Source: a virus | Taxonomy: Duplodnaviria > Caudoviricetes | IMG/VR virus record: IMGVR_UViG_3300028410_000746 | Reading direction: 5' to 3' (one strand) | Length of the DNA: 64,000 bases | In this document: piece after piece, positions 1 through 64,000 of the stretch | How the letters are laid out: every line of letters starts with the position of its first letter | Position numbering within the stretch: the stretch's first letter is position 1 | The notes under the pieces: generated by a model | The model's database searches: none | What the model saw: only the letters and a program-made list of their open reading frames with translations | Told to the model about the DNA's origin: nothing | Translations under genes and position numbers: made by a program

Positions 1-1858
1 CACTAACCGCACCCACATCCGTGCGGGTCCCATCATCCAACGTATAGGTGAAGCTGGTCGTACCTGCGAAGCCCGCAGGAGCCGTATACGTGATCGTGTC
101 ATCCACGTTGAGCACCGCCGCGCCTTCCCCAACAGGGGGCTGCGTGATCGCGCTCACCGAGAGCGGGTCCGGGAACGGGGTCGTATCGTTCCCCAGGACG
201 CCAAACGTCACTGAACCTTCAAATGGACACACGGCCGAGTCCGAGATCGCCTCGAACTGGATCACCTTGACCGTGATGATGATCGTCCCGTCTCCAAGCA
301 GCCCATCCTCGTCCTGGACTTGGTAGACAAACGTATCGGTACCCAGGAAGCCCGGAGCCGGCGTGTACTGGACTTGATTGCCTACCACGACGGCTGACCC
401 ACCTTCGGGCGTGGGCGTCTGCACATCGACCACAGTGAGCGTCTGAGAGGGCGGGTCCGGACGGTCATTGGACTGAGGGGAGAAGGTAACAGTCGTATCC
501 GGCGAAATGGTCCTACGGTCCGTGGCAGTCTGGATTGGCTTCTTGGCCGCCACGGAGACCGTCACCACCGCTTGCGAGAGGGCGCCAGAGCCGTTGGTGA
601 TCTCGTAGGTGAACGTGTCGTCCGCGTCCTGGAAAGTGTCATCAGGCGTATAGAGGAACGATGCCGACTCTCCGCTGCCTTGAAGCGCCACGGTACCATT
701 GGCAGGCTGCGTGAATGAGTTGATGGACCCCAGGCCACCCGGAGGAAACGAATCGTTCGACAGGACGTTCAACGTCCTCGGCTGTCTGTAACCCGTGCCG
801 AAGAAGTCACTGAAGGCGTTGAGGTCCGGGACCGGATCGACGTTGATCGTGGGGAACGCGCGCGAGCGGTTTGCCTGTCCATCGGTGACGAAACCCACCG
901 GCGAATACACGCCCGTCTCCAGGTACTGGACGACCGTGGTGTTGGACGCCTGAGGTCCAACAGAGGGCGTGAACCCGTCCGGACTGAACGAGTACGTCAA
1001 GGGGTCCTCGTCCGGATCGGTCGCGGAGAGCACGAACGTCACCGACTCCCCCTCAAAAATGTTGACCGTCCCCGAGTTGAACCCATTCGCCGTGGAAGAC
1101 GAGATCACCGGAGCGGAGTTGGCGTCGTTGTTAAAATCGGTACGCTGGCCCGCGTCGATGTCGATCCCATCTCCGTAGAGTGCGACCTCATCAATCACCC
1201 CGTCGAAGCGCTGGCCGTTGTTGTAGGCACCGATCTGGACGTTCTCCGTCCCAAGAGCCGGCGCGGGCACGTTGGCCACCAAGTCTCCGCGTACGCCGTT
1301 GAGGAACACTGCGTTGGTCGTGCCGTCCCAGTTCGCCAAGATGTAGACGAACTCACCCGGCGAGATCACCGAAGGGCTCGTCGCGATCTTGGCCGACGCA
1401 GAGTCGTTGTACCAAAACTTGATCCGGCCGTCCGGGAGAAGAGAGAGCTGGAAATTGTTCGTGCCCACATTAGTGCCGCGAGACACGAGGACCTCCTCGG
1501 AGGCCGGCAAGGCGTCTACCTTGATCCAGCAGTCCACCGCAAACTGCGTGAACGCTTGGTTCAACGCTGCGTTGGAGGTCACCGTGATGAAGCCATCCAC
1601 CCCGTCCAGCTCGATGGCCGTATCACGCGCGTCGCGCGTCAGCGGGCTAGCCACCCCCCGAGTGATCCCGGTAGAAGTGAGCGTCCCATTGGTCCCATTG
1701 GTCGACGTATCAAACGCAGTCAGCCCTGCCGACTCCTGGAACCTCAGGTACATCAAAGGGTTCTGCCGCAACACAAACGAAGCGTAGTTGAGCCCACCCG
1801 GCACGAGCCGGTTGAAGTCAAAGATCAGGTTTGGGTTGAGGTTGTTGAAATCTGCCAT
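1..1858 (-). CDS. LamG (concanavalin-like) plus tandem Ig/cadherin-like (Big_9-type) repeat protein, probably virion surface; runs off the window edge
   Basis: Not in ORF track; translated from ATG at 1858: MADFNNLNPN...FAVDCWIK...FDGVIDEVALY, then repeats like VLSND...FTQPANGTV...FLYTP...DTFTYEI; no stop before position 1. Confidence 0.85.
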   Translation of the reverse strand, partial: MADFNNLNPNLIFDFNRLVPGGLNYASFVLRQNPLMYLRFQESAGLTAFDTSTNGTNGTLTSTGITRGVASPLTRDARDTAIELDGVDGFITVTSNAALNQAFTQFAVDCWIKVDALPASEEVLVSRGTNVGTNNFQLSLLPDGRIKFWYNDSASAKIATSPSVISPGEFVYILANWDGTTNAVFLNGVRGDLVANVPAPALGTENVQIGAYNNGQRFDGVIDEVALYGDGIDIDAGQRTDFNNDANSAPVISSSTANGFNSGTVNIFEGESVTFVLSATDPDEDPLTYSFSPDGFTPSVGPQASNTTVVQYLETGVYSPVGFVTDGQANRSRAFPTINVDPVPDLNAFSDFFGTGYRQPRTLNVLSNDSFPPGGLGSINSFTQPANGTVALQGSGESASFLYTPDDTFQDADDTFTYEITNGSGALSQAVVTVSVAAKKPIQTATDRRTISPDTTVTFSPQSNDRPDPPSQTLTVVDVQTPTPEGGSAVVVGNQVQYTPAPGFLGTDTFVYQVQDEDGLLGDGTIIITVKVIQFEAISDSAVCPFEGSVTFGVLGNDTTPFPDPLSVSAITQPPVGEGAAVLNVDDTITYTAPAGFAGTTSFTYTLDDGTRTDVGAVS

Positions 1859-1902
1859 GAGACCCGCCGCGAGAGTGCTTGAACACTCCCGCTATAGACA
1901 GA

Positions 1903-2397
1903 CTACCAAAGGCCCGCGACCAGCGCACCAACAGAGGCCACCACGAAGGCCATGCCTCCGACACGGTAGATCCACGGGCTCGTCCCCGAAGCCTCCGCCG
2001 CCTTGCGCAGATCCGTCTTGGGGTGCAGGCCCAGCGAGTTGGTGAACATGTCCACGACGCCTCCCCCCCACAGCACCACCCACGCCAGAAGGACCCAGCC
2101 ACCCCAACCCCACCACGCAGCCAAAGGCATCAGCGTTAGGGCTACCAAGCTCGGAAGACGTGGTGCCATCGAGATCCAGAACTCCTCTCGGGGCTCCGGA
2201 GACCTCACCATGTAGTAGGAGACGCTCGCCCAACGGATGCCTCCCTCGTAGCGGCGAGGCCATGGGTTGATCGTGTAGCGCAGAACGCCGACCAGACGGT
2301 CCGCCATCCACACGTGGGAATGCTCATGAAGCTGCACCCAGATCACATGAGTCAGAGGGATGAGGTAGAGCAGGTGCAGGTAGGTCCAGGGGGACAT
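1903..2397 (-). CDS. Membrane zinc metalloprotease-like protein (M50/site-2-like)
   Basis: HExxH (LHEHSH) within a hydrophobic N-terminus; several TM-like segments; ends TAG. Confidence 0.55.
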   Translation of the reverse strand: MSPWTYLHLLYLIPLTHVIWVQLHEHSHVWMADRLVGVLRYTINPWPRRYEGGIRWASVSYYMVRSPEPREEFWISMAPRLPSLVALTLMPLAAWWGWGGWVLLAWVVLWGGGVVDMFTNSLGLHPKTDLRKAAEASGTSPWIYRVGGMAFVVASVGALVAGLW

Positions 2398-2455
2398 GAG
2401 ACGCCTCGCGTGTCAGGTAGTGTGGACCACCTGACATACAAGGACGATATCCACA

Positions 2456-2956
2456 TCAGAGACGGCAGACCTGCCACTCCCGCGAGGAGGCCTCGAAGAT
2501 GTCCTGAACGAAACCGGAAGGCTTGACGCTCCAGTCAGGATCACTCTCGGACCAGCACAGGCCTCCCAGGCCACACCCCACCGGGACCGTAACGTAGTAG
2601 TCGTAAGCCACGTAACCCTCCAGCTCTCGCACCACCTTCTCCACCGCGTCGTAGTCGGCATAGGCGTGCCCTGGCATGGTCCGACGGCCGTAGTCGAGCT
2701 GCGTGATTGCGTTGACCACCGACAGCTCGGGCGACATGTGCACGATCTGGTGTGTCCCGAGAATGAGCGGCCGGGGTACCGTAGCACAGTGCCGGAGGTA
2801 CGCGTGAAACGCAGCCGGCCACCGCTGCTTAACCACGCGCGCGACGCCCGCGCCCATGACCCCCCGAGAGTTGCAGCCGTGTAGGAAGAGGACGCGCCCG
2901 TTGAGGCCTTCCAGGAAGGCGAAGGCGTCTGTCTTGTCGTGCATCGTGACGGACAT
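2456..2956 (-). CDS. Macro domain ADP-ribosyl hydrolase (TARG1/Poa1p-like)
   Basis: LHGCNSRGVMGAGVA, VVNAITQ and VPVGCGLGGLCW motifs. Confidence 0.85.
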   Translation of the reverse strand: MSVTMHDKTDAFAFLEGLNGRVLFLHGCNSRGVMGAGVARVVKQRWPAAFHAYLRHCATVPRPLILGTHQIVHMSPELSVVNAITQLDYGRRTMPGHAYADYDAVEKVVRELEGYVAYDYYVTVPVGCGLGGLCWSESDPDWSVKPSGFVQDIFEASSREWQVCRL

Positions 2957-2966
2957 CAGCCGTACC

Positions 2967-3476
2967 TCACTTGAGCTGCTTGAGGCGCTTCACCAGGGAC
3001 CCGTAAGACCCCCAAAGCTCCCTGGACGCGACGTAGAAATCGGTCTCGAAGCCCCGAACGTGGTCGTAGCGACGTTCCCGCTCCCACTTGGGTTGAGTGC
3101 CGGCCGGCAGCACCATCACACTGTGGGTGACCTGACTGACGCATATCACTCCCACGGGGCGAGGCTCCTTTGCATCCCACCCGCTGACCGTATCCACGAA
3201 CACGTCGTCGTAAGGGAAGTCTGCGGGAGACTTGAACTTGACACGACGAGACTTGACCTCAAAGACCAGCTCTCGTCCGGACCCCACCTCCACCACCACG
3301 TCCGAATCCTGGAGGTACTGGTGCGCCTGAGAGACGTGATCTCGAAGAGTCTGCTTGGGGCACGAGGCCTTGAGACCGTCTCGTGTGAGCAAGCCCACCA
3401 CGTAACGCTCCCACTTGTGGCCCTCAGCACACTCGCGCAAGAACAACGCGTCGTTCTGGAACCAGTCCGTGGTCAT
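2967..3476 (-). CDS. PD-(D/E)XK nuclease-fold protein
   Basis: E...SDVVVE...VFEVKSR catalytic pattern. Confidence 0.65.
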   Translation of the reverse strand: MTTDWFQNDALFLRECAEGHKWERYVVGLLTRDGLKASCPKQTLRDHVSQAHQYLQDSDVVVEVGSGRELVFEVKSRRVKFKSPADFPYDDVFVDTVSGWDAKEPRPVGVICVSQVTHSVMVLPAGTQPKWERERRYDHVRGFETDFYVASRELWGSYGSLVKRLKQLK

Positions 3477-3835
3477 GACGCCTCCGAAGGCTCCTCGATA
3501 CCCAGAAGTTCTCCTTCGCGAACAAGGAAGAACTCCTGACCTTCCGACTTCACCACGGTCGCGCTACGCGGACGGAAGAGGACGCGATCACCAACACGTA
3601 CGCGAAGGGGGATACACTCCATCTGACGAGGACCGCCCACCAAGTGACCGTTGTGTTCGATCGACGGACCGTCCACCGCGCGGTCGGTACGGTAGCCTTC
3701 CCCCACCGCGACCACATTCGAGTACCGAGCCTCGTTGGGGTCGTCTGTGGTGGAAAGGACGAGCCCCGAAGCGGTCGTCTTGGGGGCCTCTTCTTTACGG
3801 AGGAGGATCAGGTCATACAGAGGTCGAAAAGCCAT
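3473..3835 (-). CDS. groES: Co-chaperonin GroES with extended roof loop
   Basis: MAFRPLYDLILL, TTASGLVL, VVAVGEG, VRVGDRVLF, VREGELLG. Confidence 0.92.
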   Translation of the reverse strand: MAFRPLYDLILLRKEEAPKTTASGLVLSTTDDPNEARYSNVVAVGEGYRTDRAVDGPSIEHNGHLVGGPRQMECIPLRVRVGDRVLFRPRSATVVKSEGQEFFLVREGELLGIEEPSEAS

Positions 3836-3896
3836 AGCGGTATCCTTTTGATGATTGCACCGGGATTGTAACACCAAGAAGCGCGAACAGTAAATC

Positions 3897-4196
3897 TCAA
3901 TTTAGCGACGCACTCCGAAGCTCAACCTCCGAGTCGCACAGCGTCGCCGTACCGCTGTGGTCAAACCTCACCGTCGGAAAGACGGCCCCATCCGCATACC
4001 GATCAACCGACACCACCCAGCCCTCATCGCCAGCGCGACAGTGAACCCACCCAGGCTCTCCGGGAACCGCCTCCAGGAGAGACTCTCGGTCCCCCTCTAC
4101 CAGGGTCTGCGTTGCCGCCACTCGCTGTCCTACTTTCCAACACATACTCTCTCCGCTATACGACCTCAACTCACGTCGAGTCCGGTTTGGTTTCAA
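3897..4196 (-). CDS. Hypothetical protein
   Basis: ORF in minus-strand cluster; overlaps upstream gene stop. Confidence 0.55.
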   Translation of the reverse strand: MKPNRTRRELRSYSGESMCWKVGQRVAATQTLVEGDRESLLEAVPGEPGWVHCRAGDEGWVVSVDRYADGAVFPTVRFDHSGTATLCDSEVELRSASLN

Positions 4197-4459
4197 TTGA
4201 ACTGAACGTGTAGGCCCGCACTACCCGAGACCCCATAGGCCTTGGCGAAGGGCTGCCACACCGTCTTTATCCAGGTCTCGACATTCGGGAAGTGAACCTG
4301 GGGATTGTACGGACTCACCTTGAAGGGCTTATGACCCAGGCAGAGATAGTTAACATTCTCCCTGTCATTCTGGAGTAGGACGAGATGTATCCCCGGATGG
4401 GCCTCGGGGTCAATCTCAGCATCGCTCCACTGAAGCTCTTGCCACACCTCCAATCTCAT
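4193..4459 (-). CDS. Hypothetical protein
   Basis: ATG ORF just downstream of a terminator/promoter junction. Confidence 0.6.
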   Translation of the reverse strand: MRLEVWQELQWSDAEIDPEAHPGIHLVLLQNDRENVNYLCLGHKPFKVSPYNPQVHFPNVETWIKTVWQPFAKAYGVSGSAGLHVQFN

Positions 4460-4478
4460 GAGTCACTGAACGCAAGAA

Positions 4479-4502
4479 GCCTACCTCAATGGGGAGGCAG
4501 GC
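4479..4502 (-). terminator. Intrinsic terminator-like hairpin
   Basis: GCCTGCCTC-CCCATT-GAGGTAGGC followed by TTCTT on minus strand. Confidence 0.55.
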
Positions 4503-4531
4503 GTCAAGCGAAAGCGTGCTGAAACTGCAAG

Positions 4532-4999
4532 TCAGTCGATGTCGGCTTCTTTGAGCAAGGGGAGGAGGTCCGCGCGAAGTTCCGGCTTGGTGTACGCCAA
4601 CTTCACCAGGGCGGCCCGCAGATTGCTCTCAGAGGCACGCACGAAGCGTCGGTTGAGGTCACGCATCTGCGCAATCGAGGGGTCCTTGATGTAGTAAAGC
4701 TTGCCCTTGCCGTCCCTGAAGTACAGGTTCTCTTCACCCTGCTCCTGATAGCGAAAGGGGCCACGCATACGGTCCAGCTCCGAAGGGTCCTCAATGGCCT
4801 CAGGCCGCGCGTCTCGCTCCACGAAGAGCCTTCGCAGGATGCGCATCTGAGCATCCGAAGGCTCCTTGATGAAGTAACGCTGACCGCTGCGGTCGGTGAA
4901 GTAGGTGTTCTCTTCACCCTGACTCTCAATCCGGAAAGGCTTCCAGGACATGTCCAGCTCAGAGGGGTCTTCGATTTGGATCAGTTTGCTACGCGGCAT
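4532..4999 (-). CDS. Hypothetical protein with an internally duplicated ~60-aa domain
   Basis: Two copies of IEDPSELD..PFR....GEEN.YF.D..G..Y.IK.PS.AQMR.L.R.FV; C-terminal LRAALVKLAYTKPELRADLLPLLK. Confidence 0.8.
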   Translation of the reverse strand: MPRSKLIQIEDPSELDMSWKPFRIESQGEENTYFTDRSGQRYFIKEPSDAQMRILRRLFVERDARPEAIEDPSELDRMRGPFRYQEQGEENLYFRDGKGKLYYIKDPSIAQMRDLNRRFVRASESNLRAALVKLAYTKPELRADLLPLLKEADID

Positions 5000-5079
5000 G
5001 AGAGCACCTCTATCTTGGATGTGTTGACGGGTTACATGGGGGGGCCCTATATCAACGTATTATCATCCCTCGAACGAAA

Positions 5080-5109
5080 GACGCCTACCCCAAAGATGAG
5101 GTAGGCGTC
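5080..5109 (-). terminator. Terminator hairpin after the tRNA-His/Cys pair
   Basis: Perfect 10-bp inverted repeat GACGCCTACC/GGTAGGCGTC followed by TTTCGTT. Confidence 0.7.
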
Positions 5110-5112
5110 CAG

Positions 5113-5187
5113 GGCGACTGACGGGACTTGAACCCGCGACTTCCGGTGTCACAGACTGGCGCTCTAACCAACTGAGCTACAGCCGCC
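5113..5187 (-). tRNA. tRNA-His(GTG)
   Basis: Cloverleaf GCGGCTG/CAGTCGC, loop CT-GTG-AC, G-1 and C73; one A-C mismatch in anticodon stem; no encoded CCA. Confidence 0.92.
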
Positions 5188-5208
5188 ATGATCTCCCCCG
5201 AGGGAGAG

Positions 5209-5281
5209 AGGTAAGAGTGGGAGTCGAACCCACTGCGACTCGTGTTGCAGACGAGCGCCCCGCCACCAGGGCCTTCTTACC
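5209..5281 (-). tRNA. tRNA-Cys(GCA)
   Basis: GGTAAGA/TCTTACC acceptor, CTCGT-CTGCAAC-ACGAG, U73. Confidence 0.9.
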
Positions 5282-5385
5282 GAACATCACCACCGGGACT
5301 CGAACTCGGATCTACACTGGAGGACGACGGCGACATCACGAACCCCAACCGCTGCCGGTTGAGAGGCTATTCCACGTCAGGAGTA

Positions 5386-5414
5386 TTTACCCTCGTCAAC
5401 CTCTGTGGTACAAA
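5386..5414 (+). promoter_or_regulatory. Sigma70-type promoter
   Basis: TTTACC-N17(ending TGTGG)-TACAAA ahead of ORF 5448. Confidence 0.6.
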
Positions 5415-5447
5415 GAAGCTTCAACCAAACTCTAAAGCAGAGCGGAC

Positions 5448-5948
5448 ATGGGCCAATATTACCGACCAGTCATCCTGAATGCTGACGATGAGGTTACCGC
5501 CTGGGTGCGGTGCTACGACTACCAGAACGGCGCCAAGCTCATGGAGCATAGCTACCTCGGCAACAACTTCGTGATGGCCGTGGACATGCTCCTGCTAGAG
5601 AACGCTCAACGTCTCGTCTGGGCGGGCGACTACGCCGAGGAAGACTACTACCTGCGGTGCACTGAAGAGTCTAAGAAGACACCTCTCGCAGGCGCGCGGC
5701 AGCCCCCTTACGTTATCAACCAGGACAAGAAGACGTACTTCAACCGCGATGAGGTCCGAAAAGACCTGGAAGGACACGTGCTGGACCCGCTCCCCCTGCT
5801 CACTGCTCTGGGGAACGGGAGAGGGGGCAGAGACTACCGAGGCGCCGATACCGAGGACGTGGGCATCTGGGCAGGTGACCGCATTCGAGTGAGCTTCACC
5901 AAGCCCTCCGAGGAGTACGCGCGGGATTATTTCTTCTTCGCTATGTGA
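5448..5948 (+). CDS. Conserved-type phage hypothetical protein
   Basis: MGQYY...AKLMEHSYLGN...LVWAGDYA; own promoter. Confidence 0.8.
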   Translation: MGQYYRPVILNADDEVTAWVRCYDYQNGAKLMEHSYLGNNFVMAVDMLLLENAQRLVWAGDYAEEDYYLRCTEESKKTPLAGARQPPYVINQDKKTYFNRDEVRKDLEGHVLDPLPLLTALGNGRGGRDYRGADTEDVGIWAGDRIRVSFTKPSEEYARDYFFFAM

Positions 5949-6240
5949 GAAGCGCGCTCTTGAGCTTGAGCCGGTCCGCGTACCACAGGACACGGACGTC
6001 TCCGATCACGCTCTCCAGCCTATGAGACTTGCAGTGCTCAGGTAACCCTACCTGAGCCCGCGTGATCGAGTGACGCTCAGAGTCTGAAAGCCGATAGAGG
6101 CCTCCCGAAGTCTCACCCTGAGCTGCGAGGGCGTCCCGAACATACGAGAGCCTTGAGAGCACCAGATCCTCAAGAGAGGTAAACGCACATTCGAGCTGCG
6201 GCCCGTGCGGACCTTCCCTACGCAACACCCAGACCTTCAC
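5941..6240 (-). CDS. Hypothetical protein
   Basis: ORF with RBS, convergent on 5448 gene. Confidence 0.6.
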   Translation of the reverse strand: MKVWVLRREGPHGPQLECAFTSLEDLVLSRLSYVRDALAAQGETSGGLYRLSDSERHSITRAQVGLPEHCKSHRLESVIGDVRVLWYADRLKLKSALLT

Positions 6241-6388
6241 TCCAGACCTCCGCCCTCATGCCACCGACCACACCGCACGCATATTTGATAGTACCGTACA
6301 GGGTGACGTGAGCCCGAACGTACAAGCGGCCTCATGCCAAAGGGCACCCACCAATGGAAGCCCAGACGACATCTCCAGGGTACCTTCG

Positions 6389-6769
6389 TCACGATGAATT
6401 TCCTCGCGCAGCCAAGTCCGCCTGCATTTGAGCGTGCTCAACGCGAACCTTCTGGACCGCTTCAGGCACATCGGTGGGGGGCACCTCACCGGGTGCATTC
6501 GGCAACAGGTACCACTGAGTGGCGTCATCCTGGGGAACCGAAGAGAACCCCCAAAACGATCCATGTCCGTCAGGCACGGCAGGGACATACCACCCCAAGC
6601 TTCCCCCTTCCTCCAGAGGAACACTCGAAGGCAAGAGATCACGCCCTACCTCATCATGCACGCACGCAACGCACCTGAGCATGTCATCTACCAAAAACAC
6701 GGCGGACTTTCGGTAGAGCTTACAGTCACATGCTCCACATAGACCGCACCGATACGGGTATTCACTCAC
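6389..6769 (-). CDS. Cys-rich hypothetical protein
   Basis: CGLCGACDCKLYR...LRCVAC; GWYVPAVP. Confidence 0.7.
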   Translation of the reverse strand: MSEYPYRCGLCGACDCKLYRKSAVFLVDDMLRCVACVHDEVGRDLLPSSVPLEEGGSLGWYVPAVPDGHGSFWGFSSVPQDDATQWYLLPNAPGEVPPTDVPEAVQKVRVEHAQMQADLAARGNSS

Positions 6770-6989
6770 TGTCAGTCTCCTCTAGATGCTTTTGAACTTC
6801 TGCCAACGTGGACGGAGCACGGCCCGTGTCCTCCATGTTGATCTCGTCAAGAGACGTCACCGTGCTCCCCAGGAGACGAGCGATCTCTTCCCACGTCACG
6901 GTGTGACCCTCGACCAGGAGGCGCCCGGTGTCGCCATCATAGACCGCCTCCCAATCGCCACTCTCCGCACACACGCGCACGAGGTTCAT
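6762..6989 (-). CDS. Hypothetical protein
   Basis: Acidic ORF overlapping the next start. Confidence 0.65.
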   Translation of the reverse strand: MNLVRVCAESGDWEAVYDGDTGRLLVEGHTVTWEEIARLLGSTVTSLDEINMEDTGRAPSTLAEVQKHLEETDSE

Positions 6990-7466
6990 AGGACCCCCTC
7001 TTGGTTACGGGTATAGGCCCCGTGTGCGAAGTACGAGGCCACCAGCAGCACGAGGCTACAAGGAATCAGCAGAATCAAACCTGCGGTGACCTCATCAATG
7101 AAGTAGTCAAGGCGGTGAAACGTTACAGCCTTGGATACCTCACCTGCACCCGAAAAGACCTGCTGGATATAGCCCACGGCGCGAACGCACACAGGTTATT
7201 GAGGAAAGGTTGCCCACGACGTGGGGGCTCAAAACCGCGAATCATACACCACCCTCGGACTGGACAGACTCCCACAGCGCCACACTTAGCACCGCAGGAG
7301 CTGCCATGCCCATGTAACATACCATAGACATCGCACCCCCGACAAGCGAGATGCCCATGGAGACGACATCTGAATACGGCCGAGGGAGGGGGCGCGATAC
7401 ACGCTCCGAGATGTGACCCGCCACCGTGCTTACGAGCTGACTCGGAAGGGGCGCCACGTGTGTCAA

Positions 7467-7983
7467 GGGGACATCCCCGCGTGTGCGGGGAGGGGTTGAC
7501 CGAGCACTGCTTCAGGTTGTCGATGTGGGGGACATCCCCGCGTACACGGGGAGGGGAAAACTTCTCCTGGGGGGTCTCTGCGGGCGCGGGGGACATCCCC
7601 GCGTGTGCGGGGAGGGGTTCCATCACTGCGCAGGAGCCGATGGCGGCGACGGGACATCCCCGCGTGTGCGGGGAGGGGTGCGCGACACAAGTCGTACATA
7701 AGCTCATTGCGGGGACATCCCCGCGTGTGCGGGGAGGGGTGACTCCGAGACCTCCGAGAGTGAGTCGCCGAGGGGACATCCCCGCGTGTGCGGGGAGGGG
7801 AAGCACGTCCGCGTCGGGCTGGTCAAAGCCAAGGGGACATCCCCGCGTGTGCGGGGAGGGGCCCGTCGTCTGGACCGCCGCTGACCTTATGGAGGGGACA
7901 TCCCCGCGTGTGCGGGGAGGGGAACTCATGGCGAGATGGTCTCCCAGGTCATACGGGGACATCCCCGCGTGTGCGGGGAGGGG
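7467..7983 (-). CRISPR. Type I-E-like CRISPR array: 9 repeats of 29 nt, 8 spacers of 32 nt, no cas genes in window
   Basis: GGGGACATCCCCGCGTGTGCGGGGAGGGG (+ strand) at 7467, 7528, 7589, 7650, 7711, 7772, 7833, 7894, 7955 (period 61); minus-sense hairpin CCCCGC-ACAC-GCGGGG; leader at the high-coordinate end. Confidence 0.98.
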
Positions 7984-8123
7984 TCTGTGCCAAGAAGTCA
8001 CATGCGTTAGATCGCGTAAGTATTCGGTTTTCAAAGACTTTCAGGGTTCAGTGTCAAAGAGCGTCACTCTTGGGCGACCCTCTTGACGTCCTTACGGTAA
8101 CCTTGGTGAGGGAGACATGTCAA
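7984..8123 (-). promoter_or_regulatory. CRISPR leader with promoter
   Basis: AT-richer 140 bp abutting repeat 9; TTGACA(8123-8118)-N18-TACCGT(8099-8094); IHF-like TTTCAAAGACTT; second copy at 12025-12164. Confidence 0.8.
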
Positions 8124-8130
8124 GCTGTAT

Positions 8131-8160
8131 TTGACACGACGGTATCCAGTACGCTATTAA
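8131..8160 (+). promoter_or_regulatory. Divergent promoter for ORF 8191
   Basis: TTGACA-N18-TATTAA. Confidence 0.6.
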
Positions 8161-8190
8161 CAGGGCACACCGTAACCAAGAGGCACCCCT

Positions 8191-8982
8191 ATGAGCACAC
8201 GTGAAGGTCTCCGAGCCAAGCTCTCCACACTCCCCCTGAAGCTCAAGCCCTACGCAGAGGTTGACCTCGAACGGGACTGCAAGCTCATGACGGGCTCCGG
8301 CTGGATGTTCGAGATGATGTCTCGCATGGAGAACGCGATGTGGGGGAGGTGGGGCTACTGGCTCAACGCATGGGCGACCATGCAGCCTCCGACCGAGGCC
8401 ATCCCTCAGATCGAATTCGAGAACGCGCCCAACCCCTTCGTGCTCAAGATGCTCGACCACACCCTTGAGTGCTGCACCCAGGGACGCATCCACCGCTACC
8501 GCGCCATGGAGTGGCTGGTGGACTGGATCAGGTGGTCACTGGGAGGGCTCAAGGACAAGCCCGAGAACCCGGTCCCGGAGATCCCGAGCGACGTGATCGC
8601 CTATCAGGTGTTCCAGCTCGACCCCATGGTCCTCTACCCCTACGACTACTTCGGGCACTGGTACGCGGAAGCCGGGCACGGGAAGAATGGAGCTGCGTTT
8701 TACCCTACCCCAATGGGCCTCACCAACCTCATGGAGCGTATCCTCTACGGAAATGACCCCCTCCCCACATCCTCCTCCGCATGTGACCCCGCCGTGGGCA
8801 CAGGAAGGACCCTCCTGGCGGCCAGCAACAGCTCCTTACGCCTCTACGGTCAGGACATCGACGCGCGCGTCCTCGCCTGTCTGGAGGTCAATTTCGCGCT
8901 CTACGCCCCGTGGGGCTATCGACCTCTGCCAGACGCCGTGTGGACCGCTCACTCCTCCTCGAAAATGACCTCCTCTCCATAG
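8191..8982 (+). CDS. N6-adenine methyltransferase-like (HsdM-type SAM-binding) protein lacking motif IV
   Basis: AAFYPTP, ACDPAVGTGRTLL, LYGQDID; no NPPF/DPPY; ends TAG. Confidence 0.7.
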   Translation: MSTREGLRAKLSTLPLKLKPYAEVDLERDCKLMTGSGWMFEMMSRMENAMWGRWGYWLNAWATMQPPTEAIPQIEFENAPNPFVLKMLDHTLECCTQGRIHRYRAMEWLVDWIRWSLGGLKDKPENPVPEIPSDVIAYQVFQLDPMVLYPYDYFGHWYAEAGHGKNGAAFYPTPMGLTNLMERILYGNDPLPTSSSACDPAVGTGRTLLAASNSSLRLYGQDIDARVLACLEVNFALYAPWGYRPLPDAVWTAHSSSKMTSSP

Positions 8983-9167
8983 AGCCGCACATTGGACACC
9001 GAGAGGCTCATGGAACCACGTGAGGGGTAGAGCGTTACCGGAGGACCCTCCAACGACGCGATGAGGGGGAGGTTGTCCGGGAACGGTACCTCCGGCGTCT
9101 CCAGCACACCCACCTCACGAGCGGCGAGCAGTCTCAAACCCTCCAACCTCTTCTGATCGTCGCTCAT
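8949..9167 (-). CDS. Hypothetical protein
   Basis: ATG ORF in minus-strand cluster. Confidence 0.55.
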   Translation of the reverse strand: MSDDQKRLEGLRLLAAREVGVLETPEVPFPDNLPLIASLEGPPVTLYPSRGSMSLSVSNVRLYGEEVIFEEE

Positions 9168-9477
9168 ACCACTGCTCCAGGAAAGCGGGGACAGGCTCTT
9201 CGACCATCCCGAGTTCTACCAAGTATAGACGCAGGGCCTCGTGGGCCTCGTGCGTCCAAGGCGTAAACAAGAGGCCCTCGCCGCCGCCCTCTACCCAAGG
9301 CATGTCTACAAACGCATCCACACCGAACACGTCTTCAATGCGATCCAAGAGCTGGTCATCCCGGCACGTCTCGTCACCATCCCACAGCTCAGGAGCTACG
9401 AGCGTGAAGAGCGTCCCCGACGGGCGAAGCTCCAGCACCACGAATCGCCACGTTCCCGGACCGGTTTGATCACACAT
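9115..9477 (-). CDS. Hypothetical protein
   Basis: Start reassigned to ATG 9477 with GGAG RBS 6 nt upstream. Confidence 0.6.
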   Translation of the reverse strand: MCDQTGPGTWRFVVLELRPSGTLFTLVAPELWDGDETCRDDQLLDRIEDVFGVDAFVDMPWVEGGGEGLLFTPWTHEAHEALRLYLVELGMVEEPVPAFLEQWYERRSEEVGGFETARRS

Positions 9478-9487
9478 ACACATCTCC

Positions 9488-9531
9488 AAAAAAGCGGAGG
9501 GGGAGTCGAACCCCCGGCGCCGCACTCCGCT
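9488..9531 (-). ncRNA. tRNA top-half (acceptor plus T-arm) minihelix followed by U7
   Basis: GCGGAG-TGCGGCGCC-GGGGG-TTCGACT-CCCC-CTCCGC-TTTTTTT. Confidence 0.45.
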
Positions 9532-9567
9532 AAGACACTACTCAAAGAGGGATGGACGCTGCCAGGA

Positions 9568-9747
9568 TCAAGCACCTTTATGTGCGTCTCCATACACTTC
9601 CTGGTAAAGCCCCAGGAGCTGCCGCGCCCCGTGGAGGACCACCGGATAGAAGAGCACGGCGAGGCTGATCACGACACCCGCACGCATGAACTGGAAAAGC
9701 TCCACATCCCTTACGGTGCCCGCCCACGTATACAGCCCGTGTGTCAT
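9568..9747 (-). CDS. Small membrane protein (59 aa)
   Basis: Not in ORF track; MTHGLYTWAG...VVISLAVLFYPVVLHG; ATGA overlap with 9744 stop. Confidence 0.6.
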   Translation of the reverse strand: MTHGLYTWAGTVRDVELFQFMRAGVVISLAVLFYPVVLHGARQLLGLYQEVYGDAHKGA

Positions 9748-10190
9748 CCAGTCGGCTCCGAGCTGTCGTGCAGGTTCTCGAAGATGAAGCCCGCCTCAAG
9801 GAAACGCGCCTTGACCTCCGACCACCCCGAGCCCGTCACCTCAAAGAGACTCTCCTGGCATTGCCCCTGGAGACCCAAACGCGCGTAACGCGCACCCAGC
9901 TCCTCTCGAATCTCCGCGTTCGTATCCCAATCAGGGTAGGGACCATCCGCACGATCTCGAAGAGCCTGTGAACAGATGTACACCAGAACCAAACCCTCCT
10001 CATCCTCATACCCGTCGTCAGAGAACGTGAAGTACCACGTCCCCTCAACAGTAGTCGGCAAGACCAGAAGGCTTTGAGCCTCTCTCAGAACCGCTTTGGC
10101 CTGCTTCAAGGTGAGTCCCGCCTTCTCCGGGTCCAGCTCGTGCGCTACGAGGAGCGTCAAGTCTCTCAGGACCTCTTCTCGCGTCTTCAT
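9744..10190 (-). CDS. Hypothetical protein
   Basis: Coupled ORF, typical codon usage. Confidence 0.75.
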   Translation of the reverse strand: MKTREEVLRDLTLLVAHELDPEKAGLTLKQAKAVLREAQSLLVLPTTVEGTWYFTFSDDGYEDEEGLVLVYICSQALRDRADGPYPDWDTNAEIREELGARYARLGLQGQCQESLFEVTGSGWSEVKARFLEAGFIFENLHDSSEPTG

Positions 10191-10375
10191 CAGGAGGTAT
10201 CTCGCTGCCGCACGTGAATGCTACATGCCACCAAGAAGATCGTGGCGTGAATCCAGCACCTCATGTTGAAGTCTTCGAGGGACTCCGCTTCCAGAGCCGC
10301 GAGCTGTTTCGCGAAGCTCTTTGACTTGAGTAGCACTGCACGGGAGACCCGCCGCTTTCCAATCACATAACTCAT
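10190..10375 (-). CDS. Hypothetical protein
   Basis: Stop/start overlap with 10190. Confidence 0.55.
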   Translation of the reverse strand: MSYVIGKRRVSRAVLLKSKSFAKQLAALEAESLEDFNMRCWIHATIFLVACSIHVRQRDTS

Positions 10376-10396
10376 ACTCTACTCCCTCTTCTCGGC

Positions 10397-10696
10397 TCAC
10401 GAGAGCCAGTTATTAACGTCCGCCTCGAACTCCGGGTACTCCTTGAGCACCGCGTCAAGGGTGCGACCCGTCCCGGTGACCTCCACCAGGACGTCAGCCC
10501 CATGTTCGGTGAAGAGCACCTCCAGGATATCCCGACCCGTTGCCAGGGCGGTCTGGACAGGCTCCGCGTACACCTCGCGCATGGCTCCGAGGACCCACTC
10601 GCGGCACGAGTGTCGAAGCTCCTCTTCGCGTTCCGCACAGTCCTCAGAACTCGCGATCGCGTGGCGCTCATCGTACTCGCTGTAACCGTATCCCAT
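10397..10696 (-). CDS. Hypothetical protein
   Basis: Start reassigned to ATG 10696 (GGAG RBS), behind a TGTGG-TATATA promoter element at about 10735-10760. Confidence 0.7.
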   Translation of the reverse strand: MGYGYSEYDERHAIASSEDCAEREEELRHSCREWVLGAMREVYAEPVQTALATGRDILEVLFTEHGADVLVEVTGTGRTLDAVLKEYPEFEADVNNWLS

Positions 10697-10789
10697 GACC
10701 AGCTCCGTGTGTGTCTGTGTTGTCTTACACACCCTATATACCACAAGGGGGGGCCGTAAAAACTCATTCAGATTTTCGAGAGCAGTCCA

Positions 10790-10863
10790 TGCGCCGAGTG
10801 GGGCTCGAACCCACAACACGGGGATTTAGAATCCCCTGCTCTAACCCGTTGAGCTATCGGCGC
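10790..10863 (-). tRNA. Amber suppressor-type tRNA (anticodon CTA) on a tRNA-Phe-like scaffold
   Basis: GCGCCGA/TCGGCGC, GCTC/GAGC D-stem, GGGGA-TTCTAAA-TCCCC, GTGGG-TTCGAGC-CCCAC, A73; all stems perfect. Confidence 0.92.
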
Positions 10864-10869
10864 TAAAAC

Positions 10870-10980
10870 CTCGCAGAAGACTCCGGTTGTACGGCCGGAG
10901 TCCTCCTGTAGCCCTTATTAGGAGCGTCGTGTCAGGCAGCGGTATCACCCGCGTTCCGTCACCGAGGTGCTTGCCTTGAG
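10870..10980 (-). ncRNA. Structured RNA repeat, downstream copy
   Basis: About 80 percent identical to 11006-11115 over an ~86-nt core; period 135; several hairpins; no ORF. Confidence 0.6.
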
Positions 10981-11005
10981 TCAGTGTTTCCAGAAGCTGT
11001 GTGCT

Positions 11006-11115
11006 CCGCAGAACTGTCCGGTTATACGGCCGGAGTTCTTTGTAACCCTTACTAGGGGCGTCGTGCTAGACAGCGGTTTCATCCGCGTTCCGGCACCGGA
11101 GCTGCTCTGTCCTCA
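11006..11115 (-). ncRNA. Structured RNA repeat, upstream copy
   Basis: Starts just after promoter 11134-11162; compensatory changes relative to the other copy. Confidence 0.6.
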
Positions 11116-11133
11116 CTGACTGAAGACACCCCC

Positions 11134-11162
11134 TATATACCACAAGAAAGAGACCCTGTAAA
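11134..11162 (-). promoter_or_regulatory. Sigma70-type promoter for the ncRNA-ncRNA-tRNA(CUA) unit
   Basis: TTTACA-N17(TGTGG)-TATATA. Confidence 0.75.
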
Positions 11163-11170
11163 ACTACTTC

Positions 11171-11422
11171 TCACTCTTCTTCCGAGGAGTCGTGTTCGGG
11201 ACGGGCGGCGGAAAACGCGTTCAGGAAACGCTCCCGTCGCGCCGCACCCTCGGAGGGCTTCCCGAGCTGAGCTTGGAGGTACGGGATAATAGCCGAAGAG
11301 GCGGCGGGACGGCCTGACCCCCTTGAGAGTGCCTCCAGGATTTGATTGCTGCGCGAGGTACGCCCCACGGAGCCGTTATCTTCATTCGACACGGGGACCT
11401 CCACGTTCATCCAAGGCATCAC
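11171..11422 (-). CDS. Hypothetical protein
   Basis: ATG ORF. Confidence 0.45.
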   Translation of the reverse strand: MMPWMNVEVPVSNEDNGSVGRTSRSNQILEALSRGSGRPAASSAIIPYLQAQLGKPSEGAARRERFLNAFSAARPEHDSSEEE

Positions 11423-11930
11423 GGCCCTTCTGAGTAAGGGTCATCGTCGGGCCGCTCAACTTCACCTGCTCCCAGGTCGCCAACTCGCCTATGGCATAGC
11501 TCAAGGGCTTGAGATCCGGGGCGGCCACGCGAGCCTGAGCCGAATCCATCACAAGCACGTGCCAACGCTCCCCCGTCTTGTCTACGAGACGACACAAGCT
11601 CTTCGCATCCAGGGCTCCGTGTATCCACAGGAGCGACAAGATCGTGAGATGCACATCTTCCAGGGGATAGGTCACCACACTCAGATCACCCTCTCCCGCA
11701 GGGTCACTTGGATCACGAGGGGGAGGCGGCTCAAACTCCGTGAGAGCGCCCTCCTGGGATGTAAGACCCCATTTACGACGCAACGACACCCGCGTGTCCC
11801 GTATCAGGCGGCCTATTCGCACCGTCTTGACGTACTTCCAGCAGGTGATGCTCCAGATGAGCACAAGCAACACGAACACGCTCACGAGAGCATACGATAC
11901 CCACAGAGCGGACGATTCCCACCCCATCAC
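11382..11930 (-). CDS. Hypothetical membrane-anchored protein with wHTH-like C-terminus
   Basis: N-terminal TM segment; ends TLTQKGRDAL. Confidence 0.65.
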   Translation of the reverse strand: MMGWESSALWVSYALVSVFVLLVLIWSITCWKYVKTVRIGRLIRDTRVSLRRKWGLTSQEGALTEFEPPPPRDPSDPAGEGDLSVVTYPLEDVHLTILSLLWIHGALDAKSLCRLVDKTGERWHVLVMDSAQARVAAPDLKPLSYAIGELATWEQVKLSGPTMTLTQKGRDALDERGGPRVE

Positions 11931-11995
11931 AAACCTCCAGTCACGTCAAAGGAGCGTGCCCGTTGTACGAACTGCGCGGCATCAAAGTGCATCCA

Positions 11996-12024
11996 CGGAA
12001 CATCCCCGCGTGTGCGGGGAAGGG
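11996..12024 (-). CRISPR. Solitary CRISPR repeat (26/29 identical to the array consensus)
   Basis: CGGAACATCCCCGCGTGTGCGGGGAAGGG; intact hairpin; no second repeat 61 nt away. Confidence 0.85.
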
Positions 12025-12164
12025 TCTGTGCCAAGAAGTCACATGAGCGGAATCACGTAAGTACTCAGTTTTCAAAGACTTCTCAGGTTCAGCGCCGTTC
12101 GGTGTCACCCTTGGGCGACCCTCTTGACGTCCGTATGGTAACCCTGAGGAGGGAAACCTGTCAA
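12025..12164 (-). promoter_or_regulatory. Second copy of the CRISPR leader
   Basis: Ungapped 140-bp paralogue of 7984-8123; TTGACA-N18-TACCAT retained. Confidence 0.85.
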
Positions 12165-12249
12165 CATGAGCAAGCTTCGCTTCCGCCAATTGCTTCAAAT
12201 GCGCATCCCTCAACCCGAACCTCCTGTCACAGTGTGAGTCCGAAGAGAG

Positions 12250-12278
12250 AGGATACCTCGAAGTCACACACCTGTCAA
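12250..12278 (-). promoter_or_regulatory. Sigma70-type promoter
   Basis: TTGACA-N17-TATCCT immediately after tRNA-Asn. Confidence 0.6.
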
Positions 12279-12279
12279 G

Positions 12280-12350
12280 CTCTGGGACCGGGACTTGAAC
12301 CCGGAAAGATTGGTTAACAGCCAATTATGATACCATTTCATCATCCCAGA
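12280..12350 (-). tRNA. tRNA-Asn(GTT)
   Basis: TCTGGGA/TCCCAGA, ATTGG-CTGTTAA-CCAAT, G73. Confidence 0.9.
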
Positions 12351-12377
12351 AGACGATCACGTTACCGCGACCGACAG

Positions 12378-12462
12378 GGTGTCGGGAAGGAGTCGAACCT
12401 TCATACCTCCGAAGAGGAACTGGGCCACACGGAGGCGAGCCTGCCAATGCTCAACCGGACGC
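12378..12462 (-). ncRNA. tRNA-like gene D (loop GT-GTG-GC, C73); cis stems broken
   Basis: D-arm, UUCG variable arm and T-arm intact; own acceptor 3/7, own anticodon stem 2/5; cross-pairs with 12468-12551. Confidence 0.75.
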
Positions 12463-12467
12463 CCAAA

Positions 12468-12551
12468 TGCGCCGGGTAGGAGTCGAACCTACAGGTCTCC
12501 GAAGAGAACCCTCGCTACAACCAGCCGAGCTTACCAATGCTCAACCGACAC
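12468..12551 (-). ncRNA. tRNA-like gene U (loop TT-GTA-GC, A73); cis anticodon stem broken
   Basis: D-, variable and T-arms intact; own acceptor needs two G-U pairs; own anticodon stem 2/5; 5' half complements the 3' half of 12378-12462. Confidence 0.75.
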
Positions 12552-12555
12552 GCAA

Positions 12556-12636
12556 TGCGTTGGGCAGGACTCGAACCTGCACGCCCGAAGGACCGGGGCT
12601 ACAACCCGGCGAGCCAGCCAATTGCTCAACCAACGC
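12556..12636 (-). tRNA. tRNA-Tyr(GTA)
   Basis: GCGTTGG/CCAACGC, CCGGG-TTGTAGC-CCCGG, long variable arm, A73; G37. Confidence 0.85.
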
Positions 12637-12665
12637 AGATCACGAGCCTCACACGCTCGCGACAA

Positions 12666-12745
12666 TGACCTCTCACGGAATCGAACCGTGACCCGCAGGG
12701 GGAGACACCCCCACGTAGGTGAGGAAAAGTCTGCGACAAGAAGTC
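12666..12745 (-). ncRNA. tRNA-like RNA with acceptor stem and T-arm but no canonical D or anticodon arm
   Basis: AATGACTTCT/AGAGGTCATT 10-bp closing stem; CACGG-TTCGATT-CCGTG; GGGGG-TGTCT-CCCCC. Confidence 0.55.
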
Positions 12746-12792
12746 ATTGCACGTGTGTAATCGAGAGACGTAGTGCTCTCATTCCCAAAAGA

Positions 12793-13362
12793 TTACTCCT
12801 CTCCGTCGTCCATATACACATCATCAGGCCCGCGAGCATTCAACAGGAGCAACTGAGCACCCAGGACGTCCAGCGCGCCGTAGAGCGACGACGCGGCGCC
12901 GTGAGCGTCCTCCAGACATGCTTGGTAGCACGGCTCACCATCTCGCATCTCGACAGACAACAAAACGTCCTCTCTCGCCGTACGTAGTACCGAAGGGGGG
13001 AGCACCGTCGAGGAGGGGCCCTTGAAGCCCATGAGCAGGACCCCAGCGCTCTTTGCGTGGCGCTTGAAGCCGTTGTAGCGCTGAATCAGTTCCCGATGCG
13101 AGGATTCGCGTTCAGGGTACTCGACCGCGTGGGTACGAGTAGGGCCGACGTAGCTGAAGCGAGGGCCTTCATAGCCGTACTCCGGCTTGTCCACGTGCTC
13201 CAGGAACATCTCAACAGGACGTGCCCACAACTCCCCAGAACGATCAGGCCGATGGTACACGGCTACAGGAGAGTCGCCTTCCGAATGCCTAGCGACCCCT
13301 ACCAGAAAGTAGAGGTCACCCTTGAAGTGGCGGTAGTAACCGGGCACCGGTTCAGTAGTCAT
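12793..13362 (-). CDS. DUF1653 domain protein
   Basis: GYYRHFKGDLY...ARHSE...VY...LWARPVEMFLE. Confidence 0.85.
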   Translation of the reverse strand: MTTEPVPGYYRHFKGDLYFLVGVARHSEGDSPVAVYHRPDRSGELWARPVEMFLEHVDKPEYGYEGPRFSYVGPTRTHAVEYPERESSHRELIQRYNGFKRHAKSAGVLLMGFKGPSSTVLPPSVLRTAREDVLLSVEMRDGEPCYQACLEDAHGAASSLYGALDVLGAQLLLLNARGPDDVYMDDGEE

Positions 13363-13943
13363 CTAGATGCCTTGGTCAGGTACGCCATGATATCAGTCAG
13401 CGTGCCGAAGTTGTCCAACGTGTCCGACTCCAGGATCTCCCCCTCTTGGGTGACCTTCATCTCCACGCACCCCCAAGGGTTCTTTGCCGTGGGTGGGTAC
13501 GACCTCAACACGATGGCGAGGTTGCCCCGCACCAGAAGCTCCTCACGAGGCTTACCGGGAGCGTTAAGGTCTCGCCACATCTTCAAAGGCTCCGAGACTC
13601 CCCACTCTGCGAAGTCCACCGACTTGGCCTTCGAGGTGACGTACCGATCACTGTCGTTCTCGTGACCCCAGGGTCCCAGATTCGGCATCGCCATGATCTG
13701 GAACATAGAAGCGAGTGCTGCCACGACCTCATCCAGGGAGACCATGAACAGGCCTTCGCTCTCCGCGTACTCAGCATCCTCGCTCAATGCGAAGACGTTG
13801 TAGTCCCCGTAAGGGACGCAGGGTGAGACCAGAACAGGACACTCCATGTCCCGAAGGACGGCCTGAAGGTTCTCGGAGGGGATGTCCTCCGAAATGGCGA
13901 CGTGGCCGAGGAGCTTCGCGTTGGGGGCCCAGTTGTTCATCAT
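13359..13943 (-). CDS. Hypothetical protein
   Basis: ATGA-coupled ORF behind a promoter. Confidence 0.8.
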   Translation of the reverse strand: MMNNWAPNAKLLGHVAISEDIPSENLQAVLRDMECPVLVSPCVPYGDYNVFALSEDAEYAESEGLFMVSLDEVVAALASMFQIMAMPNLGPWGHENDSDRYVTSKAKSVDFAEWGVSEPLKMWRDLNAPGKPREELLVRGNLAIVLRSYPPTAKNPWGCVEMKVTQEGEILESDTLDNFGTLTDIMAYLTKASR

Positions 13944-13989
13944 GATCGCGCTCCGTCAGAAGGGGTGTGTCGTTTCGTCTCTCACCTCT

Positions 13990-14018
13990 CATATACCACA
14001 ACAGGTATGGGGCGTAAA
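13990..14018 (-). promoter_or_regulatory. Sigma70-type promoter
   Basis: TTTACG-N17(TGTGG)-TATATG. Confidence 0.7.
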
Positions 14019-14025
14019 AAAAGAC

Positions 14026-14457
14026 TTACCAGCGCACGTCCTGGATGATGTACGTGATCCACACCTGACGCTCTCCGTTACGAGCATCAAGACCCACAAC
14101 GGTATGACACCACGGGTTCTCCTTCGGATCTGCCGAGATACCCTCCCAGGTGACCACGGGGTTGGCGAAGCTGCCCCCAAACCCAGGCGCTGCTATGATT
14201 TGGTTGAGCATTGTACGGACCTCAACCGGATCGTGAGCGGCAACCACACCCTCCCACACGTCCCCAGACAACTGACACTCTGCGAATCGACGCAGGGGGT
14301 CACTGTGCGGAGTGTACTCGGCCTCCCAAACCTCCGCCGTAATGGCCTCGAAAGCGTCATGCGAGAAGATGTAGAGGTGGAAGATCTCCACACCATCCTC
14401 ATGATACAGGTACTCGACCGGCTCAACTGAATTCGTTGGTGCAGAACTCATATCCAT
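14026..14457 (-). CDS. Hypothetical protein
   Basis: ORF in minus-strand run. Confidence 0.65.
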   Translation of the reverse strand: MDMSSAPTNSVEPVEYLYHEDGVEIFHLYIFSHDAFEAITAEVWEAEYTPHSDPLRRFAECQLSGDVWEGVVAAHDPVEVRTMLNQIIAAPGFGGSFANPVVTWEGISADPKENPWCHTVVGLDARNGERQVWITYIIQDVRW

Positions 14458-14731
14458 CCTCAGTGAGGTATCCGTACGTGCGCAGAACGGCTAGGTGAGG
14501 TCGAAGCTCTTGCTTCATCTCCACCAGGGCCCAGAAGCGTTCCAGGGACACCTCGCGTCCGTACTCGTCGACTACCCTCTCATGTCGATTGAGGAGGGCG
14601 CGAACGCTGTCCACGGTCTCAAGCCCAGTGTGGCTCCGGAACAGAAATCTCCAGCCAATCGACGACTTGCCGACGTGGAGACCCTCTTCCGGGTCCTCCG
14701 CGTCCGTGGGTAGGTAGTAATTGGTGCTCAT
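14423..14731 (-). CDS. Conserved-type phage hypothetical protein
   Basis: MSTNYY...LHVGKSSIGWRFLF...VVDEYGREVS. Confidence 0.75.
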   Translation of the reverse strand: MSTNYYLPTDAEDPEEGLHVGKSSIGWRFLFRSHTGLETVDSVRALLNRHERVVDEYGREVSLERFWALVEMKQELRPHLAVLRTYGYLTEDGYEFCTNEFS

Positions 14732-14742
14732 GAGACAGCCTC

Positions 14743-15039
14743 TCAAAGGTAGAACGCGACTTGACGAAGCCCGGAGATGAGGTCCTTGAACCCCTTGAAG
14801 GTGCGAACCGGGAACTGGATCTCCGAGACGACGCGTGCCCTCTCCAGATCCTGAACCTCGAAGCTGAGGCCGTAGAGGACGTGCACGACGGTCTTCGAGC
14901 CCGACTCGAAGACGTCTTCAGGAGCCGAGAACAACCGTCCGTCCTCGCTCATGTAGTAGTCCGCCTCTCCTGCGTACGCTCCCGTGAGACCGTAAAGAGC
15001 CTCATCACTGTACCTGCTCATGTCAACCTTGGTGAACAT
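14743..15039 (-). CDS. Hypothetical protein
   Basis: ATG with GAGGAG RBS, behind a promoter. Confidence 0.75.
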   Translation of the reverse strand: MFTKVDMSRYSDEALYGLTGAYAGEADYYMSEDGRLFSAPEDVFESGSKTVVHVLYGLSFEVQDLERARVVSEIQFPVRTFKGFKDLISGLRQVAFYL

Positions 15040-15074
15040 CTTGTCCTCTCCTCAGTGGGTTGGTGTATGACTCG

Positions 15075-15103
15075 TTTGTACCACTGCGACACTGCTCCGT
15101 AAA
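15075..15103 (-). promoter_or_regulatory. Sigma70-type promoter
   Basis: TTTACG-N17(AGTGG)-TACAAA. Confidence 0.65.
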
Positions 15104-15163
15104 ACAAAACCTCCCGGAACCTCAAGAAAGGTGCCGGGAGGCGAGTGATCGCGAAAGCGGAGG

Positions 15164-15514
15164 TCAGTCCCCCATCAAGCTCAAGTCAAAGATCTCGTCG
15201 TCCTCCACGGGACCGATTCGGCGCCATCCGAGACCAGGAACCGACGTCTCCGGCAAGCTGGCGTCTCCAGGCCACATGACGACGTGACGGTAGGGAGAAG
15301 CGGCGAATCCGATCTCATCTACCTCCACGTACACACCTGGAAGCTTGGGAACCATCCCAGGCTGGAGGACGAGCCAGTGGTTCTCTTCGGTAAGGACCGA
15401 CTGGTAAGAGGCGTTCCTACGGTAAGACAGCCACGCGCGGATCGCCACGGTTACCAGGAACACGCTCAGGGCAAGGATCGCGAAGAGGTGAAGGGAAGTC
15501 ATGGGAGGGTTCAC
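15164..15514 (-). CDS. Hypothetical membrane-anchored protein
   Basis: N-terminal TM helix. Confidence 0.7.
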   Translation of the reverse strand: MNPPMTSLHLFAILALSVFLVTVAIRAWLSYRRNASYQSVLTEENHWLVLQPGMVPKLPGVYVEVDEIGFAASPYRHVVMWPGDASLPETSVPGLGWRRIGPVEDDEIFDLSLMGD

Positions 15515-15581
15515 AGCAGCACCTCGGGGGTAGCAGGATCACGGACAGTCGCAAGTACCAAGCACCCCTTGAACCTCCAGA

Positions 15582-15923
15582 TCACTCCTGCTCATCCTCG
15601 GAAGCGGCCGGTTGAGGGGCCGCAGAGAGGACACAGCGAAGAACCGCCGCCCAGTCAAACGTGATCTCCAGGCCCTTATCGGTCTCCTCGGCTGCCGTCA
15701 CGATCTCCGGGAAGTAGGGGACCATGCTCATGGCCATCTCCCATTGCCACGACGAGTCAGCACCTCCGCGAAACTCTCCGTCTTTGGTGAGCTGGTAGCG
15801 AGACAAGCGCGTCTGGTCAAAGCCCTCCGTGATCATGCTCAGGAGCCAGTCCGTGCCCGTTCGGCCGCCATCCTCTCGGCATAGCAGCCATCCTTGAACG
15901 TCTCTCTCCGGATCTTGCGACAT
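15582..15923 (-). CDS. Hypothetical protein
   Basis: Start reassigned to ATG 15923, which overlaps the upstream stop. Confidence 0.7.
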   Translation of the reverse strand: MSQDPERDVQGWLLCREDGGRTGTDWLLSMITEGFDQTRLSRYQLTKDGEFRGGADSSWQWEMAMSMVPYFPEIVTAAEETDKGLEITFDWAAVLRCVLSAAPQPAASEDEQE

Positions 15924-16255
15924 CACATACCTCCAGCTCGATTGAGCAGCGCTATGGCCGCAGCAGCGGCCTCTTTCCATCGGACCTTGGGGTCCTGATG
16001 AGTCGCCAGAAGCGTCTCATCCTCGTCCTCGAATCTCCAGGCCCAGACTGACAGGCCCTTGCTGCGGAGCTGGTACCCCTGATTGGACAGGAGCGTGCCC
16101 AGTTCGAGCTGCATGCGCCACACCCAGGTAGAGACCTCAGGCCACGCAAGATCCTTGACTCCAGCTCGCCACGCACGCACACCCAACCAGGAGAGCGGGC
16201 ACGCGAGCACGTAATAAACCAACCGCCACTTCCACACTGCCAGTCGGTACGCCAT
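15923..16255 (-). CDS. Hypothetical protein
   Basis: GGAGG RBS; Trp-rich. Confidence 0.7.
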   Translation of the reverse strand: MAYRLAVWKWRLVYYVLACPLSWLGVRAWRAGVKDLAWPEVSTWVWRMQLELGTLLSNQGYQLRSKGLSVWAWRFEDEDETLLATHQDPKVRWKEAAAAAIALLNRAGGM

Positions 16256-16314
16256 GGCATCCTCCAGGGTGTGTGTAACACTTACCCCGAAGTATCGACA
16301 GAGTATTCACCCCG

Positions 16315-16524
16315 TCAGAGCCCCTTGGTGTCACCGTCTTGCGGCATCTCGGACAAGAGAAGGTACTCCTCGCCCACCCTCATCTCCTCGCCGATCTCGT
16401 AGACCTTGGCAGGCTCTCCGTCCTGCTCGACCCGTCGTGAGTGTGCTCCCAGGAGCGCCTTCGCCATCCGGATCTTGAATCGTCGCAGCGCCTGATCTTC
16501 ATCGTGTGTCATCGTATGCCTCAT
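16315..16524 (-). CDS. Hypothetical protein
   Basis: Short ORF; start uncertain. Confidence 0.5.
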   Translation of the reverse strand: MRHTMTHDEDQALRRFKIRMAKALLGAHSRRVEQDGEPAKVYEIGEEMRVGEEYLLLSEMPQDGDTKGL

Positions 16525-16574
16525 GGTGTTCGTAGGAATCGTAGACCTACGATAGCCGGGCACACGAAAGAGCG

Positions 16575-17147
16575 TCAAGGGTCGGTGATGTGGCTTTCGC
16601 GGTAAAAGGCCAACTCATTGATCGTACTACGAAGGTCTCCCAAAACCCTGTGATCTGCGGAGACCTCGCGGGGCAGCATCTCGTGGCCCCAGACCTCGAA
16701 TGCGCCGCGAAAGCTGGACACGTCAATGTTCCGGTAGTGGAACAGGGCGTTGAAGTCGGGCATCTGCGTCTGGACGAACTCACGGTCGAAGTGCACGGAG
16801 GACCCGCACATGGGCAAGGTGCCGTAGCGACCGTTCTTGCCCTCGCGCGTGATCTCTTCCGGGAGCATGATCGGGCGGTAGTAGGCGAGCATCTCCTGCT
16901 CCACCTCCGCGAGCGTCTTGGTAGCCTCCAGGGACTCCTGAGTCAGACCGCTCTCGCCGTGTACGCGTACGCACCACGGATCCATCGCATCCAGAACCTC
17001 TTGCGAGTGGTGGACCACCCAGGCGTGGGCATCCAGCTCGACGAGGTTCGCATCGGTGATGATCACGCCCACCTCCAGGATGGGGATCTCGGCGCATGGG
17101 CGGTTCGTGGGAAGGTCTCCCGTCTCCAGGTCAAGAAAAACAAACAT
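16575..17147 (-). CDS. orn: Oligoribonuclease
   Basis: FLDLETG, ILEVGVIITD, WCVRVHGESGL, GSSVHFDREF, HYRNIDVSS, HRVLGDL. Confidence 0.92.
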   Translation of the reverse strand: MFVFLDLETGDLPTNRPCAEIPILEVGVIITDANLVELDAHAWVVHHSQEVLDAMDPWCVRVHGESGLTQESLEATKTLAEVEQEMLAYYRPIMLPEEITREGKNGRYGTLPMCGSSVHFDREFVQTQMPDFNALFHYRNIDVSSFRGAFEVWGHEMLPREVSADHRVLGDLRSTINELAFYRESHITDP

Positions 17148-17779
17148 CACTCCTCCTCCATAAGCTGTGAAAACTCCGCCAAAGACTTGAGCGCCTCCCA
17201 ACGCTTCCGCTCTCGCAGGGACCCGTAAAGGCCCTGGAGCTGCATGAAGGTCGGAGTGAGCTGGTCGTTCACCAGGACGGTCTCAAAGTCGCCCCAGTCC
17301 TCGTACATCTCTCCAACAGCAGACCCAAGCCTCTTTCGGGCATCGGCTTCTCCGCGTCCATCCGACTTCAACCGGTGCACCAGAGCGTCCACTGACGGTG
17401 GGAGAAGAAGCACTGCGAAGATCTCGACCTCATCGTCCTCCGCGAAGTGCTCCCGGAGCTGCTCCAGGCCATGCCTCTCGATCACGACGAGGACGTTCTT
17501 GCCGCGCCCAAAGGGATCTCGAAACGCATCCTCACGGTAACCGTAGTAGTGATCATGGTACTTGACGTGCTCGATGTACTCCCCCCGCTCGATCTCCTCC
17601 AGAACCTGCTCCCGGCCCCTGAAGTCGTAGTCGACCCCCTGCACCTCTACAGGACGTGGAGGCCGTGTGGTGACCGATACGGCGACCTGAGCCGTATCCT
17701 CGCACGAGGCCGCCAACAGCCGGCATAGGGTGGTCTTTCCGACCCCTGAGGGGCCTACCAGAGCTAAGATGGTATTCAT
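17147..17779 (-). CDS. gmk: Guanylate kinase
   Basis: GPSGVGKTT, VSVTTRPPRPVEVQGVDYDF, YYGY. Confidence 0.92.
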   Translation of the reverse strand: MNTILALVGPSGVGKTTLCRLLAASCEDTAQVAVSVTTRPPRPVEVQGVDYDFRGREQVLEEIERGEYIEHVKYHDHYYGYREDAFRDPFGRGKNVLVVIERHGLEQLREHFAEDDEVEIFAVLLLPPSVDALVHRLKSDGRGEADARKRLGSAVGEMYEDWGDFETVLVNDQLTPTFMQLQGLYGSLRERKRWEALKSLAEFSQLMEEE

Positions 17780-17817
17780 TTGCGTTCTCACAGGGGGTAA
17801 TCAAGTGCTCGTAGCCC

Positions 17818-17846
17818 AAAGTAAGAGAGGACGTCTGATCTGTCAA
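17818..17846 (-). promoter_or_regulatory. Sigma70-type promoter overlapping a post-tRNA hairpin
   Basis: TTGACA-N17-TACTTT. Confidence 0.6.
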
Positions 17847-17862
17847 GTCAGACGCCCTCAGA

Positions 17863-17944
17863 TGCGCGAGGAGGGGATCGAACCCTCACGGCCATTGCCA
17901 CCGAATTCTTAGCCCGGCCTGTCTACCAGTTCCAGCACCCGCGC
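17863..17944 (-). tRNA. tRNA-Leu(AAG)
   Basis: GCGCGGG/CTCGCGC, Leu-type D-loop TGGAACTGGTAGAC, CCGGG-CTAAGAA-TTCGG, long variable arm, A73. Confidence 0.85.
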
Positions 17945-18004
17945 TCACGAAAGGTACTACCCTGAGAGACCACTCAACATTCCGAGAGGCCCCACTCGCG
18001 ATCA

Positions 18005-18092
18005 CGGAGGGTAGGGGGCTCGAACCCCTGTACCGGAAGACCCGATGTCTCAGATTAGCAATCTGGCCGCTTACCAACTCGCGCAACCCTCC
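18005..18092 (-). tRNA. tRNA-Ser(GCT)
   Basis: GGAGGGT/ACCCTCC, CCAGA-TTGCTAA-TCTGA, long variable arm, G73. Confidence 0.92.
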
Positions 18093-18132
18093 AGCTCTCC
18101 GAACCTCAAACCCAGGCCCTCGTATTTCAAGC

Positions 18133-18492
18133 TCAGAGCACCAGACGGTGCAGGAGGTCATTGAGCACCGTGCTGAAGGCTTGCGAGTTCATGGGGACGT
18201 AGAGAGGCTCCGTACAACGCAGCAGACCTTTGGGCTTGAGGCAGAAGTCCGTCAGATCGTCCAGGCAGTCGAACTGCTCGGCCATCACCCTGTTGTAGAA
18301 CCGCACGTGCGCCGGCACGATGTCCACAACGCTCATCTGTCTGAACAGGCATTGAATGCGGCGGATGGGCCGAGTCAAGATGAAGTTGAACTGACGCGTG
18401 GAGGGCTCCAGCAGCATGACTCCCACGTTCACGCCCTCCTGCCGGTCAGGGTCAGGCACGAACTGGATAATCGAATAGAAGGCGCTGCTCAT
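18133..18492 (-). CDS. DUF3037 domain protein (short, stand-alone)
   Basis: YSIIQFVPDPDRQEGVNVGVML. Confidence 0.8.
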   Translation of the reverse strand: MSSAFYSIIQFVPDPDRQEGVNVGVMLLEPSTRQFNFILTRPIRRIQCLFRQMSVVDIVPAHVRFYNRVMAEQFDCLDDLTDFCLKPKGLLRCTEPLYVPMNSQAFSTVLNDLLHRLVL

Positions 18493-18504
18493 CCTAGCCT
18501 CTCG

Positions 18505-18786
18505 TTAGTGAGGGCTCCAGGAAGCCTCCCCGGAGTCCTTGTCCTGTGACCTCAACCTCCACGCCAGACAAATCATGACCACGACCGCTACCGCGCCGTA
18601 CACCCAGGAGAACTCCAGGATCTGATCCAGGAACGAAACGTCCGGATCAATCGAACCCCACATCACCGCCAGGGTTACTACGAACAGGAGCCCAAACGCA
18701 TCCTTGAACGTCGCCATCACTGCATGCCACATCTCTCCAACCTCTTGCTTCATACCCTGGAACGCAAAAAAACGCCACCCCGACAT
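18505..18786 (-). CDS. Two-TM membrane protein
   Basis: Two hydrophobic helices. Confidence 0.6.
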   Translation of the reverse strand: MSGWRFFAFQGMKQEVGEMWHAVMATFKDAFGLLFVVTLAVMWGSIDPDVSFLDQILEFSWVYGAVAVVVMICLAWRLRSQDKDSGEASWSPH

Positions 18787-18891
18787 GACCCCCTGGAGGG
18801 CGCAAGCCGCTGACGTTACAGGACATAGACGGATTACAGAGAAACCCCCGAGACTGACTCGTGATCACGAGCCCGCCTCGGGGGTCAAGAG

Positions 18892-18975
18892 AAGAGCGGG
18901 GGAGAGTCGAACTCCCAGGCCCCGAAGGACTACACCGGGTTCAAACCGGGCTGGCGTGCCCATGCCTACCACTCC
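18892..18975 (-). tRNA. tRNA-Ser(TGA), atypical
   Basis: GGAGTGG/CCGCTCT, CCGG-TTTGAAC-CCGG, UUCG variable arm; U73 rather than G73. Confidence 0.75.
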
Positions 18976-19020
18976 ATAGCACTTGAAGTACCAACCCTGA
19001 GTGGTCAAACATTCCCGCGC

Positions 19021-19578
19021 TCAGTAGTAACCGCGACGCTGCAACCTATAACGCAGCGCCAACGCGAGCGCATCCGGGCTTGCGTTCATATCAAGGCACC
19101 ACACAGACTCCGCCCACTCCTCGAAACCTGCTCCATCTCCCGGCGCCTCATCAGGGATCAGGTCGGTGACGTCCACCGCGAAGAGATGCGTGCGGCTCTC
19201 CAGCACCTTGGAAAGATGCACAGTACCCAAGGACAGCATATCATCGGAGGTCACGCGATAGCCGGACTCCTCGTACACCTCGCGAACAGCGGTATCAACC
19301 GGGTTCTCACCCTCGTGATCCATCATGCCCGTCAACGACGACAAGATACGCTCCTCCGGGTCTCCCGAGTCGACGAGCCACGGCGGGACAATCTCCCGAC
19401 GCAAGAGCACCTCGATCACAGGATCACGCAGGCTACGCTTCACGTAGCGAAAGGGCATCACGGCGACAGACGCGCCCGTCCCGTCCTTGACCGACGTGTA
19501 CGGGTTGACCGAACCATCAGGCATCACATGCGACAGCTCATGCACCTCAACCCACCGGTTCTTGTACAGCACCTTCAT
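19021..19578 (-). CDS. NUDIX hydrolase (ADP-ribose pyrophosphatase-like)
   Basis: Nudix box GMMDHEGENPVDTAVREVYEESGY. Confidence 0.9.
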   Translation of the reverse strand: MKVLYKNRWVEVHELSHVMPDGSVNPYTSVKDGTGASVAVMPFRYVKRSLRDPVIEVLLRREIVPPWLVDSGDPEERILSSLTGMMDHEGENPVDTAVREVYEESGYRVTSDDMLSLGTVHLSKVLESRTHLFAVDVTDLIPDEAPGDGAGFEEWAESVWCLDMNASPDALALALRYRLQRRGYY

Positions 19579-19579
19579 C

Positions 19580-19813
19580 TCAAACCTCCGTTCTCATCCA
19601 AGCAAAAGGAACATGCAACACATAGCGATCACAGTAGACTCGATGCAAGCGACGGTCAAGGAGGCCACAGCGACGCCTTCGACGCTCCACAAACAAAAAC
19701 CCCGGCTGATTGAGCCGGGGGGCGTGGTGCGTAATGTGCCACAGGTGCCAAGCTCCCCACAGGAAGATCACGGAGCACAGGAACGCGAGCAGGCCGTGCA
19801 GGAAACGGGTCAT
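19580..19813 (-). CDS. Small membrane protein
   Basis: Hydrophobic N-terminus; low support. Confidence 0.4.
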   Translation of the reverse strand: MTRFLHGLLAFLCSVIFLWGAWHLWHITHHAPRLNQPGFLFVERRRRRCGLLDRRLHRVYCDRYVLHVPFAWMRTEV

Positions 19814-19869
19814 GTGTCGAGGGGGGCAAGGGGGTTAGCCGACGCCCACCTCCTCCATAAGCGAATCAC

Positions 19870-21060
19870 TCAAAAGAGCAGGGACTCGCCCTTGGAGCCG
19901 GTGAGACGGAGGGTGTACCACGTGTAGCCCTCGAACGACTCTTGCGCCTCCCACAGCTCGCGGATCTTGGGCCTGAGATAAGGCACACTCGATTGGTAGC
20001 CACTATAGTAACTGTGGTAGTGGGACCTCGGACGTGGATTGGCGACATGCTTGAAGGGCAGCTCACTGTAGGTGGCTTCAGGGTCTATGGTCATGTCCAG
20101 TGTGTAGAGTTCCGGATCGTGCCCGTGGTACGAAACCAGAAGCCACTCTCCCTTGGGAGTCTTGACCACAAAAAAACGACCCCCCTCCATCCACCCACGC
20201 CACCGGCCATACGACTCAACGTCTTCCGGGAACGGCACCGTGGTTGGCTCCAGCGTGAGCTGGGCATCTTCCGGCGCCATCTTGGCCTTCAAGAACATGT
20301 TCGGCTTGTAGTACAACCTCAGCCCCCCGTCGTCGTCGATCAACGTACGAACGTCCTCCCACGTCAAGGCTTCATCCGACTCCTCGATAAGGCTGCTCAC
20401 CTTCAAGGACGCGCGCGAGTCCAGATCAAAGCTCGTGTTATCCGACTTCTTGGGGTCCGAGAGGACCTGCACGTAATGGCGACGCTTGAGCGCAGACAGG
20501 ATCAGGGAGTGCCTCGCCTCCAGCTCCAACTCGTAATGCCCCCCCAGGTAGATCACCTCACGGTTGTCCTTGAGACGCACCCGGTCTCCCGGTTTGATGT
20601 CGCGCAGGCTCACCTTGGAGAGACGGGTCTGCGTGTACAGCTCCGCCGCCGCATAGGCCTCAGTACCCTCAACCAGGAGCCAGTTCTGACCGTCCGAACC
20701 TCGCGCCCACCGACACGCAGCTTGTATGACGCCACAGTCAATGAGGCTGTGGCGTAGGATAAGCTCCAGGTTGGCGCTGGGGACTTCGAGATCGAACCCT
20801 CTTGGGTCGGAGATTCGCCACACCTTGTTCGACGTGCGATAGCGCGAAATCACGTCCCCGATCTCAAAGCCCGTCACCCCCGTGTTCTCAAGGACGAACC
20901 CGGTTCCCGACCCCCAGGACTCCACAGACGCCTGCGACTGCGCGAAGGACGTAGCCTCCTTGTGCTCGCTCTCCTGGTAGGGAGTCGCGTACCCAAGAAG
21001 CGTATCTCCACGCTCCTGGAACTGGAGGTAGTAGGAGAGCGGGAAGTAGTGCTGTGTCAT
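19870..21060 (-). CDS. Conserved-type large-phage hypothetical protein
   Basis: TGFEIG...VWRISDPRGFDLEVPSANLELIL; 396 aa. Confidence 0.85.
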   Translation of the reverse strand: MTQHYFPLSYYLQFQERGDTLLGYATPYQESEHKEATSFAQSQASVESWGSGTGFVLENTGVTGFEIGDVISRYRTSNKVWRISDPRGFDLEVPSANLELILRHSLIDCGVIQAACRWARGSDGQNWLLVEGTEAYAAAELYTQTRLSKVSLRDIKPGDRVRLKDNREVIYLGGHYELELEARHSLILSALKRRHYVQVLSDPKKSDNTSFDLDSRASLKVSSLIEESDEALTWEDVRTLIDDDGGLRLYYKPNMFLKAKMAPEDAQLTLEPTTVPFPEDVESYGRWRGWMEGGRFFVVKTPKGEWLLVSYHGHDPELYTLDMTIDPEATYSELPFKHVANPRPRSHYHSYYSGYQSSVPYLRPKIRELWEAQESFEGYTWYTLRLTGSKGESLLF

Positions 21061-21069
21061 GACGAACCC

Positions 21070-21291
21070 TTAGAGGTAACGAAGGCCTTGCCACTGCCGT
21101 GACGCATCCTTTTCGACGTAGAGAATCAAGGCGTTTAGAGACGACCCATGAACCTTTTCATAGGCCCTCAAGCTCGGATACACCTCGGCCAACTGGAGCC
21201 CGGCTGTCCAGCCAGAACCATCCCAGTACCGAGGACCCTCCGCGCCTTGAGACACCCGCACGAAGCCGTGGTCAAGCATCGAATCGCTCAT
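21070..21291 (-). CDS. Hypothetical protein
   Basis: ATGA-coupled ORF. Confidence 0.65.
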   Translation of the reverse strand: MSDSMLDHGFVRVSQGAEGPRYWDGSGWTAGLQLAEVYPSLRAYEKVHGSSLNALILYVEKDASRQWQGLRYL

Positions 21292-22247
21292 GACGTGAAG
21301 AGCTGGTTGCCCTGGCGTACCTTGTTCGCTTCCACAATCGTAGCGAAGGCCTCCGCCTCTTCCTCGTAGGGAATGAACGCCTCATGCCGACGAGTCGGTC
21401 GAGATTGCGTCGAGAGCAGGAACGACAGCTTTGCATCCTCGAACTTCTTCCGGTCGTAGCTCCGGTTAGTCGCCAGAAGGTCCATCTCCTCCATATGCTT
21501 CTCGACCTCACGCCAGCGCCTGGACCACACGTTCGCCCACTGAACGTTCTGCTGGGCGTAGTAGTGGATCTGGAGCGCGCAGAGGTCGAAGGGAGACGGG
21601 TTACGCATCGTCTGCACACGCTCGTGCATGAGACGATGCAGGAGGTTACTAAGATCCGTCTCAACCGCGAACGTTCCAAGCGCCTCGGGACACATGGGAG
21701 GCTGATTGTCGTCGTACAACCCCGAAGCGCGAGCCGTCACCGTCGCCTCCGTGACCGAATCCATCATTTCCAGGGTGGGCATGTATTTGAACTCGCGCTG
21801 CTTCTCCTGGAAACGATCCACCCACAGCTCGAACTCAAACGACTGCTCTCGCAAGCCGTCAAGCATGAAGTACACGAACGCTTCCGAGTGAAGGCTCGCA
21901 TACATCTCGTTCTCGGTCATCTTGCGAAACCACTTCGCGAAGCTCAAGGTCGAGTCGTACGTCATGGTCCCCATGTGTACGAACTCGTGGAGGTAGTAGA
22001 GGTCGTGGACCACATCCGACTCGTACTCACGAAGCGCGATGCACCCCATCCAGGTCGTGAAGTGGGACCACTCCAGCTTCGAGTCCGTCATCTCAAACGC
22101 CACCAGGGGCTTCTTGGCGGGCGCATCCACCACCCCCGCGATGTAGCCGCCCTCTTGCTCATGCGAGGCTTTGAACAGCTCGAAGCGCCACAGGCTCCCC
22201 ACCCACTCTCGAACATCTTCCGAATGTACAAACTTCAACTTCTTCAT
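21288..22247 (-). CDS. HExxH (gluzincin-like) hypothetical protein
   Basis: YYLHEFVHM followed by ENE about 20 aa later. Confidence 0.65.
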   Translation of the reverse strand: MKKLKFVHSEDVREWVGSLWRFELFKASHEQEGGYIAGVVDAPAKKPLVAFEMTDSKLEWSHFTTWMGCIALREYESDVVHDLYYLHEFVHMGTMTYDSTLSFAKWFRKMTENEMYASLHSEAFVYFMLDGLREQSFEFELWVDRFQEKQREFKYMPTLEMMDSVTEATVTARASGLYDDNQPPMCPEALGTFAVETDLSNLLHRLMHERVQTMRNPSPFDLCALQIHYYAQQNVQWANVWSRRWREVEKHMEEMDLLATNRSYDRKKFEDAKLSFLLSTQSRPTRRHEAFIPYEEEAEAFATIVEANKVRQGNQLFTS

Positions 22248-22278
22248 GCACTACCTCTCTGTGTCGATGTACGGACCG

Positions 22279-22307
22279 TGTATACCACACAGAATCGTAA
22301 GCGTAAA
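22279..22307 (-). promoter_or_regulatory. Sigma70-type promoter
   Basis: TTTACG-N17(TGTGG)-TATACA. Confidence 0.7.
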
Positions 22308-22309
22308 GC

Positions 22310-22549
22310 TCAATCAGCACCGAACGGCCAAGGGGGCCACGACGAGTTTACCCAGGAGTCGTAGTCGCTGGCCACATCATCGCAAGCCTGCTGCTGGGCC
22401 TGGACGCACTTGGCCTCCAGGTCCACCTCGGAATCCGACACGTCGGGAACCTCTCCAGACCCTCCACAGGTACAGCAAGGGTCCTCGTAGCTCACGAAGA
22501 GGGGGATACGTCCTTTGCCTTTGCAGTCAGGGCACCTCATAGAGCCCAC
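22310..22549 (-). CDS. Small DnaJ-type zinc-finger protein
   Basis: CPDCKGKG...CCTCGGSG; no J-domain. Confidence 0.7.
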   Translation of the reverse strand: MGSMRCPDCKGKGRIPLFVSYEDPCCTCGGSGEVPDVSDSEVDLEAKCVQAQQQACDDVASDYDSWVNSSWPPWPFGAD

Positions 22550-22904
22550 GCGCCTGAGCCTCTTCGTAGAGAAGCTGAGTCAGGCAGTAGCGGTAACGAC
22601 CCGCACGATTGTAGGCAGGGAGGCCCCCTAGTGACGACGTTGCCAGAAGTGTCACATGCGACGTTTGACATGCCACATACGAGTCAGAGAGATCCAGTGA
22701 TAAGGCCTTCACCACATCGCGCTGAAGCTCCCGGTAACGCAACGGCAGCTCGGCCATCTCCGCCAGCATGGCCTCCGTCTCAGGCATCACCCACGAGTAG
22801 ACGGTCGTGCTCAGTTTGGTATCCAACGTATCCTCCATACAAGCCTCACCGAGAGGCGGGGTCTTTTCCCCGAGAAGGTACCTTGACATACCATGAATCG
22901 TCAA
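22527..22904 (-). CDS. Hypothetical protein
   Basis: ATG ORF. Confidence 0.6.
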   Translation of the reverse strand: MTIHGMSRYLLGEKTPPLGEACMEDTLDTKLSTTVYSWVMPETEAMLAEMAELPLRYRELQRDVVKALSLDLSDSYVACQTSHVTLLATSSLGGLPAYNRAGRYRYCLTQLLYEEAQARGLYEVP

Positions 22905-22969
22905 CCCCCAAGGTCAATACTTCTTTTGTGCTCCGAGTAGTCGTATGCTTTCGCCCCCTCGGAGACTCG

Positions 22970-23584
22970 ATGAACCTGGACAGCTTGAAATACGGCGCGT
23001 TGAACCGTCAACAGGTCCTCTCCCTGTCCAGGCCGACCCCATTCTTCGCGTGCGACGTCGGTGATCTGCCTCTGGTCGCCCCCATGAAGAACAGCGACCC
23101 TCGCGTACGGCGAGAGATCGAGTTCGTGAACCACGTCATGAAGCGTAAGCCCCTCCCAGACGACTTCATGAAGCTGTGTGATCGGGACCTCCTCGCACCC
23201 TTCCACATGAGGCTTGCCAAGATCGGCGCGCCTCCGCCCCTCTGGTTGGAGCCTCTTGCCGGCCAAGTCGAGAGCTTCGTCGTCTACCTCAAGGAGCACT
23301 ACCAACGGGCCCGACCCTCACAGCTTGCCCCCTACATTGAGATGAACTTCATGCCTGAGGCGACCCTGAGCGGACACTCGCCAGCCTACCCCTCCGGCCA
23401 CTCCGCGCAAGCCATCGTGGTCGCGCTCGCGCTGCAAAAGGCCTACGGCAAGCACGGCTTCCTGGAGCTGGCCAAGGCGATCTCGCTTTCCCGGCTCCAG
23501 CTAGGCGTACACTACCCATCCGACAAGAAGTACGGGGAGTACCTCGGGTACTGGCTCTTCAAGCGCTGCACCTTTCGGCTCTAA
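22970..23584 (+). CDS. PAP2/vanadium-haloperoxidase-superfamily phosphatase
   Basis: KEHYQRARP, YPSGHS, SRLQLGVHYPSD; start reassigned to ATG 22970. Confidence 0.88.
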   Translation: MNLDSLKYGALNRQQVLSLSRPTPFFACDVGDLPLVAPMKNSDPRVRREIEFVNHVMKRKPLPDDFMKLCDRDLLAPFHMRLAKIGAPPPLWLEPLAGQVESFVVYLKEHYQRARPSQLAPYIEMNFMPEATLSGHSPAYPSGHSAQAIVVALALQKAYGKHGFLELAKAISLSRLQLGVHYPSDKKYGEYLGYWLFKRCTFRL

Positions 23585-23787
23585 GGCCGACAGCCTCCCA
23601 CCTCGGATACCGAACCATCACAGCCTGAAACAAGACGACCCCGGCGAGGAGGAAGCGGCGCGTTCATCGCGCGCTGCAACCGACCCATGCCGGGGCGTCC
23701 GTGTACCCAGGACCATCCCACTGCCGCAAGGCTGAGGCCTCCGTAGAAACAGGCGCTCATCCAAATCAGGGCAACCAGGGCAGTCAT
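23581..23787 (-). CDS. Small membrane protein
   Basis: N-terminal hydrophobic helix. Confidence 0.5.
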   Translation of the reverse strand: MTALVALIWMSACFYGGLSLAAVGWSWVHGRPGMGRLQRAMNAPLPPRRGRLVSGCDGSVSEVGGCRP

Positions 23788-23807
23788 GGGAAGCTCTCAG
23801 GTGCGGT

Positions 23808-25403
23808 TCAGCTCACCTCATCGGGGCTGAACGTGTAGGTAACCGTGCGGGTGCCGTCAGCGCTCACCTGCATGGAGATGAGGCCCTCCTGCGTCGTCTG
23901 CTGAATCAGCGCGGCGAGCGCGGGGTCCACCTCGCGGGAGACCTGGAGGTTGTGTGCCGTTGTACCCTCACTGGCAGTCGTTGACAAGGACTTATTGAAC
24001 TCCGACGGCTTCCTGCGGCGCATCGCCTTGGGACCCGAAACGCCCATGGCAACCTCCGCCCACTTCGCGCTGGTGTCGTCCAACGGGAGGCTGTTGGGAG
24101 TGTTGGATACGTTCGGAGCAGCGGACGAGGCGCGCTTCGTAGTCACGACCTCCTCCGTATCCAAGATCGAAGCCTGCTCCAGAAGCCAGGACGGCTCAGG
24201 CATCGAGCAGCTCCCCTCGCGGGTGAGCACCTGACGCAGCAAAGGCCTCGCATCCTCGGAGACATCCTCGAACAGCGCCGTCAGGTCCGGGGCTCCCAGG
24301 ATCTGGTACTGATAGGGACGGACATCGCGAGCCACCGTCACGAGGCCCTCCTTCTCCAGACGGCGAAGGGGGAGATCCACGAGCGCACCCGACGTATCGC
24401 TGTAGATACCGCGAAAGGCCGACACCACGAACTCAGACTGACGCACCGGGACCGCAGCCTCAGACGCTCCGAGATCGTTCAGGACCGCCAGAATCAACCT
24501 GGACTGGGCCTCGACCTCACCTCCATCTGATTCTCCCGAGAGGTTCGCCTGGACGTACGCCTTGGCCATCGCCGGAGTCACATGCTCGAAGGCCGGAGTC
24601 ACCGAAGAGTAGCTGGTGTTCTGACGGCTCAGGAACCCCAGGTTCACCAGATCCTGAACGCGGCGGCTGATCTGAGCGAAGGGCTGACCCGTGAGCTGGT
24701 GGATAAGACGTGAAGACACGTCACCACCGATCGCCACGTAGTGCGTGAAGAGGTTCACGAGGTCCTTGCTCGGGGTCGGGAGGTCCTCGTAGAACTGAGC
24801 CTCCTTGAGCGCCTTGACCTTCTTGTACGTACGGTAGGACTTCCAGTCCTGTTGCAAGCGCTCCTGCAACAGGGAGTTGAAGGCAAAACGGAAGGTCTCC
24901 ACGTCGAAGCGGTCCGACACGTGGCGAGTGCCGAAGCTCGACAGGATGTCCGTCAAGCGAAGGAAGGTCTCCTGCATGGCCGCCAGCTCATCGCTGCGAA
25001 CGGTCTGCCTGCGAATCTTGAGCGTCTCATCCTGGAGAATCCCATACAGGTCGCTCATCTGGAAGACGCCCGGTGCAACCTCCAGGGGGATCACGTACTG
25101 AAGGTCCGCCTCCGACGACTGGTTGCGGTCGTGGTCCCACCCAAAGATGCGGGCTCCCAGGACCGGAACCTTGGTCCGAGAGAAATACATCATCTCGAAG
25201 TGGTGCAGGAGCAGCGCGGCGTAACCGATCAGGGACGATACATTGCCGATGTAAATCGACTCGTCGAGAAGGTCCAGAGCGGCCTTGCCATAGCGCGCCT
25301 CAAACGCGCTCTGGTTCGTGTGTGGGGTGACCTTGAACATCTGGCTCAGGTCGTGGGTCGGGACGTATCCCTCTTCGGGAGAGGGGGTCGTTTGCGTGTC
25401 CAT
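23808..25403 (-). CDS. Hypothetical protein with winged-helix-like segments
   Basis: AQISRRVQDLVNLGFLSR and LRRLEKEGLV patterns. Confidence 0.8.
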   Translation of the reverse strand: MDTQTTPSPEEGYVPTHDLSQMFKVTPHTNQSAFEARYGKAALDLLDESIYIGNVSSLIGYAALLLHHFEMMYFSRTKVPVLGARIFGWDHDRNQSSEADLQYVIPLEVAPGVFQMSDLYGILQDETLKIRRQTVRSDELAAMQETFLRLTDILSSFGTRHVSDRFDVETFRFAFNSLLQERLQQDWKSYRTYKKVKALKEAQFYEDLPTPSKDLVNLFTHYVAIGGDVSSRLIHQLTGQPFAQISRRVQDLVNLGFLSRQNTSYSSVTPAFEHVTPAMAKAYVQANLSGESDGGEVEAQSRLILAVLNDLGASEAAVPVRQSEFVVSAFRGIYSDTSGALVDLPLRRLEKEGLVTVARDVRPYQYQILGAPDLTALFEDVSEDARPLLRQVLTREGSCSMPEPSWLLEQASILDTEEVVTTKRASSAAPNVSNTPNSLPLDDTSAKWAEVAMGVSGPKAMRRRKPSEFNKSLSTTASEGTTAHNLQVSREVDPALAALIQQTTQEGLISMQVSADGTRTVTYTFSPDEVS

Positions 25404-25450
25404 TCTATCCTCCAATGGTTGAAGCAATCATCACCAGGAGAATGACACAA

Positions 25451-25483
25451 GAAACCCGCTCTCGTCAAATGAAAGCGGGTTTC
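25451..25483 (-). terminator. Terminator hairpin after a tRNA trio
   Basis: GAAACCCGCT/AGCGGGTTTC inverted repeat. Confidence 0.6.
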
Positions 25484-25509
25484 TGAGTGGTCGTATGACG
25501 AGCGTTAAG

Positions 25510-25591
25510 TACGGGGGGAGGGGATCGAACCCTCACGGCCGAAGCCACAGAATTTTGAATCCTGCGTGTCTACCAGTTCCACCACACCCGC
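25510..25591 (-). tRNA. tRNA-Leu(CAA)
   Basis: Leu D-loop, CAGGA-TTCAAAA-TTCTG, long variable arm, A73. Confidence 0.9.
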
Positions 25592-25594
25592 ATA

Positions 25595-25667
25595 TGCCGC
25601 TGAGAGGACTCGAACCCCTTTCTCCTCCATACCACAGAGGTATCCTAGCCGGTTGGACTACAGCGGC
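25595..25667 (-). tRNA. tRNA-Thr(GGT)
   Basis: GCCGCTG/CAGCGGC, CCTCT-GTGGTAT-GGAGG; unusual G32/U38. Confidence 0.8.
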
Positions 25668-25670
25668 GAG

Positions 25671-25742
25671 AGCCTCACGAGGGACTTGAACCCTCCTCTC
25701 GGCATTACAAAAGCCGCGCGGCGCCGTCTCCGCTTGGGTGGC
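25671..25742 (-). tRNA. tRNA-Thr(TGT), degenerate
   Basis: CGGC-T-TTTGTAA-T-GCCG, T-arm GAGGG/CCCTC; acceptor 5/7; weak D-arm; U73. Confidence 0.6.
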
Positions 25743-25779
25743 ATGGTGATAAGTGCCACCCAAGCGAAGGCTATTCCAC

Positions 25780-26322
25780 TCACAGGTGCCTCAACCGCGC
25801 GGTAAAGACCAGGACCCGCTCGGCCCCCACGCGAGTGAGTCGGATCAGATCACGGTGCCCCATACGAGACAGGCACGCCGAGAACGCAGACGTGTTCACA
25901 CCCTCCAACTGATCGCTCAGAGCTGTCAGGAGGTCGGAGTTGGAGCCCTGAAGAGTCAAAACTCGGCACGTGCGCGGCTTGGAAGTCCCCGACTCTCGCA
26001 GACGCCTCTCCGCCTCTCCTTGAAGCGCACGCAGGAGCAAAAGCTCTCGGGCGGGGAGACTACTCGGGTCGACCCAGGAGATGCCTCCTGACTCCTCGAC
26101 GTCTGGCATGGTGTACCGGGTAGACGTGTCAGCTCGCAGCATGTCAGCCTTGAGCAAACGAAGCTCGGAGAAGAACGCTTGGGCCTCCTTCTCACGTTGT
26201 GTGACCCGAGCTTCCCGGACATCCAACTCGTGGGCGCGCTCGCGTAGGAGCGTGATCAGGGGCGCGAGCGCGCCCGCGAGGACAGAACGGGCCAGATCAT
26301 CAAAGGTATCAGACGTCTTCAT
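25780..26322 (-). CDS. Coiled-coil plus C-terminal wHTH-like hypothetical protein
   Basis: ATGA overlap; SAFSACLSRMGHRDLIRL. Confidence 0.7.
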   Translation of the reverse strand: MKTSDTFDDLARSVLAGALAPLITLLRERAHELDVREARVTQREKEAQAFFSELRLLKADMLRADTSTRYTMPDVEESGGISWVDPSSLPARELLLLRALQGEAERRLRESGTSKPRTCRVLTLQGSNSDLLTALSDQLEGVNTSAFSACLSRMGHRDLIRLTRVGAERVLVFTARLRHL

Positions 26323-26633
26323 TGCGCAAACCATGGGTGTGCCGTGACTCCCCGACCGCCGCAGTCGTCACATGGAGGATGAGAATAGAGAACCCCCTCG
26401 CCGCCACACGCGCCACACTCAAGGTCGTAGAGGACCCCTTGGTAGTCACACCTCGCGCAGCCGTCCGGATCTTCCCCGTCTCCTTCCCCTCCGCAGGCCG
26501 GACACGGAATCTCTTCCAGGAAGCCATCCCCCCGACAGACCTCGCACTCGGTCTCCAGGAGGAGATCCTTTCGGACCCCCTCCATCATACAGACCTCGCA
26601 CTCGACGAGCATTGTGGGAGGCATGGGACTCAT
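26319..26633 (-). CDS. DnaJ-type CxxCxGxG repeat protein
   Basis: Six CxxC repeats, most followed by xGxG; no J-domain; coupled to lon. Confidence 0.8.
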   Translation of the reverse strand: MSPMPPTMLVECEVCMMEGVRKDLLLETECEVCRGDGFLEEIPCPACGGEGDGEDPDGCARCDYQGVLYDLECGACGGEGVLYSHPPCDDCGGRGVTAHPWFAQ

Positions 26634-29600
26634 ACAGACGGCTCCTGGACGAAGGGCTCGGTCACCGGGAGAGCCTTGGTCCAGTCACGAAGAACGTCTC
26701 GGAACACCAGCGGCGGAATCTGCTCCACGCGGTCCACCGGGTAGAACGTCATTTCGCTGAGCACCAGGGCGTCCACGTCACGCAGGTCCTTGGTACACTG
26801 CGAGGGCATGATGACCTCACGGATGCCCGCGCGATGCGCGGCGATGACCTTCTCCTTGATGCCGCCGACCGGGAGCACCTGACCCGTGAGCGTAATCTCA
26901 CCGGTCATGGCCACCTCTCGGCGCAGCTTGAGCCCCGCGAAGCGAGAGAGCAAGGCGCTGAACATCGTGATGCCTGCGGAGGGACCATCCTTGGGGATGG
27001 CGCCAGCCGGCACGTGGATGTGAAGGTCGTGCGACTTGATCATGTTGGTGTCTACTCCATACAGATCGCCATGCGCACGCAGGTAGCTCAGGGCAGCCCG
27101 GACAGACTCCTTCATGACGTCTCCGAGCTGGCCCGTCAGCGTCACCTCACCCTTACCCCCTTTCATCGCCTGCACCTCAATGAAGAGGATGTCTCCACCT
27201 ACCGCCGTCCAGGCCAAGCCCGTTGCCACGCCCTCCTGATCCTCACGCTGCGACACCTCCGAGATGTACCGAACGGGACCCAGCGCCTTCTCGACCCGCC
27301 CCATGTCCAGGGGGAACACCGCACCGAGACGCTCAGCCTCCGGAAGCTTGACGACATCCACAGCGATAGAGCGGCACAGGTCTCCCAGCCTACGGTTCAG
27401 GCTACGGACGCCCGCCTCACGGGTGTACTTGTCCACCACGTGGTGGACCACCCCATCCGCGACCTCGATCTGGTCGGGCCCCAGACCGTGGGCGGCTACC
27501 TGCTTGGGGAAGAGATAGCGAGTCGCGATCTCATTCTTCTCGAACATCGTGTAGCTGGGGACCTCCAGGATCTCCATACGGTCACGCAGCGGAGCCGAGA
27601 TCGTATCCAACCGGTTGGCCGTGGCGATGAAGAGGACCTTGGACAGGTCAAGGTCTATCTCCAGGTAGTGGTCGTTGAACGTCGAGTTCTGAGCCGGATC
27701 AAGAACCTCCAGGAACGCGGCGGCGGGGTCGCCTCGGAAGTCCGAGCCCACCTTGTCGATCTCGTCCAGGAGGATGACCGGGTTCATCGTGCCGGCCTTC
27801 TGAAGCGCTCGAACGATGCGGCCCGGCATGGCGCCCACATAGGTACGACGGTGACCACGGATCTCGGACTCGTCGTGCATACCTCCAAGGGAGATGCGCG
27901 CGAACTTGCGGCCCATCGTCCGGGCAATGGACTTGGCGATGGACGTGTTATGCGTCACAATCACGTCATCAGTGATGTAAAGAGAATCAGGAGCAGAGAC
28001 CTTGATGCACTGAGTCTCCTTGACACCTACCGCTACGATATCAGAGATGAACCTCTTGGGAGCGTACTTACTCTTGGAGACCCACCGCTGAGCTTTGGCG
28101 TCACACCAGAAGGGACACTGACCCGCCGACATTGAGACCGTCACGTTGTACGCCAGACGACCCGAACGCCTCTCCCCATCAACCGTATATGACGGCTTTT
28201 TCATCGTCACCCGTGTCACCCCCCCAAGCGACCGGACCAACCACTGCACGTCATCACACAATCGCGTCGACGTCGTACAAAAAGAAACCCTACAACCCGT
28301 CGCGTCTACAGTACCGCCAGTGTCCATCAAGCCCTGCAAAAGAGCGAGCCTCTGCTCTACCGAGCCGTAAAGGTACACATAAGGTACATGCTTTTCGTAC
28401 GAGTAGAGCCCCGTAAGTTCCAGAGCATCCAGCTCCACCTGCAACGCGTCCCGTACAGACCCCTTTCGCCCTGCGGTCAAACGATAGTCACAGGTCTCCG
28501 ACGCTTGCTTGCGCATCCGAACCTCCCCCGGCAAGGCGGCAGCTACGCGTGCGCAAATATCACCCTCTGGGTTTGAAAAACCAACGGAAGCTCCCGTAAG
28601 GCCTCCATCTCCCAAGAGCGCCCCCAAGAGGTACGGGTCAAGGGGTACGGACTTTTCCGCAAACTCCAAGGGCTGGGTCAGAGGGATAGAATGGTTGCGG
28701 CGAGCGTCCGAGCCGTACCGAAGCGTCTCTCGGATTTGCTCCAGAGACTTCACCGACCCCTCACGGGAAGCCTTCCGATCGAGGTCGGTATGCGTGTACC
28801 ACAAGTGCTCGTCGCAACACTCTGTTGATGAGCCGTCTTGAAACTCCACACGATACACCGGCCGCGTGCCTTGAGGGAACGCGCCCTCCACGTGATGAAC
28901 GCCCCCGTCCGCACCCATGACCGCATCACCTACCGCAAGCGTACCCATCGCAACCCAACCCTTCGGGGTCAACACCCGCGCATCCAAAGGCTGCGCCTTG
29001 CCCACACCGGGAGGGCCCACGAAGCACAGGATCGGGCCGTTCATGTCCTGCTTGAGCGCCTGAACAGCCAGATGCTCGACCACCCTTCGCTTCACCTTCT
29101 CCAGGCCGTAGTGGTCCGCGTCGAGCACATCCTCCGCGCGGACGACATCCAGGTTGTCCTCGCTCTCGACGCCCCACGGCACATCGAGCATCTGCTGGAT
29201 GTAGTTGAGCGTCACCGAATACTCGGAGCTGGCCGGCTGCATCGCGTCGAGTCGACGATGCTGCTTCAGGACCGCAGCCTCCACCTCCTCAGGCATGTCT
29301 GCCTCCTGAATACGCTCAAGCAGCTCCTCCGTCTCGGAGATGTCCTCACCGAGCTGGTCCTTGATGACCTTGAGCTGCTGGCGAAGGATGTACTCACGCT
29401 GAATAGACTTGCTGCGCTCCTGGAGCGACTGGTTGATCTCACCCGCCAGCTCCTGGCGCGCGATACGCTCCCCCAGGATGCGCAGACACCGAGACGCGCG
29501 CTCCGTGATGTTCGGCTCCAGGTAGAGAGCCAACAGGTCCTCATCCTCGAAGCGGGGCGCGAGCATGTCTGTAAGGTCTGAGAGGGAGCCCACAGCACGC

Positions 29601-30079
29601 ACGCGCTCGAACTCCTGCTCGGGAGCGTCCGGATCGTCTCCCAGGACCTGAAGCGTCTTCTCCTGAAGCGCCTCGAACAGCGCTTCATTGTACTCCGCCT
29701 CCTTGTCGAACTCCGGTCCAATGACCTCGAAGTGACCCATCAACGGCGCGGAGGCATCCTCCGGAATCTCAAGATCCAGGAGCCTCAGCCTCACCTCCCC
29801 GGAAGAAATGACCGTATAGTCGTTCGCGTTCGGGTTCGGGATGATCTTGATGCAGGACACCAGGGTCGCGATCTCGTGGACCTCATCCATCGAGGACAGC
29901 GTGAGCACGTCCGGAGACTTCTGAAGCACGACCGCGATCTTGAAAGGCGCCGGCGAGTCTGCACCCTCAATGACCGCCAGGGAGCGTGCTCGACCGACCC
30001 GAACAGGGATCATCTGTAGCGGGAAAAGAGGGTTCTCGCGCATGGCGATCACGGGAAGGTACAGGGTGTCAGCGCTCAT
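26630..30079 (-). CDS. lon: ATP-dependent Lon protease (LonA) containing an intein
   Basis: LON N-domain, [25 protein letters not shown]|[28 protein letters not shown]. Confidence 0.97.
27947..28996 (-). mobile_element. Class-3 intein (350 aa) with LAGLIDADG-type homing endonuclease, in the Lon Walker A motif
   Basis: K|[11 protein letters not shown]...HLW...TQCIKV...VTHN|T; LLGALLGDG and [10 protein letters not shown]. Confidence 0.92.
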
Positions 30080-30128
30080 CGTGGTCCTCGGTAGTGCATT
30101 TGTGTAGTATCATGTTGTCCCCCACCGT

Positions 30129-30674
30129 GTGAGGTGCCTCGTGGCTTTGATCGTTCTCGACCTTGAGTACAACCAACCCTCACGACGTATCATCCAGATT
30201 GGGGCAGTCGAAGTGCGAGCCCATGAGGGTGAGATTGAACCAGTTTTCTGTGAGCACGTCAACCCCGGAGAGCCGCTTGACGCCTACATCCAGAAGCTGA
30301 CGGGGATCACTCAAGAGCAGGCTTCGCGCGCGCAAACCCTGGATCACGTCGCCGCTCGCTTCTGGCGTACCATCGGCCACCACGAGCACATAGTCCTCGG
30401 AGGTTGGGGCGACGACGCGAGAAAGCTCGTGCGAGACTCCCACCGCGCGAAGGTACTCACACCTGAAGCACACGCGCTCGACCTGACGACGCTGTGGAAG
30501 CTCTTGCAGACGCTTGGAGAAGCTCCCACGCCCAAGAATCACGGCCTCAAGAGGCTCATGCGCTACTACGGCGTCCGCTTCGAGGGTCAACAGCACGACG
30601 CCCTCACGGACGCGCGCGCTACGGGTGAGGTCCTCATGAAGATGGCTCAAGCGGCTCGGGATATTCTTGGCTGA
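30129..30674 (+). CDS. DEDDh 3'-5' exonuclease
   Basis: VLDLEYNQ, IIQIGAV, HDALTDA. Confidence 0.88.
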   Translation: MRCLVALIVLDLEYNQPSRRIIQIGAVEVRAHEGEIEPVFCEHVNPGEPLDAYIQKLTGITQEQASRAQTLDHVAARFWRTIGHHEHIVLGGWGDDARKLVRDSHRAKVLTPEAHALDLTTLWKLLQTLGEAPTPKNHGLKRLMRYYGVRFEGQQHDALTDARATGEVLMKMAQAARDILG

Positions 30675-31146
30675 CCGCGAGCTGCGAGTTGAAGTAGCGA
30701 GTATCGTCCGAGACCTCCACACCAACCCAGTCCGGCAAGACCAACTCCTGAGCCTCACTCTCCAGCTCGACCTCGGCCACGACCAACGGGCTAAACGGCT
30801 CCTCGAACGTGTCGATCTCCCAAAGCACACCTGAGTGGTCCACGGTATGCCTCGTCTTACAAACGAGGTTCCCACAGTCCTTCAACAGACGCGTGGCCTC
30901 AGGGTACTTGATGCCCACCTCATGCTCCACCCTCGTGATACCCGTCGTGGGCCCCTTGATGGTCAGAAAGGCAAGGGGCCGCGACATCGGACGCCGACAT
31001 ACACGCACCCGAACCGTGGTCTCCGGGCCGATGCCCCGCAAGTAACCCTGTTCGATCTCCACCACGTCCTTGAGAATACCAGAAGCGACGGCCGCAGCCC
31101 TTCGTCCCGGAAGCACCAGGAACTTTCGCTCGATCTCAACACCCAC
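30634..31146 (-). CDS. CYTH / triphosphate tunnel metalloenzyme
   Basis: EIERKFLV, IEQGYL, VRVR, LTIKG, KTRH, VVAEVEL. Confidence 0.92.
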   Translation of the reverse strand: MGVEIERKFLVLPGRRAAAVASGILKDVVEIEQGYLRGIGPETTVRVRVCRRPMSRPLAFLTIKGPTTGITRVEHEVGIKYPEATRLLKDCGNLVCKTRHTVDHSGVLWEIDTFEEPFSPLVVAEVELESEAQELVLPDWVGVEVSDDTRYFNSQLAVSQEYPEPLEPSS

Positions 31147-33063
31147 TCACTCCTCTCCTGCCCTCATGAGGGCCATGTAGTTCACGATCATCTCCTTGCG
31201 CACCTCGGCAGACTTGCCCATCACGTCCGAGAGCACCGTATCCAGCTCACCCTCATCTGGCACGGTCACCGGGAGAAGCGTTCGGGAAGAGGGCGACAGC
31301 GCCGTGTAGCGCAGCTCCTCCTTCATCATCTCACCCAACCCCTTGAAGCGGGCGATCTCGGGAGGACGACTCAAGGTCTTGAGGTACACCGCCAGGGCCC
31401 GGTCGTCTTCGATCCACCGAGACGTTGAACCCACGGTGACCTTGTAGAGAGGAGGCTTGGCCAAGTAAACGTGGCCTCCCCTCACCAAGTCAGGCATGTA
31501 CCGCCACAGGAAGGTCAGCAACAGCGTCGCGATGTGCGAACCGTCCGAATCCGCATCCATGAGCAGGATGACCTTATGGTAGCGCAAGGAGTCCGCATCG
31601 TAAAGCTCCTTTACGCCACAGCCCAACGCCTCTACCAAGTCTCCCAGCTCTCGGTTCTTGAGCACCTGAGAGGTGGTAGCGGATTCCGCGTTGAGGACCT
31701 TCCCCCTCAAAGGGAGGATCGCCTGTGTGCGACGCTCGCGAGCCTGCTTGGCGTTGCCACCAGCGGAGTCTCCCTCCACCACGAACAGCTCACACTCCGA
31801 CGGGTTCTTGGAGGTACAGTCTGCCAGCTTGCCCGGAAGAGCGAGGGCCCGGTTGGCGGGCTTCTTTCGCTTGACCAGCTTCGTAGCGGATCGCGAGGCC
31901 TTGCGTGCTCGCGCTGCCTGTATGATGCGCTGGGAGATGTCGGAGGCGGTCTCGGGGTTTCCCAGCAGGAAGCTCTCCAGCTCCGTACGCACGAGCTGCG
32001 CGACCGGGCCCGCGACCTTGGACGTGAGCTTGTCCTTGGTCTGACTCTGGAAGCTAAGATCACCCGACCAGAAGACGCTCACAATGACCTTGCTACCCTC
32101 CTGAATGTCCTCGGCGGTGATGTCCAGACTCTTGGGCACGTCCCCGGAAGCGTCCAGATACGCCCGTATTGCCGATCTGACGCCTCTGCGCATCCCGGTG
32201 GCATGCTCACCCCCAAACGCGTTGGGGATCGTGTTAGCGAACGCATACAGCTCTTCGTTGGTATCCTCGGTCCACTTGAGCGCCCAGTCGACGCGTAGAC
32301 CCGGCGAGGTCCCAGAACCGAGGATGGTCTGAGTATGCACAGGAACAGACTTGGCGCGACGCTCAACGGCATCCATATACTCCGCCAAACCTTCCCGGTG
32401 TTCAAAGACCTCCTCCTCATGACCCTCAGCGCGCAGAACGATCCTCAGGCCTGGGTTCAGGTACGTCTTGATTTCGAGACGCTCCCGCAGCAGGTCCAGG
32501 TCGTAGCTCTGGTCTCCGAAGATCTCCGAGTCCGGCGTGAACGCGATGCGCGTCCCCGTACGGCTCTTGGGCACCTTGGCCCCTTCGAGCACTGGAGCCT
32601 CCGGGCGACCCTGAATGTAGCTCTGAGTGTAGGTCTTGCCCCCTCTCCAAACAGTCGCCTCCAGCCGCTGACTCAGGAAGTTGGCCACCGAAGCTCCAAC
32701 ACCGTGTAGTCCTCCCGAGGTCGAATACGAGCCCCCCTCCTCGAACTTGGCCCCTGCGTGCAAGACCGTGAGGACCACCTCAAGCGAGCTGACGCCGCGT
32801 TGGGGGTGTATCGCAACCGGGATGCCTCGGCCATCGTCCTGAACGCTAATGCTCTTGAGGTCTGCCGAAAGCTCCACCTCGATGACCGAAGCGTGACCGT
32901 TCATCGCCTCGTCGACGCTGTTGTCTACGATCTCCCAGACGATGTGGTGGAACCCACCCTTACCCGTATCTCCGATATACATGCCTGGACGCTTACGCAC
33001 CGCATCCCGCCCCTCCAGCACCTCGATGTTGGATGCGTCGTACTCATAGGTCTTATCGGCCAT
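31147..33063 (-). CDS. gyrB: Type IIA topoisomerase subunit B (GyrB/ParE type, short form)
   Basis: VRKRPGMYIG, EIVDNSVDE, DDGRGIP, SGGLHGVGAS, VEGDSAGG, PLRGK, DADSDG, RFKGLGEM. Confidence 0.93.
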   Translation of the reverse strand: MADKTYEYDASNIEVLEGRDAVRKRPGMYIGDTGKGGFHHIVWEIVDNSVDEAMNGHASVIEVELSADLKSISVQDDGRGIPVAIHPQRGVSSLEVVLTVLHAGAKFEEGGSYSTSGGLHGVGASVANFLSQRLEATVWRGGKTYTQSYIQGRPEAPVLEGAKVPKSRTGTRIAFTPDSEIFGDQSYDLDLLRERLEIKTYLNPGLRIVLRAEGHEEEVFEHREGLAEYMDAVERRAKSVPVHTQTILGSGTSPGLRVDWALKWTEDTNEELYAFANTIPNAFGGEHATGMRRGVRSAIRAYLDASGDVPKSLDITAEDIQEGSKVIVSVFWSGDLSFQSQTKDKLTSKVAGPVAQLVRTELESFLLGNPETASDISQRIIQAARARKASRSATKLVKRKKPANRALALPGKLADCTSKNPSECELFVVEGDSAGGNAKQARERRTQAILPLRGKVLNAESATTSQVLKNRELGDLVEALGCGVKELYDADSLRYHKVILLMDADSDGSHIATLLLTFLWRYMPDLVRGGHVYLAKPPLYKVTVGSTSRWIEDDRALAVYLKTLSRPPEIARFKGLGEMMKEELRYTALSPSSRTLLPVTVPDEGELDTVLSDVMGKSAEVRKEMIVNYMALMRAGEE

Positions 33064-33119
33064 GTTCGTCTATCCTGTTGGTGGTGTGCGGCGACTGTAC
33101 CCGCATGCGAATTCGATGA

Positions 33120-33506
33120 CTAGTGCTCGCCATGCCAAAGCATACACTGACCACCCTCAAGCGGCTTGAAGCCGAGGCTCCCGTAGAACTTTTGAAGGCT
33201 CTGGGGGTCCGAACCATAACCACCGGGAGCGACGAGCATACAGGGACGGCCCATCTTGGTGGCCTCCTCCTGGAGCGCCTCGACGAGCCGACGGCCTACG
33301 CCCTTGCCCCGTTGAGACTCGGGCTTGACGCTGACTCGGCTGACCCACCACCGCCCCTCCCACGAATGCCAGTCCACACTCGCAACGCTCAGGTGGCGAC
33401 CCGTCTCATCCAGCATCGAGGCCGACATGTGCTCCGGCGTCACGACCATTTTGATTTCCATACCACACTCCTTAAGGGTTGACACGTCGTCTATACCACG
33501 CCACAC
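33120..33506 (-). CDS. GNAT acetyltransferase
   Basis: VKPESQRGKGVGRRL...FYGSLGF; ends TAG. Confidence 0.85.
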   Translation of the reverse strand: MWRGIDDVSTLKECGMEIKMVVTPEHMSASMLDETGRHLSVASVDWHSWEGRWWVSRVSVKPESQRGKGVGRRLVEALQEEATKMGRPCMLVAPGGYGSDPQSLQKFYGSLGFKPLEGGQCMLWHGEH

Positions 33507-33866
33507 TCTTTTACGTCAAGCACACGCTAATGCTTTTATATCGAGCCCGGATAGACCTGCGTGTAATCGAGGCTACGGATTTCCATGTCAATGTTGAACA
33601 CAATCAAGCATCAGTTGATCTCGCGCTCTGCGCAGGGTTGGCAGTGCTACGTCGTGTTTGCTCTGACGCTGCCCTCCAACCCGGCCATCGTGTCGGGCCT
33701 TACCGGCAGCGCCCCCGGACCCCCATAGCTCTCGACGTCAATCACGTACCCCACCACGGGAAGAGAGCTTGAAAAAGCCTTCTTCCCTTTTTTTATGCCA
33801 GGACCTCTTGACGAATTGTGAACCCTTGTGGCACAAGAGAGTCCTGACATACGAGGAGGAGCGACC

Positions 33867-34412
33867 ATGTACGATTTCAACGCAGAGCTGTGTGAGCTGA
33901 TCCCAATGCTCACGCCCCACGCGCGCCGATACTGCAAGTCTCAGGCGGACGCTGAGGACCTCGTACAGCAGACGGTCGAGCGAGCCCTGGTGTACTCCCA
34001 CAGCTACAAGCCTGGGACGAACATGAAGGCCTGGGTCACCTTCATCATGCGCAACCTGTACATCAACTCCTGGAACAAGCACGTGCGAACCCTCAAGATG
34101 CACGAGCGGCTTGAAGGAGAGCCCCGGAAGAAGGCTGAGAAGCCCGACGCCGGAGACAATGAGCGCGACGCTCAGAAGCTCCTGGACACGCTGGAGGCTT
34201 CACTCACTCCGGTGTACTTCGCCACGCTCAAGCTGTGCGCCTACGAGGGGAAGAGCTACCTCGAAATTGCGGACATCCTGGACATCCCGATCGGCACGGT
34301 GATGAGCCGGCTGCACCGCGCACGCAAGAAGGCCCGCGAAACTCTCCTGGAGTTCTACGGGCCCGAGATGCTCAATGAGTTCGCCGCCGATGTGGTAGCT
34401 ACGGCGAAGTAG
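33867..34412 (+). CDS. ECF RNA polymerase sigma factor
   Basis: DAEDLVQQTVERAL...TNMKAWVTFIMRNLYIN; SYLEIADILDIPIGTVMSRLHRAR; GGAGG RBS; ends TAG. Confidence 0.93.
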   Translation: MYDFNAELCELIPMLTPHARRYCKSQADAEDLVQQTVERALVYSHSYKPGTNMKAWVTFIMRNLYINSWNKHVRTLKMHERLEGEPRKKAEKPDAGDNERDAQKLLDTLEASLTPVYFATLKLCAYEGKSYLEIADILDIPIGTVMSRLHRARKKARETLLEFYGPEMLNEFAADVVATAK

Positions 34413-34413
34413 C

Positions 34414-35109
34414 TCAGTCGGTCGTGCCGAAGCCGCCCCGTGACTTCGCGTCGATCTCCTTGAGGAGACGAGGGATCAGCTCGGGGCGGCTTGCCGGTAC
34501 GAAGACCGCCTGCACCATCCCCACGTCCTTCTTGAAGATCAGGTCAGGCTCCTCCACCTCCGTAAAGACGTCATAGGCCCCGTAACCATCATCGGAGACC
34601 TTGACGTACTTGGAGGTTGCATCCATCGCAGCACCAAACGCGTCAAAAGCCTGCGCCGTGAGAGGCTTGTTCTTCAGGGGACGATCGAGCACGAGGTTTC
34701 CCACGAACTTGAGCTTGGGCTGATCACGCTCAAGGTGAAGCTTGATCGTGTCCGTCTGCCCCCGGAAGCTGGGGTCGATGACGCCCAGCGTGTTGCAGAT
34801 GCGCACGCTGTGTGCCCTCTTGGTGCCCATGCTCGAACGGGGAACCATGAGCATAAACAGAGGCACAGGCGTCTGAAGGATCACGCCCGTGTCGATCTCA
34901 CGTCGGCAACCATGCGGCAAGTAAATGTCTTTCGGAGCGTGGAGGTCGTAACCCACGTTGCCCGGCAGGGGAGGCTCGGGCGCCTTGACCCCCTTGGCCA
35001 CGTGCATCGAAACCCCAAAGCCCGTGAGGAGAGACTCAAGCCCCTCCAAACCCACAAGAGATGTGATCGGGTCCTGCTGGCCTTCGTCGCTCGTCTGATC
35101 GTCACTCAT
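34414..35109 (-). CDS. dut: Trimeric dUTPase with a large insertion
   Basis: GYDL, IDTG, PRSS, GVIDPSFRG, VQAVF, RGGFGTT. Confidence 0.9.
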   Translation of the reverse strand: MSDDQTSDEGQQDPITSLVGLEGLESLLTGFGVSMHVAKGVKAPEPPLPGNVGYDLHAPKDIYLPHGCRREIDTGVILQTPVPLFMLMVPRSSMGTKRAHSVRICNTLGVIDPSFRGQTDTIKLHLERDQPKLKFVGNLVLDRPLKNKPLTAQAFDAFGAAMDATSKYVKVSDDGYGAYDVFTEVEEPDLIFKKDVGMVQAVFVPASRPELIPRLLKEIDAKSRGGFGTTD

Positions 35110-35555
35110 AGTCTCTCCAGTACCTTCTTGGTGATGCGTTGGGCTTCTTGCCGGTGGTACGCATCAGCGTCTAAACTCTTGTCCGTGTCCGAGTAGGGGA
35201 CATACGGGTAATGCTGAACATAGTCCAACTTCGCGGCAGGCTCAACCCCGATGTAGACCACAGCGCGATACATCTCCGGACAGTGGCCGTTGCTCTCGTG
35301 ACGATACAGGGTGGCATGCCCCGCGTCCCCCACATACGCTGCGACCTTGCGCGTCACCTGATCTGAGCGACCTCCAGCCACGAAGAGCACCGTTGAAGGG
35401 AACATCGCCCCACGGCGAACCTTGGACGCTGCCTTCAGGGACTTCAACTTAGACTTGCCTTTGCGAAGCTTCGCCCCACGGCCTATGCCATTCGGCGGTC
35501 CCAGCTTCGTCGCAGGAAGCGCCCTCTTGGGCGGACCGACGTTGTACTTCGACAT
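35106..35555 (-). CDS. Basic hypothetical protein
   Basis: Lys/Arg-rich N-terminus; ATGA overlap. Confidence 0.75.
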   Translation of the reverse strand: MSKYNVGPPKRALPATKLGPPNGIGRGAKLRKGKSKLKSLKAASKVRRGAMFPSTVLFVAGGRSDQVTRKVAAYVGDAGHATLYRHESNGHCPEMYRAVVYIGVEPAAKLDYVQHYPYVPYSDTDKSLDADAYHRQEAQRITKKVLERL

Positions 35556-35609
35556 GATAGACCTCCTTGGACAGCTATCTCGGCACCGTACCTCAAGACC
35601 TGGGGTGGG

Positions 35610-35945
35610 TCAAAGGAGATCATCGCGCTCGAAAGGATTTCGTAGGCGAACGGGCTCATGAAGGTTCTCCCCCTCATGACCATGAGGGACCAGGATGCGA
35701 TCCACCACCGCTTGGGTCGTGTAGGAGGTGAGCGTTGACCGATTCTTGTCCGTCAAGAAGCCACTCGCTGTCCACTGCTCGACCAGGAAGTAGTCGCACG
35801 AGTACGGCGAAACCCCCGACTCTCGGAGTGAGGACAGGAGCGTAGAGGTCACGCAGTGCTCCGCTGCGGCGCGCGTCGTATGAAGCGCCACCGCCGTCCG
35901 ATGCCCTCCCACAGATACCACAACTACATAGACAAACTCGGTCAC
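35610..35945 (-). CDS. Hypothetical protein
   Basis: GTG start overlapping the upstream TGA. Confidence 0.6.
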   Translation of the reverse strand: MTEFVYVVVVSVGGHRTAVALHTTRAAAEHCVTSTLLSSLRESGVSPYSCDYFLVEQWTASGFLTDKNRSTLTSYTTQAVVDRILVPHGHEGENLHEPVRLRNPFERDDLL

Positions 35946-36193
35946 AACAAGCCCTCCTGAGCGCGCAAGAGCATCCGCTCCATCCGACGACCCGCCCAGT
36001 GGTACATGATGCTCAAGATGTAAGACAGCGCCGGGTAGAGAGTATCCACCAGACGCGACAGAGCCACCTCGCAAAGATCACCCTGGGGGGTCGCGTGAAT
36101 CTCCACGACGACCTCCCCGTCCTGGGACATGTGGCAGGAGACCTCCCAAACCGAAGGGAAAGCCCTCTTGATAGTCTGGGTCGGGTCGATCAC
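35942..36193 (-). CDS. Hypothetical protein
   Basis: GTGA coupling at both ends. Confidence 0.55.
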   Translation of the reverse strand: MIDPTQTIKRAFPSVWEVSCHMSQDGEVVVEIHATPQGDLCEVALSRLVDTLYPALSYILSIMYHWAGRRMERMLLRAQEGLL

Positions 36194-36405
36194 GGGGTCT
36201 CCCCCGGAAACTCGCGGTCGAGATCAACCTGAGACAGGATAGACAGGCGCCTACATGCCTCCTCCGGATTACTCGCGAAGTGACGGAGCGTCTTCTCTCG
36301 CGGGTCCTGAGACGCCACAGCACGTCTCAAGGCCTCGTCGTACAGACGGGCCCATCCACGCGTCTCGGCACGGTCCTTACGGCGCATGTGGCCCTTGAGA
36401 GACAT
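36190..36405 (-). CDS. Hypothetical protein
   Basis: Coupled ORF. Confidence 0.6.
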   Translation of the reverse strand: MSLKGHMRRKDRAETRGWARLYDEALRRAVASQDPREKTLRHFASNPEEACRRLSILSQVDLDREFPGETP

Positions 36406-36848
36406 CAGCGACCACCCTTCGCCTTGATCAGCTCTCCGCCCGAGATGCGCATGGCCTCCGTACCTCGGATACCGGGCATCATCAGATCCTGGAAGGCCGG
36501 GTCAATCGACGCGAGCGCGATGTCCCAGATCAGGTCGATCACGGTCCCGGCAGTCACGTATAGAGGTTGGAAGTTGTGCATCGTCGACTTGATGTCCCGG
36601 AAGATCTCGCGACCGCCACGGGTCTTGAGAATGAGCACGAACTGACGCACAGGGACCGTGATCTTCTCCGGCTTACTGAACTCCATCGGGAAGCGGATCT
36701 GAACCCTCTTGTCCCCCGCCGTGATCTTGGGACTCGGGTGGAAGCCCCAACCCTCGATCTCAACGTAGACGTCTTGCCCCTCAATCATACGCTGCAAGAC
36801 CTCTTGCTCGTTGTCATTGAGGGGGATGTATCTGATATCAGCTCTCAT
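36405..36848 (-). CDS. Hypothetical protein
   Basis: Coupled ORF. Confidence 0.8.
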   Translation of the reverse strand: MRADIRYIPLNDNEQEVLQRMIEGQDVYVEIEGWGFHPSPKITAGDKRVQIRFPMEFSKPEKITVPVRQFVLILKTRGGREIFRDIKSTMHNFQPLYVTAGTVIDLIWDIALASIDPAFQDLMMPGIRGTEAMRISGGELIKAKGGR

Positions 36849-36881
36849 TGTACTACCTCGCTTGCTGCTGCTGCACAGGGC

Positions 36882-37379
36882 TCAATCTTCGAGCACTGTG
36901 ATCTTGTAGGCGCGCGCGCGGCCATCACGGCCCGAGCGCACGTGGAAGGAGACCCTCATGCCCTTGGTGAGCATGACGTGATCCGAGCCCGACACATCCG
37001 TGAAGTGAGCGAACGCGTCCGCCTTACCCTCACGCTGAATGAAGCCGTACCCCTTCTCATCATTGAAAAACTTGACCTCGCCTACCTCCTCCTCCAATCC
37101 GGGAGGATTCACGCGCGAGACCTCGATGGCTTGCCAACCCTTACGGCCTTCCACGCCCTTGAAGAGAACGTCTTCACCCTCGATGAGGATGTCTTGGCCT
37201 TCGGGAAGGTCCGTGACGTGGACGAAGTAGTCCGTGCCGTCCTTCTCGATGAAGCCAAAGCCCTTGGTATAGTTGAAGAATTTGACTCGACCTTGCATCT
37301 CACTCACGATATTCACCTCGGTCCACGACTGGGAGTCTTGTGCGGGTTGGTCCGTGATCACCAGATATAAGCGAATCAT
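36882..37379 (-). CDS. Tandem cold-shock domain protein
   Basis: Two CSDs: GRVKFFNYTKGFGFI...FVH and GEVKFFNDEKGYGFI...FAH; may start at 37298. Confidence 0.92.
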   Translation of the reverse strand: MIRLYLVITDQPAQDSQSWTEVNIVSEMQGRVKFFNYTKGFGFIEKDGTDYFVHVTDLPEGQDILIEGEDVLFKGVEGRKGWQAIEVSRVNPPGLEEEVGEVKFFNDEKGYGFIQREGKADAFAHFTDVSGSDHVMLTKGMRVSFHVRSGRDGRARAYKITVLED

Positions 37380-37404
37380 CAGGGGCCCCCGTAACCAGAC
37401 CGCA

Positions 37405-37755
37405 TCAGGAGGACTCTTCCCCCTGGTCGCCCGTATCGGGCCGGAGAGCGAAGAGAAAGTCTGCCACGGCTACAGACGCGAGGAACTGTGATCGAAGCCA
37501 GGAGAGGCGCGCTGAGAAGGCCTCACCATCCAAAGCATCCAGCTCGCCAGTGCGACGAAGACGCAAGCCCAGCCAGAAGTTCATTTCGATGGCCATGTGC
37601 AGGGTCTCAACCCGGTTGAGCATCAGGGACGAGGCCTCTCCCACCTCCTCCGCCATCCTGGAGAGTGACGCGAGAGCCTGAAGCCCTTGACCAACCTCCT
37701 CGGAGGTTTGATCTCTCGAACGGGTGCGGCGGTAGGGACGTCTACGAGACATCAA
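37405..37755 (-). CDS. Hypothetical protein
   Basis: ATGA-coupled. Confidence 0.7.
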   Translation of the reverse strand: MMSRRRPYRRTRSRDQTSEEVGQGLQALASLSRMAEEVGEASSLMLNRVETLHMAIEMNFWLGLRLRRTGELDALDGEAFSARLSWLRSQFLASVAVADFLFALRPDTGDQGEESS

Positions 37756-38069
37756 TCATCCTCCGAAGGCTTCAGAACTGGGGTCTGGGGTTGCTGCCCG
37801 TTGGCTTCCCGGTGACGATCGTTGTACTGCTGAACGTGCGCCAGGAACTCGGCGTTCTCCTCGATGAGGTCCTTGACCAGCGTGTCGTCTCGCATCGCGA
37901 AAGCGATGTAGTTCTCTTCGATGTTCATGCACCCCGAGCTGAGGTCCGAGCCACACTTCAAAAGCGCCGCACGTGAGACCGGATTACGAGCCATGATGCT
38001 GTACACCAGCGACTCCTCCATATACTCCAGGCCACAGCGACCCTGCACAAACCAAAAACACGCCATCAT
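37752..38069 (-). CDS. Hypothetical protein
   Basis: ATG ORF. Confidence 0.65.
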   Translation of the reverse strand: MMACFWFVQGRCGLEYMEESLVYSIMARNPVSRAALLKCGSDLSSGCMNIEENYIAFAMRDDTLVKDLIEENAEFLAHVQQYNDRHREANGQQPQTPVLKPSEDD

Positions 38070-38099
38070 CCACCTCGCTCAACTTGATTCGGTCTTGGG

Positions 38100-39620
38100 T
38101 CAGTCGTCATCATCGTCATCGTCCTCGTCCTCGTCGTACTCATCGTACTTACTGTACTTATTCCTCGGACCATCGTACGCGTCGTACGCGTCGTACTCAT
38201 CTCCATCCACGAGGGCGACACCCTCAGGACGGTAATCCGAAGGGCGCCACGAGTCTCCGAACGTGATGTCACGCTCGTTGAAGACGATATCCCCGGCCTT
38301 CCAATCAACCGGGAGTTCGTCCAGCTTGACGCGGCGCAAGACCTCTCGAACATGAGCACCAGAGAGCTTCAAGTTGAGCGCCATCTGAACGATGATTTGA
38401 GTCTGGTCCGTGCTCAGGGTGACCCCTTCCAGGGTCCCCAGATACTGGATCACACGACCCATGACGTGAGGGGGAGGCGGCTTGATGTGCCAGATCTCGT
38501 CGAACCGGCCGGGCCTCTTGAGGGCATCCGGGAGACGATTCAGATCGTTGGTCGTCGCGAGCAGGAGAGGCACCGTCGTGGACGTCTCCTCGAAGAGGTC
38601 GAGCAGCTCCTCCAACTTGCGTCCCATCCGGTCGATGTCGTCGATGAGCACGACGTCGGGAGCGATCAGCACAAGCGCGTCCATGAAGTAGCTGATACTG
38701 TTAGCCTTCAAGATCGCGTTCGTTGGCACGTAGAGAACACGACGATCCGTAACCTCCATGCCCAGATGGCGCGCCAGGGTCGACTTGCCCATGCCCGGAT
38801 CACCGTGGAGGATCACGAAGCGACGCATCCCAATCGACAGGGCACGCTTCCAACGCTCCACCAGCTTGAGCCCGAAATCGCCTTCGTACTTCCACAGGGG
38901 CCGATCCGCCTCGCGGAACGCGAACTCACGCTGCTCCGACCACTGCATGACGATCTCGCGACCCTTGCTGTCCCACAGGAGCGCGGAGAGGGCCCGACGA
39001 ACATGAGCGATGTCGTGATCCTGGGAACACACCAGCTCCGAGTAGTCGAACGACTCACGAAACCAATAGACGTCTACCACCGCGTTGGGGACCGGCTCGC
39101 CAGCCTCATTCGTGAGAGGCTCCTCTCCCGGCAAGGGCTTCAGCTCCAACGGGTACGAATACAGCGTGGGCCCCTTGCGCTTCTGGTCCGAGGAGGGAGA
39201 AGACTCGACCTCCACGATGTGGTCAGCGTCCAGGAGGTTCACGAACAGGTGCGTCACCGAATCCTGAGTCAACAGGTGCGACGTCTCCTTGATCTCCTTG
39301 AACATGCGGAGAGCAGGAGCCACCGTAATGCGGTCGAAATCGTAGAGCGTTTCCGCAACCTTGAAGCCCGCATGGAGCCACGTCAACGGGTTCTCTTTCT
39401 TGAGGCCCGCGCCGATCTTGAACAGACGCTCGCCCTTGCGAACCGCCTCCTTCACGTCCCGACGGTTGTAGAATTCGCGCGCCCTCTTCGCCCCATTCTT
39501 GACACTCTCGCGCACCTCAGCCACCACAGAGGTGCTCTCCCCGCCCTCGGGGTCCGGGACATAAGAGGAACCCCCCGGTGAGGACTTGGGCCCGATCTTC
39601 TCGAAGTCATTTTCACTCAT
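38100..39620 (-). CDS. AAA+ ATPase with acidic tail
   Basis: GDPGMGKS, VLIDDID, ATTN, LKRPGRFDE. Confidence 0.9.
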   Translation of the reverse strand: MSENDFEKIGPKSSPGGSSYVPDPEGGESTSVVAEVRESVKNGAKRAREFYNRRDVKEAVRKGERLFKIGAGLKKENPLTWLHAGFKVAETLYDFDRITVAPALRMFKEIKETSHLLTQDSVTHLFVNLLDADHIVEVESSPSSDQKRKGPTLYSYPLELKPLPGEEPLTNEAGEPVPNAVVDVYWFRESFDYSELVCSQDHDIAHVRRALSALLWDSKGREIVMQWSEQREFAFREADRPLWKYEGDFGLKLVERWKRALSIGMRRFVILHGDPGMGKSTLARHLGMEVTDRRVLYVPTNAILKANSISYFMDALVLIAPDVVLIDDIDRMGRKLEELLDLFEETSTTVPLLLATTNDLNRLPDALKRPGRFDEIWHIKPPPPHVMGRVIQYLGTLEGVTLSTDQTQIIVQMALNLKLSGAHVREVLRRVKLDELPVDWKAGDIVFNERDITFGDSWRPSDYRPEGVALVDGDEYDAYDAYDGPRNKYSKYDEYDEDEDDDDDDD

Positions 39621-40489
39621 GTACTCTTGACCTTGGTAAAGGGGACGTAGCAGTAGCGGCAACTGGACGGGCACCCGAACTGGGGACCGTTGCAGGGGTC
39701 AATCGACAACTGACACGTGCATCCATTCTCAGGGATGAGCGTCGTATCCAGGCCGAACACGCGGTCGAGCCTAACACGGTCAATACAGCTAGTCGAGAAG
39801 CAATGCGCCTCATCATACCCCAAAGCCTGGAGCAACGCCAAGTCATCCGCGCAAACGCCTACGCGAATACCCTCCACAGAAGCCAGCTCCACCAGCAGTT
39901 TCAAGACCGCCTGCCGGGCCAAGGCCTCCTCGACCGGGGTTCCGGTCTCATTCTCGAAGGCATAGCCCTTGTCCCAGTGCGGAGACGGCTGCAAAAGGCT
40001 CACATCCACCTCGGTATGCCCCAAGGCCGTCATCTCACGACACAGCTCCGAGAAACGGCCCTGACGGCCCGCGTTGAAGAGGAAGTCGTTGGGCACCGGA
40101 CTGTAGCGCCACCGGGTCTTCTCGGTTCCCAAGACATCCACGAGAGCCTTGATGGCGTCGAGCTGCTCGACGTAGGGAGGAACTCTCGTCTCAACCTCCT
40201 CCCAGCCCGTGATGGTGAGCGCAGCAAAGACCCTGTAGTCCTTGAGCCAGGACGACAGGGCCTCGGTGAGCTTGGGGGGATACTTGGTCCAGAAGTAGAG
40301 CGAGTGGACCTGCTCCGGCGACGAATCCCACATGCCCAGCGTCAGACGGTCGGGGTCCGTCGCGAAGAACGGCTTGCCCGTCGTGATGATGTCCTTGAGC
40401 CACGGCATGTACCAGTGCGCCGTGTCGGTCCAACGGGACAAGGAAATAGGAAGGCCGCGCTCCAGGGTGCTCTTGAGCTGAAAAGACAT
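39617..40489 (-). CDS. DUF1848 family protein (radical-SAM/SPL-like)
   Basis: ISLSRWTD, FWTKYP, WRYSP, CIDR, CTCQLSIDP, CPSSCRYCY. Confidence 0.8.
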   Translation of the reverse strand: MSFQLKSTLERGLPISLSRWTDTAHWYMPWLKDIITTGKPFFATDPDRLTLGMWDSSPEQVHSLYFWTKYPPKLTEALSSWLKDYRVFAALTITGWEEVETRVPPYVEQLDAIKALVDVLGTEKTRWRYSPVPNDFLFNAGRQGRFSELCREMTALGHTEVDVSLLQPSPHWDKGYAFENETGTPVEEALARQAVLKLLVELASVEGIRVGVCADDLALLQALGYDEAHCFSTSCIDRVRLDRVFGLDTTLIPENGCTCQLSIDPCNGPQFGCPSSCRYCYVPFTKVKST

Positions 40490-40553
40490 CGTACCGCCTC
40501 ACTGATGGGTATTGACTACACCGGCAAGTGGTACCACAACAGATAAGAGGCTG

Positions 40554-42191
40554 TCAACCTCTACCACGCTGTTTGCGACGGCGGCGCTGGAGCTTTCGCT
40601 TTCGCTTGGTGCCGGGGAGGCGGCGGTAGCGACGGTCCTTACGCTTCTTGTCCCGACGCTTACCGGGACTACGCGAGTAGTCCCTGCGACGTGATCGGTT
40701 CTTCTGCCGGTTGCGAGGGTTGACGGGACGTGGCCCGTAATACTTGTTCCCCGAACCTATAGCGTCGACCTCCGAGTCCTCGTCTTCACCTTCGTCGTCA
40801 TACCACTCGTCGTCCAGGTCATCGTCCTCGTACTCATCGTCCCCGTACTCATCGTCGAAGTCGTCCTCGTCCTCGTACTCGTACTCGTACTCGTACTCCT
40901 CATCGTCCTCATCCCAATCCGAACCTTCGCTCCACTCCTCCCAATCCGCCGTACGATCACGGTCCCCCACAGACACGTCAGTGCCGGACGGAGACAGGTT
41001 GAAGCTGAACCCCTCATCCTTGACGTGATCCGGGTGTGTTCGTACCGGGTCATAGGGGATATCTTCAAAGAGGTCCGTCTCGTAGAAGGAAGCCGGATCA
41101 CTCAGAGCAGCCGCGTCCACGAAGTCATCCTCATGCTCGTGATCGTCGGGGATGAGGTACATCTCGTCCTGAGGCATGTATCCATCGTCTGCATCCTTCC
41201 ACCACGGCGCGCTGCCGAGGATAGCCGGCCGGCCCCTCTCCTCGCGATCCTTATCCAGGTAGGGGATGAAATCACACTGACCCGGCGTCGGCCGAGGAGG
41301 GTTCTCCTGTCCCGTCCACCAACAGGAGACCAGACGCGCCTCCTTGCGGCGAGAATCCACGGCGAACACGACCGTGAGTCCGATACGATTTGCCTCGAAG
41401 CGGACCGCCTCTCCGTACGCCAGATCAGACATGAGGCGCTGGTCTTTGGGCTTGATCTTGTCCGACTGCTTACGCGCAGCGAACCATCGTCCAAACTCGT
41501 TGAACGCTCCCTGTAGCTCCATCTCGGTCACGCCTCGCAGGTTCATCCTGTACTGCGCGTGGCTGGTGAGGAAGATCGAACGGAAGAGGTGAATCTTCTT
41601 GGCCGGGACCCTCTTGGGCTTGTAGATCTTGTCCGCGTCCGAGTTCGACAGGCTCTTGCCCTTCTCAATGTCCTCGACCAACTCCTGCTTGAGCTTGTCC
41701 GGGAGACGCTCTTGCTCAATGTCGCGGATGATGTGGCACGGTCCGCCTGGAAGGCCCAGAGGACCGGCTGCGTTGACCGCGCGCTCTACCGGAGACGTGT
41801 TCGAGTACGCCCACGCTCCAACCTCATCACGTCCCAGCGTATCAAAGCCTACCAGATGGGCATCCGTGTGCGACGGAAGCTCCACGTAATCCGTCACCAA
41901 CGCCCGGCCCTGACGACCTCGAAGGTCCTGACGAATGAGGCTGTAGACCTTCATCTTGGCAGCATACAGGGGCTCTACGGGGAGGTACACCGTCGCATTG
42001 GCGCGGTCCATTCGATCTACGACAGAGGCACGTACACCTACCGCCTCCCAGTTGGGTGCCGTCGCATGCCTGTCCGACAAGAGAGGAAGCACCACATCGC
42101 CTGGATCACGAGAATCACGCGACGTCGCGACCAAGGAGGCCTCCCCGTCCATGAGCAGAAAGTAGTAGTACGTCTTTTCACCGAATCGCAT
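40554..42191 (-). CDS. Multidomain protein with DUF4258/RelE-like module, acidic tract and basic tail
   Basis: IFLTSHAQYRMNLRGVT; EDDDLDDE-rich tract; RRRRK-rich end; start reassigned to ATG 42191. Confidence 0.7.
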   Translation of the reverse strand: MRFGEKTYYYFLLMDGEASLVATSRDSRDPGDVVLPLLSDRHATAPNWEAVGVRASVVDRMDRANATVYLPVEPLYAAKMKVYSLIRQDLRGRQGRALVTDYVELPSHTDAHLVGFDTLGRDEVGAWAYSNTSPVERAVNAAGPLGLPGGPCHIIRDIEQERLPDKLKQELVEDIEKGKSLSNSDADKIYKPKRVPAKKIHLFRSIFLTSHAQYRMNLRGVTEMELQGAFNEFGRWFAARKQSDKIKPKDQRLMSDLAYGEAVRFEANRIGLTVVFAVDSRRKEARLVSCWWTGQENPPRPTPGQCDFIPYLDKDREERGRPAILGSAPWWKDADDGYMPQDEMYLIPDDHEHEDDFVDAAALSDPASFYETDLFEDIPYDPVRTHPDHVKDEGFSFNLSPSGTDVSVGDRDRTADWEEWSEGSDWDEDDEEYEYEYEYEDEDDFDDEYGDDEYEDDDLDDEWYDDEGEDEDSEVDAIGSGNKYYGPRPVNPRNRQKNRSRRRDYSRSPGKRRDKKRKDRRYRRLPGTKRKRKLQRRRRKQRGRG

Positions 42192-42244
42192 GTGCAGAAC
42201 TCCAACGGGAGGAAGCGTGAACACCTCCGCACAACACAAAAAGA

Positions 42245-42772
42245 TTAAGCAACGTGCGGCTCGACGTAGGGCCTCCACGGCTCCGGGTAGCTCCGACCGG
42301 TCAGGTAGAGAGCGATGGGGTTCCCATGACGCGGACGTGTAGGCGTGCTCCGAAGCACCATACCCGCCTCCGAAGGCAAGCGGTTCCCCTTCGAGCGGTT
42401 GCAAGGCCCACACGAGGTCACGATGTTCGTCCAGCTCATCTTGCCGCCCCGACTGCGAGGCAAGACGTGATCGAACGTCAGATCACGCAGGCTCACCTCT
42501 CCGCGACGCATAGAAGCACCGCAATACTGACACTCGTAGTCATCCCGAGAGTAGATATTGGGACGCGAGAACCGAACCCCAGGCAAGTGGCGACGAAACC
42601 GCTTGAGGACCATTACCGCAGGTACGCGTACCGTAAGGGACGGCGAACGAACCAAACGGTCCTCATACTCGACCAGGACGTAAGCGTTCTGACGAAACAT
42701 GAGAGACAGCGCGTCCTTCCACGTCAGGAGGTCCAGGGGGCGGTAATCAGCGTTGAGAAGCAGGGTATCCAT
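42245..42772 (-). CDS. HNH endonuclease
   Basis: LLLNADYRPL, RDDYECQYCG, TFDHVLPRSRGG, SCGPCNRSKG. Confidence 0.92.
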   Translation of the reverse strand: MDTLLLNADYRPLDLLTWKDALSLMFRQNAYVLVEYEDRLVRSPSLTVRVPAVMVLKRFRRHLPGVRFSRPNIYSRDDYECQYCGASMRRGEVSLRDLTFDHVLPRSRGGKMSWTNIVTSCGPCNRSKGNRLPSEAGMVLRSTPTRPRHGNPIALYLTGRSYPEPWRPYVEPHVA

Positions 42773-42842
42773 GCGAGTCTCCGAGCCCAGACAATAGCCC
42801 CCACACAGGAGACAACCACATTATGCGAACCGACTCGGGGCC

Positions 42843-43322
42843 TTACGGTGTTCCAGATGCTCTCGGAAACAGGAAGCTCTCCAAGGCGGTGCCAAACGAC
42901 TTGGCCATCCCAGGCTCCGAATCACTCACGTACCCCACGACGCCCAGACTTAGGGGGCATAATGAGCCTCGGTAGAACACACGTGTAGGACGGGAGGGGT
43001 CAGGCTGAACGGTACGACCTCCAAGTTGAAGGCTCCAGCCCGTGCGAGGGTATATCTGTGAATTCGACCACGCCAAGTTTCGACCTGCAAACTGGCCCGG
43101 ACTCGTCACGTGCAGGAGACCAACCCCCATCCTGGACCTCAATCGGGAGACGAAGAAGGGAGCAACGTCCCCCTTGTAGGTCTCCCCTCGGATCAGATCC
43201 TCCAGAGCTTCTTCCCGTGCGCGGTCGAGCGCGAAGCTGGACTCTTTGAAGACGACCTGAACCAAACGTCGCTCGGAATGCAGCAGGTGAGACTTCCACC
43301 CCGTCCAACGGAGATGCTCCAT
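42843..43322 (-). CDS. Hypothetical protein
   Basis: ATG ORF. Confidence 0.6.
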   Translation of the reverse strand: MEHLRWTGWKSHLLHSERRLVQVVFKESSFALDRAREEALEDLIRGETYKGDVAPFFVSRLRSRMGVGLLHVTSPGQFAGRNLAWSNSQIYPRTGWSLQLGGRTVQPDPSRPTRVFYRGSLCPLSLGVVGYVSDSEPGMAKSFGTALESFLFPRASGTP

Positions 43323-43349
43323 GGGAATCGGAGCAACACCGTGTGCCCG

Positions 43350-43393
43350 GAAGACCTCACGAAGACCTCACGAAGACCTCCCAAAGACCTCCC
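43350..43393. repeat. Four tandem 11-bp direct repeats
   Basis: GAAGACCTCAC GAAGACCTCAC GAAGACCTCCC AAAGACCTCCC. Confidence 0.9.
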
Positions 43394-43666
43394 AACATCA
43401 AGGGCTTGAACAGGTACATCAAGCCTCCCCCAGAACGGACAGTTGACCCGTCACAGCTTCAGTAAGAGACCCTTCAAGCTCCGGCTCGCATAGAGTCAAG
43501 GAGCCGGACGGGATCGCCGCATGAGCCTGAAGGCGCTCTCGTGCCCCTGGATCACATACACAGCAAAACCAGCCTCCCCCTCCTACGCAACCTGGGTAAC
43601 TGTTATACATATGAGGTGTGTGTGTGTGCGACAGCGCAACCAACACCTGCGTCGCTCCAACAGCAT

Positions 43667-44743
43667 TCAGGCCCCCGACAGGTATCGCACGATTCGCATG
43701 GTCAACAGCTCACGAGCAAACTTACTCAGCTCCTGTCTGTGCTCCTCGGAGTCCTCAGACGAGTGCAGGAACCCGATCGGAACTCGCGCGCCTCCTGAGC
43801 CCTGTTTGCCCCCAGCATGACGCTCTCCGAAGACCTTCTGGCAGAACGTGTGGACGTTGACCGACGAGTTGGAGCTTCTGACCGAGGCCTGGATGTCCGG
43901 GCCGATCATGGCAAAGACCACCACGGTCTCGACGCCCTCCATACGCAGGAACTCATCCGCCATCATGGGGAGGGCATCACGCCTCTTCTCGGTCAGGCGT
44001 CCCAGGTAGGAGATCAGAGCCGAGGCCTCGACGACCATGTTCTCGGCGGCACGGCTACGCAACTCAAAGAGGTACGGCGGCAGGGGGTAGAGGACGATCT
44101 CCTGGTAACGCTTCTTGTCAATGTACGGGATGAGCGCGGCGTGCGCGGCGAGGTCCAGCTTGCAGGTGTTGTCCGAGAGCAGGCCATGCGTGTCATTGAC
44201 GATGCCGAAGAACAACGCCGTGGCCACGACCTGCGCACGCTCACTGTCAAAACCAATGTCACATGCTCGCAGGTAGTCCCAGACAATTGAAGAACAGGCT
44301 CCCACGGATCGAATATCGGTGTGAGGTAGGTCCAGATCGAACTGGTGGTGGTCGATCACAGCGTCCCACTTCTCCACCAGCTTCTCGAACTCCCCGGTGT
44401 TCTGAGGCGTAGCATCCACCACGAGGTGGTAGGAGTACAGCTCCGGAGCGTACGCGGTGACGTGTGAGAGCCTCATGTCGAGGACGTTGACTTCAGTGCG
44501 GTTCTGAGGGTGGCTCACCTCGCCCGCGTAACACAGGTCACTGGGGACGCCGCACATGCGCTCCAACAGGAACTGAATTCCCAGGGCACACCCCAGCGCA
44601 TCTGGATCAGGCGTGTGTTGCATAACGATACACACCCGTGGAGTCTCCACCCCCTCCACCGCCTCGCGCACGCGCGCCAGGAACTGGAAGACGGAGTGCT
44701 CCGACGTCTCGTCTTCAACGGGAGTTACAGGCTCGCTCTTCAT
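43667..44743 (-). CDS. DHH-DHHA1 phosphoesterase (NrnA/oligonucleotide phosphodiesterase-like)
   Basis: HTPDPDALG, VVD, IDHH, GIVNDT, ASVRS, GGKQGSGG. Confidence 0.9.
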   Translation of the reverse strand: MKSEPVTPVEDETSEHSVFQFLARVREAVEGVETPRVCIVMQHTPDPDALGCALGIQFLLERMCGVPSDLCYAGEVSHPQNRTEVNVLDMRLSHVTAYAPELYSYHLVVDATPQNTGEFEKLVEKWDAVIDHHQFDLDLPHTDIRSVGACSSIVWDYLRACDIGFDSERAQVVATALFFGIVNDTHGLLSDNTCKLDLAAHAALIPYIDKKRYQEIVLYPLPPYLFELRSRAAENMVVEASALISYLGRLTEKRRDALPMMADEFLRMEGVETVVVFAMIGPDIQASVRSSNSSVNVHTFCQKVFGERHAGGKQGSGGARVPIGFLHSSEDSEEHRQELSKFARELLTMRIVRYLSGA

Positions 44744-44753
44744 GGGTCCCCCT

Positions 44754-45041
44754 TCAAGACCGGTCGCGTCCGAGTCCTCGAAAGGCTCCCAGACTGCTGA
44801 TCGTCTTACGCTTCGGACGGTTGGGTGCCGGAGTCTTCACGTCGGGAGACGACAGAGAGACGCCAAACTGGTCAAGATACTCCACGACCAGATTCCGCTT
44901 CAAGCGGTGACGCATGGCCTTCTTTAGAGAAAGCTGACTCTCATCCAGAAGGCGCAACGTCAACAGCTCATCAACCAGACCTCCCAGTCCCATGCCTGAG
45001 AGCCGGGTCTCGTACTCCTCTTGCGTCTCGTCATCCGTCAT
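44754..45041 (-). CDS. Hypothetical protein
   Basis: ATGA-coupled. Confidence 0.7.
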   Translation of the reverse strand: MTDDETQEEYETRLSGMGLGGLVDELLTLRLLDESQLSLKKAMRHRLKRNLVVEYLDQFGVSLSSPDVKTPAPNRPKRKTISSLGAFRGLGRDRS

Positions 45042-45388
45042 TCGTCATCTCCGTCCAAGTCCTCGTCATAGGACGCCACGTCTCCCTCAACCTCTCCCTG
45101 CCCACGAACCGGGAGAGCCTCGATGTACGCACCCAGGCGGCCAAACAGATGGCCCGCTTCAAAGAGGTACTCGAAATAGGTCTCCGAGGCGGCCTCCTCG
45201 GCCTTGTGGACGTAGATGAGCACCTCCTCGGAGCCGACCCCCACCTTAATCTCGCGTAGAGAGACCAGAGCCTTGACGAAGCGGTGAGGGTTATCCGGAA
45301 TCACCTCAAAGCCAAGCTCCTCGATGAGTCCTTTGATAGCCAAGACGTCCGCCTTGTGCGTCAGTCGCCACTTGAAAATTGCAGCCAT
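45038..45388 (-). CDS. Hypothetical protein
   Basis: ATG with RBS. Confidence 0.7.
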   Translation of the reverse strand: MAAIFKWRLTHKADVLAIKGLIEELGFEVIPDNPHRFVKALVSLREIKVGVGSEEVLIYVHKAEEAASETYFEYLFEAGHLFGRLGAYIEALPVRGQGEVEGDVASYDEDLDGDDE

Positions 45389-45389
45389 T

Positions 45390-45728
45390 CTAGGACTCCT
45401 CCATATGAGTCAGCAAATCAGAGGGGGCGACGTAACGTCCCCCAAACGGAGCTTCTCCGTCGTACTGGTATACCGTACAACCGGTCACCTTGCGACTGTA
45501 CTGAAGGCGAAGCGCCTCGGCCTCAAGGTCGAGCCACCAAAAAGACCCGTCTGGATTTGAGAGCGTGCTCGACAGGTGACGCAGAGCTTCTACCCCGCTC
45601 TCCGAGCTGTCTGAGCCGGGAGGCGGAGTGTAGAGCAGGTTCAAAGGATCGCCGGAATCACGTATCAATCGGATGTATAGCATAAGTACCTCCATGCCCA
45701 ACGCCCCCACAAGAGGAACACCGAGCAT
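45390..45728 (-). CDS. Hypothetical protein
   Basis: ATG ORF; ends TAG. Confidence 0.6.
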   Translation of the reverse strand: MLGVPLVGALGMEVLMLYIRLIRDSGDPLNLLYTPPPGSDSSESGVEALRHLSSTLSNPDGSFWWLDLEAEALRLQYSRKVTGCTVYQYDGEAPFGGRYVAPSDLLTHMEES

Positions 45729-45744
45729 GAAGGTACTGCATCGC

Positions 45745-46092
45745 TTACGTCTCGTCCGTGGTCTCCGAGCGCTCCCGGATCTTCGAGCGATCCCTCAGGT
45801 GCTCCAGGGACTCCTTGAGCATTTCGTCTTCCTCCCTCCTACGCCACAGGGCCTCCACGAGCGCCTCGTCATCCGACCTCACGTACTTCAGAAGCTCCAT
45901 GAGTACCGCGTCACCCTCTCTCAGATGCCCCAGAGCCGCCCCAATCGCGACATCGCGCGCCACCATGTCCTCCAAGGCCGCCACAATCACCGCGTTGCGA
46001 TCCTCGTAGTCCTCGGAGGCGACCCTCTCATCCATCCTCTCCAAGGACCTCTGGTCCATCTCCACTTCAATCTCCACCATCTCTTCGCTCAT
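45745..46092 (-). CDS. Ribbon-helix-helix (CopG-like) protein with coiled coil
   Basis: VEIEVEMDQRSLERMDERV...RNAVIVAAL. Confidence 0.65.
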   Translation of the reverse strand: MSEEMVEIEVEMDQRSLERMDERVASEDYEDRNAVIVAALEDMVARDVAIGAALGHLREGDAVLMELLKYVRSDDEALVEALWRRREEDEMLKESLEHLRDRSKIRERSETTDET

Positions 46093-46154
46093 CTCGAACC
46101 TCCAATGTGTAAGGACGATCGAACGTACCTCAAGAGGGTGTTGGCCGTCAAGGG

Positions 46155-48305
46155 TTAATAGAGACAGGCGGCGGAGGGGTCCCGGCTGCACAGGTCCAGC
46201 ACGGTGGACACGGGCATGTAGACGTTGTTGAAGAAACGGAAGCCCGCGCCTACTTGAGACAGCGCTCCCAGACCCGTGACTACGGTGAAGCCCGTCTGCT
46301 CGACGAAGACCTCTCCGCTGACGCTGGTAAGAGAGTCGAAGCCTCCAAGCTCTCCCCGGATGCCGTAGCCTCCCACGATCCTTTGCAGGCGGAGGTGGAG
46401 TGAGCCGGTGATGGTCGTGAGGTTGTTCAGGCTGCTAAAGTCGTCCGTACCCATCCTGGACGCCAGGACCGCAGACCCGTTGATGCGCTCAAGGGCGTCG
46501 AAAGCGCATGTGCCGTTGTTGCACCACGTGAAGTCTGCAAGACCCAGCACCAAGCCGCCTACTACACGCACGCTCGACAGGGCGCTTGCGTCCGGAACGT
46601 TGGGCGGGAGGACCGTAGTGTTGAGAGAAGGGAAGAAGACCCCACCCTCCACGCGCTCCAGGTTCTCAAAGCCAGTCAGGGCTCGGATCGTCGTCTGAGC
46701 GTTCCGACCCGAGCCCCGGAAGTGTAGCGACCCGCCAATGTGCGTGAGGGGTAGCGCTGTGGGGTGGATGTAGTCCAAATCGAAGCGGGTCTGCTCGCAC
46801 GTTACCGGGTAGCCCTGGTAGTCGATGAACGTCTCCGTGAACGAGTTGCCCGTGCGAATATGGACGTCTCCGGAGACCGAGCAGTAGCTGGTAATGTCCA
46901 CCAGCGGAGCAAAGGAAGAGTGGCACGTGAAGTCCCCCTCTACCCAGACCGCCTCACCCGTTGGCGAAGACCAATCCGAGGAGTCCCTCACCGTGAGGAG
47001 GGTCACATCTCCCACGAACTGCTCACACAGGCGGGGTCGAGCGGCTACCTGCTGACACTGCGTCAAGCACACTGCCGGGCAGTCTTCCCAGTCCTCACAC
47101 TGAGGAGCGCTGGCGACGTTCGCTGCTCCTTCATCACACTGCTCCGAACCCTGTACGATTCCATCACCACAGGTCCCTCCTTGCTCGGACACGAAGCCCG
47201 AGCAGTCCTGCGCACACACCGTGCAGCTCCCGTTGTACGGAGCCGCACATCCCGAAGCATTCGCAACCCCGTTATCACACTGCTCCGAGCCCTCCAGGAT
47301 GCCATCTCCACACACTCCAAAGGGTCGACACGTCTGTCCATCTCCCACATACCCGCCATCGCAGGTGCAGGTGAAGCTGCCAAAGCTGTTCAGACACGTA
47401 GCGTTTGCCCCGCAAGGGTCGTTCAAGCACTCGTCCACGTCCAGGCAAACGTATCGCCCTTGCGCCTGAGTCGCGTCTCGGTTCTCACACACCGTACCCG
47501 ACTGGCAGGTATCCTCTCCAAAGACACACTCATCGCGATCGTAGCACACGAAGCGTACACCAAGAGGGCCCGTCGCGTCCTTGTTGGCACACAGCGCGCC
47601 CTCGACGCAGGCTCCCGGCTGGAGGCACTCATTCACGTCATCGCACGCGTACCCTCCATTCTCCTCCCGGCACGACTGACCAGGGCCGCATGGGTTACCC
47701 GAACACTCCGGCACGTCACGACACGTCTGACCGTCTCCCGTATATCCAGGGTCACACGCACACTCGAAGCTGCCCACCGTGTTGGTACACGTCGCGTTCG
47801 CCCCACAAGGATCGTCCACACACTCATCCGCGTCCACACAGCCGCCCCCCAGCTCCAGGTAGCCATCATCACACGTACACTGAGTACAACCGGGCCCCGC
47901 CTCACACTGCTCGGGACCGCCGAGGACACCATCGCCACACACGTTCCCCCGCACGGTCTCAAGCTGGCACGAGAGGCCGCAAAACTCACAGCTTGCGCCG
48001 TACGCCGGATCACACAGCTCCCCAACCCTCATGTCACACTCTTCACCCGCTTCCAGGACTCCATTGCCGCATACCGGATCAGACTCCACGTCGGGCTCCA
48101 CGTCGGGCTCTACATCCAACTCCGCGTCGGGGTCCTCCCCCAGGTCAGGCTCGTCTGCATCAGGCTCGTCTCCCAGATCAGGGCCTGCGTCCGCAGAAAC
48201 CTCCGAACCGTCGCGAAGATCCGGAGGGGTGTCCGAACGGATACAACCCGTGAAGGTCATGAAAGCCACGAGGAGCGCGGCGAGGTGAATTCCGAAGCGG
48301 TACAT
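46155..48305 (-). CDS. Lipoprotein with myxobacterial-type Cys-rich repeats, Ca-binding EGF modules and a receptor-L-like domain
   Basis: Lipobox FMTFTGC; four CG(N/D)G...E.C repeats; DECVDDPCGANATCTNTVGSFECAC; LTGFENLERVEG repeats. Confidence 0.88.
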   Translation of the reverse strand: MYRFGIHLAALLVAFMTFTGCIRSDTPPDLRDGSEVSADAGPDLGDEPDADEPDLGEDPDAELDVEPDVEPDVESDPVCGNGVLEAGEECDMRVGELCDPAYGASCEFCGLSCQLETVRGNVCGDGVLGGPEQCEAGPGCTQCTCDDGYLELGGGCVDADECVDDPCGANATCTNTVGSFECACDPGYTGDGQTCRDVPECSGNPCGPGQSCREENGGYACDDVNECLQPGACVEGALCANKDATGPLGVRFVCYDRDECVFGEDTCQSGTVCENRDATQAQGRYVCLDVDECLNDPCGANATCLNSFGSFTCTCDGGYVGDGQTCRPFGVCGDGILEGSEQCDNGVANASGCAAPYNGSCTVCAQDCSGFVSEQGGTCGDGIVQGSEQCDEGAANVASAPQCEDWEDCPAVCLTQCQQVAARPRLCEQFVGDVTLLTVRDSSDWSSPTGEAVWVEGDFTCHSSFAPLVDITSYCSVSGDVHIRTGNSFTETFIDYQGYPVTCEQTRFDLDYIHPTALPLTHIGGSLHFRGSGRNAQTTIRALTGFENLERVEGGVFFPSLNTTVLPPNVPDASALSSVRVVGGLVLGLADFTWCNNGTCAFDALERINGSAVLASRMGTDDFSSLNNLTTITGSLHLRLQRIVGGYGIRGELGGFDSLTSVSGEVFVEQTGFTVVTGLGALSQVGAGFRFFNNVYMPVSTVLDLCSRDPSAACLY

Positions 48306-48365
48306 ATGCTCTCCGTGGGGTTCAGGGTCCTTGACAAGAGAGGGCTCGCGCCTTCTCTCACCTCC

Positions 48366-48394
48366 CGTGTACCACAAGGAGAACACTCCGTAGA
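48366..48394 (-). promoter_or_regulatory. Sigma70-type promoter
   Basis: TCTACG-N17(TGTGG)-TACACG. Confidence 0.55.
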
Positions 48395-48540
48395 AAAAAT
48401 CCCCCATTTTACGACCCCACAACCGCCAATGCAAGATCTTGAGCGCGCGTATGACGACCAATAAGACCTCTTGACAGGTAGACACAACAAGGCCCCTCAC
48501 CACGAATGCGATGAGAGGCCTTGAAGGAAGAAAACCGTGC

Positions 48541-50175
<1,635 letters not shown>

Positions 50176-50270
50176 CTACCTCTACTTCTCGTTAGATCAC
50201 CCTCGCAATGCGAGGGGCTGGACGGGGCCCGTACAGACCCCATGAAATCTAAGTCACTGCGACCCGAACG

Positions 50271-50540
50271 TCAACGATCAGGAGCCAATCGACAACACAC
50301 CGAGTGTTCACGCAGCACATACTCTCGCTCGTCTTTCAGCGTCGTCACGAGGTACTCGACCCGGTAACCATCAGTTACCCTGCGGCGTACACGCGTCTCC
50401 ACGTGATCCTCCTCGCCTTCCGGCAAGAACTGGAGGAGGTCCCCCTCCTGGAGGAGGTCAGAATGAAGCATGAGGTGTGTGCTCTTTCCCCGGAGCACCC
50501 AGATGAGTCTACCCCAGCCGTCGGAGGTTGCCGTGGTCAT
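50271..50540 (-). CDS. Hypothetical protein
   Basis: ATG ORF. Confidence 0.6.
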   Translation of the reverse strand: MTTATSDGWGRLIWVLRGKSTHLMLHSDLLQEGDLLQFLPEGEEDHVETRVRRRVTDGYRVEYLVTTLKDEREYVLREHSVCCRLAPDR

Positions 50541-50642
50541 GTCGTGCCTTTCAGAACAGATAGAAGGGGCGTTCCCCTTGTGGGGGAGGGCGAAGATCGC
50601 AGGTCAAACACAGTAATGAATAAGCGAAACCTTGACACAGCC

Positions 50643-51029
50643 TCAAGCCTCCGTCAAGCCCTGAACAAAGACCCACGGCCTCCCGTAGCTCTCCCGCTCA
50701 TACCAGCCCGGCACGAACGAGGTCGTATTGAAGATGATCTGCACCACGTGCTCCAGGTCTCGATGCGTCTTCTCAATGTGTGCACGGACCTCCATCGTCT
50801 CGAAGCCGCACAGGCTGTCATCCCAGTCGTCGCCATCTACCGCATCCCAGCCAAGGTGCGGCACCCCCAACGTGTCTGCAATCTCCCACAGGATGTCCAG
50901 ATGACCCGAGTTGCCGTAAGGCCTCTTGGGGTCGATTCCCGGAGCACCGTACTCCACGTTAACCCAATCCACGTAGCAGATCTTGAGGAGCTTGAAATGA
51001 TCTTCTCGAACTTCAAACCTTGTAACCAT
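50643..51029 (-). CDS. Conserved-type phage hypothetical protein
   Basis: EDHFKLL...APGIDPKRPYGNS...EIADTLG. Confidence 0.75.
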   Translation of the reverse strand: MVTRFEVREDHFKLLKICYVDWVNVEYGAPGIDPKRPYGNSGHLDILWEIADTLGVPHLGWDAVDGDDWDDSLCGFETMEVRAHIEKTHRDLEHVVQIIFNTTSFVPGWYERESYGRPWVFVQGLTEA

Positions 51030-51099
51030 GAGAGCCTCCAAAGGGTATTCGTTGCCGCCTACGTCATAGCACACTTGACAGCTTCGCGTCAACAAAAAA

Positions 51100-51130
51100 G
51101 CCCCCTACCTGCCGTTAGGAGGTAGGGGGC
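51100..51130 (-). terminator. Intrinsic terminator after the tail sheath gene
   Basis: 11-bp stem GCCCCCTACCT/AGGTAGGGGGC followed shortly by T6 on the minus strand. Confidence 0.85.
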
Positions 51131-51155
51131 TTGAGATCAGACCTTTGGGAGCCGA

Positions 51156-54100
51156 TCAGATGAGGCCCTGAGCCGTGATCGTGAAGGAGACCTGGATGTA
51201 CTTGAGCGGGAAGACCGGCGAGTAGAACGCCACCACGCGCAACGACGTGGGGTCGTCAGCGTCGGGGATGGCCGACACGCCCGTGAAGGCCACGATGATG
51301 TTCTGGTCCACGAGAGCGTTCAAGAGGCCCGAGAGGGCTGCCTCGACGTCCTGGGGACGCTGAATGAGGAACTTCGTGCCGATGAACCGGTCCAGGGTCG
51401 CACGCGTCTGCTGCTGTACGAAGTCCTGAATTGCCACGATGGACGGGATACGCGTGAACACGCTCGCCGGGTTGGTCGTGAAGCCGTCACGAACCTGGAG
51501 GCTGGTGCCAGCGTCTTCGAGAACCGTCACACCATCCACCGCGAGGGCGTCCTTGGCGATCGGGTCCAGCGAACGGTTGAGGCGGGTGAACCCGACGATC
51601 GTACGGCGCGTGAGAGGCTGTGCAACGTCGAACTGGGGGTTGACGAGGACACCCGCAAGCGCGGCCGCCAGATACGTACCGTCCACGATCGTCTGGTTGG
51701 TACCACCCTCCCTGTCCGGCAAGCCCACGATGGCGCTGTCCGGGTAGAGAAGAATCGCACGTGCCGAGTTGAGCCCACGCGCGATGGCGCGAGCGTCCTC
51801 GGGACGCGTACCAGAAGCCACACCAAACACGCAGCGACGCTCCTGCTTGAAGCGAATGCCCGACTGGACCTCCGCATCCTCCGTGTACGCTCCCATCACC
51901 GTCGGATCGGTCGTGAGAGGTACCAGGATGTCCGGAGTCGCGCCGCCTGCGAGAGGCTGACGCAGCTCCAGGAGAGCGTCAAGGTAAGACGACGAAGACG
52001 CCTGACCCAGACCCGGAGCCCTCAGAACCTGCTTCGTACCCACGAGGACGGCCCCGTTGAGGATGGCGAAGTATGCCGCGAGGGTGAGGGGGTTCTCCGA
52101 AGAGAGGTCCCCGTACTCGGCCTGAATTTCCGCGAACGACGAGAACAGCTTGGTGCTGTAGTCCGTCTTACCGTAGGTGTAGGTGATGTAGTAGTAATCA
52201 CCGTTACCGGGCTCGCGGCCCGCCGAGTTGAAGGTCGTGACCGTGGCCGTGTCTCCCACGCCCACGTCCTGAGTCGAGGTTACGACAAGCTCAATGCCTC
52301 CCGCCGCCTTGACCACGCGAGATGCCGACGTCTCGAAGACCTCCGACACCACCAGGGTGAAGCTCTCGCCCACGGGGTAATCCCCTGCGAGGTCGGAGAG
52401 CAGCGTGAAGGTGAGACCCGTACGTGCATCCACGTAGGTCTGTCCCGCACGGCCTTCGCCAGCCGACCCAGTTGCGGAGTTGGACGACACGGTGAACGTA
52501 TCACCCGAAGCCACACCCGAAGCCGAATCGCCAGACACCCAGCCGATGCCCGTGTCGTTGAGAACGCTCGTCGCCCCGTCTCCGATCGTGATCGAAGTCG
52601 TGGCTCCCGTGGAGAAGGTCTCCAGACGGATGTACGAGCCCTCGCCCTGGATGTCCAGGACGCGCGCGAACGCCGTACCGATGAACTCCGTGCCCACAGC
52701 CGGGACGTACCAATCAGCCGCCGTAGCGTTGAGTACCGCGACGATATCACCCGCCGAGACACGACGCTGCGCCGCTGCGTCACCTACCGAGAGGCCCACG
52801 AACTGGTTCGCGGTACCCGCTCCCACCAGAATCGACGAGTTGTTGTCCTCAGAAGCGGACGTCAGGCGAAGCGCGCCGCCCTCATCCACGACAGTACCCG
52901 CCGCGCCGATCTCAGTGTCGATGATCGTGGCAATGTCCGCCACCGAAGCGACGCCACCAAAGCCAGTTGCCGTGTACTCCACCCCGTCCACCGAGACGAT
53001 GAACGTCGCGCCTGCCGTGGCCGCGAGCTGGATGATATCGTTCCCTGCGATCGACGATCCCAGGAGGGTTGCGCTCTTGTTGACCGCCCCCTCCGTGCCG
53101 TTGACCACCGAGAAGTCCGAGAAGCCCAGCGTCGCGTTGGCGTTGCCGTCCAGGATACGAACCCTGGACACGTCACCGGGACCTGCCGGGGTCGTACGCG
53201 AGCGGAGAAGGATTCGATCCGAATCCACACCACCATCACGACCCAGCGCCACGAACACGTTATCCGCAGACGACGCGTCAACGAAGCCCAAGGTCGCGTT
53301 GGCGTCCCCAGCTCCGATCACGAGCGTCCCGGAAGCCTCAAGCACGACAGCTCCGCCCACGTCCGAAACGTTGACGTCGTTTCCTACCGTAGCGACGTCA
53401 CCTACGGTGAGACCTGCCAGACCGAGCGCCGTACCAATGTCTGATACGACATCGGCTGCGGTCTGTGCCGCGCCCGCCGTAAGCGTCACGCTAACGACCG
53501 TTCCGTTGACCGTGAGGTCGAAGGTGTCGTTGGTCGCCAGGACGATGTTGTAAGGCTCTGCGACCGAACCCGTAAACGTGGCCGTCGTCGGAGCTGCCCG
53601 AACGATGGCGTCCACCACCTCAGCGAGAGTCACCGCAGCGCCCAAGGGGAGCGTCGCCGTGTAGGCTACGCCGTCCAGCTCGTACTCGAAGACATCGTTG
53701 GTCGCTGCCACGATCTCAAAGGTCGCTGCGTCTCCGAGCGCCTCCGACACCATGACCGCGAATGCGGGTGCGTTGAGGCCCACGACGAGATCGTCGCCGC
53801 TGACGTTGACGTACAGCGTATCAGACTGAGCCGCGTAGATGTCGTACAGCTCGGGCGAGCTGTTCGTGAGAACCGCCGACTCCGCCGCCGAATCCGTGAA
53901 CAGAACCGTCACAGTCTCGTTGACACCGCTGGTCCCCGAGAGGAACGCATCCGGGTTGGTCTCGGAGCCCGACGGGAAGTTGGCCGTGAAGGCCGCCGAG
54001 GACTTCGTACCGAACTCGACACCGCGAAGGATCGAACCAAGGCTGGAGCTACGCACGGTGTACTGACCCGCCGTCGAAGGAGTCGACTGCGTGTTGACCT

Positions 54101-55718
54101 GGAGGGTCACCGTGTCGTCCTGGAGACGCGAGTAGTAATAGGTGGCCCAGACGCTGTGGTTGGGAGGGATAGGATCTGCCACCGTGACACGACGCGTGGT
54201 CGGGTCAACGTTGACGACCGTGCGCTCGCCTTCCGCGATCGCCTCCGCGAGGGTCACGCCGTGGTACACCTGCACGAGGTCCGCGCGAGACGTCGGCTGA
54301 CCCGTACGGCCATTGGACGTCTGCGAGAACAGAGACACGCTCAAGGGAGTGCTGCGGCCGTTGCCCGTGGTAGGAACGCGGTCCAGGACCACGATCTTGT
54401 CCGACTGACGAGCCGGCGTTACGGCACGGTCCACGAAGCGGGTCGCCCCCTCCAGGTACACGCGGCTGTCTACCAGCGTCGCCGTGATCTGAGTGTCGTC
54501 GAAGGCCTCGGTACCCGTGGTGCGGACACCCGAGGTGACCGTCACAGCCGATCCCCAGAGGATACGGCCCGAGGTGTCGAGTACGTAGTCCACGCCCTGC
54601 ACGAAGTCACGGCGGCCGGGGCTGATGCCCACGCGCACGACGTTACGAACGTCCGTGTCGGGGAGGTAGTCGAACGTGTCCTGGAAGTTGTTGAAGAAGT
54701 ACGTCACGACGACTTCCGAGCCTACCGGAGGAGCCTCGGAGAGCGTCACCGCACCGTTGGCACCGTCGACAGACTGAACCGTCACCGCCACGTCATCCAC
54801 GGTCACCGTAACGTCCGTGGGGTTCGTCGAGGTGATCCCGCCATTGTCACCGGTGACGATCGGCGCCTGATACGTGAAGAACGTACGGTTGCGCGATGTG
54901 GACTGACCCGAGACAAAGCCCAGCGTCGAGTTGACCGTGCCCGCCCCGAGCACGAGCGACCCGTCCGCCGAGAGCTGAACACGAGCGTTGCCCTGGTTGT
55001 CGGAATCCACCGAGGCCGTGAGGCCTGTGATCAGCGCCGCGCTAATGTCGAGGACGATCTGAGCTGCCGTGCGAGCGAGCCCCGCAGTCAGCGTCACCGT
55101 CTGGGGGCCCGCACCGTCCACCGAAACGATGAACGTATCGTTGACGCCCGAGGAGATGTCGTAGGTCTGAGCCTGCGCGCCGAGGAGGACACCCGCGTCC
55201 GAAGACACCTGAGTGCTCAAGTCGTCCGAGGTCTGCGTGTCCGTACGGTTGAAGAAGTACGTCACGCGGACGTCTGCATCACTGGCCGGAGGAAGCTGAA
55301 GCGTCACGATGCCTCGCGCGCCGTCAACCGCCGCTGGGCTGACCAGCTCACCGTTGACCGTGACCGAGAGGTCCTGAGGATCGGAGGTGGTCTCACCACG
55401 TCCCGAACCCGTGACGATCGGGAAGTTCCTCACACGGATCAACGCCTCCACACCGGTCGAGTCTCCCAAAAGAGGCGCGTCCGGGTTGGAGTTGTCAACC
55501 ACGAAGCGGCCCGTTGCCGTCTCGTTGGTGATACGCTGGTCGGCGGCCGCCGAGGACCCTCGAATCAGCTCAAAGTCAGAGCGACTGAGCGTCTCCGCCC
55601 CCACACCAACCAGCAAAGGAATTCGGACGCCCACTGGGGGTCCCGAGGCATCCTGCTGGACCTGTGTGCTCGTGAATACGCCGGGTGGGGCATAGCTGTC
55701 AAATGGTCCACTGGCCAC
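51156..55718 (-). CDS. Tail sheath protein with many inserted beta-rich domains (1520 aa)
   Basis: N-terminal YAPPGVFT; C-terminal ENPLTLAAY, YLAAALAG, LTRRTIVGF, DGVTVLE, VAFYSPVFPLKYIQVSFT. Confidence 0.92.
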   Translation of the reverse strand: MASGPFDSYAPPGVFTSTQVQQDASGPPVGVRIPLLVGVGAETLSRSDFELIRGSSAAADQRITNETATGRFVVDNSNPDAPLLGDSTGVEALIRVRNFPIVTGSGRGETTSDPQDLSVTVNGELVSPAAVDGARGIVTLQLPPASDADVRVTYFFNRTDTQTSDDLSTQVSSDAGVLLGAQAQTYDISSGVNDTFIVSVDGAGPQTVTLTAGLARTAAQIVLDISAALITGLTASVDSDNQGNARVQLSADGSLVLGAGTVNSTLGFVSGQSTSRNRTFFTYQAPIVTGDNGGITSTNPTDVTVTVDDVAVTVQSVDGANGAVTLSEAPPVGSEVVVTYFFNNFQDTFDYLPDTDVRNVVRVGISPGRRDFVQGVDYVLDTSGRILWGSAVTVTSGVRTTGTEAFDDTQITATLVDSRVYLEGATRFVDRAVTPARQSDKIVVLDRVPTTGNGRSTPLSVSLFSQTSNGRTGQPTSRADLVQVYHGVTLAEAIAEGERTVVNVDPTTRRVTVADPIPPNHSVWATYYYSRLQDDTVTLQVNTQSTPSTAGQYTVRSSSLGSILRGVEFGTKSSAAFTANFPSGSETNPDAFLSGTSGVNETVTVLFTDSAAESAVLTNSSPELYDIYAAQSDTLYVNVSGDDLVVGLNAPAFAVMVSEALGDAATFEIVAATNDVFEYELDGVAYTATLPLGAAVTLAEVVDAIVRAAPTTATFTGSVAEPYNIVLATNDTFDLTVNGTVVSVTLTAGAAQTAADVVSDIGTALGLAGLTVGDVATVGNDVNVSDVGGAVVLEASGTLVIGAGDANATLGFVDASSADNVFVALGRDGGVDSDRILLRSRTTPAGPGDVSRVRILDGNANATLGFSDFSVVNGTEGAVNKSATLLGSSIAGNDIIQLAATAGATFIVSVDGVEYTATGFGGVASVADIATIIDTEIGAAGTVVDEGGALRLTSASEDNNSSILVGAGTANQFVGLSVGDAAAQRRVSAGDIVAVLNATAADWYVPAVGTEFIGTAFARVLDIQGEGSYIRLETFSTGATTSITIGDGATSVLNDTGIGWVSGDSASGVASGDTFTVSSNSATGSAGEGRAGQTYVDARTGLTFTLLSDLAGDYPVGESFTLVVSEVFETSASRVVKAAGGIELVVTSTQDVGVGDTATVTTFNSAGREPGNGDYYYITYTYGKTDYSTKLFSSFAEIQAEYGDLSSENPLTLAAYFAILNGAVLVGTKQVLRAPGLGQASSSSYLDALLELRQPLAGGATPDILVPLTTDPTVMGAYTEDAEVQSGIRFKQERRCVFGVASGTRPEDARAIARGLNSARAILLYPDSAIVGLPDREGGTNQTIVDGTYLAAALAGVLVNPQFDVAQPLTRRTIVGFTRLNRSLDPIAKDALAVDGVTVLEDAGTSLQVRDGFTTNPASVFTRIPSIVAIQDFVQQQTRATLDRFIGTKFLIQRPQDVEAALSGLLNALVDQNIIVAFTGVSAIPDADDPTSLRVVAFYSPVFPLKYIQVSFTITAQGLI

Positions 55719-55783
55719 GACGTCCTCTCATGATTGGGGGCGGTGTGTGAGATGTACTGTCACCGCAGTTAGATATTGATAGA

Positions 55784-56245
55784 TTATGATGGCTTGATGG
55801 GCTCCACTTGCGGGATACCCTTCGCCTCACGGTCCTGGCGATGCTCCGAGAGCACCTTACTGTAGGTTCGATGATACCGCTGGAATCTAGTGACTTCATC
55901 GGGCTTCATGGGGACGTAATCCCCGCCCTCTACCTTGAGAGGAACCTGTCCCTCTCCTCCCGCGTCTCGCTGGACTTGACGCTTGCGCGAGAACCTATCT
56001 TTGTAGGTCTCCCACGCATCCTTGGAGTCTCGACCTACCCTGAGGTCAATGTCCGTGTCCAGGCTATGAACTCCCGTGTTACCATGCACTTTGCCGTCGC
56101 CAAACGAGAACCCAAAGCCCGTGATCTTGCGAGTTGCCCCCTCCCCGCAAGCAGGACAGGGGTGAGACGCGGGCGCGCCCTCCACACCTCGAATGAGCTT
56201 CTCGAAGAGCGTTCCACAGGTACACTGGAATTCGTACATCGGCAT
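55784..56245 (-). CDS. FmdB-type zinc-ribbon protein
   Basis: MPMYEFQCTCGTLFEKL...CPACG. Confidence 0.85.
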   Translation of the reverse strand: MPMYEFQCTCGTLFEKLIRGVEGAPASHPCPACGEGATRKITGFGFSFGDGKVHGNTGVHSLDTDIDLRVGRDSKDAWETYKDRFSRKRQVQRDAGGEGQVPLKVEGGDYVPMKPDEVTRFQRYHRTYSKVLSEHRQDREAKGIPQVEPIKPS

Positions 56246-56320
56246 CGGATAGACCTCTAAACGCGGGGAACGCAGGCGTGAATTACTCACGCCCCTACTA
56301 GAGTACGAGACACAAACGAA

Positions 56321-58102
56321 TCACCGGACGCGTTCGATGTCTCCACCCGCGATAAGGACCGCACCTTGCAGATCCTCCAGGGTCACCACGTTGAAGCCGT
56401 CTGGGCGTCCCGAGAGCTGACCCGACGCCACCTGAGCATCCTGCTCAAAGGTGAACGGCGTCACGCGACGCAGGATCAGAGGACGCTCAATGTGAATCTC
56501 CCAGTCCGCCTTGAGCTGGATGGAGATGTTGGCCAGATAGTAATAATCGTCTCCGACCTCATCGTAGGGCTCCTCAGACTCACCACCCATGCTGACCGAC
56601 TCAAGAGCCATGCCCTCCTCCGCCAGACGCTCACGACGACGCTGGAAGAGGTACAGGACCACGAGGTCCGCCACCTCACTACGAGACATGGCATCACGAG
56701 CGATGATGTCGAAGTCGAGTGACACGTCTGCCTTGCCTCCGTAGACGTCTGCCACGTCCTCTCGCGTTGCCGTAACCACGACCGCGCCCACGTCCCCATC
56801 CTTGAGAGACGACCCGAACGCCAGGACCGCTCCTGGAATGGCGTCCACGTTGGAGAAGTCCCCATCACCAATGAAGAAGGGGCCCCGAGTCGCCTCCGGG
56901 TACAGGTAGTCCGCCGAGATGCGCACGCCCTGATCAAAAGGATGTAGGAACGTCACCTCACCCGTAGCCGCATCCAACGAGTAGTCGCCCGCGTCCTCGG
57001 TCCCAACCACCAAGCTCGTAGCAGATACCCCCAGGTTCAACTCCGCGACGATATCCGCGACCGGACGTTGAGGTGCTGCCGTCAAGGAGACCTCAACCTC
57101 CACGCCATCTACCACAACACGAAAGGTCGAGCCGGCTCTTACGGTAGGCTGTGCCAGGAGCCCCGTGACGCTGACGGGAACGAACCCCTGCGCGAAACCA
57201 AACACGGCGTTGGCCGGGCTCACGAGATCCGACACGAACTCTACCGAGGTCGCACCTGTGATCTGCAAGGCTCCGCCCACATCCTCCAAAGGCGCCTCCG
57301 TGCGTCCGATGCCTGCCACATCGAAGGCGGTCCTCAGCTCCGCGATCACCTGAGCCACCGTGAGCGTGCCCGCGCTGAATACCAGGGACGCAGACTTGCC
57401 ATTGACCTCCAGGGAGAACGAATCGTCCACGCCGGAGGTGAACGTGTAGTCTCCCGTGAGGGGGGCAGGAGCCACCGCAGGTACGTAACCCAGGGGAACT
57501 CCAAGCCTGAGATGAGAAGACGAGCCCCCCACGAACAGGGACTGATCCGCCGAGAGCGTGAGGGCAGACCCCGAGAGGAGGCCATGGCCTGACTGCATAT
57601 AGAGACGCAGGGAGCCTCCAAGCAGCGGCGTCGTCAGGAGGAGCGCCGACGTCTCCAGACCCGTCACAAACTCAATGAGAGGCTCAGCCGTGACCCTCAA
57701 GAGGGGGTCCACGTAGAACTGGAACTCCTCACAGCTATTCGCTGGGTTGACCCCCAGGGATTCGAGCTGGAGGTAGTAGACCCCTGGAGAGGTTGGGAAC
57801 CCCTGCACCGTCTCAAGGAGCCGGTCGTTCTCTCGAATCCACTCGATGAAGCTGCCTTCGTGATCGTCCACGTGCGCATACATGATGTGCGAATTGAGGG
57901 TCCCCAGAAAGTTATCCGCGCTCAAGGACAGAGGCGTCAAGGAGGCGCCCTGGATCACGATGCCCTGCTGAGGCCGCTCCTTGAAGTCGTACTTGTCACG
58001 GATGAAGTCCGCGATGTGCTCGTACTGCGCGTTGCTTTGAAAGCAGTATTGCAGCGCAGTCTTGATCCGCTTCTTGACCACTCGCGTGAACTGGTGGAAC
58101 AT
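56321..58102 (-). CDS. Probable tail terminator/neck structural protein with inserted domains
   Basis: Adjacent to sheath; shares its beta modules; C-terminal LDFDIIARD...YYYLANISIQL. Confidence 0.55.
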   Translation of the reverse strand: MFHQFTRVVKKRIKTALQYCFQSNAQYEHIADFIRDKYDFKERPQQGIVIQGASLTPLSLSADNFLGTLNSHIMYAHVDDHEGSFIEWIRENDRLLETVQGFPTSPGVYYLQLESLGVNPANSCEEFQFYVDPLLRVTAEPLIEFVTGLETSALLLTTPLLGGSLRLYMQSGHGLLSGSALTLSADQSLFVGGSSSHLRLGVPLGYVPAVAPAPLTGDYTFTSGVDDSFSLEVNGKSASLVFSAGTLTVAQVIAELRTAFDVAGIGRTEAPLEDVGGALQITGATSVEFVSDLVSPANAVFGFAQGFVPVSVTGLLAQPTVRAGSTFRVVVDGVEVEVSLTAAPQRPVADIVAELNLGVSATSLVVGTEDAGDYSLDAATGEVTFLHPFDQGVRISADYLYPEATRGPFFIGDGDFSNVDAIPGAVLAFGSSLKDGDVGAVVVTATREDVADVYGGKADVSLDFDIIARDAMSRSEVADLVVLYLFQRRRERLAEEGMALESVSMGGESEEPYDEVGDDYYYLANISIQLKADWEIHIERPLILRRVTPFTFEQDAQVASGQLSGRPDGFNVVTLEDLQGAVLIAGGDIERVR

Positions 58103-58105
58103 GGA

Positions 58106-59584
58106 TCACCCGAAGGTAGTGAAGTTGAAGACGCGCGAGGTATCCTCGTCGTCGTAGCGAACCGTGAGCGTGTACGAGGGATACTCGTTGATGCCCATAC
58201 GCATGGTGTGCTCCCGACCCTTACGATCATCGAACGTAAAGCTCCGGCGAGAGCCTCGATCATAGAAGCTGCGGAAGTTGAGCACGCGGTCCACGTCCTT
58301 CTTGTAGAAGACACCTTCGCCGTAGGCCTCGTTGACCCAGTTGTAGAGGGCCTCGTCGGTCATATCTCCCGAGAGCAGCTTGGTATAGGCGTCGGGCGTC
58401 TTCTGGGCCCACACGACATCCAGCTCGCCAGGGTTGCGCTGAATCTCAACCTCACCGTCCTCAAAAGACGTAACCATGTAGTCCTTCATCGGATCGTTGA
58501 GCACAAGCTCCAAGACCGCCTCGGTGATGTCGGACGTAATCACATCACGGTTCGTGCTTACGACATGCTGAAGAGAGTCCAGCTCCACGCTCTTGGGACG
58601 GCTGAACCAGCCGAAAGAGGGATCACGACGACTCGGGCGGAAGGTCGCCCCGAAGCTGATACGCTGTCCCACGAGGTCCTGTCCGTAGCCGTCGCCTCGA
58701 CGTAGAATCTTGGCAGGCGCCGTACCCTCCACCTCAAAGGGGTTCCCCTCCAGGTCGCGGGCGCGCACGCGCATCTTGGTAGATGGACCATAATCGCCGC
58801 CGTAGTCCTCTCGCACCGACAGGATCTCTCCGCCCTTGATCACACCAGCTCCGTCCGGGACGAACCCCTTGGCATTGGTGGCCCCCTCGACCTCGAAGAA
58901 GCCGAACTCCGCATCACGCTTGCTGCGGATCACCTTCCCCTTGAACTTGACCTTGGTACCCCTGGCGGGGTCGTTGGTGTAGAGGTCCGCGAGGCTTGCG
59001 TCGATGTTGCCAAAGAGCTTGAACATCTGACCCTCCTTAACCACGCTCAAGAGCATGGCGGGGCCCTTCTGGTTGGTCTTGGTCGAAATGACCGTACCCA
59101 CCACCTCGTACACCCCCTCAACCACCTCACCCATTACGGGCGCGTCATCCGAAGCGATGTCAGGTGCGTTGAGGTCGGTCCGCTCGAACTTGAGCTTCCG
59201 AGGATTGGGGAGCTGGCCATCCGTGCGAAGCTTCGAGCTGGTCCAAGCCACCACGCCGGCCCGGTCGAGCAAGAAGTAGTAAACCTTCCCGTAGCGCTGC
59301 TGGACGATGGCGATGGCGCGCATGGACTTGCGGTTGTACCCCTTGATCTTGCGGGCCCAGTTCTCGGACTCCGTGGGGTACTGATTCTCCTTGAGCGCAT
59401 AATCCAACGCGGTCCGACCCTGAGCCGGGGAGTCGTAGAGACCCTCCCGATACTTGGCCGCCGTGAACATGGCCCGCATGAAATCAAACGCGATCTTGCT
59501 ACGCGTCGCCTGGACCGCCTTCAAGGTTGAGGAGAAGGCCGGGACGGCAGCGAGTCGGGTCAGAAGCATAGACAGAGAATTCAT
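58106..59584 (-). CDS. Hypothetical protein (possible virion protein with OB-like repeats)
   Basis: 492-aa ORF in the structural block; two similar V.GEILS/V.GTVIS beta segments. Confidence 0.75.
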   Translation of the reverse strand: MNSLSMLLTRLAAVPAFSSTLKAVQATRSKIAFDFMRAMFTAAKYREGLYDSPAQGRTALDYALKENQYPTESENWARKIKGYNRKSMRAIAIVQQRYGKVYYFLLDRAGVVAWTSSKLRTDGQLPNPRKLKFERTDLNAPDIASDDAPVMGEVVEGVYEVVGTVISTKTNQKGPAMLLSVVKEGQMFKLFGNIDASLADLYTNDPARGTKVKFKGKVIRSKRDAEFGFFEVEGATNAKGFVPDGAGVIKGGEILSVREDYGGDYGPSTKMRVRARDLEGNPFEVEGTAPAKILRRGDGYGQDLVGQRISFGATFRPSRRDPSFGWFSRPKSVELDSLQHVVSTNRDVITSDITEAVLELVLNDPMKDYMVTSFEDGEVEIQRNPGELDVVWAQKTPDAYTKLLSGDMTDEALYNWVNEAYGEGVFYKKDVDRVLNFRSFYDRGSRRSFTFDDRKGREHTMRMGINEYPSYTLTVRYDDEDTSRVFNFTTFG

Positions 59585-59605
59585 GGGGCAGCTCGTGTGT
59601 GGGTG

Positions 59606-60871
59606 TTAGGAATCTTGCCTCGCCTGCACGAGCAGTCCCTCGGCCACAGCCGTCATGGGGTTGCTCGCGCGACGAACCTCGCTGATCTCCAGCGGGAAAC
59701 GCTTGCGGTGCTTCTTGTCAAAGACAGACTCGAAGACCTCGATGAAGCCGTCGGGGAGGCTCGTACCTCCAGAGACGACGATCGGGATGGCCGTCAGCTC
59801 CGTGTCGGACTGCTCGGCCTTGAACTGCTTGGCGATGTGCTTGAGCGCGTAGTTAATCAGGGACTTGTAGTACACGACCAAAGCCTCCTGCTCGCGGCCC
59901 ACAGGGGCAGCCAAGTTGATGCCCTTCTCCTTGATCGTACACATGCGCGAGGCCGTCGTGCCGAGAGCCTGCGCCGACTGTGCGTCAATCCAGTCGCCGC
60001 CGCGCGCGAGCGAGAACTCCATGATCGGAAGGGTCTGGTAGGACAGGGCGATGTTGACCATGCCCGAGCCGAAGCTGATGCCGATACCCGAGAAGGTCTC
60101 CTTGGCACACTCAGCGTAGATGATGGCCATCGCCTCGTTGCCCGAGATCGCCGTGTACCCCAGCTCCTCCAGGATGCGCTCGAAAGCCGCCTCGTGGTAA
60201 ACCACGTCCCTCTCCGGAGCATCCACCGGGGACGCCGGGATCGAGTAGTAGCACACCTCGTCCTCGACCTGCGGCTTGCCCAGTACGCCCTCGATCATGA
60301 TGGAGAGCACCTCCAACGCATCATGCTCCGACGCCGAGATGAGGCCTTGCGCCAGCGGACGGCGCGCCTCACGCTTGAAGAGGTTGGCGAGCTGAAGCGC
60401 GTCATCACCCAGGATCAGGATGTGGTCCTCGTACTCCACGAAGGTCGTGCCTCCGAGCTGGAGCTTGGCCTTGGCGTCCAGGTCCAGGTCCAGGAACGCA
60501 TCGCGCGTTCGGCTGGTGACCACGCCCTCTTCGGACTGCACCGCGCTCACGATGTTCATGGTCCCGATGTCCAGACCCTTGCCAAAGAAGATCTTGGCAG
60601 AGGTGGGCGCAGAGGTGGGCGGGATGAGCGTGGTCTTTCTGTCTTCGGTCATGTCTGTACTCCCAAGTTTCTCGGGGGCCGGAGTGTCATCACCCGGCTC
60701 CGCTGTATGGTAGACCTGAGGCTCGGTCAAAAGCTCAAGGTCCCACTCACCCATGCGACGTCGCACAGTTGAGGAGCTGCACCCTAGCACAGCTTGGATC
60801 TCTCGTACAGTCATTCCTTGTTTGACGAGACGCGTCAAGCGTTGTTTGGTGATGTCCAGCTTTTTAGCCAT
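59606..60871 (-). CDS. Actin-like ATPase (MreB/MamK-like fold) with N-terminal HTH
   Basis: GLDIGTMNIV, NEAMAIIY, ISFGSGMVNI, VSGGTS, PMTAVAEG; N-terminal TVREIQAVLGCSSSTVRRR. Confidence 0.85.
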   Translation of the reverse strand: MAKKLDITKQRLTRLVKQGMTVREIQAVLGCSSSTVRRRMGEWDLELLTEPQVYHTAEPGDDTPAPEKLGSTDMTEDRKTTLIPPTSAPTSAKIFFGKGLDIGTMNIVSAVQSEEGVVTSRTRDAFLDLDLDAKAKLQLGGTTFVEYEDHILILGDDALQLANLFKREARRPLAQGLISASEHDALEVLSIMIEGVLGKPQVEDEVCYYSIPASPVDAPERDVVYHEAAFERILEELGYTAISGNEAMAIIYAECAKETFSGIGISFGSGMVNIALSYQTLPIMEFSLARGGDWIDAQSAQALGTTASRMCTIKEKGINLAAPVGREQEALVVYYKSLINYALKHIAKQFKAEQSDTELTAIPIVVSGGTSLPDGFIEVFESVFDKKHRKRFPLEISEVRRASNPMTAVAEGLLVQARQDS

Positions 60872-60940
60872 GTCTGCGTCTCGAAGCTCGGTCTGAGTCT
60901 ACCGACCTCAAGGCATTAAAAGATCACCACGGGGGCGCGC

Positions 60941-61651
60941 TCAATCCTTCCGAGCTTTACGCAGCGCCGCAAGTGCGGCTGCCGCGTCTGCTACCCCCGA
61001 CGACGACCCCTCCTCCTGCTTGCTGTTCACGGTCCCGGAGAGCTTGGAGCCCGAAGACCGAATCTTGGACGGCAGGTAAATCGGTACCTCATCGTCGTCG
61101 TCGTCGTCGTCTTCGTAATCGTCTTTCGCCTTGGTGCGCTTCGGATCAACCACGTGACCGCTCGCCACCGGATTGACCGAGATGCCCTTCTCAAGAAGCT
61201 CCTTGAGTTGAGCCAGCATCTCCCCCTGAGAGACCAGAAGCTCTCGGGTCATCTGCTGGAGGTCGTCATTGCGTGTCTGGAGGTCCTCCTGGCGATTCTG
61301 AGCGCCTTGAGGTCCCTCACCCGACTCCGTAGTCGCGTGGGGAGTTGTAGCGGCGCTAACGGGAGAGGAAGAGACAGGACGCGCGGGCGGGCTCGCGGGC
61401 GGGCTCGCGCGCCTGTACGTACGCGTGGGCTTGGGCGCGACACGAGAAGACGCCCTCGGCTGGTGCTCAAGCGCGGTCTGAACGCGAACGCGCGTCACGT
61501 GACCCTGACGGTACGCGTCCTGGAGGTCGAGGCTTCTATGAGCCAGGACGCTACTCAACGGAATCTCCGTGTCGTACGGGACGGTAACGCCGAGGTCCTT
61601 GATCGTGTGACCCCCCACGACCTCTCCACGGATGATGATCTGCTGTAGCAT
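60941..61651 (-). CDS. Hypothetical protein
   Basis: Low-complexity middle, coiled coil. Confidence 0.8.
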   Translation of the reverse strand: MLQQIIIRGEVVGGHTIKDLGVTVPYDTEIPLSSVLAHRSLDLQDAYRQGHVTRVRVQTALEHQPRASSRVAPKPTRTYRRASPPASPPARPVSSSPVSAATTPHATTESGEGPQGAQNRQEDLQTRNDDLQQMTRELLVSQGEMLAQLKELLEKGISVNPVASGHVVDPKRTKAKDDYEDDDDDDDEVPIYLPSKIRSSGSKLSGTVNSKQEEGSSSGVADAAAALAALRKARKD

Positions 61652-61661
61652 GTGAGCCTCC

Positions 61662-62162
61662 TCAACGGTTGTACTTCTTACCTACCACGCCAAACCGAGA
61701 CGCCACACGTTGGCGAGTCATCTCCAGAGCTTGGGCCGATATGATCTTGAGCGCACGCTGAGCGCCGCGCTCAATGAAATTCTTACCTTCAAAGCCCGGA
61801 TGTTTCCAGGCTCCTGACCTCATAGAGGCCTGTGTCGCAGTTCGGAACACCACCTGTCCGTTGTCCGTGACGATCGGGATCGGCCGGCGCGCCTTGGTCA
61901 AGTGTGTCATCTGGTACGCCTTGACCCCGTTGTTCAGGTAACTCGCAGCGGGGTGTGAGGAACGGATGATGATCTGACCACCACGGACCTCCGACTCGAA
62001 CGACGACAAGAGGTCGCTTGGTACCGACTTGAAGGCGGTACGGCGGATCTCAGCCTTGACCTCCCGGAGGGCCGTGTCGGCGGCCTTCTCCAAGAAGCTC
62101 TTCGAGAGGGACGATGTATCGCGCAGTGGGGCCTCGGGCCTGGAGCGTTCGTTGTCGGGCAC
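61662..62162 (-). CDS. Possible tail-completion/neck protein (HK97 gp10-like)
   Basis: WKHPGFEGKNFIERG pattern; structural context. Confidence 0.45.
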   Translation of the reverse strand: MPDNERSRPEAPLRDTSSLSKSFLEKAADTALREVKAEIRRTAFKSVPSDLLSSFESEVRGGQIIIRSSHPAASYLNNGVKAYQMTHLTKARRPIPIVTDNGQVVFRTATQASMRSGAWKHPGFEGKNFIERGAQRALKIISAQALEMTRQRVASRFGVVGKKYNR

Positions 62163-62243
62163 GGGGAGCCTCCTTGACCGTGCCCACTACCCGTGAGTAC
62201 GCGGCCTGTATGCTTAGTAGGTGTCGGTACTCAGGAGACTCCA

Positions 62244-62840
62244 TCATCCCAGCTCCGGATACGGGCTCAGGCCCAGCCCTTCACGATGCGCTTGCACCGC
62301 ACGCAGCAACATCTTGGCGTTGGCTTTTCCCAGGGACACCTTGACCTCCTGAGTGCCTTCGCACGTCCCATCCGAGATGAAGTTCACCACAGGCACACCC
62401 CAGTCTCGAACCTTGTTGTAAGCACGCTCCGCATGCGACTCCAAAGTCTCCAGGATGATCACGTCATAATGGCGACCACGCAGACGCTCATCCCAGCTTC
62501 GATGCAGTACCGAGGAGAACGTTAGATTCTGCGTCTCGCTCCCCATGTACGTCGGGATGGCATAGATCGGCGTAGGAGCCACGTAAGCTACCCGAAAGCC
62601 CTCTTGAGACAGTTGCCGAGACGCGTAGCTGTAGCCCGCCCTTCGACCCAACGACACATGCAAGCGTCGTCCTCGGCCGCGCACGTACTCTACGTGGTCT
62701 GAGAAGACCGTCTCGCCCCGCGCGAAGGCTTCCAGGAGCAGCACGAGTCGATCGCCCTGGTTCGGGGTATTAAGCCGAAAACGCAACGTCGGCTCGTGGA
62801 TACCCTCCAACTCACCTATGACCCAACGCGGAATAAGCAC
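62244..62840 (-). CDS. Hypothetical protein
   Basis: GTG start with GAGGTAGG RBS. Confidence 0.65.
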   Translation of the reverse strand: MLIPRWVIGELEGIHEPTLRFRLNTPNQGDRLVLLLEAFARGETVFSDHVEYVRGRGRRLHVSLGRRAGYSYASRQLSQEGFRVAYVAPTPIYAIPTYMGSETQNLTFSSVLHRSWDERLRGRHYDVIILETLESHAERAYNKVRDWGVPVVNFISDGTCEGTQEVKVSLGKANAKMLLRAVQAHREGLGLSPYPELG

Positions 62841-62848
62841 TACCTACC

Positions 62849-63145
62849 TCACTTATCGTCGACCAGATCCATGGATTTGGCCACGTCAATGACAATCCTG
62901 TTCAGAGCAGGGTACATCTTGTCGTCTTCCAAGTCGATCTTGCCGCCCAGCTCTTCTTTGAGTTCGGAGCGAACGCGCACGAAGAACAGCTCGGGCGCGT
63001 CATCTACGCCGAGCTGCTGAGTCGTCATCTCTCCAATCATCTTGTCGATGGACTCTTTGGGATCGAACGCGTCGTCGTCCGCAGCGTCGAGGAGGTTGGT
63101 GTATGCAGCCGCCACGCGGCGGGCCAGTCGGATTTGCTTCTTCAT
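62849..63145 (-). CDS. Small acidic hypothetical protein
   Basis: N-terminal QIRLARRVAAAY. Confidence 0.8.
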   Translation of the reverse strand: MKKQIRLARRVAAAYTNLLDAADDDAFDPKESIDKMIGEMTTQQLGVDDAPELFFVRVRSELKEELGGKIDLEDDKMYPALNRIVIDVAKSMDLVDDK

Positions 63146-63168
63146 CAGTCTCTCAAGGTTGAGGTCAG

Positions 63169-63999
63169 TTAGTGGATCATCAGTTGCGGTTTGGGATGCC
63201 AGTTACGCGAGAGTTGATGAGAGCAGGGAAGCACGGTCTCTAAAAGAATCGACAGGGCCTCCCCGGACTTGATCTCACTACCGCTAAAACGCACCACACT
63301 ATACCCCCTCGCCAAGAACGACTGATCACTCTGAGTGTCTGATGCCGCCTTAATCCGAGGATCTATAAACACAGTATCAAGACCGTGGAAGGCTTCCCCG
63401 TCGCACTGAACAACGACCACACGACCGGAAGCATCACAGAGCTGTAAATCGGCTTCCCAAATTTGACGGTCGATTCCCGTGCCAAAAGTATACCAAGCGT
63501 TTCGTCTCCGAATTGAAACGCCCTCGCCTGCCAACTGCCCCACCAACAGAGCTTCCAAGCTTGACGGTCCGGTTAACCGTTGGAAGTGTTCCACACGGCC
63601 TTCCGTAGACAGCGTGTCCCACCACCTACGAAAACCGACGTGGGCGGCTCGAATAGACCGACGATTCCCCCGAGACACAACTGCGCAATAGGCTTCTTCG
63701 TCGTAAACGGTCAAAAACAGGGCACGGGCTTGGGAGTACCCCAACCCGAACTGAGACATGGCATACCTAACCCCTTCCCGTGATACCACGTCCGCCACCG
63801 CGCGAGCAGATAGCGTACCAGGATGGAGACCCTCAAAGGTCTCAAAGAGGTACTCGATACTCAAAGGCTTCCAGGCCTCATACGACCTCTTGCTCATCTG
63901 GGAGCCTACAGAAACGCAGCGAGGGCACCTCTTCGCTTGAGAGCCCTTTTTGTCATAGACCTCCCAAACCGATCCACATTTCCGGCAAGTGAGTTGACA
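63169..63999 (-). CDS. Zn-finger plus HTH plus DUF559/Vsr-like endonuclease; N-terminus beyond the window
   Basis: Frame open to the edge: CRKCG...CPRC; ADLQLCD...VVVQCDGEAFHG...RGYSVVRFSGSEI. Confidence 0.75.
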   Translation of the reverse strand, partial: CQLTCRKCGSVWEVYDKKGSQAKRCPRCVSVGSQMSKRSYEAWKPLSIEYLFETFEGLHPGTLSARAVADVVSREGVRYAMSQFGLGYSQARALFLTVYDEEAYCAVVSRGNRRSIRAAHVGFRRWWDTLSTEGRVEHFQRLTGPSSLEALLVGQLAGEGVSIRRRNAWYTFGTGIDRQIWEADLQLCDASGRVVVVQCDGEAFHGLDTVFIDPRIKAASDTQSDQSFLARGYSVVRFSGSEIKSGEALSILLETVLPCSHQLSRNWHPKPQLMIH

Positions 64000-64000
64000 C

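What the first reader, a model, noticed from the sequence alone, without database searches (positions are those of the whole stretch)
10870..11125. Tandem two-copy structured RNA with compensatory changes, ahead of the amber tRNA
Seen: a 135-nt-period duplication with no ORF, right after a strong promoter (11134-11162) and directly upstream of tRNA(CUA). The copies are about 80 percent identical over an ~86-nt core. Differences mostly preserve stems or fall in loops: AGGCA/TGCCT versus GGACA/TGTCT; GCGG-GTGATA-CCGC versus GCGG-ATGAAA-CCGC; CCT-AATA-AGG versus CCT-AGTA-AGG; CTCCGG-CCGTAYAA-CCGGA terminal hairpin. Single-stranded GGAAC, CACGACG and TACA are invariant. The flanks AGTCAGTG (5' of the upstream copy) and CACTGACT (between the copies) can close a long-range stem. 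Inference: a processed ncRNA family such as a protein or toxin decoy, antitoxin mimic or ribozyme. By eye it does not match hammerhead, HDV/theta or twister cores.
Basis: partly seen in the sequence, partly recalled or inferred. Interest (0 to 1): 0.8.

Follow-up and report, generated by a model that had tools for sequence, protein, structure and literature searches.

The report
Orphan twin RNA before phage suppressor tRNA
A huge uncultivated lake-water phage carries two tandem copies of a roughly 100-base RNA that folds into a four-armed junction, placed between a phage promoter and an amber-suppressor tRNA; the fold looks real and matches no known RNA family, but it occurs only in this one phage and its function is unknown.

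Summary
It lies on the minus strand, the strand that carries the window's tRNA genes and nearly all of its long ORFs.

**Layout:** a promoter (11162-11134) is followed by RNA A (about 11127-10973), RNA B (10968-10868), 4 nt, then tRNA(CUA) (10863-10790).

**The copies:** they lie 134 nt apart. They are 84% identical over 83 nt and 79% over the 100-nt core. There are only two in the 127.7-kb record.

**The fold:** both copies fold into the same four-way junction, a closing stem P1 plus three hairpins.
- Random mutation of one copy to the observed divergence rarely keeps the observed stability (P about 0.001 and 0.05).

**What it is not:** it is not coding. It matches no Rfam family, even at E <= 10.

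**Homologues:** none were found in IMG/VR, JGI metagenomes or GTDB genomes. The nearest complete relative, a 437-kb phage, lacks it at the syntenic tRNA locus.

**Best reading (0.45):** two small stable RNAs made on one precursor with the suppressor tRNA and released by tRNA processing. This resembles the layout of T4 rnaC/rnaD, whose function is also unknown.

**Limits:** The scan had already noted this same stretch in an overlapping window (e1-5364530).

The parts
11134..11162 (-). Promoter of the RNA-RNA-tRNA unit: -35 TTTACA (11162-11157), a 17-nt spacer ending in TGTGG (11144-11140), and -10 TATATA (11139-11134). The predicted start is near G11127.
   Evidence: Read from the sequence. The 16-mer CTTGTGGTATATAGGG occurs twice in the window against 0.17 expected. 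Six sites of the same build lie on the gene strand of the 127.7-kb record. The simple sigma-70 scan does not list it because the -10 hexamer ends in A.
10973..11127 (-). RNA A, the whole module of about 155 nt. A terminal rod closes the four-way junction. It consists of GUCUU-C-AGUCAGUG (11127-11114) paired with CACUGACU-C-AAGGC (10986-10973), then CAGAGC (11109-11104) paired with GC-U-UCUG (10997-10991).
   Evidence: MFE and centroid folds of 10978-11127 (-59 kcal/mol, z -3.7, 0 of 200 shuffles as stable) and of the whole predicted transcript (z -5.1).
11003..11102 (-). RNA A core, a four-way junction:
- P1: 11102-11097 with 11008-11003.
- H1: 11096-11063, with tip GCGG-AUGAAA-CCGC and an internal loop holding GGAAC.
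- H2: 11057-11046, CCCU-AGUA-AGGG.
- H3: 11039-11010, AGAACUCCGG-CCGUAUAA-CCGGA-CA-GUUCU.
   Evidence: MFE equals centroid, -41.1 kcal/mol, z -3.3, 0 of 200 shuffles as stable. RNAalifold consensus of both copies.
10868..10968 (-). RNA B core, with the same junction:
- P1: 10968-10963 with 10873-10868.
- H1: 10962-10929, with tip GCGG-GUGAUA-CCGC.
- H2: 10925-10911, CCU-AAUA-AGG.
- H3: 10906-10875, GGAGGACUCCGG-CCGUACAA-CCGGAGUCUUCU.

It is separated from RNA A by 4 nt (AAGC, 10972-10969).
   Evidence: MFE -45.9 kcal/mol, z -3.9. All 28 consensus pairs are standard pairs in both copies, and 3 of the 6 P1 pairs changed on both sides.
10864..10867 (-). A 4-nt linker, UUUA, between P1 of RNA B and the first base of the tRNA. 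RNase P cleavage at the tRNA 5' end would create the 3' end of RNA B here.
   Evidence: Sequence. The RNase P step is inferred from general tRNA biology and was not tested.
10790..10863 (-). tRNA with anticodon CUA (amber suppressor), co-oriented and directly downstream.
   Evidence: ARAGORN; Rfam tRNA 68.1 bits.
10735..10760 (-). A second copy of the promoter box (TTTACG, 14-nt spacer, TATATA) ahead of the ORFan gene 10696-10397. The simple scan found no terminator-like site on the gene strand anywhere in 9500-13500, so none lies between the tRNA and this box.
   Evidence: ORF translated.

Best explanation
The element is a pair of paralogous small structured RNAs. RNA A is about 155 nt and RNA B about 105 nt.

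**Proposed mechanism:**
1. Both are transcribed from a phage promoter of the extended -10 type as one precursor with the amber-suppressor tRNA.
2. Each folds on its own into a compact four-way junction: closing stem P1 plus hairpins H1, H2 and H3. RNA A is additionally closed by a rod formed by the transcript's 5' end.
3. RNase P cleavage at the tRNA 5' end, 4 nt after P1 of RNA B, releases the RNA part.
4. A cut in the 4-nt linker between A and B separates the two.
5. The closed ends make them stable RNAs that act in trans, most probably by binding a protein through the invariant unpaired GGAAC, GACGC and UACA segments and the H3 loop.

**Shown:** the duplication, the shared fold with compensatory changes, the absence of coding potential, the promoter family and the tRNA adjacency.

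**Inferred:** transcription, processing, stability, action in trans and the kind of partner.
For: **Structure**
- Each core folds far better than its shuffles (z -3.3 and -3.9).
- The whole predicted transcript folds into three separate modules, A, B and the tRNA cloverleaf (z -5.1).
- The RNAalifold consensus has 28 pairs, all standard pairs in both copies. P1 has 3 of 6 pairs changed on both sides: G-C to A-U, U-A to C-G, and C-G to U-A.
- Sliding the 3' partners by 1-3 columns drops pairing to 31-48%.

**Selection for the fold**
- Of the 31 pairs in the fold predicted from copy A alone, 28 survive in copy B despite 21 substitutions (simulated P = 0.044).
- Random 21-substitution mutants of A fold at -28.6 +/- 4.8 kcal/mol, against -45.9 for the real B (P about 0.001). 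The reverse test gives P = 0.053.

**Context**
- The promoter belongs to a six-member family on the gene strand.
- The tRNA starts 4 nt after RNA B.
- No terminator-like site was found on the gene strand anywhere in 9500-13500.

**Not coding**
- The only frame open in both copies has no third-position changes, and the 1-nt indel shifts it.
- The best synonymous count over six frames is not beyond chance (P = 0.10).

**Precedent**
- T4 has two tandem small stable RNAs, rnaD and rnaC (119 and 139 nt), next to tRNA-Arg in its tRNA region. They are expressed late and their function is still unknown (PMC9697503).
Against:
- Only two sequences exist, so covariation statistics are weak. The shuffle control cannot go below 1 in 8 (62 of 500).
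- Both DNA strands fold equally well, so the strand rests on context alone.
- No homologue was found in any collection, and the nearest relative phage lacks the element. Conservation across lineages, the usual proof of function, is therefore missing.
- No candidate protein partner was identified. The neighbouring ORFs have no family.
Confidence: 0.45

Rival explanations
1. It is a cis-acting leader of the suppressor tRNA. The two junction domains stay attached to, or act on, the tRNA precursor and set how much mature tRNA(CUA) is made. They might work as tandem ligand- or protein-sensing aptamers or as a processing platform, so that amber suppression is switched on only at a given stage of infection.
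For: - The unit has its own promoter, and the only gene it holds besides the two RNAs is the tRNA.
- Tandem similar domains closed by a P1 stem are the typical build of tandem riboswitch aptamers (established knowledge).
- P1 of RNA B ends 4 nt before the tRNA.
- TAG is the rarest stop on the gene strand, ending 6 of 125 long frames, so controlled suppression is conceivable.
Against: - There is no expression platform. No terminator-like hairpin followed by a U-run lies on the gene strand between RNA B and the tRNA.
- No alternative pairing with the tRNA acceptor strand appears in the folds.
- No riboswitch family matches.
- No natural riboswitch that controls a tRNA is known to me.
Confidence: 0.15
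2. It is a decaying remnant without present function: a recent local duplication of a spacer, a dead mobile element or a degenerate tRNA-like gene whose hairpins are inherited rather than selected.
For: - It lies in a 7-kb stretch (window about 4.2-11.4 kb) made of ORFans, a CRISPR array and tRNAs, with no counterpart in the otherwise syntenic relative G001.
- It is absent from every other sequence searched.
- A more stable ancestor losing pairs neutrally in both copies cannot be fully excluded with two sequences.
Against: - Three double compensatory changes in one 6-bp stem are not expected without selection. My rough estimate is on the order of 1e-5, given 16-21% divergence.
- Copy B is more stable than copy A, not less.
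- The element sits precisely between a functional-looking promoter and a tRNA, with 4-nt linkers.
- There is no tRNA-model match even at E <= 10.
Confidence: 0.2
3. It is a new self-cleaving ribozyme pair that cuts the precursor to free itself and the tRNA.
For: - The junction with conserved unpaired nucleotides is compatible with a catalytic core.
- Several ribozyme classes are known from phage-related contexts (established knowledge).
Against: - No match to any ribozyme family in Rfam 15, even at E <= 10.
- RNase P already explains the 3' cut.
- No conserved candidate cleavage site could be defined from two sequences.
Confidence: 0.05
4. The element works on the other strand or as DNA: either an antisense plus-strand RNA ending at the terminator-like hairpin 11017-11034, or a protein-binding or recombination site.
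For: - The plus strand folds as well as the minus strand.
- On the plus strand H3 becomes a 7-bp hairpin with a tetraloop followed by a T-rich tail, which the scan lists as terminator-like.
Against: - All ten tRNA genes that ARAGORN finds in the window, and the six promoter boxes of this build, are on the minus strand. The long ORFs with family matches, and all those homologous to G001, are also minus-strand.
- No plus-strand promoter was found nearby.
- The minus-strand model uses G-U pairs in H1, H2 and H3 that would be A-C mismatches on the plus strand.
Confidence: 0.07

Closest known systems
Phage T4 species 1 and species 2 RNAs (rnaC, rnaD)
   Same: They are two tandem small stable RNAs (139 and 119 nt, 6 nt apart) encoded in a phage tRNA region, directly next to a tRNA gene on the same strand. 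They are non-coding and their function is still unknown (PMC9697503). This is the closest match in layout and in the likely way the RNAs are made.
   Different: - Order: in T4 the RNAs follow tRNA-Arg; here they precede the tRNA.
- Homology: none detectable. Model R1 finds nothing in the T4 region with filters off, and the alignment shows only a shared 9-mer, GACGGAACG.
- Structure: T4 rnaC ends in a T-arm-like hairpin, CCGGGUUCGAAUCCCGG, which these RNAs lack.
- Relation of the two RNAs: the T4 pair are not obviously copies of each other in the alignment, whereas these two are 79-84% identical.
YrlA-type bacterial and phage Y RNAs (Rfam RF02553; Chen et al. 2014, PMC4201824)
   Same: They are small RNAs with a long stem formed by the 5' and 3' ends and a multi-hairpin head. 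They occur in phages, and this same phage has Y RNA-like genes in another tRNA operon. RNA A has such a terminal rod.
   Different: - No RF02553 match at E <= 10, while the phage's own Y RNA-like genes reach 27-33 bits.
- No T-arm or D-arm mimic.
- The GNCGAAN0-1G motif is absent. The nearest string, G[A/C]CGGAACG, has an extra G and sits in hairpin H1 rather than the terminal stem.
- No TROVE/Ro60 gene in the 127.7-kb record.
GOLLD and ROOL RNAs
   Same: They are structured non-coding RNAs of unknown function that are often found near tRNA genes and in prophages (PMC5737381).
   Different: They are 5-8 times larger (ROOL averages 581 nt), widespread and single-copy. There is no Rfam match here.
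Type III antitoxin RNA arrays (ToxI and relatives)
   Same: They are promoter-driven tandem repeats of a structured RNA that are cut into units.
   Different: From my own knowledge, those repeats are about 34-45 nt, nearly identical, and are followed by a terminator and an endoribonuclease toxin gene. Here the period is 134 nt and identity about 80%. A tRNA follows, and the next ORFs match no defence or toxin model.

Membership tests
Any Rfam 15 family (including hammerhead, twister, twister-sister, pistol, hatchet, HDV-like, hairpin, riboswitches, tmRNA, RtT and 6S) | The covariance model scores at the gathering threshold, or at least E <= 10. | tested here: not met
   In 10600-11400, both strands, only the tRNA matches, plus its antisense shadow hit. 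At gathering threshold the whole window gives only tRNAs.
YrlA-type Y RNA | Match to RF02553, with a tRNA-like T-arm and D-arm domain. | tested here: not met
   No RF02553 or tRNA hit on either copy at E <= 10. As a positive comparison, the Y RNA-like genes of the same phage score 33.2 and 27.1 bits. R1 does not hit them, and there is no shared sequence.
YrlA-type Y RNA | A GNCGAAN0-1G motif near the 5' end in the terminal stem (PMC4201824). | tested here: not met
   [quoted passage not shown] The nearest string is G[A/C]CGGAACG inside H1.
YrlA-type Y RNA | A Ro60 (TROVE) gene nearby on the same strand. | tested here: not met
   PF05731 finds nothing in the 127.7-kb record, and the controls respond. 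The rest of the 373-kb genome was not searched.
T4 rnaC/rnaD-type tRNA-linked stable RNAs | Two tandem non-coding RNAs of about 100-150 nt next to a tRNA gene in a phage tRNA region. | tested here: met
   Layouts compared. This is likeness of arrangement only.
T4 rnaC/rnaD-type tRNA-linked stable RNAs | Sequence or structure homology to rnaC or rnaD. | tested here: not met
   R1 with filters off gives no hit on rnaC or rnaD. The alignment has 56% mean column identity with a single shared 9-mer, and the folds differ.
T4 rnaC/rnaD-type tRNA-linked stable RNAs | Accumulation as discrete stable RNAs during infection. | not testable with these tools
Type III toxin-antitoxin antitoxin array | Short, near-identical tandem repeats followed by a toxin endoribonuclease gene. 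| tested here: not met
   The period is 134 nt with 84% identity. A tRNA follows, and the neighbouring ORFs match no PADLOC, Pfam or PHROG family.
Tandem riboswitch | An expression platform (terminator or start-site sequestering stem) downstream of the aptamers. | tested here: not met
   No terminator-like site on the minus strand. The downstream gene is a tRNA that folds independently in the MFE.
Diversity-generating retroelement TR/VR pair | The differences sit at adenines of one repeat, and a reverse transcriptase is nearby. | tested here: not met
   The 21 differences are of all kinds, 16 of them transitions in both directions. There is no RVT_1 in the record.
Protein-coding gene or small ORF | A frame that is open in both copies, with mostly synonymous change. 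| tested here: not met
   The only frame open in both copies has 0 synonymous and 14 non-synonymous changes. The frames richest in synonymous change carry 2-4 stops. The maximum over six frames is not beyond chance (P = 0.10).

The most novel reading that the evidence does not exclude
The two copies are a new class of functional phage RNA whose job is tied to the amber-suppressor tRNA it is made with. Possible roles include a trans-acting protein sponge, a decoy for a host enzyme that targets tRNA or translation, or a sensor that sets when suppression is switched on. Two features would fit such a link, though neither is evidence on its own: the H2 loop displays UAG-UAA (A) or UAA-UAA (B), and the 8-nt H3 loop CCGUAYAA contains GUA.
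Probability: 0.3. Interest if true: 0.7.

Novelty: new variant of a known kind. Interest (0 to 1): 0.45.

Why it matters
Phage tRNA regions have long been known to hide small stable RNAs whose function is still unexplained; T4 rnaC and rnaD have been known for decades. Huge phages are now turning up more of them, such as Y RNAs, permuted tRNAs and cas-less CRISPR units.

This element adds a new fold to that set. The fold has no Rfam family, shows internal evidence of selection, and is wired to a suppressor tRNA under its own promoter.

If it proves functional, it would offer a small, cloneable system for asking what such tRNA-linked RNAs do and how a phage controls or exploits stop-codon suppression.

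Its weight is limited because it is an orphan: one phage lineage, two copies, no expression data and no partner.

Tried and rejected
**1. Homologue search by degenerate patterns**

| Pattern | Collection | Result |
|---|---|---|
| GGAACGCGG-N6-CCGC-N7-CACGACG | IMG/VR | 2 hits, both in coding DNA |
| GGAAC-N14-TGNCT-NN-CACGACG | IMG/VR | 12 hits, none accepted by model R1 |
| GGAAC-N12-16-TGNCTNNCACGACG-N13-17-TACA | JGI/ENA metagenomes | 11 hits |
| same | GTDB genomes | 6 hits |
| CACGACG..CCTANTAAGG..TACA | IMG/VR | 0 hits |
| TACA..CTCCGGCCGTANAACCGGA | GTDB genomes | 0 hits |
| CGGAACGCGG-N6-CCGCTG | IMG/VR | 34 hits |
| CGGAACGCGG-N6-CCGCTG-NCT | GTDB genomes | 71 hits |

- All 17 hits were rejected by R1. 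Two large lake contigs among them match in what reads as peptidase-coding sequence.
- For some searches, the best R1 scores of 19-27 bits come from the pre-selected H1 piece plus a spurious P1, with H2 and H3 missing.

**2. Other sequence searches**
- blastn of the locus against 50,697 phage genomes matched only the tRNA.
- The scan's own index showed no look-alike in other genomes.

**3. Relatives through proteins**
- The flanking ORFan P0002 has no homologue among 5.8 billion proteins.
- Other assemblies of the same phage are 100% identical, so there is no microdiversity to use.
- The 492-aa marker led to a complete 437-kb relative, G001. It has no R1 hit. Its syntenic locus reads Tyr, Asn, HNH endonuclease, Lys(CUU), without the element.

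**4. Further copies in the own record:** none, by blastn or by the covariance model.

**5. Specific ideas tested and set aside**
- Link to the phage's CRISPR repeat (CCCCGC-ACAC-GCGGGG-AUGUCCCC): H1 is not alike by eye.
- RtcB, Ro60 and reverse transcriptase in the record: none found.
- Coding potential, including a coding-like phase bias of the differences (10, 2, 8 by codon position): not significant, and the frame carries 4 stops.
- In-frame TAG recoding in genes shared with G001: the apparent hits were off-frame shadows that also carry stops in the relative.
- Neighbouring proteins in the protein atlas: only a weak helix-turn-helix likeness for the 182-aa ORF.
- CUA tRNAs of Aeromonas T5-like phages (83% identical): these sit inside ordinary tRNA clusters without such a leader.

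**6. Tool failures**

Full report
**What is there**

The window is part of a large uncultivated phage. One search places it in a 127.7-kb IMG/VR record. The same sequence lies on a 373,477-bp ENA contig. All ten tRNA genes that ARAGORN finds in the window are on the minus strand, as are nearly all the long ORFs that look like genes.

Read on that strand, the locus is:
- a promoter-like site, TTTACA-N17-TATATA with TGTGG ending the spacer, at 11162-11134;
- copy A;
- copy B;
- 4 nt (UUUA);
- tRNA(CUA) at 10863-10790;
- a second exact copy of the 16-nt promoter box CTTGTGGTATATAGGG (10747-10732), ahead of an ORFan gene.

The box belongs to a family of six sites on the gene strand of the record. 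All are built as TTTACG-like, a spacer ending TGTGG, then TATAYA. Five have a 17-nt spacer and one has 14. Those I checked lie just upstream of gene starts. So the unit 'promoter, RNA, RNA, tRNA' is a plausible dedicated transcript. The simple scan sees no terminator on the gene strand in the region.

**The duplication**

- Copy A against the whole record finds only copy B: 84.3% identity over 83 nt, E 9e-10.
- A 34-nt degenerate core matches exactly twice, 134 nt apart, against none expected.
- A covariance model built from both copies finds no third copy in the record.
- Over the 100-nt core there are 21 substitutions, 16 of them transitions, plus one 1-nt indel.

**The fold**

Each core alone folds, with MFE equal to or near the centroid, into the same four-way junction. 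It consists of a 6-bp closing stem P1, a long interrupted hairpin H1, a short hairpin H2 and a hairpin H3. The z-scores are -3.3 and -3.9.

RNAalifold on the two copies gives 28 pairs, all standard pairs in both copies. P1 reads GCUCCG/CGGAGC in A and ACCUCG/CGAGGU in B. That is three pairs changed on both sides out of six.

With only two sequences the built-in shuffle control cannot go below 1 in 8, so I ran two other tests:
1. The fold predicted from A alone keeps 28 of its 31 pairs in B. Random placement of the same substitutions does this well in 4.4% of trials.
2. Random mutants of A with the same number and kind of changes fold at -28.6 +/- 4.8 kcal/mol, whereas the real B folds at -45.9 (P about 0.001). 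The reverse test gives P = 0.053.

Together with the P1 changes, this points to selection for the fold after the duplication. A more stable ancestor decaying neutrally cannot be strictly excluded, but it would not produce three compensated pairs in one stem.

**The whole transcript**

Starting from the predicted start near 11127, the whole transcript folds into three independent modules (z -5.1):
- RNA A, closed by a 13-bp rod formed by the very 5' end (GUCUU-C-AGUCAGUG with CACUGACU-C-AAGGC) plus a second 6-bp stem;
- RNA B, 4 nt further on;
- the tRNA cloverleaf, another 4 nt further on.

The AGGCA/UGCCU pairing proposed for copy B uses bases that this rod occupies.

**Strand**

The plus strand folds equally well. 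The strand assignment rests on the promoter, the gene orientation and some G-U pairs. I put it at about 85-90%.

**Not coding**

The one frame open in both copies has 0 synonymous and 14 non-synonymous changes, and the indel breaks it. One minus-strand frame has a coding-like phase bias (10, 2, 8 by codon position). It carries four stops, and the best synonymous count over six frames is not beyond chance (P = 0.10).

**Not a known family**

- Rfam 15 gives nothing on either strand at E <= 10 except the tRNA. This excludes the known ribozymes, riboswitches, tmRNA, Y RNA and RtT.
- The same phage has Y RNA-like genes in another tRNA operon (earlier notes). I fetched that region. Those genes reach 27-33 bits on RF02553, but my model does not hit them and they share no sequence with the copies.
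- The Y RNA motif GNCGAAN0-1G (PMC4201824) is absent from the terminal stem.
- No Ro60, RtcB or reverse transcriptase gene lies in the record.
- The neighbouring ORFs have no Pfam, PHROG or PADLOC family.

**No homologues**

- Eight degenerate-pattern scans of IMG/VR, JGI/ENA metagenomes and GTDB genomes gave either nothing or chance hits. The hits I read lie in what looks like coding DNA, and the covariance model rejects all of them.
- blastn against 50,697 phage genomes hits only the tRNA.
- Other assemblies of this phage are identical.
- The closest complete relative I could reach, G001 (437 kb, 56% identity in a 492-aa marker), is syntenic over most of window 0-30 kb but has no model hit.
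- At the corresponding tRNA locus G001 has Tyr, Asn, an HNH endonuclease gene and a promoter-driven tRNA-Lys(CUU), which is 80% identical to the CUA tRNA.
- The element lies in a 7-kb stretch (about 4.2-11.4 kb) of ORFans, a CRISPR array and tRNAs that has no counterpart in G001.

**How it most likely works**

The best-supported picture is a pair of small stable RNAs made on one precursor with the suppressor tRNA. The 3' end of RNA B is created by RNase P at the tRNA 5' end. RNA A is protected by its 5'-terminal rod. Both act in trans through their invariant unpaired segments. Only the anatomy is shown; transcription, processing and action are inferred.

The closest known case in layout is T4 rnaD and rnaC. 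These are two tandem stable RNAs of 119 and 139 nt next to tRNA-Arg. They are late-expressed and of unknown function (PMC9697503). There is no detectable homology.

GOLLD and ROOL are also tRNA-linked phage RNAs but far larger (PMC5737381).

The rivals are a cis-acting leader that controls tRNA maturation, a decaying remnant, a new ribozyme, and a plus-strand or DNA-level element. They are weighed in their own sections.

**Verdict**

This is a real, apparently selected, structurally new RNA element. It belongs to a known general kind, the small RNAs embedded in phage tRNA transcription units. It is an orphan with no expression data and no function, so its interest is moderate.

Noticed in passing
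window 11162-11134, 10760-10735, about 14020-13987, about 22310-22276, about 48400-48363; also G000 83712-83722 (+ strand): This phage has a promoter family: TTTACG-like -35, a spacer ending in TGTGG, and TATAYA as the -10. There are six sites, five with a 17-nt spacer and one with 14. Those I checked are intergenic and lie just upstream of gene starts. The -10 lacks the usual final T, which could point to a phage-modified or phage-encoded sigma specificity.
   Followed up: partly
window 11053-11048 (copy A) and 10919-10914 (copy B): Hairpin H2 displays two stop codons in and next to its loop: UAG-UAA in copy A and UAA-UAA in copy B. UAG is the codon read by the co-transcribed tRNA(CUA). As I recall, the tag frame of tmRNA likewise ends with stop codons in the loop of a hairpin (helix 5). 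ARAGORN and Rfam find no tmRNA here.
   Followed up: partly
window 11029-11022 and 10894-10887: The 8-nt H3 loop CCGUAYAA on a CCGG/CCGG stem contains GUA, the tyrosine anticodon. It loosely resembles the anticodon arm of the phage's own tRNA-Tyr (CCGGG-UUGUAGC-CCCGG, 12555-12637). This could be a mimic of a tRNA-Tyr anticodon arm, or chance.
   Followed up: no
window 10790-10863; L037 1493-1567 (G001 150966-151040); L056 1194-1268: The CUA tRNA is 80% identical to tRNA-Lys(CUU) of the relative phage G001, which sits at a roughly corresponding place after Tyr and Asn. It is 83% identical to CUA tRNAs of Aeromonas T5-like phages. It may be a lysine-type tRNA turned into an amber suppressor by one anticodon change.
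   Followed up: partly
G000 whole record (127.7 kb): On the gene strand, open frames of 150 codons or more end in TGA 101 times, TAA 18 times and TAG 6 times. No conserved gene shared with G001 has a credible in-frame TAG, so the genome is not TAG-recoded in this part.
   Followed up: partly
window about 4200-11400: A variable island without counterpart in the otherwise syntenic relative G001. It holds tRNA-His and tRNA-Cys, a 9-repeat type I-E-like CRISPR array (7459-7983), a plus-strand methyltransferase-like ORF (8191-8982), several ORFans, the two RNAs and tRNA(CUA).
   Followed up: partly
window 26630-30079 (-): A phage-encoded Lon protease of 1149 aa has a LAGLIDADG-like domain (residues 575-627) inserted before the AAA+ module. 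This suggests an intein or homing-endonuclease insertion.
   Followed up: no
L037 1669-2289 (+), G001 about 151142-151762: In the relative phage an HNH endonuclease gene sits on the opposite strand between tRNA-Asn and tRNA-Lys. T4 has a similar arrangement, with the homing endonuclease gene segB inside its tRNA region.
   Followed up: no
L046 2445-2583 (T4 rnaC) versus window 10960-10952: T4 rnaC and copy B share the 9-mer GACGGAACG. By my rough estimate such a match between two 130-nt RNAs has a chance of a few percent. It was noticed only after the fact.
   Followed up: no
L034 and L035 (short contigs from SRR6185438 and JGI 3300039191): Two independent short-read assemblies of this phage break inside or just after tRNA(CUA), at the edge of the duplicated RNA and promoter region. 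Repeats that confuse assemblers would explain this.
   Followed up: no

Follow-up and report, generated by a model that had tools for sequence, protein, structure and literature searches.

A solitary CRISPR leader-repeat unit ahead of two orphan genes in a caudovirus genome

The window analyzed here is a stretch of 64,000 nucleotides from a member of the Caudoviricetes (Duplodnaviria; IMG/VR record IMGVR_UViG_3300028410_000746) and is contained in a 127.7-kb record that covers about one third of the phage genome. It carries a type I-E-like CRISPR array of 9 repeats (29-nt consensus CCCCTCCCCGCACACGCGGGGATGTCCCC) and 8 spacers of 32 nt (7983-7467) and, about 4 kb away on the same (minus) strand, a second leader-repeat unit at 12164-11996 (Table 1). 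The original prediction had described the latter as a duplicated leader driving a solitary repeat; this anatomy is correct, while the protein operon behind the unit and a third, decayed copy of the cassette had been missed. One of the array repeats (7528-7556, minus) shows 3 substitutions in and beside the loop (CCCCGTGTACGCGGGG), with the stem still possible via a G-U pair.

Table 1. Features of the solitary leader-repeat unit, its paralogs and the genes behind it (window coordinates)
Feature	Position	Strand	Description
Array cassette (parent-type)	7467-8123	minus	Promoter and leader 8123-7984, array 7983-7467
Orphan gene 2	11171-11419	minus	82 aa; overlaps the end of gene 1; called in the public contig
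Orphan gene 1	11382-11927	minus	181 aa; N-terminal transmembrane helix, C-terminal domain weakly winged-helix-like
Rest of 5' UTR	11928-11963	minus	Ribosome-binding site GGAGG 11938-11934, 6 nt ahead of the ATG
32-mer	11964-11995	minus	TGGATGCACTTTGATGCCGCGCAGTTCGTACA; first part of the 5' UTR
Solitary repeat, type I-E	11996-12024	minus	CCCTTCCCCGCACACGCGGGGATGTTCCG; 26/29 identical to the array consensus
Repeat-proximal leader, 24 nt	12025-12048	minus	CATGTGACTTCTTGGCACAGAC...; 24/24 identical to the array leader
Solitary leader copy	12025-12164	minus	140 nt; 112/140 identical to 7984-8123, ungapped
Conserved block at the predicted transcript 5' end	12110-12132	minus	GGACGTCAAGAGGGTCGCCCAAG; 23/23 identical in both cassettes
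Promoter, sigma-70-type (predicted)	12135-12164	minus	-35 TTGACA 12164-12159, 18-nt spacer, -10 TACCAT 12140-12135
Third cassette copy, decayed	12701-12746	minus	Final 18 nt of the leader followed by a degenerate repeat; promoter absent

The two leaders are ungapped paralogs over their full 140 nt, and a BLAST search with the entire 169-nt unit recovered the array cassette as the sole other match in the 127.7-kb record (E = 2e-23). The edges of this homology are exact, falling at the -35 box on one side and at the end of the repeat on the other: identity outside the solitary cassette amounts to 21/77 positions past the -35 box and 5/32 past the repeat. The promoter of the solitary copy, predicted by a scan against the consensus (10 of 12 consensus positions matched), reads TTGACA-N18-TACCAT and has a paralogous TTGACA-N18-TACCGT in the array leader, and the block GGGCGACCCTCTTGACGTCC is common to both leaders (12113-12132 and 8072-8091). 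Thus, the leader paralogy, the retained promoter, the shared block and the single repeat with an intact hairpin that were originally pointed out are all borne out. With a predicted transcription start at about 12128, approximately 104 nt of leader would be transcribed ahead of the solitary repeat. An ORF that crosses this leader is flat in codon-position GC, which argues for the leader being non-coding.

The solitary repeat retains the CCCCGC/GCGGGG stem unchanged along with the 8-nt 3' part ATGTTCCG, and its hairpin is present in the minimum-energy fold of the modeled transcript. Going by type I-E biochemistry, Cas6e would be expected to cleave at the 12004/12003 bond, with AUGUUCCG (12003-11996) remaining as the handle. 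The repeat core CCCCGCACACGCGGGGATGT is identical to that found, in Streptomyces and other genomes, in the repeats of arrays with a 61-nt period; this core is generic to type I-E across phyla, and no genome matched shares the full 29-nt repeat or the leader. In terms of array organization, the unit combines a 29-nt repeat bearing a type I-E hairpin and an 8-nt 3' handle region with a leader whose (predicted) promoter adjoins the first repeat; in place of the at least two repeats separated by a spacer that constitute an array, it has the single repeat at 12024-11996.

That no second repeat follows had also been proposed earlier, and the flanks agree with it. Local alignments of either cassette against the 136 nt downstream stay within the shuffled range, as appropriate for the absence of a second or degenerate repeat, and those against the upstream flank (12165-12290) are likewise at chance. 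In the register where a second repeat would be expected, only 6/29 positions match by hand count, and there is no room for one: a further 32 + 29 nt would overrun the ribosome-binding site. Hence the second, usually degenerate, repeat that characterizes loci for crRNA-like RNAs is absent by both measures (6/29; no significant local alignment). The repeat is full-length and intergenic, other repeats, full or partial, being absent within 100 bp, and the public contig has no gene called between the DUF1653 gene and the orphan gene. Its predicted promoter lies 111 nt upstream, a distance exceeding the "immediately" in the definition of promoter-downstream solitary repeat units (SRUs), as the whole leader intervenes.

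The 32 nt behind the repeat were originally described as unique sequence. In the sequences searched they match no target, and no repeat follows them; they form the first part of the 5' UTR of the operon and are not a demonstrated spacer. The target search that had been suggested for them came back empty within the 127.7 kb: the best self-match, 20/32, equals the shuffled mean, and no seed match of at least 9 specified PAM-proximal bases is present. In database searches with every sixth base left free, the 32-mer had no matches in viral_contigs and genome_contigs, chance matches only among the INPHARED phage records and nothing in the individual loci examined. The newest true spacer of the neighboring array, used as a control, likewise matches nothing, and the missing targets of the 32-mer are therefore weak evidence that says little.

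The start codon of the gene behind the unit lies 68 nt past the solitary repeat with no terminator-like site in between; thus, the 32 nt are untranslated leader. Counted from the expected Cas6e cut at 12003, the 5' UTR spans 76 nt; as read from the sequence, the gene start is GGAGG-N6-ATG (11938-11925). This gene (11927-11382) appears real, with a gene-like codon-position GC of 0.62/0.47/0.68 (0.66/0.41/0.76 for the Lon gene of the phage). Its product matches itself alone among 5.8 billion proteins and has no Pfam, PHROG or PADLOC match; its Atlas model gives winged-helix-like structure matches that are weak, with TM below 0.5. The second orphan gene, with a codon-position GC of 0.64/0.53/0.70 and a product without a family match in PHROG/Pfam/PADLOC-type searches, is probably on one transcript with the first. 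Neither protein matches a known anti-CRISPR or defense family.

The 31 mismatches across the two 169-nt units are clustered, such that stretches of 24, 23 and 21 nt are free of them (permutation p = 1.5e-4). The 23-nt run directly follows the -10 box. The leader-repeat junction, comprising the 24 repeat-proximal leader bases and the first 21 nt of the repeat, is 45/46 identical (permutation p = 0.006), as against about 76% for the leader outside the junction and only about 55-65% for some leader parts. Other identical parts are the GAAGTCTTTGAAAAC block and the hairpin. The A-rich TTTGAAAAC block is also kept in both leaders and by eye resembles the GAATGAAAAC-type motif of actinobacterial type I-E leaders and of phage PIS 136. 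Such clustered identity would fit either selection on integration and processing elements or patchy gene conversion among the cassettes.

The third cassette copy (12746-12701) matches at 34/46 positions in register, with a local alignment score of 35 versus a shuffled maximum of 28. It is without a promoter since the DUF1653 gene ends 46 nt upstream. This copy is fused to a canonical T-arm and an acceptor-like strand, with which it makes up a tRNA-like fold (12666-12746, minus; z = -3.25). In this chimeric RNA, the 5' half of which is the decayed leader end plus repeat, ATGACTTCTT from the leader pairs with GAGAGGTCAT as an acceptor-like helix, and the repeat-derived part has two mutually exclusive hairpins available to it, CCUCAC/GUGGGG or GGGGG/CCCCC; neither Rfam nor ARAGORN makes a call for it. 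The decayed copy heads a cluster of minus-strand tRNAs, which extends as far as the solitary cassette, and the three copies—array, solitary and decayed—span no more than 5.3 kb. The presence of a decayed third copy nearby indicates that cassettes are copied locally and can decay, which the solitary unit has not done.

Two further observations concern the tRNA region. A promoter-like TTGACA-N17-TATCCT at 12250-12278 (minus) comes directly after the tRNA-Asn, 114 nt upstream of the solitary-cassette promoter; it has TTGACAGGT in common with that promoter and is then followed by TGTGACTTC, as at the leader end. A fourth cassette fragment at 12165-12290 was considered for sharing TTGACAGGT and TGTGACTTC, yet the similarity is not significant. 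Separately, a tRNA at 10790-10863 (minus) has the anticodon CUA of an amber suppressor; it is labeled Pyl by ARAGORN and scores 68 bits in Rfam.

The solitary locus is 100% identical in three assemblies: a 373,477-bp ENA contig (ERZ27315555, k141_181878), a 2.5-kb JGI contig and a 1.2-kb Logan contig. In a lake-water run, the contig joining the gene, the 32-mer and the repeat has a depth of 15.6 compared to 16.2 for the flank, and the single-repeat form thus accounts for the full depth of the phage; no spacer-bearing variant of the locus is visible in this run. The same run holds a 230-nt contig (depth 14) with at least 4 repeats, spacers of 32, 33 and 35 nt and then the same repeat-proximal leader bases, which we take for another cassette of the same family. 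In a 2,068-nt contig (depth 16.7), a leader segment differing at 2/64 positions from 12057-12120 is joined 121 nt "back" to a piece consisting of the repeat plus the junction. A second lake sample (JGI 3300012271) holds a close, non-identical strain of the phage in the ENA contig, differing upstream of the window, e.g., in a gene of 325 vs 300 aa and in small genes that are extra or missing. Strain-level variation therefore exists, but the solitary-repeat locus was met in identical form only.

More distant relatives of the locus did not surface. Neither the leader block nor the repeat has matches in viral_contigs; the orphan, DUF1653 and RNase T proteins have no close relative there; and a 2.1-kb query around the locus returned tRNA-Tyr similarity alone from the phage records. 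The DNA and protein searches thus offered no orthologous site for comparison. A leader-junction pattern had 3 matches in metagenome_contigs, all in unrelated DNA and attributable to chance, and a spurious ORF across the array, when used as a query, matched bacterial arrays only. The 127.7-kb record contains neither a Cas6e match nor cas genes, and gene look-ups along the contig to its first base brought up no further cassette and no bridging contig. Just past the window end lies a two-repeat, one-spacer array (window 68525-68614; record 71708-71797), in which the 5' part and loop of the repeat differ (GTGTTCCCCGCGCGAGCGGGGATGTCCCG) and the leader is unrelated, with the stem and 3' handle being the same; it belongs to a second family of cassettes in this phage.

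Elsewhere in the window, the motif CCCTATATACCACAA (plus strand; TTGTGGTATATAGGG on the minus strand) occurs at 10717-10746, 11116-11145, 13972-14001 and 22261-22290, in each case intergenic and ahead of minus-strand genes. It probably serves as a promoter motif specific to this phage and separate from the leader promoters of the TTGACA type. Residues 575-627 of the Lon protease (26630-30079, minus; 1149 aa), which lie between its substrate-binding and AAA domains, give a LAGLIDADG-type match, suggesting an intein or homing-endonuclease insertion. A protein encoded at 59606-60871 (minus) combines a strong match to the actin-like Volactin (E = 5e-78) with an N-terminal HTH_23 match, and this is an unusual cytoskeletal-type gene for a phage.

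Our preferred interpretation, held tentatively, is that the unit represents a copy, devoid of spacers, of one of the type I-E cassettes carried by the phage, with its promoter feeding the downstream operon. This arrangement most likely goes back to an array that was empty or had collapsed and that now has its promoter driving the downstream genes, and among the three options offered by the original prediction the empty array is also the one that best fits the junction identity. The cassette would have been copied by recombination or duplication among the dispersed cassettes of the phage, either as a copy that never held spacers or as an array that then collapsed to one repeat. Such a collapse by recombination between repeats is expected. 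As the unit sits in the minus-strand transcription flow, directly ahead of the two-gene orphan operon, it would serve as the proximal promoter of this operon, with the repeat and the following 68 nt as the 5' UTR of the mRNA. A matching Cas6e, if present in the phage or the host, would cut the transcript at the base of the hairpin, yielding a leader-hairpin RNA and an mRNA starting with the handle; the 32 nt after the repeat would have no guide function. The additional same-family cassettes at the same depth in the lake-water run speak for the spacer-less copy. Counting against it are the mismatch pattern, which is unlike that of a freely decaying relic and could reflect constraint or exchange of the kinds considered above, and a predicted pairing between the junction and the ribosome-binding site that would have to be a coincidence.

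This pairing is the basis of an alternative in which the cassette has been co-opted as a portable promoter with a cleavable 5' UTR, making expression dependent on Cas6e: in the uncut transcript the junction would mask the ribosome-binding site, and the Cas6e cut would remove the mask, such that translation occurs only when the CRISPR machinery is present. In a model of the transcript that starts at 12128 and includes the first 37 nt of the gene, most of the SD-to-start region is predicted to be paired, almost exclusively through GGUUUGUG with CACAGACC of the leader-repeat junction (probability about 0.95). The modeled unpaired probability from SD to AUG is 0.16 for this transcript and 0.45 once everything upstream of the Cas6e site is removed; shuffling the upstream sequence gives 0.35 +/- 0.09, and 3% of the shuffles are as low as observed. 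The junction and hairpin being the best-conserved parts, and the decayed copy heading a tRNA cluster, would also suit such a module. However, the masking signal amounts to one 8-bp helix that includes G-U pairs (p ~0.03), the fold energy of the whole transcript is not unusual (z = -1.59), and the conservation of the junction is equally explained by an integration-site constraint or gene conversion. We therefore consider co-option unlikely and view the processing switch as a speculative lead rather than a finding. Its broader form is a little more doubtful still, namely that the cassettes of this huge phage have been turned into portable modules of a host-type promoter and a Cas6e-cleavable hairpin ahead of protein operons, with a phage Cas6e unmasking the ribosome-binding site via CACAGACC:GGUUUGUG. 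The preservation of the junction could also point to a selected, acquisition-ready array seed, i.e., an intact integration site for Cas1-Cas2 that the host or some co-infecting element would provide.

In E. coli type I-E, a leader with a single repeat suffices for spacer integration and so stays integration-competent, with the 20 bp adjacent to the repeat being essential (PMC3384332); here, the 24 repeat-adjacent leader bases and the repeat are nearly unchanged (45/46) and the A-rich block akin to actinobacterial type I-E leader motifs is retained. Against a seed, none of the assemblies or runs covering the solitary locus shows a gained spacer, and a 61-nt insertion would move the promoter away from the operon; we regard it as distinctly unlikely. 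The original prediction had also raised a decoy resembling the RNA anti-CRISPRs (Racr), whose hairpin RNA would bind Cas6e or other Cascade subunits and lower or tune CRISPR activity, be it that of the host, of a competitor or of the phage itself. The intact hairpin and the SRU-like anatomy (a full, intergenic repeat behind a promoter, with no partial repeat nearby) suit a decoy, and a Racr from the literature shares its transcript with a protein gene (PMC10651486). However, the solitary repeat belongs to the phage's own repeat family, making a simple anti-host decoy awkward; a decoy has no need for 104 nt of conserved leader or for a conserved integration junction; and the downstream proteins match no known anti-CRISPR or defense family. 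A decoy thus seems to us a rather improbable explanation. The remaining option, a CreA/CreR- or Cracr-like guide, would place the 8-nt handle, the 32-mer and a long 3' tail in Cascade to repress a promoter by a partial match. Units with a single repeat do exist, as do type I-E crRNA-like RNAs in which a 40-nt 3' tail stays unprocessed (10.1101/2024.10.29.618823; 10.1101/2023.03.03.530964), and the target search covered about one third of the phage genome. Nonetheless, within those 127.7 kb there is no PAM-proximal match of at least 9 bases, the best full-length match is at the shuffled mean, a degenerate repeat downstream is absent, and the 32-mer runs straight into the ribosome-binding site, such that the "guide" would be an mRNA. 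With no support for it in the 127.7 kb, we judge a guide to be very improbable.

The current view takes solitary CRISPR repeats of phages to be either decoys or hijacked regulatory guides, directed against the host. The unit described here joins a repeat of the phage's own family, a whole leader and an intact integration junction to the 5' UTR of an operon. If the cassettes are only empty arrays, they provide a record of the birth, copying and loss of dispersed phage arrays. If they are used, a CRISPR repeat would have become an mRNA-processing or expression signal, and we know of no description of one in such a natural role. A Cas6e-dependent module, if real, would couple accessory-gene expression to the presence of CRISPR machinery and be the natural counterpart of the synthetic Cas6/Csy4 5'-UTR insulators. 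The locus is compact enough for reporter cloning and offers a test case either way.

Viral SRUs behind promoters are known, and some of them are Racrs (Camara-Wilpert et al. 2023, PMC10651486, citing Faure et al. 2019). Like these, the unit has one full intergenic repeat that follows a predicted promoter and lacks a partial repeat within 100 bp, and it shares its presumed transcript with a protein gene, as in RacrIC1-AcrIC5 (PMC10651486). Unlike them, it keeps a complete 140-nt paralog of an array leader, including the integration junction, belongs to a repeat family of which this phage also carries real arrays, and makes up the 5' UTR of an operon. Another parallel in anatomy is the minimal type I-E locus (Yosef et al. 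2012, PMC3384332), which likewise consists of a leader and one repeat with the repeat-proximal leader bases preserved and is what repeat-repeat recombination would be expected to leave behind in the end. It is an engineered locus that was assayed with Cas1-Cas2, whereas the phage unit is natural and doubles as an operon 5' UTR. Regulatory crRNA-like RNAs from mini-arrays or single repeats are known in both hosts and phages (10.1101/2023.03.03.530964; 10.1101/2024.10.29.618823). The unit resembles the CreA/CreR and Cracr systems in having a repeat-derived 5' handle followed by a unique stretch, and a type I-E example among them has a long unprocessed 3' tail; it differs in lacking a promoter target in the 127.7 kb and a second degenerate repeat, and in that its unique stretch enters a gene.

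Among phage-borne arrays, that of the actinophage PIS 136 of Saccharomonospora (JX006077.1, about 15,690-15,890) is similar in being a short, 4-repeat type I-E-like array with the same hairpin core, but it is a normal small array with spacers and an unrelated leader, and no solitary unit was seen there. The four repeats of PIS 136 (ATCCGCCCCGCACACGCGGGGATGAACC) carry no CRISPR annotation in the record, where a gene called as "hypothetical protein" covers part of them. Compact arrays in the absence of acquisition genes have been described from huge phages (Al-Shayeb et al. 2020, PMC7162821), and the phage studied here shares with them the possession of compact phage-borne arrays. The account of those CRISPR-Cas systems (PMC7162821) does not describe leader-plus-single-repeat units heading non-CRISPR operons, whereas the present phage possesses one.

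What the first reader, a model, noticed from the sequence alone, without database searches (positions are those of the whole stretch)
12378..12551. Nested tRNA pair: a tRNA with a circularly permuted tRNA in its anticodon loop
Seen: two tRNA-like genes lie 90 nt apart in tandem, each with intact D-, UUCG-variable and T-arms. U = GTGTCGG TT GAGC ATTGGTAA GCTC G GCTGG TTGTAGC GAGGG ... CCGGCGC A. D = (G)CGTCCGG TT GAGC ATTGGCAG GCTC G CCTCC GTGTGGC CCAGT ... CCGACAC C. In cis both anticodon stems fail (2/5), D's acceptor fails (3/7), and U's acceptor needs two G-U pairs. Across copies, U's 5' half pairs with D's 3' half: acceptor GTGTCGG/CCGACAC is 7/7 Watson-Crick, anticodon stem GCTGG/CCAGT is 5/5. 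The inner halves also pair: CCGG-CGC/GCG-(T)-CCGG closes an ATTTGG loop, and CCTC pairs with GAGG. Inference: selection has kept a nested fold of two tRNA bodies joined anticodon to anticodon. It could be cut in both loops and re-ligated, giving an outer tRNA with GUG plus C73 (His-like) and a circular or permuted GUA/A73 one. Alternatively it acts uncut as a decoy for anticodon nucleases. Its neighbours are also GUN-anticodon tRNAs (Asn, Tyr), the class cut by colicin E5-type nucleases. I know of no described bacterial or phage example of this arrangement.
Basis: partly seen in the sequence, partly recalled or inferred. Interest (0 to 1): 0.92.

Follow-up and report, generated by a model that had tools for sequence, protein, structure and literature searches.

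The report
Half-swapped tRNA pair, huge phage
In the tRNA operon of a 373-kb lake-water phage, two neighbouring tyrosine-type tRNA genes have exchanged halves, so they can fold only together as one tRNA with a second, circularly permuted tRNA-shaped body in its anticodon loop; this layout is real and not described in the literature I could search, but it has no known relatives or expression data, so its function is inferred, not shown.

Summary
On the minus strand, 12551-12378 holds two 84/85-nt class-II (Tyr-like) tRNA units. Their D, variable and T arms are intact, but the acceptor and anticodon stems pair only across units. The outer tRNA "X" has 7/7 Watson-Crick acceptor pairs and a 5/5 anticodon stem. 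The inner permuted body "Y" has 7 acceptor pairs plus a bulged U and 4-5 anticodon-stem pairs. The nested fold is about 24 kcal/mol better than the tandem fold. ARAGORN in intron mode calls the whole as tRNA-Tyr(GUA) with a 90-nt intron.

Selection could not be tested. Every other copy found, in three further assemblies, is 100% identical. No relative exists in any collection searched, and no RNA run is listed. There is no bulge-helix-bulge motif. The 127 kb of the genome that is held encodes no splicing endonuclease, RNA ligase, Ro60 or CCA-adding enzyme.

The same genome does keep an island of Y RNAs and YrlA-type permuted tRNA mimics about 20 kb away.

My best reading (0.4) is a non-decoding double tRNA mimic: a YrlA-like module carried on a full tRNA frame, trimmed into two chains that stay paired. 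The main rival (0.3) is a dead product of rearrangement.

Unchecked notes from this scan report a similar arrangement in another jumbo phage.

The parts
12378..12551 (-). Whole nested unit (174 nt): 5' half of X, 3' half of Y, cap loop, 5' half of Y, 3' half of X
   Evidence: ARAGORN -i: tRNA-Tyr(gta) with 90-nt intron; nested -63.4 vs tandem about -39 kcal/mol
12468..12551 (-). Chain U (84 nt): X 5' half plus Y 3' half, ends with A73
   Evidence: Rfam tRNA 29.6 bits, just at the gathering score of 29
12378..12462 (-). Chain D (85 nt): Y 5' half plus X 3' half, ends with C73
   Evidence: below the Rfam tRNA threshold, best match tRNA-Sec 26.6 bits against a cut-off of 47
12545..12551 (-). X acceptor 5' strand GTGTCGG
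   Evidence: pairs 7/7 Watson-Crick with 12379-12385
12379..12385 (-). X acceptor 3' strand CCGACAC; discriminator C at 12378
12521..12525 (-). X anticodon-stem 5' strand GCTGG
   Evidence: pairs 5/5 (one G-U) with 12419-12423 CCAGT
12419..12423 (-). X anticodon-stem 3' strand CCAGT
12514..12520 (-). First 'anticodon loop' strand TTGTAGC (GTA)
   Evidence: in the nested fold it is one side of a 7x7 internal loop that can partly zip with 12424-12430
12424..12430 (-). Second 'anticodon loop' strand GTGTGGC (GTG, with an unusual G32)
12509..12513 (-). Y anticodon-stem 3' strand GAGGG
   Evidence: pairs with 12431-12435 CCTCC: 4/4 when shifted by one, or 4/5 in register with a C.A mismatch
12431..12435 (-). 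Y anticodon-stem 5' strand CCTCC
12469..12475 (-). Y acceptor 3' strand CCGGCGC; discriminator A at 12468
   Evidence: pairs with 12455-12462 (7 pairs plus a bulged T)
12455..12462 (-). Y acceptor 5' strand GCGTCCGG (8 nt)
12463..12468 (-). Cap loop ATTTGG closing Y's acceptor stem; predicted RNase P and 3'-trimming site
   Evidence: for the structure. Processing is inferred by analogy with M. smegmatis YrlA (PMC4201824).
12476..12492 (-). T arm of U (GTAGG-TTCGACT-CCTAC)
12386..12402 (-). T arm of D (GAAGG-TTCGACT-CCTTC)
12493..12508 (-). Long variable arm of U with C(UUCG)G tetraloop
12403..12418 (-). Long variable arm of D with C(UUCG)G tetraloop
12527..12542 (-). D arm of U (GAGC-ATTGGTAA-GCTC)
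12437..12452 (-). D arm of D (GAGC-ATTGGCAG-GCTC)
12555..12637 (-). Ordinary class-II tRNA-Tyr(GTA), a paralogue 73-75% identical to U and D, 3-4 nt upstream of U
12279..12350 (-). Ordinary tRNA-Asn(GTT), 27 nt downstream of D
12665..12746 (-). tRNA-like RNA heading the cluster: 12-bp terminal helix plus T arm, no D or anticodon arm
   Evidence: MFE -37.4, z -3.2
12371..12385 (-). Hairpin CCGACA-CCC-TGTCGG formed by X's 3' acceptor strand and a downstream copy of 6/7 of X's 5' strand
   Evidence: read; not analysed further

Best explanation
The 174-nt stretch is one tRNA-derived non-coding RNA gene, not two tRNA genes. It is co-transcribed with the tRNA-like RNA, tRNA-Tyr and tRNA-Asn around it.

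The RNA folds into two tRNA-shaped bodies joined through their anticodon stems. The outer body X is a flawless class-II cloverleaf. The inner body Y is a circularly permuted tRNA-like module whose acceptor stem is capped by a hexaloop, which is the topology of the tRNA-like domain of YrlA-type Y RNAs. X acts as the frame. It supplies RNase P and 3'-end processing sites and stable ends, as the terminal stem does in a Y RNA.

RNase P and 3' trimming, with CCA addition, probably also open Y's cap, as shown for M. smegmatis YrlA. That would leave two chains of about 85 nt (U and D) that stay paired as a two-headed heterodimer.

Neither anticodon lies in a free loop, so the RNA cannot decode. It most likely works as a tRNA mimic or decoy for proteins that recognise Tyr/His-type (GUN) tRNAs or tRNA bodies, such as anticodon nucleases, modification enzymes or RNA-repair and quality-control factors.

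Shown: the nested fold and its energetic advantage, intact tRNA core elements, and the presence of related mimic RNAs in the same genome.

Inferred: transcription, processing, heterodimer persistence and the decoy function.
For: (1) Cross-unit pairing is complete and the cis stems fail. The nested fold is -63.4 kcal/mol against about -39 for the tandem fold.

(2) RNase P and 3'-end sites fall at the same four positions in either fold. The products U and D are predicted to be 14.8 kcal/mol more stable as a heterodimer than apart, against 0 to -5 for control pairs.

(3) All universal tRNA core elements are intact in both units: U8, A14, G18G19, the T-loop TTCGA, G53-C61 and U33. All six local arms are perfect and differ between units by compensated changes.

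(4) X has no structural defect. Y has three: a bulged U in the acceptor, a C.A mismatch in the anticodon stem, and G32. That fits a frame plus a mimic module better than two former decoding tRNAs.

(5) The same phage keeps a gene-free RNA island about 20 kb away. It holds two Y RNAs with GGUCUGAUGUAG...CUUGACC stems, and two full-length matches to the Rfam YrlA model (33.2 and 27.1 bits, E 4e-5 and 3e-3). One of these is a permuted tRNA opened in the anticodon loop, like Y. It also holds an acceptor-plus-T-arm frame with a 64-nt foreign inner part. A further tRNA-like frame heads this very cluster.

(6) Published precedent: M. smegmatis YrlA has a 7-bp capped acceptor stem that RNase P cuts and that receives CCA in vivo (PMC4201824).

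(7) There is no internal promoter or terminator in the cluster. No protein family matches the antisense ORF, and three gene callers placed no gene there.
Against: - No homologue exists, so there is no evidence of conservation or post-rearrangement covariation.
- All copies are identical.
- No RNA data.
- The Rfam YrlA model does not match the inner module.
- The RNA lacks the Ro60-binding GGUC(U)G/UUGACC motif that the island RNAs carry.
- No Ro60/TROVE gene in the 127 kb held.
- A frame would not need a perfect D arm, variable arm and anticodon stem. X's perfection fits a recently working, or still spliced, tRNA equally well.
- The design is rare: my detector found no second convincing case in about 70 phage tRNA loci.
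Confidence: 0.4

Rival explanations
1. A dead product of DNA rearrangement. A break or template switch in the anticodon-loop DNA of a Tyr-family tRNA gene was repaired using neighbouring paralogues. Alternatively, a tRNA-shaped element inserted there. Either way, 90 nt (3' half, spacer, 5' half) were placed into gene X. Both genes are now inactive and tolerated because ordinary tRNA-Tyr and tRNA-His genes exist. The cross-pairing is simply inherited from the parent genes.
For: - The phage has an intact tRNA-Tyr 3-4 nt upstream and a tRNA-His at 5112-5186, so X and Y are redundant.
- The tRNA set evolves by duplication: Tyr, U and D are three paralogues 73-75% identical.
- A copy of 6/7 of X's 5' acceptor strand lies just after D (12371-12376), which suggests past duplication and deletion in the array.
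- Insertions of tRNA-shaped DNA into phage tRNA anticodon loops do occur. L032 has an 87-nt insert in tRNA-Pro that four related contigs lack.
- Y's three defects could be decay.
- No conservation, expression or processing enzyme could be shown.
Against: - Both junctions fall exactly within the 7-nt loops rather than in the much longer identical stretches of the D and T arms (14 and 12 nt), where homologous exchange would be expected.
- All twelve trans pairs of X and every universal core nucleotide of both units are intact.
- Phage genomes tend to lose dead DNA.
- The genome demonstrably maintains other permuted tRNA-like RNAs.
Confidence: 0.3
2. A true split-and-swap precursor that matures into tRNAs. 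Both GU-containing loop strands are cut by an anticodon nuclease of the colicin E5/PrrC kind or another endonuclease. A ligase then reseals them crosswise. This releases a linear outer tRNA (GUG or GUA, C73) and a circular inner tRNA (GUA, A73) that RNase P and 3' trimming then open. It would be a bacterial counterpart of the maturation of algal permuted tRNA genes.
For: - ARAGORN places a 90-nt intron at the canonical position after the anticodon, and the reconstructed X is a perfect cloverleaf.
- The 3' half with G36 carries C73 (the His combination), and the 3' half with A36 carries A73 (the Tyr combination).
- Both loop strands keep U33-G34-U35.
- Jumbo phages commonly carry RtcB or Rnl ligases for tRNA repair (PMC7824862).
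- The circular-intermediate pathway is established for permuted tRNA genes (PMC3978253).
Against: - No bulge-helix-bulge motif can be drawn.
- No tRNA splicing endonuclease, RtcB, Rnl1, Rnl2 or CCA-adding enzyme in the 127 kb held.
- No protein-dependent tRNA splicing is known in bacteria.
- Y has a bulged acceptor, a mismatched anticodon stem and G32.
- X lacks the encoded G-1 that bacterial HisRS needs and has the wrong discriminator for TyrRS (my own knowledge of identity rules).
- Both products would duplicate existing phage tRNAs.
Confidence: 0.15
3. Two independent, unusual tRNAs that each work in cis despite weak stems.
For: U alone reaches the Rfam tRNA gathering score (29.6 against 29) and has a 7-pair acceptor stem with two G-U pairs.
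Against: - Both cis anticodon stems have 2 of 5 pairs.
- D's cis acceptor has 3 of 7 pairs.
- D is below every Rfam threshold.
- ARAGORN without introns calls neither unit.
- The cis fold is about 24 kcal/mol worse than the nested fold.
Confidence: 0.03

Closest known systems
YrlA-type bacterial and phage Y RNAs (Rfam RF02553; Chen et al. 2014, PMC4201824)
   Same: - The inner body has the YrlA module order: variable region, T arm, capped acceptor stem-loop, D arm, leaving through an anticodon-like stem.
- It has a 7-pair capped acceptor like M. smegmatis YrlA, which RNase P cuts and which receives CCA.
- It sits in a tRNA operon of a phage that also carries YrlA-like and Y RNAs.
   Different: - The outer part is a complete class-II tRNA instead of a Ro60-binding stem.
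- No GGUC(U)G/UUGACC or GNCGAA motif.
- No match of the Rfam model to the module.
- No rsr/TROVE gene found.
Circularly permuted tRNA genes of red and green algae and Thermofilum pendens (Soma 2014 review, PMC3978253)
   Same: The 3' half lies upstream of the 5' half and is joined through an acceptor loop. RNase P and 3' trimming are expected to open that loop.
   Different: - Those genes stand alone, carry a bulge-helix-bulge motif at the leader-trailer junction, and are circularised by the splicing endonuclease and ligase.
- Here the flanks are the two halves of another tRNA.
- There is no BHB.
- The host is bacterial: the tRNA-Tyr is the bacterial class-II type.
Split and intron-containing tRNA genes of Archaea and eukaryotes (canonical 37/38 intron)
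   Same: The interruption lies at or next to the canonical position after the anticodon. The exon halves pair perfectly.
   Different: - No BHB and no endonuclease found.
- The insert is itself tRNA-shaped and permuted.
Group I introns in bacterial and phage tRNA anticodon loops
   Same: They are the only established kind of tRNA intron in bacteria, and they sit in the anticodon loop.
   Different: - At 90 nt the insert is far too short.
- No Rfam group I match in the window.
Two-piece (circularly permuted) tmRNA of alpha-proteobacteria and cyanobacteria (cited in PMC3978253)
   Same: It is a bacterial precedent for a permuted tRNA-like gene whose transcript is cut in the acceptor cap and works as two paired chains.
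   Different: - No tag reading frame or tmRNA features; ARAGORN -m finds no tmRNA.
- Here both chains are tRNA-sized chimeras.
Engineered tRNA scaffolds for expressing RNAs in bacteria (own knowledge: Ponchon and Dardel 2007)
   Same: A foreign structured RNA replaces the anticodon loop of a tRNA, which provides processing and stability.
   Different: That is a laboratory design. A natural use of it is my inference.

Membership tests
Canonical bacterial tRNA gene (U and D each in cis) | 7-bp acceptor stem formed within the gene | tested here: not met
   U: 7 pairs only by using two G-U pairs. D: 3 of 7.
Canonical bacterial tRNA gene (U and D each in cis) | 5-bp anticodon stem within the gene and a score above the Rfam tRNA gathering cut-off | tested here: not met
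   Both cis anticodon stems pair 2/5. U scores 29.6 bits against a cut-off of 29, D is below threshold, and ARAGORN default calls neither.
BHB-type intron-containing or permuted tRNA genes (Archaea, eukaryotes) | Interruption at or near position 37/38 with exon halves forming a full cloverleaf | tested here: met
   ARAGORN -i: intron of 90 nt at position 37. The reconstructed X is a perfect class-II cloverleaf.
BHB-type intron-containing or permuted tRNA genes (Archaea, eukaryotes) | Bulge-helix-bulge motif at the splice sites | tested here: not met
   An exhaustive search of the junction strands found no 3-nt bulge, 4-bp helix, 3-nt bulge arrangement. The junction folds as a rod with small internal loops.
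BHB-type intron-containing or permuted tRNA genes (Archaea, eukaryotes) | tRNA splicing endonuclease (PF01974) and a ligase available | tested here: inconclusive
   None in the 127 kb held. About 230 kb of the phage and the unknown host could not be searched.
Group I intron in a tRNA anticodon loop | Group I ribozyme core (Rfam Intron_gpI), usually over 200 nt | tested here: not met
   No such match in the window at gathering or E<=10 thresholds. The insert is 90 nt.
YrlA (RF02553) | Permuted tRNA-like module: T arm, capped acceptor stem-loop, D arm | tested here: met
   Order and pairing read. It is the same topology as the YrlA-like RNA at L082 8812-8922.
YrlA (RF02553) | Match to the Rfam covariance model at or above 69 bits | tested here: not met
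   No match on the inner module. The only match is a 16.3-bit hit at the Tyr/U junction.
YrlA (RF02553) | Terminal stem with the Ro60-binding motif | tested here: not met
   No GGUC(U)G, UUGACC or GNCGAA in the 174 nt, whereas the island RNAs have them.
YrlA (RF02553) | Encoded next to an rsr (Ro60/TROVE) gene | tested here: inconclusive
   No TROVE in the 127 kb held, and none among the genes called in L080 and L082. The rest of the genome and the host were not searchable.
Two-piece tmRNA | tRNA-Ala-like domain plus tag reading frame | tested here: not met
   ARAGORN -m finds no tmRNA in the record.

The most novel reading that the evidence does not exclude
The nested pair is a defence-triggered reserve of tRNAs. 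It stays inert until a host anticodon nuclease aimed at GUN tRNAs cuts both loop strands at G34/U35. An RtcB-type ligase then reseals the four ends crosswise. This yields a linear class-II tRNA (GUG, C73) and a circular permuted tRNA (GUA, A73) that RNase P and 3' trimming open. It would be the first protein-dependent tRNA splicing and permuted-tRNA maturation pathway in the bacterial world, and it would turn the host's weapon into the maturation enzyme.
Probability: 0.08. Interest if true: 0.95.

Novelty: new variant of a known kind. Interest (0 to 1): 0.6.

Why it matters
If the RNA is made and stable, it extends the known tRNA mimics (tmRNA, YrlA, viral tRNA-like structures) to a two-headed form in which a complete tRNA carries a permuted tRNA-like module.

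It would also be a snapshot of how YrlA-type modules can arise from tandem tRNA genes.

It gives a concrete, cheap substrate for two questions. Can bacterial RNase P, RNase Z and the CCA-adding enzyme work on capped, nested tRNA bodies? Do huge phages use tRNA decoys against anticodon nucleases aimed at Tyr/His/Asn/Asp tRNAs?

If it is a dead rearrangement instead, it still documents that phage tRNA genes are hit in the anticodon loop by tRNA-shaped DNA. I saw this independently as a presence/absence insert in another phage lineage.

Tried and rejected
**Homologue searches, all empty**
- blastn against 50,697 phage records found only ordinary tRNA-Tyr and tRNA-Asn genes. Rhodococcus phage Peregrin has a plain tRNA-Tyr there.
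- Flanking proteins and a 492-aa phage protein found nothing in IMG/VR.
- A homology search with the DUF1653 neighbour returned one hit, a 138-aa protein 100% identical to the query.
- The D-arm pattern in IMG/VR gave one chance hit, L003.
- The T-arm/D-arm junction pattern in IMG/VR gave 71 loci, none related.
- The tandem-pair pattern gave two chance hits in JGI metagenome contigs and two in 185,579 prokaryote genomes.
- 'relatives' is not available for virus records.

**Apparent variant strains**
L078, L081, L083, L085 and L086 are 100% identical. Their differing gene lengths came from the gene callers.

**Expression**
One DNA run was listed and no RNA run. I did not use read laying, because contigs of the source sample cannot show RNA ends.

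**Enzymes**
TROVE, RtcB, Rnl2, tRNA_int_endo and PolyA_pol are absent from the 127 kb held. The Rnl1 search had no working positive control. The full ENA contig could not be searched as a handle.

**Other readings rejected**
- A generic detector for half-swapped tandem pairs found only this case plus one marginal hit, L069, in about 70 phage tRNA loci.
- Protein-coding reading of the antisense ORF 12379-12987: no Pfam or PHROG family.
- Plain MFE folding is not tRNA-like in the D-arm region, because the two near-identical D arms pair with each other. It still keeps both trans acceptor stems and both T arms.

**Literature**
Six searches found no description of a tRNA with a permuted tRNA in its anticodon loop.
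Full report
**1. What is in the sequence**

On the minus strand, the stretch 12746-12279 is a gene-free RNA cluster with no internal promoter or terminator. It lies directly after a DUF1653 gene. In order it holds:
- a tRNA-like RNA at 12746-12665, with a 12-bp terminal helix plus a T arm;
- an ordinary class-II tRNA-Tyr(GTA) at 12637-12555;
- unit U at 12551-12468;
- the spacer TTTGG;
- unit D at 12462-12378;
- after 27 nt, tRNA-Asn(GTT) at 12350-12279.

U and D each have a perfect D arm, a long variable arm with a C(UUCG)G tetraloop, and a perfect T arm. Both keep U8, A14, G18G19, U33 and the TTCGA T-loop. Tyr, U and D are three equally distant paralogues: 63-64 identical positions out of 85-86.

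**2.

Within each unit:
- U's acceptor needs two G-U pairs.
- D's acceptor has 3 of 7 pairs.
- Both anticodon stems have 2 of 5 pairs.

Across units:
- GTGTCGG (U) with CCGACAC (D) is 7/7 Watson-Crick.
- GCTGG with CCAGT is 5/5.
- D's GCG(T)CCGG pairs with U's CCGGCGC around the loop ATTTGG.
- CCTC pairs with GAGG.

The outer tRNA X, rebuilt from the window as U's 5' half plus D's 3' half, is a flawless class-II cloverleaf. ARAGORN reads it as Tyr(GTA) or His(GTG), depending on where in the loop the join is placed. The inner Y, D's 5' half plus U's 3' half, is tRNA-shaped but has an 8-nt 5' acceptor strand, a C.A mismatch in the anticodon stem and G32.

The explicit nested double cloverleaf scores -63.4 kcal/mol and the tandem one -38.6 to -39.9. 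The unconstrained MFE (-72.8) keeps both trans acceptor stems and both T arms. Without introns it calls neither unit. Rfam gives U 29.6 bits, just above the cut-off of 29, and puts D below every threshold.

X and Y differ on both sides at 2:71, 4:69, 27:43 and 31:39. Each of these pairs links one base in U with one in D, so chance is excluded.

An ENA assembly (373,477-b contig), a Logan assembly of SRR6185438 and a JGI contig from metagenome 3300039191 all give the identical sequence. It is therefore not a single-assembler artefact.

**3. What could not be tested**

I found no diverged relative. The searches covered:
- 50,697 phage records;
- IMG/VR, by proteins and by two DNA patterns;
- 5.8 billion protein clusters;
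- JGI metagenome contigs;
- 185,579 prokaryote genomes.

All further copies are 100% identical. Selection on the nested fold can therefore be neither shown nor refuted. No RNA run holds the stretch.

**4. Tests of the proposed mechanisms**

*Splicing of the archaeal or algal kind.* The two junction strands cannot form a bulge-helix-bulge motif. They zip instead into a rod with small internal loops. The 127 kb of the genome that is held has no splicing endonuclease, RtcB, Rnl2, CCA-adding enzyme or TROVE protein. The Rnl1 search lacked a positive control. About 230 kb of the phage and its unknown host remain unsearched.

The insert is too short for a group I intron, and Rfam finds none.

The pairing of GUG with C73 and of GUA with A73 is real. 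However, each pair of bases lies within one 3' half, so it does not separate the cis from the trans reading. G-1 is not encoded.

*End processing.* RNase P and 3'-end sites fall at the same four positions whether the RNA folds nested or tandem. Ordinary processing would thus give two chains, U and D, which cannot fold alone. They are predicted to be 14.8 kcal/mol more stable as a heterodimer, against 0 to -5 for control pairs from the same cluster.

**5. Context that changed my reading**

Notes from this scan pointed to YrlA-type RNAs, and I checked this myself. I walked along the full ENA contig and found a 2-kb gene-free island about 20 kb from the pair (L082 7231-9300). It holds:
- four tRNAs;
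- two RNAs with the Y-RNA stem GGUCUGAUGUAG...CUUGACC, which match the nematode stem-bulge RNA model;
- two full-length matches to the Rfam YrlA model, at 33.2 and 27.1 bits, below the cut-off of 69;
- a tRNA-like frame (7-bp acceptor plus T arm) with a 64-nt foreign interior.

One YrlA-like RNA (L082 8812-8922) is a permuted tRNA opened in the anticodon loop, with a capped 6-bp acceptor stem. This is the topology of my inner body Y, but its outer part is a Ro60-type stem.

Chen et al. (PMC4201824) showed that YrlA RNAs mimic tRNA. They also showed that the 7-bp capped acceptor of M. smegmatis YrlA is cut by RNase P and receives CCA in vivo, and they noted that dimeric tRNAs resemble the module.

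So this phage maintains a family of tRNA-derived mimic RNAs, and the pair fits that family in design. It fails the family's membership tests:
- no match to the model on the inner module;
- no Ro60-binding motif;
- no rsr gene in view.

**6. Verdict**

Most likely (0.4): a non-decoding, two-headed tRNA mimic. A YrlA-like permuted module sits on a complete tRNA frame and is probably trimmed into two paired chains. It would serve as a decoy or ligand for proteins that recognise GUN-type tRNAs.

Main rival (0.3): a dead product of rearrangement or insertion at the anticodon-loop DNA.
- *For the rival:* the tRNAs are redundant. A leftover copy of X's 5' strand lies just after D. In another phage lineage, an 87-nt tRNA-shaped insert sits in the anticodon loop of tRNA-Pro (L032) while four related contigs have the intact gene.
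- *Against the rival:* both junctions lie exactly within the 7-nt loops rather than in the longer identical stretches. X and all core nucleotides are flawless. The genome keeps other permuted mimics.

Maturation by nuclease and ligase into real tRNAs is possible but unsupported (0.15).

**7. Novelty**

The inner module is a known kind of RNA topology. A permuted tRNA-like body carried in the anticodon loop of a complete tRNA was not found in six literature searches. Unchecked notes from this scan report a comparable arrangement in another jumbo phage. I class it as a new variant of a known kind.

Noticed in passing
L082:7231-9300 (same phage genome, about window -7700 to -9750; ENA k141_181878): A gene-free RNA island. 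It holds four tRNAs, two Y RNAs with GGUCUGAUGUAG...CUUGACC stems (8308-8420, 8452-8540), two YrlA-like permuted tRNA mimics (8812-8922 at 33.2 bits; 8970-9067 at 27.1 bits) and a tRNA-like frame with a 64-nt interior (8660-8801). No Ro60 gene is in view.
   Followed up: partly
L032:4661-4823 (-), IMGVR_UViG_3300045988_118370: tRNA-Pro(UGG) is interrupted in the anticodon loop by an 87-nt tRNA-shaped, CCA-ending, non-permuted insert. The homologous tRNA-Pro genes in L072, L067, L057 and L071 are uninterrupted, so the insert is a presence/absence polymorphism, as expected of a mobile element.
   Followed up: partly
L032:3722-3920, L060:858-1056, L067:3757-3955, L057:6617-6815, L072:541-739, L071:2815-3013, L063:1228-1424: tRNA-Glu(UUC) genes carry a 122-123-nt structured insert right after the anticodon. 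It contains a T-arm-like hairpin. It is conserved in seven huge-phage contigs, and one of them (L063) is only 82% identical.
   Followed up: partly
window 12665-12746 (-): A tRNA-like RNA heads the cluster. It has a 12-bp terminal helix, a canonical T arm and a G5/C5 hairpin, with no D or anticodon arm (MFE -37.4, z -3.2).
   Followed up: partly
window 12371-12385 (-): A hairpin CCGACA-CCC-TGTCGG lies immediately after D. Its 3' arm repeats 6 of the 7 bases of X's 5' acceptor strand. It is either a remnant of a further array unit or a competitor for X's acceptor pairing.
   Followed up: no
window 10790-10863 (-): A well-formed tRNA with a CUA (amber) anticodon, 68 bits on the Rfam tRNA model. 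Notes from the scan say the genome still terminates genes at TAG.
   Followed up: no
window 26630-30079 (-): A phage-encoded Lon protease (1149 aa) with a LAGLIDADG-type domain at residues 575-627, between the substrate-binding and AAA+ domains. This suggests an intein.
   Followed up: no
window 25671-25742 (-): Rfam finds a further tRNA (38.4 bits) that default ARAGORN misses. At low threshold ARAGORN reads it as Thr(tgt), next to Thr(ggt) and Leu(caa).
   Followed up: no
window 59606-60871 (-) and 46155-48674 (-): A Volactin-family protein with an N-terminal HTH (E 5e-78), and an 839-aa protein with calcium-binding EGF domains. Both are unusual phage cargo.
   Followed up: no
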